Shown here piece after piece: positions 1 to 64,000 of a stretch of DNA of 64,000 nt. Every line of letters begins with the position of its first letter. Within the stretch, counting starts at the first letter, position 1. Location: the NCBI GenBank assembly GCA_002269645.1, contig NIVC01003902.1, forward strand, positions 6,560 to 70,559. The letters are read 5' to 3'. The position numbers were made by a program, and so were the translations under genes. The DNA comes from Macrostomum lignano (lineage: Eukaryota). Below the pieces are notes generated by a model. That model was not told the origin of the DNA. It did no database searches and saw nothing but the letters and a program-made list of their open reading frames with translations.

Positions 1-2847
1 TTTTATGTTCATACTTGAACATAAAACTTCAAATTTCAATCTAGTAGACTTGAAATTTTCAAATAAGCCTACTACTAATACTAGCTTCAAATCTTTTATA
101 TCAACCTTAAATAATAATATTATAGATTCAAATCTTAACAAATCTGATCTAAAAGCTTTTTGTTTTAGTTGAAGCAAGGGGCTATTTGTACCTTGGTGCA
201 CCCTTAGAAAACTGTCATAGTTGGCAAGAAGCACTATTGCCCATTCTATTAACTTTTCTAATCTAAGCAAGTATATAAGATATATATAGCCAATGTGCAT
301 AAGCATATACTCATATAGGAGTATACATGTACAATAGCCCTAGGGCCTAATATTTATCATTGGGCATGTATACTTTAATGTGCCTTAAGGGTTGGTCTTC
401 AATAATATCAAATATGACCTAAGCTACTATGAATACTACTAGCTATTACTACCAAACTGATTTGCTTTAGATGCCATTGGCATTTTAGATATTCGCCAAC
501 TAGGACTACTAGTATACTAGGTCTATATGCATAATGCAGTATAATCTAGAGCTCTATCTCCATGGCTCTATAAAGGAAAATTCCCTAGATTGGCTAGGAA
601 TAGGCCTAGAAAATAGTATTATCCTATTAATGATAGCCCTTTAGGCTAATATGTTTATATTAAATAGAAAATTTAAATATGCATGTATAAGAATAGACCT
701 ACTACTAGGCCTACTAACTCATTAATAGGCATATTATCTGATGGCTAAAGACAAAAGTATATAATATCCTATATATAAAGCTAAGTGGACTAGCCCCTTT
801 AATGCGTATCTCCTCCTAGATAGCTGCTAACTCAAATGCAGGACATATAATATAATATATAATTTCTGAAATCGATAACATAGATACCTAAGATACCAAA
901 AACCATTTTTAGTATATGGTCTATGGATTTAGTAGTATAGGTAGATTGTGGATCTATAGCAAAAATAAGATATATATATAACTAGGCCCTAAGATATAGG
1001 TCTTACATATATTATAAGAACTATATAAAAAATAGATCTTAAAAATTCAAATACTAGCAAAAATTATATTCTGCTATACAGATAGAATTTAGATTGGGGC
1101 TAGTCAGAGTGGCAGATCTGATCATGACATGGGCAAGGAGACCATGGTCTTTCTACCTTAACTAGGGCCAAAAAATAGGCCCACCATAAATTTTTGTCAG
1201 GGCAGCCAGGCTTTCACAGTTTTTGTCTGGATGATAAACTATTGTAGTCAACTGACAGATCGTGGCCGTGGCCGCCGCCGACGACATAGGGTTAGTCGGC
1301 TGTTCGGCTACTAACTCCTTCATCAAAGTTTTGCTAAAATTCAGAAAAACAAAATTTTAGGAATAAAATTATAGCACTGAAATTTAGTATTTAGTTTACT
1401 TTTTTAATTTAGTTCTAGTTTTTGTTTAAATGTATCAGAGTAAGATGTGTCCTGAGCATAATTTACTGCGCAAACTCAAATAAACTTCATTTTGACAGTC
1501 GAAGCGCGCGCATTGATTAACTGTGTCTGTATTCCTATCTCGGCCAGCATTCCCCCAGCAACTAATTGTACAGGCATGATGTTCAAATGTAACTAGAAAT
1601 CAGCGCCCTCCCCATTGGGAAGCAACAAAAATAGAATAAAAATATTTAATACCTTACATGTAGCTTCTGACCTCTCAAGTCTCAGCATTAATGTCATGTC
1701 TTGAATCAAAAAATTATTATTGATAGTGATAGGTCTTTTCAGGCTTAATAATGGCTATTCATTTTCAGTATTTTGTTCAGATGAAAATCTAAATATACTA
1801 AATCTCTAATATTCTATATACTAGTTTTGCACTGTTTGTTTGTCTATCATTGATTTTCTCATAAATTACTATTTTTAATATAAATACAACCTAATATGTA
1901 ATTTTCTAACCATTTTCTATACTTTTTCAATGCGACTTATAAATTAAAAATTATTGTAAATATTTTACCTGTTTATTAATGCATTCTACCTTCCTTTTTA
2001 TACTAATCAGTTTGACTTAACTAGCTAACTGATGGTACTAGCATCTAGCACCAACAATCACAATATATTTTTTCAGCTTACTAAACTAAAGTTACAATAT
2101 AGCCATGGATATAAAATACCCTGTCTTAATTTATACTGTATTTTTATTTGATATTATTTTTATAAAAGAAAAACATTACACAATTTCTCTTTGTATCACT
2201 TTGCTTTATCTAATGATATTGTAGTGAATCGGCATTTTGTTTTAGATAACATCTAAGTATAGATCAGCCTAGCCTAGTATAGTAGTGATGTAATATAATA
2301 GAACCTGATATACTATAGGATAGGCACCTCTTTATAAAGGTTAAATGCTAAAACAGACTAAAAAAGGCCTGTCTACATAACTATTTTGACAATTGCATTA
2401 GTCAAGTCCTTATCTTAATTTTAATCAATCATATAGGCCTAAAGTAGGCCTATGATAAGTAAATATAAGTTATTATACAAGTGTTATTTAAGAAGATTAG
2501 AGGGCCTATTGGTTTTTAAACAGAATAGTATAATAAAGTATGACAACTTTGATTAGATAAAAACTATTATTATATAACATAAAATTAATGAAAGCAAAAA
2601 AATGTTTTTGTTAAATTTAGTAGCAATCCATTTTTTCCTTGTTTTTTTAATTGATTTGTATATAATAAATACTTAGATCTAAATAAATATAAAATTTATA
2701 TGCATTTCAGCTTTGAATCTTCTTACTATGCTTAAATCAGATCAGCTGCTAAAAGCTTCAAATTTAAACAGAAAACGAAAAATAGTTATTATATTATCTT
2801 ATAGTTCCAATTAAGAATAAGTAAAAATTCTTTGTTTAATTAAAAGG

Positions 2848-4791
2848 TTGGCTGTCTTTGTGGCTAACCCAGCAATTGCTAAGCTGGAGCCAACTTGGCA
2901 GCATCATCATAGCAGCAGCTGCCCACTAATAGGCATTGGCAATCCCCTATTGGACTTGACTGTTCACGTCCAGCCTGATGTTTTGCAACAATACAAACTT
3001 GAAGAGAATAGCCAGTGTTTGGCTGGACAGCATCATGACAGTCTGTTCGATGCTATCATCAGTGGCCAGTTGGGCTCTTGTGTTCGGCTGCCTGGTGGAG
3101 CCACTATGAATTCTATTCGGGTGGCCCAGTGGCTGCTAAGTGAGTGATACAGTGCTTATACATGAAAATTTAAAACTGCACCTCAAAAATAGACTCGAGG
3201 ACTCGAGGTACGAAACTACACCTTGATTTTTTGATACAATGTACATCAGATTGTCTGTGTAGAAGTATCAACTTCCGCTGCCTTTAAAAAGTTTGATATA
3301 ACTTAGCTAGATTGGTGAGTGGGCTTGTCTCAGGTTTGGTTTCAACCTTCAGGCAATGGCGACAGCAGATCCTCAGTCACTGGATTCCTTGGCGCAGTTG
3401 GCACTGACGAAGCCGGCCAGTTGCTGTTCGATCTAGCTGGGCGAGCCGGCCTCCAGGCCCGATTAGAGCGAGTGTCCAGCAAGCCAACTGGCATCTGCGC
3501 CGCGCTCATCACTGGCCAGAATCGGACCCTGGTGACTCGGCTGGGCGCTGCGCTGCATTTCAGCGACGCCCATCTGGCTAGCGAGCCGTGCCAGTCGCTG
3601 GTTAATCAAGCTCGGATGCTTTACATTGGCGGATTCTTTTTCTCGTCTAATCCTGGCGCTATTGCTCGATTAGTGAAACTGGAGGGGCCGTTGATTGCTA
3701 TGAATTTGCACGCCACTTTTCTGTGCGAAAATTTTGCCAATCCTGAGGTGAGTATGGTATAGTTGCAGATTAGTATATACTCGTATATACTTGCTTAAAT
3801 ACGAGTACCATGGGTATTTCCTGTTGTTATTGCCAGCAAGCTAATAATAGAATAAAACCCTAAGCCAGGGAATTTCTAGAGAGGTCTTGAGATTTATTAT
3901 CTAGGCTGGGATCTAGAGATTGAGGATCTGGGCATGACTGACATCTAGAGATTGAGGATCTGGGCATGGCTGACATCTAGAGATTGAGGATCTGGGCATG
4001 GCTGACATCTAGAGATTGAGGATCTGGGCATGGCTGACATCTAGAGATTGAGGATCTGGGCATGGCTGACATCTAGAGATTGAGGATCTGGGCATGGCTG
4101 ACATCTAGAGATTGAGGATCTGGGCATGGCTGACATCTAGAGATTGAGGATCTGGGCATGGCTGACATCTAGAGATTGAGGATCTGGGATTGGCTGACAT
4201 CTAGAGATTGAGGATCTGGGATTGGCTGAGATCTAGAGATTGAGCATCTGGACTTGGCTGACATCTAGAGATATTGAATCGAACCATCGGTAGCTGCTCT
4301 CTCGTATCGACCTGCTGTTCGGCAACGAGCGCGAAGCCCTGACTCTGGCGCGTCATCTTGCCGACTGCGGCGACGCAGAATTAGCCAAACTACCGCTGGA
4401 CTGCGGCCAGAAGAACTCAATGATAAGTGACGATCTGCTTCTTCAACTGGCCGGCATCATTGTTGGCCGTCTGCGTCAGAGCCGTCGGCCGCGGGTGGTG
4501 TTCACCCACGGCGCCAAGCCGCTGGCCTTTGCCGCTGGCGGCAGCGGCGGCCCCGTCGGCCACCCGGTGCCGACAGTTGAACCAGCTCGAGTCCGCGACA
4601 CCAACGGCTGCGGCGACGCTTTCGTTGGCGGCTTTCTAGCCGGCGCTGTCGAACAACTGTCCGATCCTGCCTGCGTCCGGCTCGGCCAGTACGCGGCCGA
4701 AGTTGTGATTGAGCAGGACGGCTGCAGCCTGCCAGATTGGGAGCCGCGACCGCCGCCGTCGTCTCAGCTGGACTTGCCGTTGGGTAGCTGA
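2848..4791 (+). CDS. ADK: Adenosine kinase (PfkB family), three coding exons visible; start codon not located
   Basis: Exons about 2847-3139, 3353-3747, 4294-4791. GT-AG introns with matching phases (A|GC phase 1; GAG|CTG phase 0). Motifs GIGNPLLD, GGATMNS, LFGNERE (NxxE) and DTNGCGDAFVGGFL match adenosine kinases. Confidence 0.92.
3911..4272. repeat. 32-bp minisatellite (ATCTAGAGATTGAGGATCTGGGCATGGCTGAC) x about 11 in ADK intron 2
   Basis: Directly visible tandem units; ends about 20 bp before the exon 3 acceptor. Confidence 0.95.
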
Positions 4792-5335
4792 GTTACGAGC
4801 GTACGAGGCACGAGCGGAGTAACTTCAATATATGTGCTGCAGAAACCCCAGCTTTTGAATTGCATGCCGACCTCGTCTCTCCATTGATCAATATAGTTTA
4901 CTGTTTAGGTTAAGCGGTAGTATTTACTGTAGCATTCTTAGTCTGTCTTGGCTTCCATTTCTTTCAATCTCTTCTGTTTTTGCAATTGCATGCAGACTGA
5001 CAGATTTTTGCTTCTGTTCAGCTATTGCCCTACGTCCACGTGTTGCTAACTCGGGCTGCTGTAGTGTCTTATCCTATTTATTACAGCTGCTTAGTCTTTA
5101 ATTACGCGCGCTTCAAGCTAGTCAATTATAATTAGCTCATTTTTCAAATTATGTAGGCAATTAACCTTTATATATTTATTTATATGTAGCTACAATCCAA
5201 AACATGTTAAGCTCCTATTTATTCTTATTTTCCTATTTATCATGAGCCTATGATCGTATGCAATACTATGTTATTAGGCACACTGGTACAACTAAATATT
5301 TCCAGATCAATAGTTAATATGCATCTAATCTTGTA

Positions 5336-5956
5336 GCCAATATGCATAGTCTGGTAGTCAATATGCATAGTCTGGAAGTCCATATGCATAGTCTGGTAGT
5401 CAATGTGAAATGTTAATAGTCTGATAGTCAATATGGATAGTCTGGCAGTCAATGTGCATAGTCTGGTAGTCAATATGCATAGTCGGGTAGTCACTATGCA
5501 TAGTCTGGTAGTCATTATGCAGTCAATGACTTCACAATGAATAGTCATTGTGAATAGTCTGGTAGTCAATGTGCAATGTGCATAGTCTGGTAGTCAATAT
5601 GCAGTCTGGTAGTCACTATGCAGTCTGGTGGTCATTATGCATAGTCTGGTAGCCAATATGCATAGTCTGGTAGTCAATGTGCATAGTCTGGTAGTCAATA
5701 TGCATAGTCTGGCAGTCACTATGCATAGTCTGGTAGTCATTATGCAGTCAATGACTTCACAATGAATAGTCATTGTGAATAGTCTGGTAGTCAATGTGCA
5801 ATGTGCATAGTCTGGTAGTCAATATGCAGTCTGGTAGTCACTATGCAGTCTGGTGGTCATTATGCATAGTCTGGTAGCCAATATGCATAGTCTGGTAGTC
5901 AATGTGCATAGTCTGGTAGTCAATATGCATAGTCTGGCAGTCAATATGCATAGTCT
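5336..5956. repeat. About 21-bp minisatellite (GTCAATATGCATAGTCTGGTA) with about 225-bp higher-order periodicity
   Basis: Tandem units visible; the same translated block MTTRLFTMTIHCEVID starts at 5569 and 5794 (225 bp apart). Confidence 0.9.
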
Positions 5957-6899
5957 TGCAGCTAATGCTATTTTAGCTAATGGATGGATACTGTCTGAAC
6001 ACTCCCTGGATGTTTGTATTACCCAGTTGGATTCACCTGCAAGTACTGGCAGACGATGAGACAGCATGGGAACACACCGAATGAAGTTTGGCATGTAATG
6101 CTGGAAGTAAGAAAAGGAATTGGACTATTTAGTGGTAGAAAAACTTCATGCGCGCTTTGACGGCTATGTATCAATAAATATAAAGGAGAGAAGACTTCAT
6201 GATTGAGTTGGAGTCATGGAGTGTTTGTGAGTGTATTTGAGCTTTGTGCCGTCACACATTCGGTATAGGAATGTCTAAAAGGCGATGCCTCAAAAATTGA
6301 CTCCAAATTCAAAAAGCAACCCAGCTAGTAGCCAGAAAACTGCACTGGCAGTCACGCAGTTCAGCATTCATCGGAAAGTGTGGGTTGATAGTAGCTGATT
6401 GACAATAAGCTCGCTAGAGCTCAGGTATTATAGCTTATTGCTGGCTTTTATTCATAATTAAGTCGCTAGGAAGTAAAATTTATTTGTCTCTAAAGCCAAG
6501 CGGCTTAAATAGGAATATTTTTAAAGTTGGTAATGCTAAACAATACTCGTGGAATTGGATAATTATACTACTGGATAAAAAGCTTAGCGTAGTATTGAAT
6601 TTGAACCTGACGCCTGGTGGGCTGTATGAATAAATTGAGCATTTGGTCAGACTCGCAGAAAATCTAAATGCAGCATGAATACTTCTGAGCAACAGACTCG
6701 GATGCTAAGGCTGACGCAAACTTTCAGGGTCTGTATATGAATAAACTCAGGCCATACAAAAATTTGCTAAGCTGAAACGCGCAAAATATTGAGGCCAGCC
6801 AGTGTCTATGCTCTTATTTTGCTTGATTTGGGTAGCACGCACATGGACCGCTTACAAAGCTGAGCTACCAGGGAAAGCAGCAATAAGGATCCTATATAT

Positions 6900-7090
6900 A
6901 AGAAAAAACTTCGCATTGCTTTGCACAGCTTTCCCAGTGACGCCAGCAACGCCCAGAAGTGGATCACAGTTTTAGATGATCCCGACGTCAAACCTCAACT
7001 GTTACGAGCTAGACATTGTCCTCTGGTCTGGTCAGACAGAGAAACAAACCGCGTATGCCGGATTAGAAAGAATGCTTTGCCATCCGTCCC
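6900..7090 (+). pseudogene. Degenerate THAP-domain fragment (probable DNA-transposon relic)
   Basis: RIALHSFPSDASNAQKWITVLDDPDV aligns with KISLHKFPNNESAAQKWIDALSDPEV at about 22.2 kb. LHxFP...W is the THAP core. An in-frame TGA lies upstream at 6861 and the zinc ligands are not intact. Confidence 0.55.
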
Positions 7091-7628
7091 TTGCAGTCTT
7101 CCCGGCCGAAACTTCTTTGCATGTGTTTACCATTACATTCGTGTACGGGCTGCTGTTCAGATTCTGTAAGTGAATTCGCACTTGCCCTGCCACGGGAAGC
7201 CTGCAAGCGCACAATCAATCAATCGACTGCGTCGCAAGTTGCAATTTCGGACCAAAGCAGAAGTCTGCTCGACAGCAATATGCAATATACTCTATGCGTT
7301 AGACTCCATGGCTTTTGCTTATATTCACTCAATGGGCCATCTAGTGAATGTATAGGATCTATGGCTTAGACTAAGATTCCTAACTGTATAGTGCCTTTCA
7401 CAGATCCTCCGATAGAGGATCTGAGGGTTGCTCAGTCTCATAGATTAAGCTATCTTAGAACTAGACAGTTACTGCTCGCTCATTTTATTCATACGGCCTA
7501 TGATGTCTAGCTTCCACTTGATACTTTGCATTTGATAACTTGCATACGTCGTATGTAAGATTTCATTAAATAAGTACATCAAATCGTATATTGAGTTGAG
7601 TAGAATGGTTCCCATTGCAGCCAATCCT

Positions 7629-10600
7629 TCAGATTGCAGTCTCTCGATTTTCACAGACCGCATTCGCCCGTCTTTCTGACAGCCGCCCAGGGAACAGCGG
7701 CAGGCGGTGCAGGATCGGCAGGTGGCGGCTGTAGAATCTGTGGAAGGCGGTCGATTCGTAGCAGTCCACCTGCCAGCGAAGCTCTGCCTCAGTTTGGCAA
7801 CTTCCTGGTGTGACGCTATCAGCTCCTTCCGCTTCAGCTTCAAGCCCGCGCTCTTTGCGAGTCCCTGCAGTGGATGATGAGCGGAAGAGCAAAGTTGTGA
7901 TTCTGTCACTATGCTGGTTTAGGCTTTTGCAGCAAGCTTCTCGGAATGCAAGCTGTACTCGTACTTTCCTTGAAATGAATTTTAATTGCAGCATTGCAGG
8001 GTAACAGGCTCAATTGTTAACCCTCTTAGTATTAAATGTTACGTCAAATTTGGCCTTCCATATTTTTCAATCCAAAGCAGCAGTCTCGATTACACTGGAA
8101 AAAGGCATGAAACTTATTTAATTAACCTGGACTTTGATCTGGTCTGACCTGGAAGACACGAATCGAGCAGCAAAGCTGTGCCTGTGCCTACAAGCATCTC
8201 GTTGCTTAGCAAATCTTGCGCGATGCCCATTGCAATAGCTTGCGCTGAATCTGTAATTGTTTGTTTCAGGATTTTCTAAGATTGCATTCGTAATTCCTGG
8301 CCTGGAGTCGAATGCGCACAGTATGAAAACTCACCGCTCATTGAGGTGGCATCGCGGTGACGGCTCGCTTTGATCTGCAGCGGCACAACCACACCAAGGA
8401 AGACACTGAAGCCGAACACGAACGCGTTCCTCGGTCGGTCCATCCGGACGCTACTGAGGCTGCCCGCTGCGACGCCGCAGATGATGCCGATGGTTGCCAG
8501 CAACACGCCGCCGATGATCGGGTCCGGGACGCATACGAACAGCGCACTGAGCTTCGGGAACAAACCGAAGATAACCATAATCGCTGAGGTCGCGTGCATG
8601 ACTCTCCGGCTCGCCACCTTCGTCATGCTGATGGCGGCGATGTTGTTGCTGTAGGAGGTCGGGCCCACCGGCAAGCCGAAGAGACCGCTTAAGAAGCAGC
8701 CGAAGCCCTCGGCAGCAATTCCTGAGACAGGAAGTACAGTTTTTCTGTCAAAATTTCAGTCAGCGTTTTGCCTCAGTCCCTTTGCAGCATGCTTCTTTAT
8801 TAATCTTTGTCAATCTAATAATTAAAGTTCCATTTGTGAGTCAATTAAGTAGTTTTCAGTTTCTTTCTGGCTATGCGTCTAAGGATTAAGGTTGCTATTT
8901 ACCCTAGATACTACTGAATCTAGTAGCAAGTGTAGAATGTTACGCACCGCGATTCATCGGGAAGCCGACAGGCCTGGGAGAGCCGCAGAACTTGGCGCAG
9001 GTCACGTAGTCACCGATGCTCTCCATGATGGACACGAGGATGGCGCAACCGACCGCCACCACGCCCGGCCCGTTCACCGACAGGCTGCCGAACTGCAGCG
9101 GGTGCGGCACGCGGAACCAGCCGGCGTTGAGCACGGCGGAAGACTTGATGTCGGTGCGAGCGCCGTAGCCCCAGGCCTCCGGGCTGCTCGGCAGGACATT
9201 TGTCACGGTGAGCAGGTGGCACAGCGCGTACATGATGGCCATGGATAGTAGAATCTTGATCATTTTGTACATGTTTGACAGGGTTTTCCAAGTATTATTA
9301 AAAATGATCGAAGTATCCAATATATAGACTAGGAATATAGATTAGGAAGGACATTAGCTACAGACCTCCCCGCAGTAATTCTACCGTGACTTTGACAATG
9401 AAATCAAAATGAAACCATAAGCAATGATTCGAACCAGTAGAGAGATCAGGACCAAAACGACCTTAATCGATAACGAAGAGAAATCATTATCCCTTCCTTA
9501 AGCTGTCATGTTCGGAGTCTGTTCATTGCAGAGCCTTAAGTTGACATCTTCTTTTGTGAGTTGAGCTTGCAAAATGGTTTAATATGTAAGTTTGAGGTAG
9601 CATGCATTACTCACTGGCAGGGTTGAGAACGCCGCAAATCTTGTAACGAGCGGTTTCCGATTACGAATGGAGAAGTAAGGGATCGGAATTTTGACTCGGT
9701 CGAGCACATAGGTAAACACTATGATCAGAATGCAACATCTGAAAAATGTTAAACAAGGCAGAAGTAACACACAGTACTCCTTTCGAGACATGCTAGGAAA
9801 AAAGTTACACAAATTTCTCACACGATCGATATGTAGAACTGCGGCGCACACAGGTTCAGAACGGCGCCCATGACACTGAAGCCGATGAGAAAAATTGTTG
9901 GCGCCACGACTAGAGGACTGACGAATCGCAGCAGGTGACTCATCACTCCGGTGCTGCCGATGAGAAGCTGAACGATGGAGCCGGCTGCGATGGTTCCGGC
10001 CACTTGTCCGACTCGTCTGTGCCAGATCTTCTCGCCCGGCTGCGAGAAAGCCAACGTGCCGTTGTGATGCAGGGTCGCATTGTCTGGAGGAGTGGTGAGG
10101 GGTCGACGAGCACAACGCTGACATTGACGTTGCTTCAGTCCGGCTACTGATCGTTCTATGCAACTATTAAGGTCGGTTCACATTACCAGGGGTGTAATAT
10201 TTCTCAAGTTAGTTTTAAAATACGTTTGAACCAACTGTATATTGATTTCAGCAATTTCCTACCTGGGGAGCTATTAGCGATAATGTAAGCGGCCTATAGG
10301 GTCCGATCAGCCTACCTCATAGCTTTAACTTAATTAATGCCTTCGTGTCTCAGTTATTCTTCGTTTGTTCTGCCCTAGAAGACATTGACTTGTTGATTCT
10401 TAGCAGATATTGTCTTATCTTCTTGGGTTGCTGCGCAAGTACTTGCAAAAACGTGCAAGATCTTTGCTATAGTAATACTTAGGTAAACTTACCAGATCTG
10501 GGTGACTTGCTACATCGTACAAGATCTTAGCTTTTATATCTTTTTATAGCTTCGAATTGCATATTTTCTTAAATTTATTGTCCAATTTGGTCATAAAATA

Positions 10601-11814
10601 AAATATAGTTCAGCTAGAACACTTTAGCCGAATGAATAACAAAAAATGTACCTCCCATCTTAAAAGATCCTGCAAGAACCGAGCAGATTGAGAAGATCTG
10701 CTAAGAATGGCACAGAGACAAGATCTGCTAAGTTTGAGAAACAGAATGTCCTCTAGGGTGTGGCGTTTTGCTAGCCAACCAGTTATTGCGGATGCTGTAC
10801 CGGAAAGTGGGTGAGATAAAATCTCGGATAGTAATCTGGAGTCGGAGGCGAGGACTACTAAAGTAACGTAATATTTACAAGTGTCGCGTCCTGTATAATC
10901 TTGTAGAGGTCCTTGGACGGAAGCTACAGCTGAGGAGACCCCGGAAAAAAGAGGCTGCCAAGATCACAAATGAATTTTGGTTGAAATCACAAAGTTTTGC
11001 AAATACCCATTGCTGTTATTTGTGCTCCCCTGTAGAAAATATCCGTCTAGCAAACTGGGTTTTCACTTACTCTTATCCTTTCTCACCCTATAACTATCTC
11101 TACCGACGTGCACCAACGCATTGTAACAAGTTTTATGTAGCTATCAAACGTGTGCTCAAATTTACGGGTCCTCAACTTAGATGCCCCGTTCTACATTCAC
11201 AACTACGCAAGCGCACGTCCTTGTCATTGGCCCATATACTCGTAGAAGCACGAGAGTGTAGGGCCCAATATGTTAAATTGGGTACTCAATCCAATGACAG
11301 GGAGAGCCTGCAGTTACCTTTGACCTGTAGGTCCGGGCACTCAAGACTGTCTCCAGCCATGATGCCGATTGCCACAGGGTAGAACACGATGCTCGGGCCC
11401 TGAGCGATGGGCAGTCTGGTGCCCAGGGTGCACTGCACAAAGGTTGTGATGCCCATGACGAAGAAGCTGGAGGCGATGAGGTTCGATTTGTCCACCTCGT
11501 CCTGTACACAGGCGGCGTCGAACAGGATGATGACGCCGAATGCGCAGCCGCTGCTCATGATGACGAAGTGCTGGAAGCCCATGAGCAGCGTCAGGTACCA
11601 ACTGGGCTTGTCGTTCAGTCCGTAGGTCAAGTGCAAAGCTGAAGAGCAAAAAATGCAATTTTTCAACTACTCGTACTTTCTTATCTTAAAAATGCATAAA
11701 TGCCTTACCGGAACCACTTCCCGAGTTAGCCTCGGTCTCCTTGACCTCGTCATCATGATTATGGTCCTTGAGGGCCCCCAACTCGTTGACTTCCGCCTCC
11801 TTTTCGGCTGTCAT
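7629..11814 (-). CDS. SLC23: SLC23/NCS2 (nucleobase-ascorbate transporter) paralogue A, 8 exons, 614 aa, intact
   Basis: Exons 11814-11709, 11638-11318, 10083-9822, 9738-9615, 9254-8948, 8721-8335, 8250-8149, 7864-7629. All GT-AG and phase-consistent, 1845 nt in total. Motifs GFQH, LPIAQGPS, ESIGDY, NRGIAAEG, TKVASRRV, PGTRKERGL. Confidence 0.9.
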
Positions 11815-13429
11815 TGTTGCTTTTCGACCAACAAAGTCTGCCGCGCTTGTTATTTCTGCAGTTGCGAGCCGTATATCTAGCTGTGAAAAATTGTAGTCCA
11901 AATGTAAAGTTGGAAGCAGCCAGGATTTTTTCCAGCTCAAAGTGAGTAGCGAATCAGGTGCTCCTCAGATTCTTTCAGCTGTCTCTATTGCAGGAAGTTG
12001 TAGCTATCTGGGAAGAGTGTACAAAGAGATATCTCCACAAATGCAGCTCCGTGGAACCAAAAAGCCAAAGAAACGCAATGTCGTCAATTAAGAAGCTCAA
12101 CCTGTTAGTAATACAGAAGAACGCAAAGCAAGCAGATCGAGCCATGCGGTTTCATTAAAATACTCTCGAAAGCAAATGTGGAAGCACTGTACGAGCGTAA
12201 GCTATAGCTATATAGATAAGATTAGGGAGAGGAACCGGCTTAGCATTCCAGTTGCAGTTGAGAAGAAATTATGTGAGTTATTGGCAGTAAATTAATATAT
12301 ATGCATTCGGCTGGACCGCCACAAAATACCGTATATAAGAACTGACAACTCGATTAATTAGAACACGAGCGTTCAACAAAAGTACCAAGCATTAATTGTA
12401 ATGATTAGCTTTTAATTGATACTCTACAAACAGCAAAAATATCAGGGAAATACGCTAAGAAAAAAATATATGTCCAAGGAGGCGAGGAGTTTTCGTTTAA
12501 GTACGAGAGGTGTGGGCCCAATAACAGCTCATTTTCAATTCGGTCTATAGACTGGTTCTCAAACCTCTGTCATTAAGGCTCCAAATTACACTATTAGGGT
12601 TATCCATAAATTATGCATAATTTTTTAAGTCTAGAAAAATTCGATTACGTTGAACGCGTAAAGCCTTTAACGCGTTCTCTATTAGCACCTCTGAAAGTTA
12701 AGCAGAGTTGGCCGTGGTTAGTACGCAGATAAACGGGTTGCTTTCATCGTCACCCCCTCAGGTTAGCTACTGTAATCTGAAAATAGTTATACGTTAGTCT
12801 AGATTGTTTTTTGAGGCTTGTAAACAAGACAAAAATTCGTACAAAGGAAAAATCCTGAAATTACGACTACTACCAATATTTATATTTAGTTGTTGATTTG
12901 CTCATTTCAGATTTTTGCAGATAAAATATGTACTAATCATATTTTTGCAGCCAATCAAACTATGAGTCACTTCTCAGCTGTCAGTTCTTATCTCAACTGC
13001 AATGCCAGCGTTTACTCAGAATTTATGACACCCAAAGTAAGACGTCCAGTACTTCAGGGCCAGGAAATGACCAAATCTGTTATCAGAACTCACACTGGAA
13101 GCTTTTCAATGAACATGCCGCCACGAGCCGACTCAAAGTTGCTGATTAATCACACGGCAGGCTCAGCACGCAGGTCTTTAACACTATATTTTATTTGTTC
13201 AATAAAGAATACCTGGAATTGCTTGGCTTGGTCACAGAGCTACTCGAAATATTTTCTGTGGCATGCATTTTTCCAAGTATATATGGCAAATACAAATTGT
13301 AATACTGTATTCTGTATTTCCAGGGAACTGTTACGTTTCATAAATTTCTGAAAAGTCAGCTACGTTTCTTTCCACGCCCTGCTTCCAAATTTGACACGGA
13401 AAAATCCTTGTTTTCAAATTCCAAAAAGT

Positions 13430-13612
13430 CAATTAAGCCACATCCTGGTATCCGAATCCCCAAAGTCAGTCAAGCTGCATCCTGGTCTGAGAATACCCAA
13501 AGTCAGTCAAGCCACATCCTGGTCTCCAACTGCCCATAGTCAATCAAGCCACATCCTGGTCTCCGAACGCCCAAATTCCATCAAGCTACATCCTGGTCTC
13601 CAACTGCCCACG
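13430..13612. repeat. About 40-bp imperfect tandem repeat x about 5 overlapping the stop codon of SLC23 paralogue B
   Basis: Recurrent CAAGCCACATCCTGGTCTCC core. The paralogue B stop (13586-13588) lies inside one unit. Confidence 0.8.
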
Positions 13613-16600
13613 GTCCGCATTCGCCGGTCTCTCTGACAGCCGCCCAAGGAACAGCGGCAGGCGGTGCAGGATCGGCAGGTGGCGGCTGTAGAATCTGTGG
13701 AAGGCGGTCGATTCGTAGCAGTCCACCTGCCAGCGAAGCTCTGCCTCAGTTTGGCTTAATTTGGTGGCTCCCGTAGTGTCAGCGGCTTGCGATTGGACTT
13801 CTAAGCCTCGCTCTTTGCGAGTGCCTGGATTTAGAAAGTTTGATTGCTTTTACTATTGTTGTAATAGCAATTTTTAACCTTAAAATTGCAATGCGATGTT
13901 CACAATAGCACTAACGTTAGCGAACTGTACAATAGACTAGCTCGTATATGCGAAAAATGCTTTAGAAGGCATCCAGCGCACACCTGGCAGCAGGAGGTCC
14001 AGTAGTGCAGCTGTGCCAGTCCCAACTAACATCTCATTACAGAGCAGATCCTGAATTGTTGCGACTGCGGTTGATTCGTCTGCAAAACAGGTTTGGTTCC
14101 AGAATCATAACGTTAGTACACCTTAAAACAAATTGCTTCAAATCGAAACAAGATCGAACGGAATCTTCTCCAAAGAACCTCAAAGATCAATAGGAACGAA
14201 TAGTAAGTGGGACGGAGTCCTCCTAAGCACTGTTTACTTGCATAAGTCAGTTAAAATTGACTTCAAGCTTCATTTTCGAGGTATTGTTGCATGTAGTTAA
14301 GCTCAGATTCTGGGCCATATGAGCCTTGGCCATGGCCCCAAAAGGCAGAGTAAACTACACAAACCGTGTTTGGAACTCAGCTTGATCACAGTATTGATTA
14401 CGCTTTCGACCACCGCTACAAGTAGTCCACCGCAATCGCGCTGGGTTGGAGAAGCAACGAGCATACCTTGTCTGTTCTGTCGGCTTGCTTTGATCTGCAG
14501 CGGCACAACCACGCCAAGGAAGACACTGAAGCCGAACACGAACGCGTTCCTCGGTCGGTCCATCCGGACGCTACTGAGGCTGCCCGCTGCGACGCCGCAG
14601 ATGATGCCGATGGTTGCCAGCAACACGCCGCCGATGATCGGGTCCGGGACGCATACGAACAGCGCACTGAGCTTCGGGAACAAACCGAAGACAACCATAA
14701 TCGCTGAGGTCGCGTGCATGACTCTCCGGCTCGCCACCTTCGTTATGCTGATGGCGGCGATGTTGTTGCTGTAGGAGGTCGGGCCCACCGGCAAGCCGAA
14801 GAGACCGCTTAAGAAGCAACCAAAGCCCTCGGCAGCAATTCCTGAGACGGGATGTATAGTTTTGTAAAGAGCTGTTGAAATCATACGTGCTACTTAAAGT
14901 AGTACTCAAAGTCAATCTACGAGTAAATCTGCAGCCTTTTTTGAAATGATTCATGCGCAAGCAGTGACTCAGAACCCTAAGTAGAACCAACGTTTTTTTA
15001 TCACGGAACTGGGTGTAGCAGCTATTTGCTTAACTCCATCTGTGGTAATGCCACCCGAAAACCTAACAAACATTCATGATCCCTTAATCAACTGCGTATG
15101 ACCTAAGTAAATATCCGATCTTAAACCGAATTTTCCAAAAACTCAACTATAAATATAAGTGAAAATCCGAGTCAAAAATCCAGACACTGCTCTCAAAAGA
15201 CTTTGAAGAATAAGAAAAGAAGACCTATTTCTGGGGGACGAAACTCTGTTCAATTGGTAAGCGCTTAACAGATTTAATTCCTTGTAGCCACAGTGTTAAT
15301 AAGTTGATTAATTAAGTTTACGAGAGCCGTCTACACATTTGAGAAAGGCCTTCTTGTTTCCTAGGATACATTCCTAGAGGGTTTATTGATTGATTTGAGT
15401 TATCCGTTACGCTTCGGACGTAACGAAGAAGATGCCCTTCAGGAGGACCTGCGAGTATTACAGATACTGGAGACTCGGAGAATTCAATTTTCATGAGGGC
15501 GCACGTTCTATTGTTAATTCCGAGCTCGAGGACACAGTCAAGACTTCTGATTCGCTCTCGCTTTTGGTTGACTTCCAGATAAAGTCATGCACATCCTAAG
15601 ACAAGTCCTAACCAATCTACTGCCCACAAGGCCAGCTATAGCTCCCCTAAACCCCTCGAGCCCAGGGCGACCAAGCCAGACGTCTGCAAATCACCGGAAG
15701 AGCACGCTCCAGTAAGAGTTATCTGATTTTGCATATGCCTGGGCACTTGTTCCCCAGTGTCTAGAAGTGAGCGTTTTTGAGTCACTGATCACAAGTCCTA
15801 AACTCTTCAGTTTCTCTGTTAAAATTGCAGTCAGCGTTCTGCCTCAGTCCCTTTGAAGCATGCTTCTTTATTAATCTTTGTCAATCTAATAATTAAAGTT
15901 CCAGTTATGAGTCAAAGTATAGTTTTCAGTTTCTTTCAAGCTATTGTGTCTAACGATTGAGGTTGCTACTTACCCTAGATACTACTGAATCTAGAAACAA
16001 ATCTAGCTACGCACCGCGATTCATCGGGAAGCCGACAGGCCTGGAAGAGCCGCAGAACTTGGCGCAGGTCACGTAGTCACCGATGCTCTCCATGATGGAC
16101 ACGAGGATGGCGCAACCGACCGCCACCACGCCCGGCCCGTTCACCGACAGGCTGCCGAACTGCAGCGGGTGCGGCACGCGGAACCAGCCGGCGTTGAGCA
16201 CGGCGGAAGACTTGATGTCGGTGCGAGCGCCGTAGCCCCAGGCCTCCGGGCTGCTTGGCAGGACATTTGTCACGGTGAGCAGGTGGCACAGCGCGTACAT
16301 GATGGCCATGGATAGTAGAATCTGTTGCATTCGGTGTGATAATTTTGCAAGTAGCCACCTTATAACGTTGCGAAATTCAATACGATCCATCGCCAGTTAG
16401 AATATCCCACAAAGCGTTTATTGTTATTTGCAGACTGGCAAAGAAACTAAAACAGCGATTGTTTACTCAAACATATAGTGTCAGCTTAACACGGGAAGCC
16501 GGTTCTTTGCTCCGGTGATGTCAAAATCTTGATTACTCTTTGTTGTTTCCTTCCCATTTCCCATGCACAGTCTATCCAATGCAAAAGATCAAGCATGGAC

Positions 16601-18033
16601 GAAGTTACTGAGTTGGCAGCGGTAGCAATTTAAGTAGCAACTCACCGGCAACGATGAGAAGATGAAGCACCTAGAAACCTTGACCTTTCGGTGCTGAATC
16701 AAAACGTAGGGAATCGGCACTGAGACCCGGTCTAGCACGTAAGTGAATGCGATTATTAGCGCACAGCAGCTGAAATTAGATCACCTCTTCGATGCAATTG
16801 ATGGGTGGAAACTTAAAAAGTAGGCTCCACTGTTAAGCAATATTGCTAATTCTGTGCCAATAACAGTCATACAGCATTTCTTCTGTCCTCTTAACATCAT
16901 CTCAAATATGACTTCACTAAGAGTAGAATGCATCATCATAAGTTACTCGATGAAACTTCCCTCTGCTATTCCAGCCAAGGTACATATAAATATAGTTCAA
17001 CGGGTGAAAGCTGTACTTGTGCTACGAGGGACTCTAACTGCTAATTAGGACTATCAGGATGACTGCAACTCACGCCAACGCCTAGTAGAACTGCGGCGCA
17101 CACAGTTTCAAAATGGCGCCCATCACCCCAAAACCAATTAGAAAGATGGTTGGCGCCACGACTAGAGGAATGACGAATCGCAGCAGGTGACTCATCACTC
17201 CGGTGCTGCCGATGAAAATCTGAATGATGGAGCCAGCTGCGATGGTTCCGGCCACTTGTCCGACTCGTCTGTGCCAGATCCTCTCGACCGGCTGCGAGAA
17301 AACCGACGTACCGTTGTGTAGCAGTGTCGCATTGTCTGCAGCAGCGGTGAGTAAAGCATTTCACAATTACAAACTGGATATAAGTGGAGAACCAGATTTT
17401 ATCGACACTAAAAATGTTGCCAAAGACATTTCTCCGGGTTCTTAAAATGGACCGATACTGTTTTGACGCAGGAAACTGCTATTATACCTTTGACCTGTAG
17501 GTCCGGGCACTCAAGACTGTCTCCAGCCATGATGCCGATTGCCACAGGGTAGAACACGATGCTCGGGCCCTGAGCGATGGGCAGTCTGGTGCCCAGGGTG
17601 CACTGCACAAACGTTGTGATGCCCATGACGAAGAAGCTGGAGGCGATGAGGTTCGATTTGTCCACCTCGTCCTGTACACAGGCGGCGTCGAACAGGATGA
17701 TGACGCCGAATGCGCAGCCGCTGCTCATGATGACGAAGTGCTGGAAGCCCATGAGCAGCGTCAGGTACCAACTGGGCTTGTCGTTCAGTCCGTAGGTCAA
17801 GTGCAAGGCTTAAATTGCATCCGGTTGGGCAGATGGCTAGTTAATAGTTTTGAGATGTAAATAGCTAACGCACTCACTCACAGACACTCACTCGCAGACA
17901 CTCACTGGCTGGCAGACACTCACTCGCAGACACCCACTCGCAAACACTCACTGGCTGGCAGACACTCACAAACACCCCGCAGCTGCTCTCACTCACCTTC
18001 GAACTCAGTCTCAACCGGCGGTTCGGATTTCAT
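13586..18033 (-). pseudogene. SLC23: SLC23/NCS2 paralogue B, 8 exons, intact except for one in-frame TAG at codon 204
   Basis: Exons 18033-17997, 17808-17488, 17335-17074, 16769-16646, 16321-16015, 14841-14467, 14079-13984, 13824-13586. All phases match paralogue A. Exon 3 reads ...CAPQFY-TAG-AL, with the stop at 17082-17084. Confidence 0.8.
17868..17996. repeat. CACTCAC-rich degenerate repeat filling intron 1 of SLC23 paralogue B
   Basis: Repeated CACTCACTCGCAGA / CACTCACTGGCTGGCAGA units (GTGAGTG on the sense strand). Confidence 0.75.
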
Positions 18034-18999
18034 ATTCTTTTGACCGGCTCCAAATTCGATTTCACGGCAGCTGTTTTTACTTTCTAGCTGTGATGCCCTT
18101 AAGGCTTAATTTCTTCTTTGACTTTGCTGGCCTTCTCTACACTGCACAGGTTTAAACCTTGTATGCCTTTCGTCAATCAACTAAAATGTTCAACTGTCTC
18201 AACTGCATAGTTTTATAGGCAGCTGCCGGTTCTGAAAGGTCCTGAAACCTGCGACGAATTTGAAAGTCAAATTAGACCAAAGTCTATGAGTTCACTCACT
18301 TGTTTGTTTACACTTCATACTCTCTGTGTTTTGTTTCTAACCACTACGTGGAGAATTACATGCAGAATTCGCGTCTCAAAAGAACTTATTAAATGGTGTC
18401 TCATCGAAGTCAAAGTTTTAAGTAGATTTACTTTTGTGAATTTGTTTCACACGTACGAGCGCTAACAGCAACCTAACTTGACATTTTATCTGCAAGCCTC
18501 GAAGTAAACAAGCAAGCCTCAGTGCTCCCCCAGTTAGTTTTTTGTATTGAAGACAGCTCCACAGAACCTCGTGCTAGCCCAAACCTGCTACAAGCACACA
18601 GCTATTCGCTGATTACTTCTACAAAGAATCAGATAGAAGATCGAAATGGGGGACCGATCACCGATACTTTCGATTTTCCGCCTAACTCTAAAGTCTAAAG
18701 TCTTATTCAAAAGAAACAAGCAGGACTTCAATTCAAACAGCTTATAAGAAATCTCAGCGCTTGCGAAAATTCAATTCAAACGAAGTCTCATTCCCAGGGA
18801 AATCCGTCATTTTTTAGAATATTTTTTGCATATGTCTATGGCCAAGCCGAATTTATGAATTTTAGCAAACAAATTCAATTGGTGCTGGATAACAGGATAA
18901 GTTAGAAAAGTGGAAAAAACCCTGAAGAACAATAACTTGTCCCTTAATTGAGAAACTCATAGCAGCTTGTTGTTCAGAACATTGCCCATTATTTGTAAC

Positions 19000-21600
19000 A
19001 GATGTTGAAGGTTCAGCCACTGAACTCTCCACTGAAGCCACCAGACGATTTAATTCCACGGCCGGAGTACGAAGGCAGAGAGACGCGAACTTGGGAGAAC
19101 GAGGCACGCAGACGAGCAAAAAGAGCCCAAGGCCCAAAGGAAGCAAGACAAGGCGGGGAAGAGGGCAAGCGCACAAAGATAGCGGGAAAAAACGTTAAAC
19201 GGAGGCAAAGCGCTGGCTGACGCGCTGCACGGTCATCTGGAGGTCCGCCACCGGCAGCTAGACATACCGGTGGACCGCTTCGCTTTGCCACCGGAAGGAA
19301 GTCGCTCCTCCGCGCCGCAACGAGTGCCCCGAAAGCGAGCGTGGCAGCAGGAGCAGCCGGCAGAAGAAATTGCGAGTAAGCGGCAGCAACTCATGACCTT
19401 TGCGAAATGCGAACAGATGACAACTCGAGGCGCGGGGCTGTTGAGCTGCAAATGGCGCAGAAGAGCTTCAAACGGACATAGATCGAGGCGAGCCCCAGAC
19501 GAAGGCTTCAGGCGTGGAATCCAAACGCGGTGGACTCTAGAGCAAATTGATTAGTCTTACTCTGCCGGATGAGAACCCAGAAACCGTCGCGCTGCAGACT
19601 GACGTCGCTTGTCAGCACCGCTGAATCCCTCGGCGTGCCCGCCCCACGCAGAGATTGAGCACAGAGGTTGGCGCAACGAAGCATGCCGTAAAAACCCACT
19701 AGCAAGCAACACCACATCGAGGCTCCTACCGGAGAGCCTACCTCCGTACGCGGCCGCAGCCGTAGCAATGCCTTGGGGCTCAGACCGGCCTTCGGCCTCG
19801 GCACCGAGCCGATATCGCGCTGAACTCCCCACAGTGTCGCCTGGACCAGCGAGCTCTGGGCGGAGACTGGCACACCGTGGAACTGCTTCCAAGCAGTTAA
19901 GCATACGCTTAACTGCTTGAGAAAGACGATGAAAAACTTCAACGCTAGCTGAGAGGCCAAAGCCAAGCACGGTGTCGATAATGTAGGTCGGCTTGGTGTC
20001 GCCACTGAAGGTCCACTTGATGCCGGTGGCGCCGAAGCAGCGGGTCGAGATAAGGCAAGACTGATAGGCATCCATCAGATCGACTTTTGCCATGTACCAG
20101 CCAGGACGCAGCATCCGAGTGAGCTCCGAGACGGTCGAGAACTTCAGTTTCTGCTTAGCCGTACGATAGGAGTTAATGGAATGACATTCCGGGACGCTAG
20201 CGTCGTGGATGATGCGCAGGCCCCCAGATGACTTAGGAACAGTACCCAGAGGACTGACAATAGTTGGCTTGAATGAAGTAGTCACATAGCGACCGTTTGA
20301 AATCTCTTTCTTGATCGCTGCTTCGATCAATTCGCGATTCTCAAGGCAGTGGTCGACTGATAGTTGGAGATCTCAGAAGGAGTAAAATCGAAAGTGTCAG
20401 TGACGTCAAATCCATTAGCAATTCCGTTAATTTGTTTCAGAGCTGGCGTCGATCAGCCGCACCGTGAAGAGGCTGCTTAGACGCGGCTTTCTTATTCTGA
20501 GATTCCACCTCTCCTGGGGCGAGAATATACTTAGCGAGCAGCTGGACCGACTCGGTACCCCGGTGAAATCCGTACTGGTGCTGGTTGATGCGGTAAGCCT
20601 CATCAAATCTCATCAATTTGGTGGTCGCGAAGCCCGCCTCGGCCAGCTCTGCGAGCTGGATGTTGAAGGCCAGGTATTGCCGCAGCTGCGTGACATCAAT
20701 GGAGCCATCCGGCCTCACAGAGAGCAGCTTTCCCCGTGAGAGCATATGGTCTAGGATCCTGGCATTACCGATGACCCACTGAGGAAAGGTGAGGGTGTCG
20801 GTGCTAGCTGCTTTACTTGCTTTGAAAACGATGGCGCTACCTTTGTCCTTCGCAATTGTACTTTCGTTAGGCAGGTGAGGCTGTAGAAAGTTCGCCACCA
20901 GCAAAGGGCCAGACTCCGTAGTCGGTGTTGAAGCTGTGTGGTTGCTATCCCCGCCCTCCAAAATTGAGCGGATAAGTTCAAACATACTCTGATCCGGCTG
21001 AAGCGGCTGGAGTGAAACCTTGGGCGGCTTGGTTGTCCATGCCGAGTTCCGTTCGGAGTTGCCGCTCCTCCCGCTGCAGCTTGAGAAGTTGGATCCGTCT
21101 TTCGGCCTCTAGGATCTCGCGCTCGACGTCAGGCCCGGTCACAGCGGCTGGACCGGACTCCGGCTCCTCCCTCGGTCTGGGCGGCTGTCTTAGACCGGCA
21201 GGTTGCTCGGCGTCGCGAAGTTCCAGAATGCGGGTAGCCATGTTTTTCTTTGAGCCACGTTTAGCGGCAGAGCGGGTCATACCAAGGTCGATTAAAATTT
21301 CAATTAGACAATCGCGTGAGAAGCCCTCCAGTTCATTGGCTGAGAGGTGCTTGTAGTCGCGACGCTCCATAAGATAAAAAATTGATGTCTACGACGTAGA
21401 AAAATCAACTCGCGCAAACAGAGCGCAAAGGAGCGGTACCCGACCGGTCATTAACAATCGTAAACGTCACCCCGTAAAGGGGCACGTTTACGGGCAAGAT
21501 GATGTTGCAACAGACGACGTAGTCCAGCCATTGGTGGCAAGCACTCTGCCAAAAGACGTCAATGACCTCGGAAACCATGCTGTTTACTAACTGCAAATAA
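19000..21600 (-). mobile_element. Internally deleted DIRS/Ngaro-type tyrosine-recombinase retrotransposon (gag - partial RT - YR); ends approximate
   Basis: Gag-like ORFs 21370-20978 and 20985-20437. RT N-terminal half VSPLGTVPKSSGGLRIIHDAS...MAKVDLMDAY...LGFGLSAS, truncated before YxDD. YR motifs GFYGMLR, IRQSKTNQF, LCPFEAL, SGHSLRRGGAT (about 19300-19330) and RWQSEAVHRY (about 19262-19290), with frameshifts. Confidence 0.85.
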
Positions 21601-22079
21601 AGTGTTTACTGCTGATTTTTAGAGTTCTCAACATATCTAATAAGAGGAAGTTCCACAATTGCTGTTTAAAATTGCCCCTTTTTGAGACACCCGTTGTATC
21701 TGCGCAGCAACTAGACGAAAAATCCACTCGTTCAAAAGACTGTCCTGATAAAAATGCGTAGTCTAGCAAGTATGGTTCGAATCAGGCGGAAATAACGGCA
21801 GAAAACATAGATACTCGTATAAAAATTTACCGGGACATTATTTGCGTTCTTCGAGATTTTATTTGGTAATATCATGGATCTTAAGTTCCCTAGATAAGCC
21901 ACTCAGCGACCACAAGCTTGCCCATAGAGCCTTCGTCTTTCTTGAAAATTTTTGCGACCACAGTATCAGGTCAGTAGCTTGTGGGCATATCAATGGATTT
22001 TTAAGGCATATTTAGCTACTTTCAGTATAATGCTTGCAAATGATGTGTATTTCACTTGAATCAGCGAATGAAAAATTGT

Positions 22080-22310
22080 TATTCAATCTGTGCTGCCGTC
22101 CGTTGTTCATTCCGTACGCAGAAGGTGCAAAGTGGAGACTGTACATGTATATCTTCGCGTTGTGTTTCCTGACATTCTGGAGATCGACTTCGGGGTCGCT
22201 TAACGCGTCAATCCACTTCTGGGCAGCGGATTCATTGTTAGGAAATTTGTGCAGCGAGATTTTGACTCCATCACAATTTGTGTGCTGAAGCCCCGAACAC
22301 AACAGCTCCT
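22080..22310 (-). pseudogene. Frameshifted THAP zinc-finger relic
   Basis: SCCVRGFS in one frame (22290-22307) continues after a 1-nt shift as NCDGVKISLHKFP...QKW...YSLHF. This is a THAP C2CH layout with ligands apparently mutated (C>F, C>Y). Confidence 0.65.
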
Positions 22311-22539
22311 CAAATTCAGGACTCTTTCGCCCATTTGTTTGATAGCAAAGCGCAAAGACGCGAGGACCGGTGAACTTTGTGTCTGTTTGCGAATATTTTA
22401 GCAACCAAGGCAAAAATATATGTCTATGTCCCTTTAGGCTACTGACCTCACAATTTGCGTGGTCGTTCTTTTCCTATTGAATGCTTTGAGAGTGGCCTAT
22501 CTAGGGAATATAAGATCTATGGTAATATTGAGTAATGTC

Positions 22540-22835
22540 CATGGATAAATAATATAACTGGATCGCCAGAAGCTCGATTTTTTTGGTCCTAGCCATAGAC
22601 AAGCACCAGCATCACAAGAAGCTCAGAATGCCGTACTTTCACACACAGACAAATAGCCGCTGCAGAAGCTGCAAACCTTTATTTATAAGTATTCTATTTT
22701 ATGTCCAAGCACATGCTCGCAATATATGCAGGGTGAAAGTACGGCATTCTGAGCTTCTTGTGATGCTGGTGCTTGTCTATGGCTAGGACCAAAAAAATCG
22801 AGCTTCTGGCGATCCAGTTATATTATTCATCCATG
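22540..22835. mobile_element. P-element-like MITE, 296 bp, 103-bp TIRs, 8-bp TSD GTAATGTC
   Basis: TIRs 22540-22642 and 22733-22835 (one mismatch seen), starting CATGGAT(A/G)AATAATATAAC. Identical GTAATGTC at 22532-22539 and 22836-22843. Confidence 0.88.
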
Positions 22836-23894
22836 GTAATGTCCCGTAACATCGTCATCTTTATGTCTATGTTTTATATGAGATTAAGCATGTCTCTTCT
22901 ACAAACCATTGAAATCACGAGGGCCTTCGAAGGATTTGTCTGAAAATAGCTCCATCAAAAGGCATGCTTAATCTTCTACGTGTAGCTTCCTTTTGCAAGT
23001 AGCAGGGGGCGTTGACTACAGTGTATATGGAATGGTCCACAGATGACAAACGCGGAAATATTATGTCGAACAGTCGGAATGTTAGAAGCAGATTGTACTC
23101 TTCGAACAGTTGCCAACCACTTCGGGAGGTCGCTAAGTACACTTGTTTGGTGCAGACTCGTCGGCTCCCATTAGTTAACAACCAACTGCACCTGTAGATA
23201 TCGCAGCTCAGGTGTTTTGAGTACATACAAAAAATGAAAACAGAAACCTCAGACTGTTTTAAGATGGCTCAAACGGCTTTAAAAAATCATTGTACGAGTC
23301 TCTGTGTGGCGTTACGGCTTTCTTTTATATAATCTGATCAATTTCTCGGGCACTCGGGCAGTAGAGATTGCGTCCGCTGGTCATGGATATTTGGAGCCAG
23401 CTGATTTGACGAATGAAAAGTGGTAAAAAAAAATCTTTCTCAACTGCTAACGAGTTTTAAAAACCAATTTTTGCTTAAATAAGGCAACTTTTACACTTGA
23501 GAGCTTTGCTAATCTAAAAAAACTACGATTGAAAGTTAGCATTTCAGGACAACATAACACAAACAGTTTTACTGCTGGACAGCAGAAAATTCGGAGTTTC
23601 TTGCAAAGAATATCATAATTAGGGAAAATTGCAGTCTGATTTAGCTTTGTTAATAATCACTCGAATTTAAGTACACGAGAAGGGAGGTTTGCAAATTTTC
23701 TAGGAAAAACTCAACGACAAGACTACATAAGCGAGGCGCAGATAAGATCGAGAATGACTTTATGTTGAAAAATAGATTAAAAATCTGCAAGTTCTGAAAA
23801 AAAGTTTGTCATTTTCGAATGTTTTTCGAGTATCATAGATCGAATATGGACAGCAGGTGTGTGGAAATCAGCAGTTTTCTTTCCACTTTCTTCT

Positions 23895-26329
<2,435 letters not shown>

Positions 26330-28833
26330 GATTTTAGGCTTTGGCAGTTGCAGTGGCGAATGCTAATTTCTTTGCTTGCTGTGCTGATGAGTATACTGAT
26401 GTCGAGTCCGCGGAAAATGGTTTGAGTAGAATAAAACCAGAGGCTTTAAGCGGGAGGGGCGAGAGAGGGGCGGGAGAGGGGCGGGAGAGGGGCGGCAGAG
26501 GGAGGGAGAGGTGGTTGGCTCAAGCTCAAGAGCTCACCCTGAGCGCTGCAGCAAGGTTTCTCTTTCTCTCCTGTTGGCCTTTGTTATACTGGTAGCAACG
26601 GCAACGCAGGTAGAAATTGCGGGGGGTGAATTGAGAAGCAAAAGAAAACTCAGAACGAAAGGGTGGAACTAGCAGGGGGGTAAGAGATCGTACTCTGGGT
26701 TTGTTCGAGGAAAGGCAAGGTAAAAGGCTAGAAAGGAAAGGCAAGGAAACTGCGATGATGGTCTTTACTTTGAGTAGCTGAGGGCGGCTCTCCTGCGTGC
26801 GAGAGGTTGGCGACTGGCCTTGGAGCAGAGGGAGAGGCAGAGATATGACGAGCAGACAAAATAGAAGCATGCGGGCTCTGTGCAAGTCTCCTAGCCGAGG
26901 AGGGGTGAGACCTTGGTTTCACAGGATTTGCTGTGGCAACGGTGTGCTCAGCCAGAGAGCTGCAAGCACTGGGAGATGGGGTTGAGCTGCAGGGCGAGGG
27001 AAGGTAGGAATGATCGTACGCTGGGATTCCAGGCGAGGACCGGGGGGGGTCGAGATTTGAGGACGGTTATGCCTTCCTCCATTTATGACAGAGTAAGTGG
27101 AGCTGTATGGATGATGATGCATAGGAAGAGCCTGAATAAGTACAGAACTCTATTCTTAAATTTCCAGCAGCTATGCTTTTTTGCAGGATATAAAGAAAAA
27201 AGTCTCACAATTTCTGCTACCAGTTGTCCAAATTTGGTACACCTTGTACTTTTGATGATGCAGAATTTGAATTGCCTGTAGTTGCTAATCAAAGTTCAAA
27301 CCAGCATACCAAATCTACCTAAATACCTAAAGGTAGATTTGTGAAAACATACTATTTTAGATTCTAAGTTTACAAGAGTGGACAATTGCGACAGCCAAAA
27401 GCATTCTCACAGTCCTCGTGTTGCTAGCCTATAGAAGGGAGCTGGCTGCGGAGCTCCAACTAAAAAAGTTGCACTTTTGCTTGAGTATCAGAGTCTATCA
27501 GGCTGGCAATACAATGGTTATAGCTGATTAAGAGGTAGAATAGAGTGAGGTACGCGTGTATAGAGAGCAACTGCCAGCCAAAGAGTGACTACAAATAACA
27601 GACACAAGCTTTCAAAGACTCTTCAGACGAAGACCCGCTTATTTAATTTAAGGCTACGTCCAATGTTGTACGAGCCTAGCATCTCCAACTGCCATGCAAT
27701 AATGAATGCTAGTATAAAGATATTCCCTCGAAATTATACATATCTTTCCAGCTAGTGGTGCAACGTTGGGCGAGTCATGATCTCATTCAAGCTGTTTAGC
27801 TCAGTGGGTGGGGTATGAAGTTCTGTCCGTTGATTTGAGCACAGCAAGTCACACTAGTGTGTACACTGCCCTGCCATCCGCTCAGCCCTTCACATAGCGG
27901 ACAATGCCTGCTCAATATGTAGCTCTGAGTAGCGGAAAACCTCCGCAATAAAAACCTATAGCTAGCTGCAGCCGCCTGCCGGTTGCCATGGTTGCAGAAG
28001 CTGTTAAAACCTGGGAGGCTTCTCTACACCCCTGCCCCCTCCGTGTGAGCTGCGCTATGGAGCAAGCCTTTCATAGAGAATGCTTCAGAGTCTTGCTTTT
28101 TGCTGCGGCTATAATATTCTCTCTCTACCTGTGTCTCTCACCAGCTCACGCAGAGAATCGTTGAGTCCTGGCTTAGTTGAGTGATTTGAATGCCTTCAAC
28201 CAGACCAGACCTTCAGATGTGCGCAGTGTACTGTATACTTACACTTCACCACTAATCTAATCAGAACTAATTTATGACTGGAGATTGAAGTCCTTAATTC
28301 TGCATAAATATATGATTTTCTATCCATGAAGCCATTCATGTTTCAGTGTGGGGGCGGCTCGTGTGCAGGGTCTACGATATTTGCCATTATTATACCTAAT
28401 CTAGACTATGACAGATTGCCTATTCAAAATGATTTATTTGCTTGATTTTTTTCTTATTGATCGGTTGGAAAACTTCTCAGATCGGCTATACGAGTCAGTC
28501 TCGAGCATGAAAAGCATAAAATTTCCGTTTTTAATCTGCAGCAACCTGATCTGCTGGGAGAGGGCAAATTGGCCTGCGTATTCTGCTTGTGCAATTCATG
28601 GTTTCAATGTGCATGCGATGGTTACTATGCATGACGTTCACTGCCTTAAGTAATTAGTTGATGTGAAATTCAGGTCTACGTGAGAGCGCACCGATATCAA
28701 ATCTCGCATAAGCTGTTATTTATGATTTGGAAACATTTTTCGTCTTACTTCATAATCTTCTCTTAAAAATCGGTGACACTTACTCTCAGTAGCATACTTG
28801 GTACTAGTAGGAAGTGAGTTTTTTATGAGTTAA

Positions 28834-31187
28834 CAGTAGAAAGACCATGGGGTGTATTTCAAATACACACATTTTTCCTTTGTTTGTATCTCCAAAAATA
28901 TTCTACCAATTGCCATGAAAATCCAGAACAAGGGCTAAAATTTTCCACTCTATTCGATGAAGCAACATTGAGAATCACAAAAAAATCGACATCGTCGAGA
29001 TATTCAACGATTCTCCTCGGGGTGTCTGGTGGCAAAAACCACCAACATTGGCAAACATTTTCTGCTCACAAAATCTCATCATGAAACCACGTCGGCTCAA
29101 CAAACTATGCACATCAGTCGCAGGGACTTTTGCTCTCAGCATCCCAGGCCCTAGGGTCCCCTTCATCTCCGTCTGGAGCATCGGCGGCGACCATCGGGAC
29201 CTTCAACAAAAGCACCTGATCGGCATCTCAGAGACGGCTGCGTTCCCAACTGAAGTGGAAGAATCCTCTTCTGCATGCAGCATCCAGTCAGTAGACATAA
29301 TCGGTGAATGAAATGTACGATGGCGACCCTCTAGGCTGACCTGTAGACATACAGGCGACCTTCGGGACCTTCAACAGAGTGCCACCACGCGGCCCCGACG
29401 AGCTGACACCGCCAACATCGTGATTTTTCTATCAAGGCACCAAACAAGGCATGTCTGCATATGATACAATGGTCCTGCACCATGTTAAATTGGAGAGTTA
29501 CATATTTAACTGGCGACTGAAAAATATAACATATTTAATTTATCAAAAATGATATTACAGTATTTCAAAAGTGATATTACAGCAAATTCAGAGCAGAAGG
29601 ATCTGAACAGGCAGTAGGACACACACGTGAGCTCCTCAAAAAACCGGAACTCGCTCGTGTGTGAAGCCATGTTTTGAGTTGAATTCTTGAGATCTGCTGG
29701 CAGGCCACGACGAGTGCGAATCACTATTCCAAAAAAACTTGAATCCCATTTCTCGGTACAAGTGATTGGCCAGCGCAGGACTCGAGAAGAATCTGTCACA
29801 TGTGATGCTGTACCAGTGTCCTCTGAATGGATCAGCCAAGCGGGAAACAACTTGCCTACCACTCCACACCTCTGAGCCCTTGGCCAGCCGAGCATCGGAT
29901 TCCTGTGATGCAAAAGTAGTGGACAGCAGTGTCCTTTGCCAGTGCAGATTTCCGCATCGAACACATAGCGGAGGTCCATGTCATCCTGAATCTCTGGATT
30001 CCCAGCCGATGTCAGCAGGAACAGCTTGGCACCATTGCGACCGTTGGGGGTCCAATCCCGCAGCCCGCGGCAGTTTTCGAGAACTGCACAGCGGTGTTGA
30101 ACTTTCTTGGGAAGGCGGGCGCCATCTGACGCCCGGTGCCATGGGCCCTGGCCTGAGCGCGCCCGAATGGAAGAAGACCGGGCTTCTCCTTCAGAAAGAC
30201 CGTGAAGTCACAGTTCACACCCCAAGAAGACAACCAGAGTTTCTTCGACGCAGAGGTACGGCCCGGAAAGGACAGGATGGCGCAGCTGACTGACAAAGGT
30301 GTCCCACAGGCGTCGGATGCCGTAGAGCTTGTCCGTTGCGGCAGCCCGCTGACGATGTTTGGCAGTTTCGAATTTAACATGGTGCAAAAGCATTGTATAA
30401 TACGCAGACATGCCTTGTTTGGTGCCTTGATAGAAAAATCACGATGTTGGCGGTGTCAGCTCGTCAGGGCCGCGTGGTGGCACTCCGTTGAAGGTCCCGA
30501 AGGTCGTCCAGACAGAGCTGAATACTGAACATGGTGCAGGACCATTTTATAATATGCAGACGTGCCTGGTTTGGTGCCTTGATAGAAAAAGCACGATGTT
30601 GGCGGTGTCAGCTCATCGGGGCCGCGTGGTGGCACTCTGTTGAAGGTCCCGAAGGTCGCCTGTATGTCTACAGGTCAGCCTAGAGGGTCTCCATCGTCCA
30701 TTTCATTCACCGATTGTGTCTACTGACTGAATGCTGCATGCAGAAGAGGATTCTTCCACTTCAGTTTTGGGAGATGCCGATCGGGTGCTTTTGTTGAAGG
30801 TCCCGATGGTCGCCGCCGTTGCTCCAGACGGAGATGAAGGGGACCCTGGTGCCTGGGATGCTGAGAACAAAGGCCTTTACGACAGATGGACCCAAATTAT
30901 TGAGCCAATATGGATTCACCATAAAGGTTTATACAGTGTAGTGTTGGTTGTCCTTGCCACCAGTGTCTTCGACAAAAATAGTTGAATATCTCGACGATGC
31001 TGACGTTGGATGACTTTGAAAGTTAATTCGTCAGAAAGGGCGGTAAATTTTGATCCATATGGTGGAATTTTACGAAAATCGGTAATTCGGTTTGCGACCT
31101 ATCGTGAAATGGGTTGAGTGTATTTGTACGAGTAATACACCCCTGTGGTCTTTCCCCATGGGGAAAAATAGCGTGGTCTTTCTACTG
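28834..31187 (-). mobile_element. Non-autonomous piggyBac-like element with fold-back (two inverted 5' ends) structure
   Basis: TTAA at 28830-28833 and 31188-31191. 14-bp perfect TIR CAGTAGAAAGACCA. Arms about 28834-29490 and 30371-31187 are inverted homologues. Central frameshifted transposase fragments: DKLYGIRRLWDTF, LCVEETLVVFLG, YVFDAEICTGK, ITCDRFFSSPALA. Confidence 0.88.
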
Positions 31188-31278
31188 TTAATCTAATCAG
31201 ATTATATATTGTATAGATTCCAGAAGTAAAAACCATGCTAACGAGAACAACAAAATTTAAGGCCGTTATTACTAGTAG

Positions 31279-31527
31279 TGTTGTGTATTGCAAAGGCATG
31301 CGATGCGTAGGGGTAGTTCGGGGACAGCGTTTCTAGAAACTTCCACCGCGGACTTGTTTACGCATAGTTCCAGAAGTTTCCTTCCCCGGTCTTTCTAGAA
31401 CTTTCCTTCCCCGCGTGCATAAATATACGAGCCGCCCTCCTATTGGCCAAGCCCCTCTTTTGGTGCCACTGAGCGCCCGGATAATTATCTATCTTGTTTC
31501 TGCGTTCGTTAATTCAACAACAGAACA
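31279..31527 (+). repeat. 5' LTR (249 bp)
   Basis: Identical to 35560-35808; contains CATAAATA (TATA-like) and ATTGG (reverse CCAAT). Confidence 0.95.
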
Positions 31528-31539
31528 TTGGCGACGAGG

Positions 31540-34500
31540 ATGGCGGCTAGCATCCCCGCACCCACGCCCTTCCTGGCGAACTGCGGATCACCGACAGTAC
31601 CATGGAGCCGATGGATTGAGGCCTTTGAATTTTATTACGAGGCGGCCCAATTCAAGGAGCCCGAAGGGAAGGAAGAGGCGAAACCGCTGAAGAAGAGCCT
31701 TCTGCTCCATCTGCTTGGATTCGAAGGTCAGCGGGTTGCTCGAGCACGCCAAGCAATCAAGGAGAACGACACGTTCGCAGCAACTAAGGCGGAGCTCGAG
31801 AAGATCTTCGGCGAGAAGCCCAACGTGATGGTAGCCAGATATCGCTTCCGCCAGCGCCAGCAGCTACCCGGCGAGGACGTCAAGACCTTCGTGGCAGCCC
31901 TGAGGGAGCTGACGGAGCTGTGCAACTACGGCGCAATACAGGACGATCTCATCAGAGACCAGCTGGCTGAGAAGACCAGTAACCCCAGAATCCGAGAGAG
32001 GCTGCTGACGGAGAAGGTGGAGGACCTCAACCTGGCGAAAGCACTCAGCATCGCGGTCTCCATCGAGGAAGCCTCCAAAGAAGCCAAGGCGATGGCGCCA
32101 TCAACCTCGAGCACGGCAGCCGTCCAATCGATCCGACAGCCGAGGGGCCAGAAGGTCGCTGCAAAGGGGAGGCACCGCCCAGCACCAGCTGGCAGGACGG
32201 CCAAACCCGGCGGCGCCTGCACGCGCTGTGGGCGAGACCACGGACCGACGACCCCCTGTCCGGCCAAGGGCAAGACATGCGAGGCCTGTGGCAAGAAGAA
32301 CCACTTCCGGAGTTGCTGTCGCAGCCAGCAGGCTGCTGTCAATGCCGCGGACGAGGTGATCACAGTCTACGCAGTGCCGGGTGGCGACAGGGAGGTCCGG
32401 GCGACGCTGGAACTCGGACCGGACAGGACCGCTGTCAGCCTGATGGTGGACTGCGGCGCAAGGGTGTCGCTGCTGTCCAGACAGACCGCCGATCGGATCT
32501 CAGGTGCAGTCACCTCTCCCACTACGACGAAGCTGCGTGCCTACGGCGGACTGCCGATCCAGCTAAGTGGTGTCACCGAGCTGGAGGTGCGCTACGGCGA
32601 CAAGGCGATGCAGCACCGGTTCTTCGTTGCGCCAGGCGGCGACAACATCGTCGGTAGAGACCTGATGGAGAAGCTGGGCTTCCGAGTCGACCTTAGCGGG
32701 CAGCCGCCCGGAATCGCGGAGGTCAGCGACTTGACGGCGGACTTGCAGGCGCGGTACCCAACGACCTTCAGCGGTGCGATAGGATGCTGCGCCGGCGCTG
32801 TACACCAGCCCAAGGTCGACCCAGCAGTGCGACCCGTCCAGCAGCCACTCCGCCGCCTGCCCCTCATGCGACAGGAGCAGGTCGGTGCCGAACTCGACAA
32901 GATGGAGAAGGACGGCATCATCGAGCGAGTCAACGCTAGCGAGTGGGTCTCCAATCTAGTGGTGACGGCGAAGAAGGATGGCAGCATCCGAATCTGCGTC
33001 GACGTTCGCGAGCCGAACAAGGCACTGATCGTCGACAAGCACCCGATGCCACAGCTGGACGAGATTGCCTCGAAGATCAAGAAAGGCCGTGGCCGAGTGT
33101 TCAGCAAGATTGATCTGAAGTCGGGCTACATGCAGATGCAGCTGCATGAATCGAGCCGCAATCTGACAGCCTTCATCACGCACAAGGGGCTCTTCCGCTA
33201 TCGTCGAGTTCCCTTCGGCCTGGCATCGGCACCAGCTGCTTTCCAGCGCATGCTCGACGATCAGGCCGCCGACCTCGACGGAGTGGAGCACATCCTGGAT
33301 GACTTCATCGTGTACGGGCGCAGCGAGGAGGAGCATGATCGACGACTGGAGAAGTTGCTCCAGCGCCTCGAGGACAAGGGCATGACGGTGAACAAGCAGA
33401 AGTGCGCCTTCAAGCAGAAAGAGGTCGAATTCTTCGGATTCGTGATCTCGGAGGCCGGCATCCGGCCAACGGAGTCAGCCACAGCGGCCATCAGGGACAT
33501 CCGGCAGCCCGGAGATCAGAAGGCGTTGAAGTCATTCCTAGGCGCCGCTAACTTCTTGATGCGCTTCGTGCCGCACTACGCCGACATCACAGAGCCGCTT
33601 CGAAGGCTCCTGAAGGCCGACTCCAACTTCGACTGGACGCCGGAGTGCCAACGGGCGTTCGAAGCAGTGAAGGACGCCATCAGCAAGGCACCGACGCTCG
33701 CCCACTTCGACCCGAAGGCCGACACTATTGTCACCACGGATGCCAGCGCCAAGGCCATCGGAGCCCAGCTGTCGCAGATCCAGGACGGCGTCGAGCGACC
33801 GGTCGCCTTCGCCGCCCGAGCGCTGACGACGACGGAACAGCGCTACGCCGCGAACGAGCGCGAGGCACTGGCTAGCCTCTGGGCGATGGAGAAGTGGCAT
33901 TTCTACCTCTACGGTCGCCACTTCGAGCTGCGCACAGATCATCAGGCGCTGCAGCAGCTACTTCTCGGACCGACCGGCACGGGACACCGGCCACTGCGGA
34001 TCCATAGGTGGTGCGACCGGCTGCTGCAGTACGACTTCCATGTGCGCTACCTGCCAGGAAACAGCAACTACGTGGCCGATCTGCTGTCCCGGTGGAGCAG
34101 CGGATCGGAGCTGAACCTGATCCACCTGCCCGACACTCCAGGCCCGAGAGTCAAGGCGGTCACACTGGAAGCACTTACCGCAGGGACCTCGGCTGACGAG
34201 ACACTGGGGACAGCCATCAGGAGCGTCATCAGCGGCCGGTGGCCAGCTGACATCGACGACGTTGAGCTGCGGGCTCTCTGGAAGGTGCGCGAACAGCTCA
34301 GCGTCTGGAACAACGGCAAATGCCTCGCCTTCCAGGAGAGAGCAGTCATCCCGGAGTCTCTCCGCGGCCATCTTCTCGAGCAGGCTCACGAAGGGCACCA
34401 GGGCATCGTGCGCACCAAGCAGGCGCTCCGCGACTCAGTCTGGTGGCCCGCCATGGACAAGGCGGTCGAGACCTTCGTGCGACACTGCGTAGCGTGCGAG

Positions 34501-35511
34501 ACAGCCGAGAAGAACTTTAAGGTCAGTCCGGCCCCGCTCAAGACCATACGCTGGCCAGATTCACCATGGGCAGAGATCGCCGTGGACATCGTCGGAGAAC
34601 TGCAGGCGGCGCCGGCCTCTAGCAGGTACCTCATCGTCGTGACGGACCTGCACAGCAAGTGGCCGGAGGTCATCCCGACGGCCAGCATCACCACGGAGAC
34701 CATCTGCCGTGCGATGCGCAGCCTGTTCGCAAGGTGGGGGCTGTGCGAGAAGGTGCTGACGGACAACGGCCCGCAGTTTGGCAGCGAGTTCTCGGACTTC
34801 TTGGCCGAGCAGGGCATCCGGCACGTCAAGACCAGCCTCTACCATCCGCAGACCAACGGCCAGACGGAGCGTCTCAATCGGTCGCTGCTCGCCAGCATCA
34901 GAGCGGCCATGGCGGAGAACAGGCCGTTTCAAGACGCCGTGACCAACTTCTTGTCTGCCTACCGGAGCTCCAAGCACAGCCTGACGGGCAAGTCACCGGC
35001 CGAGCTCATGCTGGGTCGGAAGTGGCGCACCGCGATCACCATGCTGTCTCCCGGAGGGGGAATGACAACGACCGAGGCGACGCCTCAGGCACTGCGGCAG
35101 CAAATCGAGGCGCGGCAGCAGCGGATCAAGGCCTACACCGATGCCAGACGAAGGGCCCGCCCCGAGACGTTCCACCCCGGCGATTGGGTGAGAATCCGAC
35201 GGCCCACCAAGAAGGGCAAGCTGGGTACCCGCCTCTCACGGCCACTACAAGTGCTCCGTCAGGCGGGACACCACGCGGTCGAGCTCAGCGACGGCACCAG
35301 ATGGAACCAGCAGCGGCTGATCCGAACGCCGCACCCGGCGCAGCCGAGAGAGCGGTTCGACCCACTGGTGGACTCGGCGCCAACGACCGGAGCCGGCACG
35401 GCGGCACCGGCGGCACCGGCGGCGGAGCCTCCGGCAAGAACAGCAGCGCCCCGCCGATCTGAGCGAGCCAGGCACCCGCCGATACGCTTCATGAACTGCC
35501 GCTGGGACTGA
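31540..35511 (+). CDS. Single Gag-Pol polyprotein, 1323 aa (Gag with 2 CCHC knuckles, protease, RT, RNase H, integrase)
   Basis: Uninterrupted ORF. CTRCGRDHGPTTPC and CEACGKKNHFRSCC; protease LMVDCGA; RT IRICVD...KIDLKSGY...PFGL...ILDD; RNase H TDAS...TDH; integrase HEGH...CVAC, VDIVG, TDNGPQF, ERLNR. Confidence 0.96.
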   Translation: MAASIPAPTPFLANCGSPTVPWSRWIEAFEFYYEAAQFKEPEGKEEAKPLKKSLLLHLLGFEGQRVARARQAIKENDTFAATKAELEKIFGEKPNVMVARYRFRQRQQLPGEDVKTFVAALRELTELCNYGAIQDDLIRDQLAEKTSNPRIRERLLTEKVEDLNLAKALSIAVSIEEASKEAKAMAPSTSSTAAVQSIRQPRGQKVAAKGRHRPAPAGRTAKPGGACTRCGRDHGPTTPCPAKGKTCEACGKKNHFRSCCRSQQAAVNAADEVITVYAVPGGDREVRATLELGPDRTAVSLMVDCGARVSLLSRQTADRISGAVTSPTTTKLRAYGGLPIQLSGVTELEVRYGDKAMQHRFFVAPGGDNIVGRDLMEKLGFRVDLSGQPPGIAEVSDLTADLQARYPTTFSGAIGCCAGAVHQPKVDPAVRPVQQPLRRLPLMRQEQVGAELDKMEKDGIIERVNASEWVSNLVVTAKKDGSIRICVDVREPNKALIVDKHPMPQLDEIASKIKKGRGRVFSKIDLKSGYMQMQLHESSRNLTAFITHKGLFRYRRVPFGLASAPAAFQRMLDDQAADLDGVEHILDDFIVYGRSEEEHDRRLEKLLQRLEDKGMTVNKQKCAFKQKEVEFFGFVISEAGIRPTESATAAIRDIRQPGDQKALKSFLGAANFLMRFVPHYADITEPLRRLLKADSNFDWTPECQRAFEAVKDAISKAPTLAHFDPKADTIVTTDASAKAIGAQLSQIQDGVERPVAFAARALTTTEQRYAANEREALASLWAMEKWHFYLYGRHFELRTDHQALQQLLLGPTGTGHRPLRIHRWCDRLLQYDFHVRYLPGNSNYVADLLSRWSSGSELNLIHLPDTPGPRVKAVTLEALTAGTSADETLGTAIRSVISGRWPADIDDVELRALWKVREQLSVWNNGKCLAFQERAVIPESLRGHLLEQAHEGHQGIVRTKQALRDSVWWPAMDKAVETFVRHCVACETAEKNFKVSPAPLKTIRWPDSPWAEIAVDIVGELQAAPASSRYLIVVTDLHSKWPEVIPTASITTETICRAMRSLFARWGLCEKVLTDNGPQFGSEFSDFLAEQGIRHVKTSLYHPQTNGQTERLNRSLLASIRAAMAENRPFQDAVTNFLSAYRSSKHSLTGKSPAELMLGRKWRTAITMLSPGGGMTTTEATPQALRQQIEARQQRIKAYTDARRRARPETFHPGDWVRIRRPTKKGKLGTRLSRPLQVLRQAGHHAVELSDGTRWNQQRLIRTPHPAQPRERFDPLVDSAPTTGAGTAAPAAPAAEPPARTAAPRRSERARHPPIRFMNCRWD

Positions 35512-35559
35512 TTAAAGTGAAGCTTGGGGACTGTTGGACTCCTTGAAGGAGGGGAAGAA

Positions 35560-35808
35560 TGTTGTGTATTGCAAAGGCATGCGATGCGTAGGGGTAGTTC
35601 GGGGACAGCGTTTCTAGAAACTTCCACCGCGGACTTGTTTACGCATAGTTCCAGAAGTTTCCTTCCCCGGTCTTTCTAGAACTTTCCTTCCCCGCGTGCA
35701 TAAATATACGAGCCGCCCTCCTATTGGCCAAGCCCCTCTTTTGGTGCCACTGAGCGCCCGGATAATTATCTATCTTGTTTCTGCGTTCGTTAATTCAACA
35801 ACAGAACA
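35560..35808 (+). repeat. 3' LTR (249 bp)
   Basis: Identical to the 5' LTR; preceded by the PPT and followed by the TSD. Confidence 0.95.
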
Positions 35809-37190
35809 AGTAGCTCCGTGGGTCCAGGATTGCTCAAATCAATTTTAAAATTGGTCTGAACCAACCTGCACATTGATTTGAGCAATCTTGGACACGCGGA
35901 GGTTACTAGACTATCGACAACCAGGGGTCACGGCACGAGAGCCAGACACTTTTACCTCTGAGCTGCTCTGCAAATGGGGAACAGTGCCTGCGTCGCTAAA
36001 ATGACTGCCTGCGGCTTCAAAATGATCGATGACAACACCGATTCGGAAATAATGTGATGTACACGTAGGGATTTAATAATGTACATGTAGGTGTAGAATT
36101 CTCGGCTTTGCCCTCCCCCCCACCAAAAAATCCATGGCCCTGCCATCAATAAATTAATGCTTGGACCGTGGAGAATGAAAATTGAAAGTCGAGCGTCCAC
36201 TCCAGGTGGTATTTTAGAGTTCCATGATTTCAGTTAATCGGTACTTCTCTGAAAGTAAATCGACTGCGAAACGGTGACACCATATGCCATTTGTGTCCCA
36301 TCAAATAACAATGCAATATATTTCTAGGATTGCAAAGCAAGCAAGGTGTTCTGTAAAAATGTTGCTTTAAAAAGCATTAGGCGAATGCGATATAATCAAT
36401 TGTAGATAAATATGCCCTAAAACTCGCGCAAGGAATATACGTACTTCTATTAAAATGAATCAAGTTTGTATTTAGTATAACGCCTTTACTATTTGATTTA
36501 CTGCGAGTAAAACAAAACGAGAAAAAATCCATTTAAAGCAGACAAAGCGAACATTCGTAGTTCTGAGTTTATATGTACAGTAAAACGGTTCTAGTCTGCC
36601 TGCACAGCATAATAATAAATATACACGAAACAGAAGCGTTGTCAGTGTGCCAGTAAATAAAGTTATTCATATGATACATGTAGCTCTGGGCTAATTCAAT
36701 CATCTATACATTAAGTCGGTGGGAAAACGCGAACGAGGCAAGCGATTCAAACTACTAAGTGGATGTCAGGGCAGGTTAACACGAGTTTAAACCTGCTTAA
36801 AGAGAACAGATGATCTGCTATCAATATTGTGGATAAAGGTACATCATACATGGTTGCAAAGCCTATATTTAATTACAGTGTGCTGGAACACTGCTAGGAA
36901 GGTCACCCAACCAGAACTCCAAGATCGTCATGATAATCCCCAAGTGACCTTTTTTACAACGTGGATAACAAACAATGACAAATAATTGGGTTTAGGAAAA
37001 AGCTGGTGGGACAGAGGAACCTGGCTACACAAAATAGCAGCAGTTTTGCCTTCATTATTACACCTTGCTAACAATGCCGCGTCAAACAGCAACTCGACAA
37101 ACTAGATAGAGCATTGGTCCTGCTTCGGTCAATGTGTCAAATACTTTCGATTCGTAGTGGATCGCCGCATTCAAGTCTGGGGTAAAACTT

Positions 37191-40100
37191 CTACGCCATT
37201 TGCGGCTGCATTTTGTATTGCACTCCGCTATGCGGGATGTCCTCATCCTGCTGCCGCTTGTGGTAGAAGATCAGCAGCGCGCCCAGGAGCAGCAGGATCT
37301 GGGGGGGAGTGACAGCACAGAGAGCAACATGTACTTTTTAATCAACGCTCTTTTTCCCTGACGCATCTCACCCACACAATCAATTGACGAGAAATCAAAA
37401 ACCTCACTGAAGCACCTCAACTGCAGTGCCTCACTGAAGCACCTCAACTGCAGTACCTCACTGAAGCACCTCAACTGCAGTACCTCACTGAAGCACCTCA
37501 ACTGCAGTACCTCACTGAAACACCTCACTGCAGTACCTCACTGAAGCACCTCAACTGCAGTACCTCACTGAAGCACCTCAACTGCAGTACCTCACTGAAG
37601 CACCTCAACTGCAGTACCTCACTGAAACACCTCACTGCAGTACCTCACTGAAGCACCTCAACTGCAGTACCTCACTGAAGCACCTCAACTGCAGTACCTC
37701 ACTGAAGCACCTCACTGCAGTACCTCACTGAAGCACCTCAACTGCAGTACCTCACTGAAGCACCTCAACTGCAGTACCTCACTGAAGCACCTCAACTGCA
37801 GTACCTCACTGAAGCACCTCAACTGCAGTACCTCACTGAAGCACCTCAACTGCAGTACCTCACTGAAGCACCTCAACTGCAGTACCTCACTGAAGCACCT
37901 CAACTGCAGTACCTCACTGAAGCACCTCAACTGCAGTACCTCACTGAAGCACCTCAACTGCAGTACCTCACTGAAGCACCTCAACTGCAGTACCTCACTG
38001 AAGCACCTCAACTGCAGTACCTCACTGAAGCACCTCAACTGCAGTACCTCACTGAAGCACCTCAACTGCAGTACCTCACTGAAGCACCTCAACTGCAGTA
38101 CCTCACTGAAGCACCTCAACTGCAGTACCTCACTGAAGCACCTCAACTGCAGTACCTCACTGAAGCACCTCAACTGCAGTACCTCACTGAAGCACCTCAA
38201 CTGCAGTACCTCACTGAAGCACCTCAACTGCAGTACCTCACTGAAGCACCTCAACTGCAGTACCTCACTGAAGCACCTCAACTGCAGTACCTCACTGAAG
38301 CACCTCAACTGCAGTACCTCACTGAAGCACCTCAACTGCAGTACCTCACTGAAGCACCTCAACTGCAGTACCTCACTGAAGCACCTCAACTGCAGTACCT
38401 CACTGAAGCACCTCAACTGCAGTACCTCACTGAAGCACCTCAACTGCAGTACCTCACTGAAGCACCTCAACTGCAGTACCTCACTGAAGCACCTCAACTG
38501 CAGTACCTCACTGAAGCACCTCAACTGCAGTACCTCACTGAAGCACCTCAACTGCAGTACCTCACTGAAGCACCTCAACTGCAGTACCTCACTGAAGCAC
38601 CTCAACTGCAGTACCTCACTGAAGCACCTCAACTGCAGTACCTCACTGAAGCACCTCAACTGCAGTACCTCACTGAAGCACCTCAACTGCAGTACCTCAC
38701 TGAAGCACCTCACTGCAGTACCTCACTGAAGCACCTCAACTGCAGTACCTCACTGAAGCACCTCAAAGGCATCCAACGCACCCCAAAGATTCTCACAGAT
38801 AAACAGGTATTCAAAATGAGCGAAACTCACCTCTACTCCAAGCCACCCGGCAACGCCAAAGAACAAGCGATCGAAACCAGATTTCAGATAGTTGTCGAAT
38901 ACACGGGCAAACTTTTCGTAGCAGCCGTTTTGGCGGTTGCTGTACGGGTCGCTTAAGTTGGCGTAGGCGCACTTGAAGTCCTGCCTTTCCAAATAGTAGT
39001 TGCAGCAGGAAAACGGATAGCTGGCGTCTGAAATAGAAAATTAATCAAGCATTCCGCGTTACCAATGCGAAATCCGTTGCTTATAGTCTCTGAATTTTAA
39101 ATTTTCTAATACTGAATCCAGTCCGCAACTCACTGTAGTAGGAGAATTTAGTTTTGTTGTTGCTCCTGTACCCGATCGTTCTGTTCCAGTTGGTTGCCAT
39201 GGTGTAAAAGTCGTTGCCATTATTTACGCCGCAGCAGCCGCCGACGACCTGAACAACGTCAAGCTGCATCGAGCCGACGTCCCGATTCTGCGAGCCCTTG
39301 TAGTTTTTCACTTGCTCCTCAAGCCAGTTGCGGCTGCAGTCCTTCATCTGGGGTTGGGGAGCGCGCCATCCCGATAGTATGCACTCTAGTAGGTACGATC
39401 GCATATCAGGGGTCGGCAAACTCCCGCCCACGAAAACTCTCTATCCGGCCCTCGGGTTCTTTGAACTCCTCTCAGCTCTTTTCTCTTTTCTCACCTCTAC
39501 TCTCTTTTTCTCTCCTCTCTCCTTTCCCCTCCTCTCTCCTCTTCTCTCCCCTCCTCTCTCCTCTCTCCCCTTCTCTCCCCTCCTCTCTCCTCTCTCCCCT
39601 TCTCTCCCCTCCTCTCTCCTCTCTCCTCTTCTCTCCCCTCCTCTCTCCTCTCTCCCCTTCTCTCCCCTCCTCTCTCCTCTCTCTCCTTCTTTCCCCTCCT
39701 CTCTTCTCCCCTTCTCTCCCCTCCTCTCTCCTCTCCCCTTCTCTCCCCTCCTCTCTCCTCTCCCCTCCTCTCTCCTCTCTCCCCTTCTCTCCCCTCCTCT
39801 CTCCTTCTTTCCCCTCCTCTGTCCTTCTTTCCCCTCCTCTCTTCTCCCCTTCTCTCTCCTCTCTCCCCTTCTCTCCCCTCCTCTCTCCTTCTTTCCCCTC
39901 CTCTCTTCTCCCCTTCTCTCCCCTTCTCTCCCCTCCTCTCTCCTCTCCCCTCCTCTCTCCTCTCTCCCCTCCTCTCTCCTCTCCCCTCCTCTCTCCCCTC
40001 CCTCCTCTCTCCTCTCTCCCCTTCTCTCCCCTCCTCTATCCTTCTTTCCCCTCCTCTCCCCTTCTCTCCCCTCCTCTCTCCCCTCCCCTCCTCTCTCCTC

Positions 40101-40987
40101 TCCCCTCCTTTCTCCTCTTCCCTCCTCTCCCCTCCTCTCTCCTCTTCCCTCCACTCTCCTCTCCCCTTCTCTCCCCTCCTCTCTCCTACAAAAGTTTATA
40201 AAACGTTTGCCGACCCCTGATGCATATGCACGATAAGCTATACGTTCACGTCAATGCACATTTTTATCACAGGAAGAAGCACTTACCACATCGCTGTTTG
40301 TGAACCAGAAGATCACAAGGCCGGCCTGGCTCAGCAGAACAAGCGCGACCAACACAGAGTACTAAAATAGGCAGAAAGCGCTACTAAATTCACAGTGGAA
40401 ATTCAATGCGTGTTTTCTAATTTCATTTAGTTTTGCACGATACTACTGACATCTTCATCAGTAGATGCTAGTGAATTTTGCAATTAAATTATTTGTTAGA
40501 TTCGGTATGGACTTTTTGAATTCGGTGTAAAATTCTTACAATGATGAGGCAGGAAGGAACGCCCCAGCAAGCGCCGCAGCATCCCAGACAGCTCATGACG
40601 ATAATCAGGACCCCAAGAATTATAAACACGATAGCGCTAATCATGGTATTTGACGCCATAGCCTGATGCAGGCTCTCAACGTCAACGGAGGTTTCGATGT
40701 TGTCAGTAGTGGTTAACATCGAGCTAACGTGCTGGTCGAAAGCTGAACGCACCACCCAGTAGGCCCACAACGTCAAACAGCCCGTGGCCAGGAGTGCCAG
40801 GCCCAGAATCTGGAAAGAAGAGTGAGTACATTGAATCCAACTAGCAGGTAAACCGATTGCATAGTTCAAGGTTTGGAATAATTTTGAATGCTTTCTCATC
40901 AGCTCAGCTTACCGCTGTCAGCACGTTGACAAAAGAGATGAAGCAGCAGCAGCACCATCGGCAGCAGGTCAAGCAGCCGGACCCCAT
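37191..40987 (-). CDS. Tetraspanin paralogue B, 6 exons, 312 aa
   Basis: Exons 40987-40913, 40809-40540, 40361-40287, 39347-39134, 39027-38831, 37298-37191; phase-consistent, 939 nt, same intron phases as paralogue A. GCCGAC, and an EC2 with GCCGV, FSCC, C, GCY. Confidence 0.9.
37401..38766. repeat. 27-bp minisatellite (CCTCACTGAAGCACCTCAACTGCAGTA) x about 50 in tetraspanin B intron 5
   Basis: Near-perfect units; source of the RCFSEVLQL ORFs. Confidence 0.97.
39407..40219 (+). mobile_element. hAT (Charlie-type) MITE with an internal CT-rich tract of about 700 bp, in tetraspanin B intron 3
   Basis: Perfect 15-bp TIR CAGGGGTCGGCAAAC / GTTTGCCGACCCCTG. 8-bp flanks TCGCATAT and ATGCATAT match at 6/8. 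Confidence 0.8.
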
Positions 40988-42264
40988 GACTGTGTTGCAG
41001 TTGACTGTTTACAGGCTTAGCCAATACTGTGCAACAGGTGAGTAATACTGTCGAGTCGTTTCAGAGGAGCTTCGGTAAACAGCTTGGTTTGCTAAGCAGG
41101 AGTCGCGGCACTGCAGAGAGCTCCTTCTGCTAGACTGTAGCTGTCGGATAGGAGCTGAGCGGCCCTGAGGAGATCCAGGCTTGTAGCAAAGTTTCAGGGC
41201 TTAGGCAGGGGTTGGGGAGGGTCTGGGGGGGGGGTCGCTCTCCTTCTAGCCCCCCTGCCCGTCACATTTTCCTTCAACCCCTTTCCCTTTTCCTCCTGCC
41301 CTTCCCAAGCCGCTCTTCGCCGGTTAGAAGGAGTGAGGGGGGGGGAGAGGCGCGGGAGAGTCTGTTGGCCGAGGTTGCAGCCCAGTGTACAGCGGGCCCC
41401 CCTCGGAGTTTTTCTGTACATTTCTTCTGTTCAGTGTTCCAACGCTGCAGTTTTTTTTCAATCTTCGGTAGGCTCAAGTTAGTAGGTTTTTTGTTCGGCT
41501 CGAGAGATACTTGATCAAGGGCGAGTCTTAGGTGACAGAACAAGGCTAAAATGAGTGTTATACTGGCATACAGAAAGGAGTGAAATTGGTCCTTTAAAAA
41601 TCTTAAGCATTCAATGCCAAGTTCTCATTTTCTAGAACAATGCGGATGCATTGCAAAGGAAATGCTGGACTAAGTGATGCGGCTAGAGCTTAGGTCAACA
41701 GAGCCAGGTCTTGGAATCTGGGATCTGGCAGAGGGGGCTGCAGGGGGCACCTAGGTGCAGATCCTCCCCCTCCACACTCCCGATGCCTTCATTATCGATC
41801 GCGAAGGAGGAGCAGAGAAGAAGTAGGGAGAGAGGCGAGAGCAAGAGAGGGAGAGAGAGCCGAGAGAGCGGGCAGAGCGGCTCCAGAGTGAGGGGATTTA
41901 GCCGGCCACTGCACGCCAATGGGCCGCGGAAGCAGATCCTAAAATCCTAAAATCCTACTTCCCCTTCTTCTGTGCGCGCCTCCGCGGGGCGGGAGAAGCG
42001 GCAGCAGTGGCCGCAGTTATTGAAGTGCAGCAAAGCAATCAGGCGGGAGGCGATGGCTGCAGCCAAGGAGGATGGAGTTGGCTGTCGCCCCAGCCCCCTC
42101 CAGCTGTAAATCATTATCAGCCCCGCCAGTCTAGGAGGTAGGAATTAGACAGACGGAGAGGAGGGCCGTCATCGATTGCCCGCAGACACAGCACTGTCTG
42201 CCCGCCTGTCCGCCTGTCTCCTGCTGCAGCTCCATCCTTCACATCCTTGCTCCGCCATGCGCAA

Positions 42265-42295
<31 letters not shown>

Positions 42296-43296
42296 TAGGG
42301 AGAGGGAGAGAAACTGCGATGTAGATGGAGCCGCCCGCTTATCCGTTGCCCAGGGTCTCCCCTCTGCCGCTGTCTTCCCGAGCTCGCGCACTGTTTTCCT
42401 AAGGCCCCTCTCGTTCCTTCTCTACTCCGGGCCTCCGGCTCTATCTCGCACTCCATCTGAGAGTTCTCTGTTCCGAGCATCAGCCGAGCCCCGAGCTAAT
42501 TGACTTGAGCAAGGAGGCAGGCCAGCCGCCAGGGCTGCGGTTTAGGGCAAAATTGGAATTGGGGGATGGGGCTCTTTCCTCTTCTGCTCCCTCTCCTCTC
42601 AGTCTCTCCTCCCGCGCAACTCTTCTTATTCTCATTTCCAGGCCTCCCCCGCGGGCTTGGAGTTCTTCTCCTCTGCGAGTTTTCTTGCTGTCTCATTACG
42701 GCGCTCCCCGTCCTTCCTCTTTCCACTTAATTTAGCGCGGGCTTACAGCCAACGACGCTTCGGAGATATCGCTAGCCAGTGGTTTGAGGCGTACCGCTGC
42801 CTCAGCCCCGCGGGAGGCCATCAAGGGCAATAAGTACACGGCGCGGTTTTTAAGCTAAAAATTCCAAAGATCCCATCTCCTTGCAGTTGCCTGTCTTCCT
42901 TCCTGCCTCGGAATCGTTGCGAGTCTATTTTTGGCTGCATGGTCTGGCTGGGACGGCCAAGAAAGCTTTGGCTATAGCGGCCCGGTTGCTTCAGTCTCCC
43001 TCTCGTCCCTCCCTGCCGAATCCCTCTTAGCCAAGGGGCCACCGGGTGCGCTGAGAGCTGCTGCTGTTCTGAGAGGGGATTGGAAAACTATATAGTGGGA
43101 GCTGGGCAGGTTCCTCCCAGTTTTAATGTGTCAGCGAGGCCGAGCAAGTGGATTATTCATCTCCTCTCCCCTCTCTCGGGCATTGCCGAGCTCTCAGCCA
43201 TGCCTCACTGGATTGAAGGCTGCCCGAGGAAACCAAATTTGCATTAGCAAAATAACATTTTCAAGCAGTCAGAGAGGCCAACTGTGTAAAGTAGAA

Positions 43297-44030
43297 CTGG
43301 GATGGAGAGCTGAGAGACTGGGAGGATGGAGCCGCAGCACTGGGATGGAGAAGTGAGAGACTGGGAGGCTGGAGCCGCAGCACCGGGATGGAGAAGTGAG
43401 AGACTGGGAGGCTAGAGCCGCAGCACTGGGATGGAGAAGTGAGAGACTGGGAGGATGGAGCCGCAGCACCGGGATGGAGAAGTGAGAGACTGGGAGGATG
43501 GAGCCGCAGCACCGGGATGGAGAAGTGAGAGACTGGGAGGATGGAGCCGCAGCAGCACCGGGATGGAGAAGTGAGTGGCTGGGAGGATGGAGCCGCAGCA
43601 GCACCGGGATGGAGAAGTGAGTGGCTGGGAGGCTGGAGCCGCAGCACTGGGATGGAGAAGTGAGAGACTGGGAGGATGGAGCCGCAGCACTGGGATGGAG
43701 AAGTGAGAGACTGGGAGGCTGGAGCCGCAGCACTGGGATGGAGAAGTGAGAGGCTGGGAGGCTGGAGCCGCAAGGCTTGGATGGAGAAGTGAGAGACTGG
43801 GAGGATGGAGCCGCAGCACTGGGATGGAGAAGTGAGACATGGGAGGCTGGAGCCGCAGCACTGGGATGGAGAAGTGAGAGACTGGGAGGCTGGAGCCGCA
43901 GCACTGGGATGGAGAAGTGAGAGACTGGGAGGATGGAGCCGCAGCACTGGGATGGAGAAGTGAGAGGCTAGGAGGCTGGAGCTTCAAGACTTGGATGGAG
44001 AAGTGAGAGACTGGGAGGCTGGAGCCGCAG
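43297..44030. repeat. 43-bp minisatellite (GGGATGGAGAAGTGAGAGACTGGGAGGCTGGAGCCGCAGCACT) x about 17
   Basis: Directly visible tandem units. Confidence 0.93.
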
Positions 44031-44844
44031 GGCCAGATGGGAACTTCCAAACGATAAAAAGAAAGTAAGCGCTTGCTTTAGCGATATTAAGCTGCAAAAT
44101 AGATTGCGCGGGTTTAATACAAGCGTATGGATAAATAAAAGAATTATGATTTATTTTGAAACTCTAATTACAGATTAGCATTTTATGGCGATGAGTTCAG
44201 CCAGTGCTGAGTAGCAGCTGAGAACTTTGACAATTTAAAATAAAACAAAAGAACGACTAAGCAGATAAACAAAACTGGCGCGATTCGATTCTATTAAAAA
44301 AAGAAAAACACTACTGAAAACTCTCAGCCTTGAGAATAATTTGCCATAGGGGAAGCTGACACTACATAGGCAATCTTGCAGCACTGTACATCGCGGCTTG
44401 GTACCTATAGAGAATATGGCGCAGCAAATTTTAATGCGCAACTATAGAAGCGGTTCCGGGCAAAACAAAACAACAAAAGCAATACCGGGAGCAGCAAGGA
44501 AACACAGCGGTTCATAGGGGATTTGTGTAACTGCAGTAAAGCTAAATACACATGTGTTTATGCAGGAAGTACACCGCGACACCGCCTACAAAATTGGAGT
44601 TTCTAGGAAATACTTGAATTAGAATCGGTAGAATTATTTTATGGAACAATCAATTAGAAGCAGAGAAATAATTTACGCTGATGATCTTGATAATTGAATG
44701 AATTGAAGGTTCACAATAATGTACAAATTGCGGAGAGCATACAGTATGTATGTGCTCGTGTCTCATGTTGCTCATGTGACATGTCGGAATCATGTCCTTG
44801 ATGGAAGAATTAAGGTATTAGAAGCGTAGAATTATAAATTATGC

Positions 44845-45187
44845 AATCATGTACCCGGATGTCAGAATCATGTACCCGGAGGTCGGAATCATGTACCCAG
44901 TGGTCAGAATCATGTACCGGATGTCAGAATCCTGTACCCGGATGTCAGAATCCTGTACCCGGGATGTCGGAATCATGTACCCGGGATGTCAGAATCCTGT
45001 ACCCGGATGTCAGAATCATGTACCCAGTGGTCAGAATCATGTACCCGGATGTCAGAATCATGTACCCGGATGTCAGAATCATGTACCCAGTCGTCAGAAT
45101 CATGTAACGGATGTCAGAATCCTGTACCCGGGATGTCGGAATCATGTACCCGGGATGTCGAAATCATGTACGCGGATGTCAGAATCA
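44845..45187. repeat. 21-22-bp minisatellite (ATGTCAGAATCATGTACCCGG) x about 16 just 3' of the nuclear receptor
   Basis: Directly visible tandem units. Confidence 0.92.
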
Positions 45188-45223
45188 GGGAATCGCACGG
45201 CACAGCGAATGCCCCAGCAACAG

Positions 45224-48200
45224 TCAGAGCTCAGCAGCGGTCTCGTCCGGCGATTCGTCCTGCAGATCCAGGAACTCGGCCATCAGCGGCCGAACTAGTC
45301 GGGCATTAGCTCGGCCGGCCAGTCCAACAAATTGGCGCTCCAGGCGGCGCAGCTCGGCCAGCTGTCCGAGCAGCTGCGGATACAGGCGCCTGGCCTCGGC
45401 CGCGGGTGCCGGGTGCGCAGCAGCCGCTCCAGCAGGCGGCAGTAGCCGGCCTGCGCCGTCTCGACCAGACCGCGGCCCTCCTCGGACAGCGCGGGCCGGT
45501 CCGGGCTGAACAGGCAGGCCAGCAGCAGCAGGACGAGGGTCGGCCGGTCCGCCTGCATGCCGTGGCGCAGGCCGGCCGCCAGGCGCAGCAGAGCCTGGCC
45601 GCTGGCGCCGGCCGCTCGGAGGAAGTCGCCGCCGTCCATGGCCAGCGAGGCCGCCCGGTCGGCGTCAGCGTCGTCAAGGAAACGGGCGCCGTCGGGGTCG
45701 AAGCTGATGACGCCGCGCAGCAGGATGAGCTCCATGGCGCCGCCTTTGAGCAGGGCCACCTGCGGTGATGAAGAATAAGCGAGTTTTCTTTTCAAACAGA
45801 TGCCGAAGTGTAAATGCGACTCGAGCCCTGACCCACCTTGTCCTGCTGGCTCAGCTGTCTGAAGGGCTCCAGCCGTTTGCTCAGGTCGATGACCCGCAGC
45901 ACGGACAGCTCGGCGAAGTTGATGAGGTCGTCCACGCCGACTGGGGCCGCGACTCGCTCGCCTGGCGGCGCCTGAGGCGGCAGCACGCAGGCCTCGGAGC
46001 TGGCGTAACTGTCCATCGCGCTGCGGACCTCGGCGAGCTCAGCCTCGGTGAGCAGCTCTCGCTGGGCGAGCTCAGCAGCCGGCAGGTCTTTCGGCAGCAG
46101 CTGCATCGCCTCCAAACTGCGGACCAGCCTTGGCGAGCGGGGGAGGTTTGAGCATTGCCAGTGAGAGTGGCATCTGAGTGAGGTTCTGATCCTATCATCT
46201 CACAATCCCTATGGGATTCTGATCCCACAGTCTCCATGAGATTCTGATCCTATCATCTCAAGTCTCGATGAGATTCTGATCCTATCATCTCAAGTCTCGA
46301 TGAGATTCTAATCCTATCATCTCAAGTCTCAATGAGATTTTGATCCTATCATCTCACAGTCCCCATGAGATTCTGATCCTATCATCTCAAGTCTCCATGA
46401 GATTCTGATCCCATAGTCTCCAAGAGATTCTGATCCCATAGTCTCCATGAGATTCTGATCCCATAGTCTCCAAGAGATTCTGATCCCATAGTCTCCAAGA
46501 GATTCTGATCCCATAGTCTCCCTGAGATTCTGATCCTATCATCTCACAGTCCCCATGAGATTCTGATCCCATAGCCTCCCTGAGATTCTGATCCTATCAT
46601 CTCACAGTCCCCATGAGATTCTGATCCCATAGTCTCCATGAGATTCTGATCCTATCATCTCACAGTCTCTATGAGATTCTGATCCCATAGTCTCCATGAG
46701 ATTGTGATCCCATAGTCTCCAAGAGATTGTGATCCCATAGTCTCCATGAGATTCTGATCCAAGTCTCCACGAGATTCTGATCCTCATGGAGACTATATAA
46801 CGAGATTCCCAGCTTCTGCATTCCCACTGGTACATGCACGCCATGCTCCCATCCCGAACAACTGCATTTAGCTGACAATGCTTGAGTACAGCCCCGCTTG
46901 TACTGCAGCCATCAAAGCAATTTGATTCAACTCCAAATCGAATTCTCAGCAAGCGCGTGTCTGGCACAGGCCGGACAGCAATTATATGCAAGCCAGACAC
47001 ACAGTGGGGAGCCATGCGCGCGCATCTGTTCCAGCGGCCGCGTTCCCACACTTCCCACAGCTCCATGACGGGATATCCATGACGGCTGCCTTGCCCGCCT
47101 CCTCCTGCGGAGAGTCCGCATCAATTATTTATAGCAAGTCCTGTGCTCACATCGCGGCTCTAAAAACTCACACTGCCCCACCATCACCAAGCCTACATAT
47201 ACGGCCCCCCTGTTTCCCATCATCTTTGCTCAGCCTCCAATTGCCACTAAAAAAACCGGCACTATTTTTAAAGGCGTTGTTACCAACGGACCGTTTCGGT
47301 AGATGCGTTAAACATAATATAAAAATCTAGAATTTCTACTTGCAGCAGATGAACCGCATTTTAGTTACCAAACGTGAGTTAAGGGGCTCGCTTACTTGTT
47401 CTGATCGATCTTCTTCCGTTTCTCCTGCTTCTCCTGCTCGGACAGGATGTACTCCTTTTTCATGCCGACATCGAAGCACTTGCGCAGTCGGCAGTGCTTG
47501 CAGAAACGCCTGTTGGACACGTCCATGACGCAATGGCCCTCGTAGGGGCATTTAAATGCTGACTGTCGGAGGGTTGTTCGGTGGAAATGCATAGCTTAGA
47601 GACCGGGGGTGTTATATTGAGATTGGATCCCACTGCCAGAGAAAGGATCCCACTGCCAGAGATAGGATCCCACTGCCAGAGATAGAGGATCCCACTGCCA
47701 GAGAAAGGATCCCACTGCCAGAGAAAGGATCCCACTGCCAGAGATAGAGGATCCCACTGCCAGAGATAGGATCCCACTGCCAGAGATAGGATCCCACTGC
47801 CAGAGATAGGATCCCACTGCCAGAGATAGGATCCCACTGCCAGAGAAAGGATCCCACTGCCAGAGATAGGATCCCACTGCCAGAGAAAGGATCCCACTGC
47901 CAGAGAAAGGATCCCACTGCCAGAGATAGGATCCCACTGCCAGAGATAGGATCCCACTGCCAGAGAAAGGATCCCACTGCCAGAGATAGGATCCCACTGC
48001 CAGAGATAGGATCCCACTGCCAGAGATAGGATCCCACTGCCAGAGAAAGGATCCCACTGCCAGAGATAGGATCCCACTGCCAGAGATAGGATCCCACTGC
48101 CAGAGAAAGGATCCCACTGCCAGAGATAGGATCCCACTGCCAGAGAAAGAATCCCAGACAGCACACTCACCACACCCCTGCCAGCGTTGCGCCGGAAGAA

Positions 48201-48798
48201 AGCCTTGCAGCTCTCGCAGCTGACGGCGTCAAAGTTAAATCCCAGCGCTTTGTCGCCGCAGACGCCGCAGATTTTGTCTTCGCGCGGTCGCGGCGCCCGC
48301 CTCTGCGGTCCGATGCCGCCGCCACCGGGCGGCACCGCGGCGGATGAGGATGAGGAGCTGACCTCGGCTGGCGACAGCGGCTCGGGCTTGGCCGGCTCCG
48401 ACGGCGGAGTGACGCACTCGAACAGGAAGTCTCCGTCGATGCTCGGGACCGGAGGCTGCTTCTGCAAGAGAATTGGCGGCTGTTGCTGCTGCTGCTGCAG
48501 CTCGGAGAAGGCCGAGTACATGCCGGTTGAGTCCGAGCCAGGGGACAGGTCCTCCGAGCGGCCAAGGATGAAGCCGCTGCCGTAGGCGGCTGACTCCTCC
48601 TGCTCGAATGGGGCAAGCAGCTCGAACTTTAAGTCGTCCAGCGGGCCGCCGTGCATTGTGGAGGACATCAGGCTGCGCTGCTGAGAGTGCGGCTGCTGCT
48701 GCTGCTGCTGCGGCTGCTGATACTGCATAGGCGGATGCTGCTGCTGCTGCTGCTGCTGCTGCATTGGAGGTGGCTGATAAAACTGCCACGAGAATGGT

Positions 48799-48839
<41 letters not shown>

Positions 48840-48857
48840 TTGTTGTTGTTGCTGCAC
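45224..48857 (-). CDS. Hr96: HR96/NR1J-type nuclear receptor; polyQ A/B domain; 1-nt frameshift before helices 10-12
   Basis: Exons 48857-48171, 47562-47396, about 46116-45837 and 45759-45224. The first ATG and any hinge exon are uncertain. [30 protein letters not shown] (ESCKA P-box) and [37 protein letters not shown]|VALLKGG...LFSPDRP. AF-2-like RPLMAEFLD appears only after a shift at about 45403. Confidence 0.85.
46180..46790. repeat. Mixed 25/32-bp minisatellite (GAGATTCTGATCCCATAGTCTCCAT) in a nuclear receptor intron
   Basis: Two interspersed related unit lengths are visible. Confidence 0.9.
47622..48152. repeat. 20-bp minisatellite (GATCCCACTGCCAGAGATAG) x about 26 filling the intron between the two zinc-finger exons
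   Basis: Directly visible tandem units. Confidence 0.95.
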
Positions 48858-49522
48858 CTGACTGCAAAGGTGTTTTGAAATGTTTTTTTGTTTTTTTGTT
48901 GCATATCTTCTAGATACTATGCATAGTCATTTGCTACTACTTGAAACCGGTTAGCAGTAGTCAAATAAGAAAATATAGAATCGAAGGTTTCGGTGCGTAT
49001 TTAAAGGTGAAAGGCTGCTGTAGAGTGCGTGGTCGATGGCCGAAGACATTTCCTTCGAGCTTCGGAATTATTTGTGCGCCGCTTACAATCACTTTGATGA
49101 TTAAATTGTAAACCCAAGTTCCGGAGCCCAGGCTATAACTTACGTTAGTAATACCCACTAATGAGTAATGAGTATATGAACTTGTATTTACTTGTACTTT
49201 CCCGTTTTCCAGCTGTATGATTGTATCACAATAGTGTGACAATGGTGTAATGTTTATGATATTTATGGAGGCTACAAGTTCAAAACCAGCAAATTGAACG
49301 AAGCAAATTTAAGAATTCAAATAATTTGGCCGTAAACTCGGCGAGATTCTCAAATCAGTATGAATAAAATGAGTGCGTCCTTCTGAGCAAGTGCTCAAAA
49401 TGAGTTTCCCAAGAATTAGTGTTCTCCTGTGAGCGAATGCTCGGTGACTGAATAGAGACTCGCTTCAGTATTCCAGATGGCCGAATTCATTCCAGACAGA
49501 GTGCCTGCGGAGCGAAAACTAT

Positions 49523-50212
49523 GGGCCGTATGCAGAAAGCTCCGTCTAAGGGTAGTCCGGTCTTGAAAAGCTAGTCTAGACTTGGATTTGGTATGCAGAA
49601 ACACAAAGTTAGACCCGTCTACTATAGACAGAACTAGGCTAGCTAGACCATAGACTATAGACTGAACTAGGCTAGCTAGACCATAGACTATAGACTGAAC
49701 TAGGCTAGCTAGACCATAGACTATAGACTGAACTAGGCTAGCTAGACCATAGACTATAGACTGAACTAGGCTAGCTAGACCATAGACTATAGACTGAACT
49801 AGGCTAGCTAGACCATAGACTATAGACTGAACTAGGCTAGCTAGACCATAGACTATAGACTGAACTAGGCTAGCTAGACCATAGACTATAGACTGAACTA
49901 GGCTAGCTAGACCATAGACTATAGACTGAACTAGGCTAGCTAGACCATAGACTATAGACTGAACTAGGCTAGCTAGACCATAGACTATAGACTGAACTAG
50001 GCTAGCTAGACCATAGACTATAGACTGAACTAGGCTAGCTAGACCATAGACTATAGACTGAACTAGGCTAGCTAGACCATAGACTATAGACTGAACTAGG
50101 CTAGCTAGACCATAGACTATAGACAGAACTAGGCTAGCTAGACCATAGACTATAGACTGAACTACCCAAGTCCGGACTAGCTAGTCTGGACTAGGCTTTC
50201 TGCATACGGCCC
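49523..50212. mobile_element. PIF/Harbinger-like MITE enclosing a 33-bp tandem array (about 16 copies)
   Basis: Perfect 18-bp TIR GGGCCGTATGCAGAAAGC (49523-49540 and 50195-50212), with TAT on both flanks. Internal array ACTAGGCTAGCTAGACCATAGACTATAGACTGA at about 49625-50163. Confidence 0.75.
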
Positions 50213-53200
50213 TATATATGGAGCGACACAGTATGGACGTGTATCGCGACGATGAGTTTCGAATAAGCGGCTCTTTCGTTTCTCTCGTGAAAGCGTTGGG
50301 TTTCTGGGATCTTGTCGTGGGCTTCTACCGGGCCCATCTCTGTTGAATTCCTATTCTATTGAAATCAAACTGACGCAAAAGCTAAGCTAGGTCAGTTTCT
50401 ACTTCGAGACAGACGCTAGGACGAAAGATAAGGCGATTTATACGACATACGAGAGATGCCGGGGGCCGCTTTCTCTTCGTCTATGGTCAAGAGGTGCCGA
50501 GCAGTTACTCAAATGAGGAGCAAATGAGGAGCAAATGAGAAATTTCCTTATTCATATGAACATTGAGCAACTGCTCCAGATCAGAGCAGTTGCTCGAGTT
50601 CGAGCTCTTGCTCAATCTCAGAGTTTGAAGTGAAACTCGCCAGTTATTGCTCACTTTATTTATATGGCCAAATTTATCGCTTCTTTGGCAACAACAGTGA
50701 CAAATTGTGTGATTTCATGCTCCTAATTGCAAGACTGAAACAAATAATGCTAAATTGAGGCAAGAATAAGTCAAATAAATAAGTCAACAAAGAGAAGAGG
50801 TGATCCAACGTTAATAATGCGATTGCAGAATCACTTACCTTAAATAGCCAGAATTAATACAGATAGAAGTCATTTCTCACTGTCTGTACTCGCCTTGTCA
50901 ACTTTATAATCAGAATCAGATAGCTAAAACACGTGTTGCACTTGATAACCGCTTGGATTATCAAAGCTTGTGGTTAAGTCCCAGATTTGTTTTGCTGGGG
51001 TGCGAAAAGTTTAAAAGATCGCAGCATTTATGTGAGTTAGCGGGAGGAGGGGCGGCTGCCGGCCCAATGGCGGCCCCTCCTCATTCCCAGCTCTTACTTA
51101 GGGTTCACCCGGTTTGGCTGCGAGCTAAATTAGGAAATCTAGTCCGCCTATGCGTCATGTGCGTACACCCAGGGAGGGGCCACGCGGTGCGGACGGCGGG
51201 TAGAGGAGAGAGAGGGAAAGGGGTGAGAGAGTGAGTGATATTGAGGGTTCCGCGTACACGCCATGCCTTTTCTAGAATGGACCTCGCGGAATTCAGTTTG
51301 CCTTTGTAGGAAAGGCGCGGGCAATTCACGTGACGCGATTCCGGAATAAGTTCGTCAAAAAAGGGAATTAGACTTCATTAAAATCGAAAAGTTATTGAGT
51401 CAAGATCAGGAAAAGCAATACATCATCTCCTGTGTCCAAAATTTGGGCCACTAAGACCAAGGAGGAAATGTTTCTTTAACTTACTTTACTAGAAATTACT
51501 AGCTTCATTTGAATTAGACGAATTTTGTTCTTCATCAAATTAGGTAAATATTTAAACAAACGGATTCCTAGAAAGAAGCCTTAAGTGCCCTTTAAAAACC
51601 ACTTTTCTCGAGAAGCTTTTTATGCGCTTTGCCGATAAGCAAGACGGGTTAGAAGTAGGGATTGGGGGAGGACAAACCTTCATTCAATGTACACTCGCAC
51701 AGTGTACATACATAGCTATTTACAAATGTACTCAGACTAGAATAGGACGGACAGGAGAATCCATCATAAGTCAGTGCGTACATATTAAGCACGAAGCGGC
51801 CGCCCCTCAGGCTGAAATAGAAAGATAACAAGCGCAGAGTTGATAAAGTGCGACAAAATGCACCGAATGACCCTGAAAGCCCTCCAAGCTCTGTTCAAAA
51901 GCTGCGCTTTCCAGTTTATCCAGTTTTGTAAATTGCGAGCGTAAAATGGGCGGCAGCAACGCTGGGTAAGTCGTTAAATTCGAAATCTATCTCAACTCTA
52001 AAGATTTAGGCGGTTTCAAGTCATTAAAGCAAATTGCGAAGGCGGACTGGCGGAGCTTGGGGGTAGTGGAACGCAATACTCGTGATAATCCACCCTGTAA
52101 TAACTTCTTTTGCCCTTAAATCCACCTCCAAAATTCAAAGAACTTGCATAAATTTGAAGTGGAAGAGTGTCCTGGAACAGCATCAGAAGGAAATTATTCC
52201 TTTCGGAAATACACAACATTTGATAGCGGCGAATTTGGTTTTAAAAAGAATGGCAGAATGACAGAAAGTTTTTAAGGTTTGGAAAAGCTACAGATAACTG
52301 TTGGAATTTGAGCCGTGAGTTCGAGCTCTCTTAGAGTCGTCAGTCGGTGCTGTCTTAGGAGTCATGTTCCTACCATGGGATTATAGAGTGTTGCATTCTC
52401 TGCATTTTTGAATCAGCTGCACCAGTTAAAAATAGAACAATGAACTTAGGATGCTCCATTGTCTGTCTGTCCAACTACTGTTGCAGTGTTAAATCCCGTA
52501 AAAAATACCCGGTAATTTTTATTGTAAAATATAGGTTCTGGTTGATAACAAAAAGAATCAGTATCCTGCTTGCTTACCTGTACAGGTGCTGGTGTCCGAG
52601 CAAGAGTTTCGCCGAAAAAAAAACTGAGGGTCTGCAAAGTCAGGTGTGTCAGCTTTCAACTATTAAAACAGAAGCTCCAGTTGTTCTGATTGTGTGGCAA
52701 TTTATGCTGCCCTGACAACTTTTGAGTTTCGCTCTTGAATTTATATACTTGAAGCACAGCTGGCGGCCTAATCAAAGACATTTATAAACCCCAACCCGGC
52801 CCTGATCTCCTCTGTGTTCGGCCTCCGCCTGTGCGCAAAGATCATATAAATTCGTTCGTTTCTCTCCTTTGTCGGTGAGCTGGAAGAGCTGCTGTATTTT
52901 TGGACCGATGGGGTGGGTAGGGGCGCCATAATTGATGTCCATGCGTGCGCACCCGCCCCCCATAGCCATGGAGACCTTGTAGTTAGAATCTGGACTGGGA
53001 GTGGGTCTTTTGACACTTCACAAATCACAATAGCAATCTGACCCGCTTAAGGCTTATGTCTCTTCTCTCCACTCTTCTCTCTTATCTCTCCTTTTTCTTC
53101 TTTCCTCTTATCTTTTCTCTCACGTCTGTTCTCTCATTTCTTTTCTTTTCTCTCTCCTCTATTCCCTCTTACTTTCCTCTCTCATCTCTCCCGGTAGTCA

Positions 53201-53377
53201 TGAGCTAGATTATTTATTTGGCCCTTGAAGTAAAATTGTTAGCCGACAAAGGGTTGGACTAATTAATCGTTTGAAAGCTGAATTATAAAAACTTATTCTT
53301 CATAAATTCAGTCATTCATTCTGTTTCATTATAAAGCCTAATAAATCTTCACAAGTCGCTTGAATTTTAGAAAATTT

Positions 53378-54460
53378 CAAGGATCGGCTAGCTTTTACCT
53401 CAGAGGCCAGATAGGAATTTAGTGCATGATTGCGGGTCAGAGGAGGGAATAGATAAGAGGGAATAAAAGAGAGAAGAGAAGAAATAGGAGAGGAGAGAGG
53501 AGGAAAGAGGAGAGAGGAGAACAGAGAAGAGAGGAGAAGAGAGAAGAGAGGAGAAGAGAGAAGAGAGGAGAGGAGAGAGGAGGAGAGAGGAGAGGAGAGA
53601 GGAGAGGAGAGAGGAGGAGAGAGCAGAGGAGAGAGGAGAGAGGAGAGAGGAGAAGAGAGGAGAGAGGAGAGAAAGAGGAGAGGAGAGAGGAGAGGAGAGA
53701 GTAGAGGAGAGAGGAGAGAGGAGAGAGGAGAAGAGAGAAGAGAGGAGAGGAGAGAGGAGGAGAGAGGAGAGGAGAGAGGAGAGAGGAGAGAGGAGAGAGG
53801 AGAAGAGAGGAGAGAGGAGGAGAGAGGAGAGAGGAGAAGAGAGAAGAGAGGAGAGGAGAGAGGAGGAGAGAGGAGAGGAGAGAGGAGAGAGGAGAAGAGA
53901 GAAGAGAGGAGAGGAGAGAGGAGGAGAGAGGAGAGGAGAGAGGAGAGGAGAGAGGAGGAGAGAGGAGAGGAGAGAGGAGAGAGGAGAGAGGAGAAGAGAG
54001 GAGAGAGGAGAGAAAGAGGAGAGGAGAGAGGAGAGAAAGAGGAGAGGAGAGAGGAGAGGAGAGAGTAGAGGAGAGAGGAGAGAGGAGAGAGGAGAAGAGA
54101 GAAGAGAGGAGAGGAGAGAGGAGGAGAGAGGAGAGGAGAGAGGAGAGAGGAGAGAGGAGAGAGGAGAAGAGAGGAGAGAGGAGAGAAAGAGGAGAGGAGA
54201 GAGGAGAAGAGAGGAGAGAGGAGAAGAGAGGAGAAGAGAGGAGAGGGGAGAAGAGAGAAGAGAGAAGAGAGGAGAGAGGAGAAGAGAGGAGAGAGGAGAA
54301 GAGAGGAGAGAGAAGGGAGAAGAGAGAAGAGAGGAGAGAGGAGAAGAGAGGAGAGAGAAGGGAGAAGAGAGAAGAGAGGAGAGACGAGAGAGGAGAAAGG
54401 AGAGGAAAGAGTTTCAAAGGACGCTAGGGCCGGATAGAGAGGCTTCGCGGGCCGGAGTTT
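53378..54460 (-). mobile_element. Degenerate inverted copy of the hAT MITE with a GA-rich tract of about 960 bp
   Basis: The reverse complement of 54421-54460 (AAACTCCGGCCCGCGAAGCCTCTCTATCCGGCCCT) matches the subterminal sequence at 39418-39453. Degenerate TIR CAAGGATCGGCTAGCTTTTA at 53378. Confidence 0.65.
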
Positions 54461-55128
54461 CACAGCTGGTGGTCCGGGTGTTACTCCATATTATAGTTTC
54501 AGACCTCCTTGACCCAAAGTCCTCTCTCTCTGACCCGCTTTGCACTGTCCGTAACCGGCCGCCACCCCCAGCGGGAGGAAAGGGATGCGAAGCAACATCA
54601 AAGAGAAGCGCGCCGCCGGACAGAGAGAGAAGGAGGAATATAATATTAAGTGCATAGATTGGGAGAGCGGAAGGGGATTAGTGACATCGTAGGGATAGGA
54701 AGCCAACAAAACTTCAATAGGAGAAGATGCTGTTTGCAGGGACTTACGATTATTACAGTTATTCATAATAGTGATTCGAGAGCAGAAGGACATTGAGTGC
54801 ATTTTTCGAAGCTGTAAATTGATGCATAGAAATGTCGAAGCGTACTCAGAGAACGGCGGTGCCCATTTTGGTGCTGCTCGTGCCAATGAAAGGACTGGCA
54901 AGGTAATAGAGACGTGTGTGGTCCTGTCTTGTGCCTGTGTTGCAGTGACCCTTGGGCCTGTGTTGTTAGCAAACACAGAGAGAAAGTAAACAAAAGGCAC
55001 TTCTGACAGTATTTTTGAATGTCATGCTTCCGCTACAGATAATTTATTAGCTTTGCTGCTATTACAAAATCATTGTATGTCTATCAACGAATACCAAAAT
55101 GGCACCATTCAGATCAAAGATGACACCA

Positions 55129-55265
55129 ACCTACCTACCTACCTACCTACCTACCTACCTACCTACCTACCTACCTACCTACCTACCTACCTACCTACCT
55201 ACCTACCTACCTACCTACCTACCTACCTACCTACCTACCTACCTACCTACCTACCTACCTACTAA
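55129..55265. repeat. (CCTA)n microsatellite
   Basis: About 34 units. Confidence 0.95.
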
Positions 55266-55926
55266 CTCCCAACATAACTACCTACTTACCGATATTTAGT
55301 ATTTGGGACTCGTATTCAAGCCACACCAGTAACCAAGTATTATTGCAACAGAAGACAGTACAGAAATGTCGGCACCTTTAAAGCTTCAAAAAGACTGTCC
55401 CGCCACTATTACAAAGAACCGCCGCCGCCGCCCGCTAGCATGCTTCTCAAACAAAGACTCCAAACCAGCGGCCGGGTCAACTGGAAAGTGCAAAGGGATT
55501 TAACCAACTTATTAGTCATCGGACAGTGCGGTGAGGACAAAAGGAAAAAGGAGCAGCGTTATTAATAACGGACCGAGCGAACCCCGAAGGTTAATTTGCA
55601 CCGAAACTTGTCTCCTTATCTTTTCATGGTGTCAGCCGCGGGGAGCTGGTTGTTAAGCTTGGGTGACTGGGGCACAGCTGTCACTCAGCCGGTGCAAGAG
55701 ACCTTTTTGTTACTAAAAAATAGGAATCTTATCTATGCATTCTGTGAAGGGTTCTATTTTTACGAGGTTTGATATACACGATTTGATGACGCCCCGTGAC
55801 ATTTATTAGGCCGAATGTGAAAATACAAAACTGGTGTTCGTTGTTCTCAGGGAGACAAAAATTTTTTTGAGAGTGCCCCAATATGAGGTGCATGGGAGGT
55901 GCCAACTGCGGCCGCCTAACTTCACT

Positions 55927-56125
55927 ATGTCCTTGGGGCTTGGTGCGCTGTCCTTGGGGCTTGGTGCGCTGTCCTTGGGGCTTGGTGCGCTGTCCTTGGG
56001 GCTTGGTGCGCTGTCCTTGGGGTTTGGTGTGCTGTCCTTGGGGCTTGGTGCGCTGTCCTTGGGGTTTGGTGCGCTGTCCTTGGGGTTTGGTGCGCTGTCC
56101 TTGGGGCTCATGGCGCTGTCCTTGG
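55927..56125. repeat. 21-bp minisatellite (GTCCTTGGGGCTTGGTGCGCT) x about 9
   Basis: Directly visible tandem units. Confidence 0.92.
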
Positions 56126-56674
56126 AGGCACTGTATTTAATAGAATGTTGGGATCATATCTGCATGATATTTGCGGGGATTGATTTGCATTACATTATGT
56201 CTGAATCAGCTGTGAATCGGCTGCGTTTAACAATATTATATAGCCTTAGTGTTCAGGGACGACTACTGTAAGTAAGATGTTATGGTTGGGGTCGATATTG
56301 ACGGGTTTAGCTGGAATTCCACAGTCCCACTCAGAGAACTTTTAAAAAACCAATAATGAGTTCCTGCGTCATGGAGGCTTGGCAAAATAAGGCAAGTTTT
56401 TTTACAATGTTCAAGTTGCTTGCGAATTGAAATCTCTTTTTCCTTTGACGAATTTCCCCTTGATGTATTCTCTATCGATTGCACGTGACCTGGTGGTGCC
56501 TGCTCACCAAACTTGCATGTGAAGGGCGAAAAAATTTGCTTTCAAGGTATCTGATGACAAAAAAGAGAGTCTTGAAGTTTTCTTTGCGCTGTTTGTTATT
56601 TCAGAGACCTGCAGCTCAACTTTCCAGCTGCAGTCACGGCATGCTTGTGAAATTTGGCCTGAATTAACCTTATT

Positions 56675-57780
<1,106 letters not shown>

Positions 57781-58444
57781 TACACTGGTAGAGATGTAAC
57801 AAAACAATGGAAATTGATTGTCATTTTTAGTCAAGCCCTGTACTATTCATATATTAGCCGTCAATAGCCGAAAATGGAATTGCAAAACTCACAGAAAAAA
57901 ATCTACGTTACCAAAAGATTGACTCAACAAAAGGGACAGACAGCACATTGTCTTCGGGAAAAATGAAAATGAAATTGGCGCCATGAACAAATGACAGTTG
58001 GCTCTTAAGTAGCCCACGTAGATAAATTTGATTACGTTCGTAGCATTGACGAGACTTAGTTCAAGCTTATTTAAACTGAATTTTTCATAAAGAGTTTGGG
58101 TACCTGCTCGCACAGGTGGAGCAGGAACCCGCTGCTGACTAGCAGTAATGAGTGCAACATGACATCAGCCATTGTGTCACAAACTAGCTCAGAAACAAGA
58201 AATCGGTGACATTTAAAATCTATATGCGATATTACGAGTTGCATATAGGAGAAGCATGGGAGAAATAAACAGGATGTTCGTAAAAGCCGCATCCTGGTAG
58301 ACCATCTGTCTTCAGTGAGCTTGGGACGCTATAAGTCAGTAGTGCCACCCAGGACTGTGCATTTATGCCTGGGTGAAGTCATTTTTCAATGTGCGCTTTT
58401 GTCACTGAAACTTATGAGTGTCAACAGCTATGCAAGTTATGTAA

Positions 58445-59250
58445 CCACAGAGAGTCAGCCTGCCCAATCACAGCTCCACTGCAGGCACCACACACAGAGT
58501 CAGCCTCCCCAATCACAGCTCCACTGCAGGCACCATACAGAGAGTCAGCCTCCCAGTCACAGCTCCACTGCAGGCACCACACAGAGCGTCAGCCTGCCCA
58601 ATCACAGCTCCACTGCAGGCACCACACAGAGAGTCAGCCTCCCCAATCACAGCTCCACTGCAGGCACCACACAGAGAGTCAGCCTCCCCAATCACAGCTC
58701 CACTGCAGGCACCACACAGAGAGTCAGCCTCCCCAATCACAGCTCCACTGCAGGCACCACACAGAGAGTGAGCCTCCCCAATCACAGCTCCACTGCAGGC
58801 ACCACACAGAGAATCAGCCTCCCCAATCACAGCTCCACTGCAGACACCACACAGAGAGTCAGCCTCCCCAGTCACAGCTCCACTGCAGGCACCACACAGA
58901 GAGTCAGCCTCCCCAATCACAGCTCCACTGCAGACACCACACAGAGAGTCAGCCTCCCCAATCACAGCTCCACTGCAGGCACCACACAGAGAGTCAGCCT
59001 CCCCAATCACAGCTCCACTGCAGGCACCACACACAGAGTCAGCCTCCCCAATCACAGCTCCACTGCAGGCACCACACACAGAGTCAGCCTCCCCAATCAC
59101 AGCTCCACTGCAGGCACCACACACAGAGTCAGCCTCCCCAATCACAGCTCCACTGCAGGCACCACACACAGAGTCAGCCTCCCCAATCACAGCTCCACTG
59201 CAGGCACCACACACAGAGTCAGCCTCCCCAATCACAGCTCCACTGCAGGC
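58445..59250. repeat. 45-bp minisatellite x about 18 abutting and overlapping the GPCR 3' end
   Basis: Unit ACCACACAGAGAGTCAGCCTCCCCAATCACAGCTCCACTGCAGGC; the GPCR stop (59232-59234) lies in the terminal unit. Confidence 0.95.
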
Positions 59251-62200
59251 CTCGGCTGCCCGCCGACCTCGCGTAGCTCCATCCGCAGCAGCCTGCGCTG
59301 GCACTGCCGCTGCCGCTGTTGCTGGAGGCGACGCCGAGCGGCAGCAGCGCCGCAGAGCAGCCGCAACAGCCGGCGGCAGACGGCCCGGCGGAAGGATCGC
59401 AGGGCGAAGCAGTAAAGCACAAAGTTGAGGCTGAACCCGAGGCTCTGCATGCAGTTGGTGACGGCTTCCACAGCTTTGTAGGCGGCGTTGGTCTCCAGAC
59501 TCTCTCGCTGTTCGTCGGAGTTGCCGGCCCGGAGCAGCGCGTAGAGCTTGATGGTCTCGCTGGGTGCCACCAGGACCAGAAAGGTGACCACGATGCACAC
59601 CAGAGTGATGGTCATCGTGGTCCCGGAGCGGCCGTCCGCTGGAATTTTTATTAAAGAAAGTGACTTGAAGAACCATTTTTAGACGACTGGAGCACCATAT
59701 TCTCGACAGACTGTCTAAGGCAAAACGCAAATTAGCACAATGCAAAAAAGCAGATCTTTGCGATATCCGTTTTGTGAGTTTTTTTCATGATCTGCGACCG
59801 CAGCGTCTTTCTGTGTCGTATTGAATTCTTAAAATTGCCCTTTTCCCGATCTTTGGAATACATTTTAACTTTAAACTCGATGCAGCTCAGGGGTCGGCAA
59901 ACTCCGGCCCACGAAGCCTCTCTATCAAGATTTATCTTGGGATAGTATTGTGAAGTATGCAACTTCACAATAGCAATCCAGCCCGCTCAAGGTTTGTCTC
60001 TCTTCTCAGCTCTCTCATCTCCTCTCTTACCTCTCATCTCCTATCCTCTCATCTTCTCTCTTACCTCTTCTTTCTTTTTATCTTCCATCTCTTCTCTCAT
60101 TTCATCTCCCATCTCTTCTCTCATTTCATCTCCCATCTCTTCTCTCCTTTCATCTCCCATCTCTTCTCTCATTTCATCTCCCATCTCTTCTCTCATTTCA
60201 TCTCCCATCTCTTCTCTCATTTCATCTCCCATCTCTTCTCTCATTTCAACTCTCCATCTCTTCTCTCATTTTTATCTCACATCTCTTCTCTCGTTTCATC
60301 TCCCATCTGAAGATTCTTTATCTTAAAAATGTTTGCGGACCCACGATGTAGCCTAGCTCGCACATGTTTAAAACAGCGATTTATCCTGCATTTTAGCTGC
60401 AGTTTCCGTTTTCTTACTGACAAGACGGATCGCAGTTCATCCAAAAATCCAAAATTCATTCAAAAATGTTCTTCTATACAGCGGCCGCCACTTGGAACTG
60501 TCAATACACTCGCAGCTTGGAGAGTTCGCCCTCCAGTGCAGCTCGCCCCCAGCCCTTGAGTCGTCACTCTCAGTATGACAGAGACGGAGGCTTCTTTCTG
60601 CCCAATCCAGGCCTATTCGTCCAAGGGGGGGGGGCGCGTACGACAAGCTCGAATCTTCACAAGCTCGAATCTTCACAAGTCTCGAATCTTCACAAGCTCG
60701 AATCTTCACAAGCGCAACATTTAATTGTGTCATGCAAAATTTTATGCTAAACTTATGAAACTACCCATCGAATTCACCTGGAACTCGACCTGCAGAGACA
60801 GTCGCGTCAGAATCACCTCGGTGTTCATCGAGTCTGCTTGGGCGATTACCGGATGCGGTGTCACGCGCAGCCCGCATCCGAGCAAATTTGAGTCCGGGGC
60901 AGCCTAGCTTGGTCCAGATTTGGCTCAAGATTGGTGCAGTATGCGGAGACTAATGAAATGCGAGAAAACCGTTTGTGTTTTTGTTCTGCGAGTTCAACTC
61001 GTCGACGGTGAAGACACGTGAGTTGTGCAGGAAAAGTACCTTTCAGGTAAACATATGGCAATTGCAGCCGGTTCTCGGCAAGTCTGGCTAAAGGAGCAGA
61101 AGGCGTGTTGCCGACAGGAGAGCAAGCAAGCCAGAGATGCTCGCGACACAGCGAAGCCAAACCAGTCAAAGTGAACTCGGCATGAAATCCATTAGCGACA
61201 CAAAGCCAGGGCACTTCGCGCTCTCGATCACCGTAAATAAACCGAAATAAGTGACGCCCGCTAAAGAGCTCATACTGCTCCATTAAAATTGAGCACATGC
61301 ATTGAAACCCCGCTGAAACGTGTTGAACAGAGCCTCGGAGCCTCCCTTTTCTGCCCCCAAATGAGGGTAACAATTGTATTGTTAGTTAGACATACAAGAT
61401 TTACCATAGACCGGGTCACAGATACTAGAATAACTAGATGGGCCACTCAGCACATTAGCGTGTAAGCTACTTTCTGTTCAGTAGCAAGTTAAACTGAAGC
61501 ATTTTAATTTATTCTTAAAGCCAAGGCTCATTTTAATTGGCTCTCCCCCCCAGCTTAAACCCTCCAACCGCGCCTTTCCACACTACCCCCCTCGTCCCGC
61601 CCCAATTTTTATTGCCTTTCTCGGAATTCCAGCCTAAAGCTGCCATGTACATTTCAGTGGACCGGCTAATGTACATTACTGCTGAACCAATTAGCAAGCT
61701 GTTTACGCCTGCAAGCTTGGGCTTCTAAACTTATCAAAGTCGTTTCAGCTGGCTTTATTCTTATAACATAGCTTATGTATCCTTCTTTGCTACTGAACTG
61801 AAAGTAGAAAGCTGATTTACTAAGTATTTATGCCTGAGTGGCCCATCTAGTTATTCTAGTATCTGTGCATAGACCAGACAGATTCTCACCAAGCGGGGGT
61901 GCGGGGACGGAGTCCTAACCATAGACAAATTTGACTGAAATTTTGTCGACGGACTAAAAATCGATCTGCTTTTGTTGTTTTCGTTGCTAAATCCTAATTT
62001 TTCTATATTTTCTTTGCGCGCGTTAAATACGCTTTACCAATAAAATCTATCATAGACACATCAATGCCATATATCAAAGCCATACACATTATCGGGCATG
62101 CCTAAAGGCTCGCTGACTTAAAAGCCTACGAACAATAGACCAACGAAAGCGGTCGAGTCCTCACCCTTGCCGGCTGAGCCGGCGGTCGAGCAGCGACCGC

Positions 62201-63011
62201 CGCTGTTGCTGTGGCTGTTCGTCAGGCGCCTGCGGTCAGCCACGGCCCGCCTGACGCTCAACAGCAGGCGAGCGTTGCAGTACACGAGAACTATCAGCGG
62301 CAGAACGTTCCCGGCCAGGGCCCACATCACTCGGTAGGCGGTGTCCACGCCAGGACTGACTATAGCTACGGCCTCTGTGGCGTACATCAGCTGCCAGTCT
62401 GTGCCGGGTTCGCGCGCCAGGCAGCGGCGCCAGGCAACGACGGGATTGCGACGACCACAGCATCGGCAGGTTGAACGCCGCGGCGAAAGCGAACGCGCCG
62501 ACAACCACGGCGACGCGGGCCCGACTGTCGCCAACTGGACCGCGGCCCGACCGAGCCCGCAGCGGCTGGCAGACGGCTAGGCAGCGTTGAACAGCCAGCG
62601 CCACAGTCAGCAGCGTCGACGACATGATGAACGCGCTGATGACGGCCGGCGCGGCCATGTGGTAATAGTGTCCGAAGCTGCGGCCGGCGGACAGGCGGCC
62701 GGTCAGCGCGGTGGGCAGGACGCACAGGCTGAACAGCAGGTCGCTGACGGCCAGGACCACCAAACCGAGCTTGGCGCCGCCGTCGCGAGAGCCCAGCGAG
62801 TTGCGCATGGCCGGGTCGGTGAGGCCCAGCAGGCTAAGGGCGTTGCCAACGACGCCTAGAAGCGAGATAGGCAGCGTGAGACGTTCACTGGCCGCTACTA
62901 CCACGGCCGCTGGGCCGTCGGCCTGCAGAGCGAGGCAGAACTGGAGGAGGAGTTGTTGCTCATACTCTGTTAACTCGCGCTGTTCCACTTGTTCGTGGCG
63001 CTTCTGTGAGG
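59232..63011 (-). CDS. Class A (rhodopsin-like) peptide-receptor-type GPCR, FMRFamide-receptor-like; frameshift in ECL2; N-terminal exon not found
   Basis: Exons about 63011-62165 and 59638-59232 (phase 1 G|CG). TM1 GVVGNALSL, TM2 LAVSDLLF, TM3 AVQRCLAVCQPL, TM4 FNLPML, TM5 GNVLPLIVLVYCNARL, TM6 TFLVLVAPSE, TM7 SLNFVLY. One extra nt at about 62430 separates the TM4 and TM5 frames. Confidence 0.82.
59888..60345 (+). mobile_element. Third hAT MITE copy with a CT-rich tract of about 315 bp, in the GPCR intron
   Basis: Left TIR CAGGGGTCGGCAAAC. Right GTTTGCGGACCCACG (12/15). Flanks ATGCAGCT and ATGTAGCC (6/8). Confidence 0.75.
61417..61867. mobile_element. MITE with 34-bp perfect TIRs in the GPCR intron
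   Basis: CACAGATACTAGAATAACTAGATGGGCCACTCAG at 61417-61450 and its reverse complement at 61834-61867. CATAGACC at 61405-61412 and 61868-61875 (offset by 4 nt on the left). Confidence 0.72.
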
Positions 63012-64000
63012 CTGCGAGGGCAGAGAAAGGTTTCTATGAGCAATTCCTATTTTATCTATGCGATGATTCCGTGGGCCAATCGGCTGCAGCAGTCTGGTTG
63101 GCTCGGGAGAAAGCGACAGGCCAACAAGGAGATCTCGCACTAGAATCTGGTTCTTGATCTCCTTGGCACGCGGACGCAAGTGTAAAGCTGCAATCAATCG
63201 AAAAAAAATCCTTCAGACTTTGAGTGAAGGGATACATGTAGTTCCCTTCAGTTCCGTTCCTAGAATTTACGTCGAAGAAACTAATTTAAAAAACCGCATA
63301 TAAAAGGCCAAAGGAAGAAGATGTCAGACGTTTCACTAGATACGGGTCTCCTTTGCTTCCTCTCTCGATCTTGGCACCACCGCACCCCTTTCACTGCTTC
63401 AGCAGAGCTCTGTCTCTCTGACCTCTATTGGGTGTTTCTTCTCGCTGTAAATGTCACTCAATAGGCAAATAGTTTAGTTCGGTGCACCCTGTGCGCTTTT
63501 CTTTGCAATAGTTTTTCGACGAGTTCAGCAGAGTGAACGGGAAAGCGACCAACACGCAGCATGCGTTCGATTGGCGTCTTATCTGTTTTTTAGAGAATTA
63601 TAGAACTTGCACTATAATATGCACCTAAAGGAGAGCGAACGCCTTTGATCCGGTATACGAATGAAATTGAATGAATAATATATTGTATATAATATATATA
63701 CCGGTATATTATTTATATATATTAATAAGTCGGATGAAAAAATTGGTGAAAGTTTGCATCCAATTCAGTGCTATGCACCAACTGGAATGGTGCTGGAAAG
63801 TTACCCTCGTAAACAAATCTATAGTTTCGTTTGATGAATGTACCGTAAGAGGTGCAAGCAATTATACATGTACAAGGAATGGAAGATGCGTGCAATATAT
63901 GCAATTACATAATTTGTTGGATTAAAAAGTTGTGAAAATAAAAAATCACTACACGGCTTTGTGATCCTAATTGTAGTGCCTATACACGTTATTACGGGAA

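What the first reader, a model, noticed from the sequence alone, without database searches (positions are those of the whole stretch)
28830..31191. Fold-back piggyBac made of two 5' ends: candidate hairpin-RNA silencer of its own family
Seen: TTAA-flanked. The whole left arm (about 28834-29490) is an inverted homologue of the right arm (about 30371-31187). Similarity is roughly 60-70% in the outer part and roughly 90% or more over about 360 bp (29130-29490), and the right arm has an extra tandem duplication of about 150 bp. The arms contain the 5' transposase region and the roughly 900-bp loop holds the decayed DDD core. Established: canonical piggyBac uses distinct left and right ends, and inverted-duplication derivatives such as maize Mu killer produce hairpin RNA that silences the family. 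Inference: either a symmetric-end mobile unit or an endogenous siRNA source.
Basis: partly seen in the sequence, partly recalled or inferred. Interest (0 to 1): 0.7.

Follow-up and report, generated by a model that had tools for sequence, protein, structure and literature searches.

The report
Rearranged dead piggyBac copy in flatworm
This is a broken, TTAA-flanked piggyBac-type transposon in the flatworm Macrostomum lignano that keeps two different, normal-looking ends but carries an internal inverted copy of about 360 bp, so it could fold into a long RNA hairpin if transcribed, which nothing yet shows it is.

Summary
TTAA flanks the element on both sides and the 14-bp terminal repeats are perfect. 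The left arm (28834-29494) is an inverted homologue of the right arm (30368-31187), and the right arm has an extra 152-bp tandem copy. Arm identity changes in one sharp step at 29134/30866. It is about 96% inside the step and about 73% with many gaps outside it (Fisher p=1e-14).

The window is Macrostomum lignano contig NIVC01003902.1. A frameshifted piggyBac transposase remnant lies on the minus strand. It matches residues ~150-380 of a 580-aa relative. The first catalytic Asp is Glu, and the third Asp and the Cys-rich domain are missing.

The two termini are not two copies of one end. The left has a 1-nt spacer and the right a 30-nt spacer between the terminal repeat and a palindromic internal repeat. 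That mirrors the canonical piggyBac left/right layout.

My best reading is a dead element with natural, imperfect ~300-bp subterminal inverted repeats. One error-prone repair event then added the inner inverted copy, the tandem duplication and AT-rich filler.

A transcript would form a stem of more than 330 bp. Transcription, small RNAs and other copies could not be tested, so the silencer idea is unproven.

The parts
28830..28833 (.). Left TTAA target-site duplication
   Evidence: Sequence; matches 31188-31191.
28834..28847 (+). Left 14-bp terminal inverted repeat, CAGTAGAAAGACCA
   Evidence: 100% complementary to 31174-31187 (I8).
28849..28868 (+). Left internal repeat GGG-GTGTAT-N5-ATACAC, 1 nt from the terminal repeat (short-spacer, LE-type end)
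   Evidence: Sequence. Canonical piggyBac has a palindromic internal repeat at a 3-bp spacer on its left end.
28834..29133 (+). Left outer arm, read as a natural imperfect subterminal inverted repeat
   Evidence: 72-75% identity to 30867-31187 with many gaps, K2P 0.31-0.36, above shuffles.
29134..29494 (+). Left inner arm (segment S1, plus orientation); its last ~100 bp encode transposase residues ~150-186
   Evidence: About 96% identical to the right inner arm. Translation RVPPRGPDELTPPTS*FFYQGTKQGMSAY.... Homology ends 6 nt beyond an internal TTAA at 29485-29488.
29495..29620 (.). AT-rich filler with a short 22-bp-spaced direct repeat; no homology to transposase, arms or the rest of the window
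   Evidence: D6; no collinear match beyond residue ~380.
29620..30367 (-). Loop: frameshifted transposase remnant, residues ~186-380 of P0001
   Evidence: tblastn matches 30399-30220 (E 3e-10), 30266-30180, 30039-29674 and 29893-29750 (E 5e-10) in three frames. Weak Pfam DDE_Tnp_1_7 hits in the right order.
30368..30866 (-). Right inner arm (segment S1, minus orientation), contiguous in coding with the loop; holds the tandem duplication
   Evidence: The coding match crosses the arm/loop boundary without a gap.
30376..30658 (-). 152-bp-period tandem duplication (copies 30376-30506 and 30528-30658, 92%) joined by a ~21-nt linker
   Evidence: D1. Three-copy comparison.
30867..31187 (-). Right outer arm, read as a natural imperfect subterminal inverted repeat
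31118..31140 (-). Right internal repeat GTGTAT-N11-ATACAC
   Evidence: Sequence.
31144..31173 (-). 30-nt spacer of the right end (long-spacer, RE-type end); holds a second TGGTCTTTC 28 nt from the terminal one
   Evidence: Sequence; (I11); alignment. Canonical right end has a 31-bp spacer.
31174..31187 (-). Right 14-bp terminal inverted repeat
   Evidence: I8.
31188..31191 (.). Right TTAA target-site duplication

Best explanation
This is a dead, non-autonomous copy of a piggyBac-like element in Macrostomum lignano.

**What the parent looked like (inferred).** It had normal, differentiated ends: a 14-bp terminal repeat plus a palindromic internal repeat, set 1 nt from the terminal repeat at one end and 30 nt at the other. 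These sat inside ~300-bp imperfect subterminal inverted repeats.

**How it was rearranged (inferred).** During double-strand-gap repair after an excision, or during replication, one newly made strand copied its own subterminal repeat. It then switched, in register, to the homologous repeat of the other end and copied inward. This produced an inverted copy of the 5'-proximal segment S1, which runs up to transposase residue ~186. The same low-fidelity synthesis slipped once, giving the 152-bp tandem duplication. It ended in ~125 bp of AT-rich filler where the two strands were joined. The gene beyond residue ~380 was lost.

**What is shown.** The geometry, the step in identity, the end asymmetry and the truncated, frameshifted transposase.

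**What is inferred.** The repair mechanism, and which arm is the original. The canonical orientation, and the fact that all the anomalies then lie on one strand, favour the left arm as native and the right inner arm as the copy.

**Function.** The element cannot make transposase. Its ends look intact, so it could be moved in trans. It has no demonstrated function.
For: - **Step in identity.** Arm identity changes in one sharp step, not a gradient: 14/335 mismatches inside against 60/223 outside, p=1.2e-14.
- **Outer divergence predates insertion.** TTAA plus terminal repeat are 18/18 perfect although the adjacent outer arms are 27% mismatched.
- **End asymmetry.** Spacers of 1 nt and 30 nt before a palindromic internal repeat parallel the canonical 3-bp and 31-bp layout with its palindromic 19-bp repeat (PMC5861402; PMC5381638).
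- **Long subterminal repeats are known.** Natural piggyBac-like elements carry imperfect subterminal inverted repeats of up to 400 bp.
- **Arm and loop are one gene.** Transposase coding runs without a break from the right inner arm into the loop.
- **Similar age of the duplications.** The left copy and the two tandem copies differ pairwise by 6, 8 and 11 sites. Private changes are 1, 5 and 6. This fits one event and a near-ancestral left copy.
- **Marks of error-prone repair.** There is an AT-rich filler with a short internal repeat, and a 16-bp indel with 2-nt microhomology.
- **Not an assembly palindrome.** The arms differ by 4-27% and enclose an 873-bp loop.
Against: - I could retrieve no other family member, so the parental end structure is inferred from this one copy and from the literature.
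- The transposase remnant lies next to the long-spacer end. That is the reverse of canonical piggyBac unless the right inner arm is the copy.
- The excess of private changes in the two tandem copies (5 and 6 against 1) is not statistically secure (about p=0.05-0.16).
- Gene conversion between older, full-length arms could give the same step.
- The inner breakpoint lies on a TTAA (chance about 0.07). This might instead point to a transposase-mediated event.
Confidence: 0.6

Rival explanations
1. It is a true fold-back of two identical ends. The whole ~660-bp arm was duplicated in inverted orientation in one old event. The arms then diverged, and arm-to-arm gene conversion later re-homogenised only the inner 360 bp.
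For: The arms are collinear and in register along their whole length. Outer similarity is above chance. A conversion tract would also end in a sharp step.
Against: - With 27% mismatch in the outer arms, perfect conservation of 18/18 terminal bases needs selection for mobility over a long period.
- The 29-nt difference at the tips would have to recreate the canonical short/long spacer layout by chance.
- The inverted and tandem copies look about equally old. A late conversion would not predict that.
Confidence: 0.15
2. It is a functional hairpin-RNA locus, a flatworm counterpart of maize Mu killer. Transcription through both arms gives a long double-stranded stem. The stem is processed into siRNAs or feeds piRNA production against the family's transposase mRNA.
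For: - The predicted whole-element RNA has 541 arm-to-arm pairs, 334 of them in the inner arms, and a longest perfect helix of 72 bp. The inner-arm duplex energy is -670 kcal/mol.
- The stem includes ~100 nt of transposase coding sequence.
- M. lignano has abundant piRNAs with a ping-pong signature (PMC4604429).
- Mu killer and Ac/Ds precedents exist (PMC3440606 and bioRxiv 10.1101/2020.01.07.897926).
Against: - There is no evidence of transcription or small RNAs.
- No flanking promoter reading into the element is evident. The adjacent LTR promoter points away from it.
- No close family member that would need silencing was found. The best of 1.84 billion representatives is 42% identical.
- The arms have drifted 4% and the element carries a filler and frameshifts, as expected of neutral decay.
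- The cited M. lignano small-RNA study describes miRNA and piRNA populations but no endogenous siRNA class.
Confidence: 0.07
3. It is one member of an amplified non-autonomous family that moves as this long-inverted-repeat unit, using a transposase supplied in trans.
For: The TTAA duplication, the perfect terminal repeats and both internal repeats are intact. Non-autonomous derivatives are the commonest fate of DNA transposons.
Against: - There is no second copy in 64 kb.
- Metagenome scans for the terminus gave only chance-level single hits.
- No related ORFs were found in the protein collections. However, M. lignano genomic ORFs appear not to be indexed there, so this absence weighs little.
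Confidence: 0.15
4. It is an assembly artefact, a chimeric fold-back long read.
For: Mlig_3_7 is described as a redundant assembly (PMC12801592).
Against: Artefactual palindromes are near-perfect and lack a loop. Here the arms differ by 4-27%, one arm has an extra 152-bp copy, there is an 873-bp unique loop, and the element has proper TTAA and terminal-repeat borders.
Confidence: 0.02

Closest known systems
piggyBac-like elements of structural group SG2 (terminal repeat plus imperfect subterminal inverted repeats of 11-400 bp; Bouallegue et al. 2017, PMC5381638)
   Same: TTAA target duplication. The terminal repeat starts with C and ends with G. Imperfect subterminal inverted repeats of about 300 bp. 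A DDE_Tnp_1_7-type transposase remnant.
   Different: This copy is non-autonomous: it is truncated after residue ~380 and frameshifted. It also carries a secondary ~360-bp inverted duplication and a 152-bp tandem duplication that are not part of the SG2 definition.
Canonical piggyBac (IFP2) of Trichoplusia ni
   Same: TTAA specificity. A short terminal repeat followed by a palindromic internal repeat at a very short spacer on one end and a ~30-bp spacer on the other (3 and 31 bp in piggyBac, 1 and 30 nt here).
   Different: The sequences are unrelated at the DNA level. The internal motif is GTGTAT/ATACAC rather than TGCGT/ACGCA. The transposase is only distantly related. The ORF remnant abuts the long-spacer end.
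Mu killer of maize (inverted duplication of the MuDR 5' end; PMC3440606), and inverted duplications made by alternative transposition of Ac/Ds (bioRxiv 10.1101/2020.01.07.897926)
   Same: An inverted duplication of the transposase-proximal part of a DNA transposon that could give a long hairpin RNA.
   Different: Mu killer has two copies of the same terminal repeat region and is transcribed from a flanking gene, and its siRNAs and heritable silencing are demonstrated. Here the ends are different, there is no evident outside promoter, and there are no expression or silencing data. The superfamily and host kingdom also differ.
Internally deleted or rearranged derivatives made by abortive gap repair (P-element and Ac/Ds deletion derivatives with filler DNA; my own knowledge)
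   Same: Loss of internal coding sequence. A junction with AT-rich filler and short repeats. Microhomology at indels. Intact ends.
   Different: This copy adds a template switch between the two subterminal repeats, which gives an inverted duplication rather than a simple deletion.
Foldback and Galileo-type elements with long, tandem-repeat-built inverted repeats (e.g. Tetris, PMC4079207)
   Same: Long inverted arms and one tandem duplication inside an arm.
   Different: The arms here are not built of tandem repeat arrays. The superfamily is different (piggyBac, TTAA). The outer arms are only ~73% alike.

Membership tests
piggyBac superfamily (piggyBac-like element) | TTAA target-site duplication | tested here: met
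   TTAA at 28830-28833 and 31188-31191.
piggyBac superfamily (piggyBac-like element) | Short terminal inverted repeats beginning with C and ending with G | tested here: met
   CAGTAGAAAGACCA and its complement, 14/14 (I8). Criterion from PMC5381638.
piggyBac superfamily (piggyBac-like element) | Transposase of the DDE_Tnp_1_7 (PF13843) type | tested here: met
   Single ORFs fall below Pfam's cut-off (16-18 bits against 22.4). The stitched remnant gives 249 hits at E<=1e-3. The best is P0001 at E 1.7e-25, which itself hits PF13843 at 1.3e-47. The order along the minus strand is collinear.
piggyBac superfamily (piggyBac-like element) | Intact DDD catalytic triad and C-terminal Cys-rich domain (autonomous element) | tested here: not met
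   The first Asp position is Glu, the second is kept, and the third Asp and the Cys-rich domain are absent. There are at least 4 frame changes and stops. It is a member as a defective copy, not as an autonomous element.
piggyBac superfamily (piggyBac-like element) | Asymmetric internal repeats at the two ends (short against ~30-bp spacer) | tested here: met
   1-nt spacer on the left and 30-nt spacer on the right before GGG-GTGTAT...ATACAC. Canonical values.
Mu killer-type hairpin-RNA transposon silencer | Inverted duplication that includes transposase 5' sequence | tested here: met
   Inner arms are ~96% identical over ~360 bp, and the last ~100 bp is transposase-coding.
Mu killer-type hairpin-RNA transposon silencer | Transcription through both arms | not testable with these tools
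   No RNA data. Only a fold prediction of a hypothetical transcript.
Mu killer-type hairpin-RNA transposon silencer | Small RNAs from the stem, and silencing in trans of active family members | not testable with these tools
   No small-RNA data. No close family member was found in any collection I could reach.
Foldback-type element (arms made of tandem repeat arrays) | Long inverted repeats composed of tandem subrepeats | tested here: not met
   There is only one 152-bp duplication, in one arm, plus a 23-nt motif present 2 and 3 times.

The most novel reading that the evidence does not exclude
The fold-back is a working hairpin-RNA locus of an animal: a piggyBac counterpart of maize Mu killer. 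When transcribed, it would yield siRNAs or seed piRNAs against its own family in M. lignano. Transcription might even depend on conditions, because the element lies 88 bp from a long terminal repeat that carries three canonical heat-shock elements.
Probability: 0.06. Interest if true: 0.6.

Novelty: new member of a known kind. Interest (0 to 1): 0.27.

Why it matters
As it stands, this is one decayed transposon copy with an instructive rearrangement.

- **End layout.** It shows that the piggyBac left/right end layout is kept in a very distant flatworm lineage. That layout is a short spacer on one end and a ~30-bp spacer on the other before a palindromic internal repeat. This is a useful comparative point for how the transposase reads its ends.
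- **Origin of long inverted arms.** It gives a clean example of how long inverted arms can arise from short subterminal repeats by an in-register template switch.
- **If the hairpin is expressed.** If it were transcribed and processed, it would be a rare animal example of transposon self-silencing by an inverted-duplication derivative. M. lignano has transgenesis, RNAi and published small-RNA libraries, so the idea is cheap to test.

Tried and rejected
- **Stitched remnant against the word-indexed protein search.** No hit. The exhaustive HMMER search was needed.
- **Exact look-ups.** I looked up 16 window ORFs and the first-ATG version of the neighbouring gag-pol ORF. None is in the collection. 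M. lignano genomic ORFs are therefore evidently not indexed, and the lack of 'other copies' there means little.
- **Metagenome scans.** The pattern of terminal repeat plus internal repeat gave 0 hits. The 18-mer terminus gave 35 single hits, about the chance number, and none extends. The best, L028, is unrelated AT-rich DNA.
- **Contig of the closest relative, P0001 (L001).** It has no TTAAC or GTTAA termini and no long inverted repeats, so it says nothing about parental ends. Its run accession is in no paper.
- **Literature on endogenous piggyBac in M. lignano.** Nothing found.
- **Rfam.** No hit in the window.
- **Loop as a foreign element inserted at the central TTAA of a palindrome.** Rejected. 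CACCATG-TTAA-CATGGTG is palindromic, but transposase coding runs straight across the right arm/loop boundary, and the loop ends are not piggyBac termini.
- **Hybrid-end or sister-chromatid transposition into the internal TTAA.** Rejected. No element terminus abuts that TTAA.
- **Arm peptide RVPPRGPDELT..YQGTKPG as the third-Asp region (P0001 residues 399-425).** Rejected as chance (E 0.04-0.2). The same stretch extends a significant collinear match at residues ~150-186.
- **Whole-region fold with the fold tool.** I did it in a script instead.
Full report
**1. Where the window comes from.**
A window ORF at 14303-14884 (minus strand) is 94-98% identical to Macrostomum lignano solute-carrier proteins. 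The contig that encodes one of them is NIVC01003902.1 of assembly GCA_002269645.1 (Mlig_3_7). It matches window 1-21814 at 100%. The window is therefore positions 6560-70559 of that 70,559-bp contig, from a free-living flatworm.

**2.
TTAA flanks the element at 28830-28833 and 31188-31191. The 18 terminal bases are perfectly complementary. Even allowing three mismatches, this terminus occurs only at these two places in 64 kb.

The arms are inverted homologues over their full length. The outermost part, with the termini excluded, still scores more than four standard deviations above shuffles. The right arm has an extra copy of a 152-bp unit, 30376-30506 and 30528-30658, at 92% identity.

Identity does not fall gradually. 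Mismatches occur every 2-5 nt up to L29133. After that they become rare. Inside the step there are 14 mismatches in ~335 aligned columns plus two indels. Outside there are 60 in 223 plus many gaps. Fisher p is 1.2e-14. Kimura distances are 0.04-0.06 inside and 0.31-0.36 outside.

**3. What is encoded.**
On the minus strand, two ORF fragments give weak DDE_Tnp_1_7 hits in the right order. I stitched a 303-aa conceptual translation and searched it exhaustively against 1.84 billion representative proteins. It gave 249 hits at E<=1e-3. The best is P0001: 580 aa, 42% identity, E 1.7e-25. P0001 is a full DDE_Tnp_1_7 protein with a Cys-rich tail. Other top hits that carry names are insect piggyBac-derived proteins.

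tblastn of P0001 places residues ~177-363 on 30399-29674 in three different frames. A second relative extends the match outward to 30465. Weak similarity continues to about residue 380, near 29620.

- The aligned first catalytic Asp reads Glu.
- The second Asp is kept.
- Everything from the third Asp to the Cys-rich domain is missing.
- 29495-29620 is AT-rich with a short internal repeat and matches nothing.
- The arms outside their inner ~100 bp have no credible protein similarity and no continuous frame.

The coding match crosses the right arm/loop boundary without a break. The right inner arm and the loop are therefore one contiguous piece of a former gene. The left inner arm repeats its first part in the opposite orientation.

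**4. The ends are two different ends.**
Reading inward, the left end is:
- TTAA
- CAGTAGAAAGACCA
- 1 nt
- GGG-GTGTAT-TTCAA-ATACAC

The right end is:
- TTAA
- the same 14 bp
- a 30-nt spacer holding a second copy of the terminal half-site 28 nt in
- GGG-GTGTAT-N11-ATACAC

Canonical piggyBac has a 13-bp terminal repeat and a 19-bp internal repeat built of two inverted 5-nt motifs. The spacer is 3 bp on the left end and 31 bp on the right end. The internal repeat is where the transposase's Cys-rich domain binds (PMC5861402; PMC5381638). The parallel is close.

Had the element been made from two copies of one end, both tips would have started identical. In addition, 27% mismatch in the outer arms cannot be decay in place, because the 18 terminal bases are untouched. 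Under neutral decay at that level, the chance of that is roughly 0.7^18, about 0.002 (my arithmetic). So the outer-arm difference was already present in the element that inserted here.

Published surveys describe piggyBac-like elements with imperfect subterminal inverted repeats of 11-400 bp (group SG2). The outer ~300 bp fit that description.

**5. How the inner duplication most likely arose (inference).**
The structure, in window orientation, reads:
- left outer arm
- S1, plus orientation
- filler
- S2, minus orientation
- S1, minus orientation, with the tandem copy
- right outer arm

S1 is the segment up to residue ~186. S2 is residues ~186-380.

One template switch explains this. A strand primed from one broken end copies its own subterminal repeat. 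It then re-anneals to the homologous repeat of the other end and copies inward from there. That explains why the junction is exactly in register at 29134/30866. The two nascent strands are then joined through filler.

The left copy and the two tandem copies differ pairwise by 6, 8 and 11 sites. Private changes are 1, 5 and 6. This is compatible with all three dating from about the same event, and with the left copy being closest to the ancestor.

Suppose the right inner arm is the copy. Then every anomaly lies on one synthesis tract: the switch, the 152-bp slip, the 16-bp indel and the filler. The short-spacer end would also sit upstream of the gene, as in canonical piggyBac. The alternative, with the left inner arm as the copy, is equally simple in number of events. 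I cannot decide between them from one copy.

The inner breakpoint falls on a TTAA inside the coding sequence (29485-29488 and 30374-30377). I estimate this as about a 7% coincidence and leave it unexplained.

**6. The hairpin idea.**
A transcript of the whole element is predicted to pair arm to arm at 541 positions, 334 of them in the inner arms. The longest perfect helix is 72 bp, and the inner-arm duplex energy is -670 kcal/mol. That would be a good substrate for double-stranded-RNA processing. About 100 nt of the stem is transposase-coding.

Everything else in the silencer hypothesis is untested.
- I had no RNA or small-RNA data.
- The only nearby promoter I can name is the long terminal repeat that starts 88 bp to the right, and it reads away from the element.
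- No close relative that could be a target was found.
- The published M. lignano small-RNA study reports miRNAs and piRNAs with a ping-pong signature, and piRNA clusters. I saw no mention of an endogenous siRNA class (PMC4604429).
- Mu killer (PMC3440606) and Ac/Ds alternative-transposition products remain functional analogies only.

**7. Other copies.**
There is none in the window. Metagenome scans returned only chance-level hits. The protein collections hold nothing closer than 42% identity. Exact look-ups of this locus's own ORFs also fail. The M. lignano genome is therefore evidently not ORF-indexed there, and this absence is weak evidence. I could not reach the rest of the assembly. That search is the decisive missing step.

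**8. Verdict.**
The object is an ordinary kind of thing: a defective, rearranged piggyBac-like element. It has two points of modest interest. One is the conserved left/right end architecture in a flatworm. The other is a textbook-clean, in-register inverted duplication. The silencer reading is possible but has no positive evidence.

Noticed in passing
window 31279-35808: A complete, very young Ty3/gypsy-type LTR retrotransposon lies 88 bp to the right of the piggyBac element. Its ~250-bp LTRs (31279-31527 and 35560-35808) are 100% identical. It has a 5-bp target duplication, AGTAG, and an uninterrupted 1327-aa gag-pol ORF with protease, RT, RNase H and integrase domains.
   Followed up: partly
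window 31331-31405 and 35612-35686: Each LTR carries three canonical heat-shock-element trimers (TTCnnGAAnnTTC). These six are the only matches in the window, against 0.87 expected. This fits the published heat-activated, HSE-bearing LTR families of M. lignano; one Mag family is reported with three HSEs (PMC12801592). I did not assign the family.
   Followed up: partly
window about 7600-11800 and 13800-18000: A tandem segmental duplication with a ~6.17-kb period carries two copies of a solute-carrier (Xan_ur_permease) gene. Blocks are 89-99% identical. Only the first copy corresponds to the annotated protein P0154.
   Followed up: no
window 29485-29488 and 30374-30377: The inner boundary of the inverted duplication lies on a TTAA inside the transposase coding sequence (codons for V-K-F-E). 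Arm homology ends 3-6 nt beyond it. This may be coincidence (about 7%) or a hint of a transposase-linked break.
   Followed up: partly
window 29186-29208, 29354-29376, 30486-30508, 30638-30660, 30792-30814: A 23-nt motif, GGCGACCWTCGGGACCTTCAACA, recurs twice in the left arm (168-bp spacing) and three times in the right arm (152- and 154-bp spacing). Its meaning is unknown; it could be a binding site or a repeat within old coding sequence.
   Followed up: no
window 25061-26200, 37300-38713, 39194-40236, 43261-44050, 53312-54463, 56504-57834, 58315-59745: The window is unusually rich in micro- and minisatellite arrays. Examples are a tetranucleotide array that reads SIYL in translation and a 27-bp minisatellite at 37.3-38.7 kb. 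They generate long spurious ORFs.
   Followed up: no
window 47460-48857 (minus strand): An exon-like ORF with a poly-Gln N-terminus and the first zinc finger of a nuclear-receptor DNA-binding domain (zf-C4, E 4e-9). It runs into a '[15 protein letters not shown]' minisatellite, presumably intronic.
   Followed up: no
window 62236-62988 (minus strand): An ORF with a rhodopsin-family 7tm_1 match (E 5.5e-11); probably a GPCR gene exon.
   Followed up: no
window 19508-20985 (minus strand): Overlapping ORFs of 182-257 aa have no Pfam hit. One reads ...GLRIIHDASVPE..., which looks like it may be retroelement-derived. Unidentified.
   Followed up: no
L001 633-2375: The closest relative of the transposase remnant is an intact 580-aa piggyBac-type ORF on a 3.6-kb Logan contig from run SRR31628394, organism unknown. 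It has no recognisable TTAA or terminal-repeat ends within 630 bp upstream or 1250 bp downstream. It may be a domesticated gene, or its ends may lie outside the contig.
   Followed up: partly
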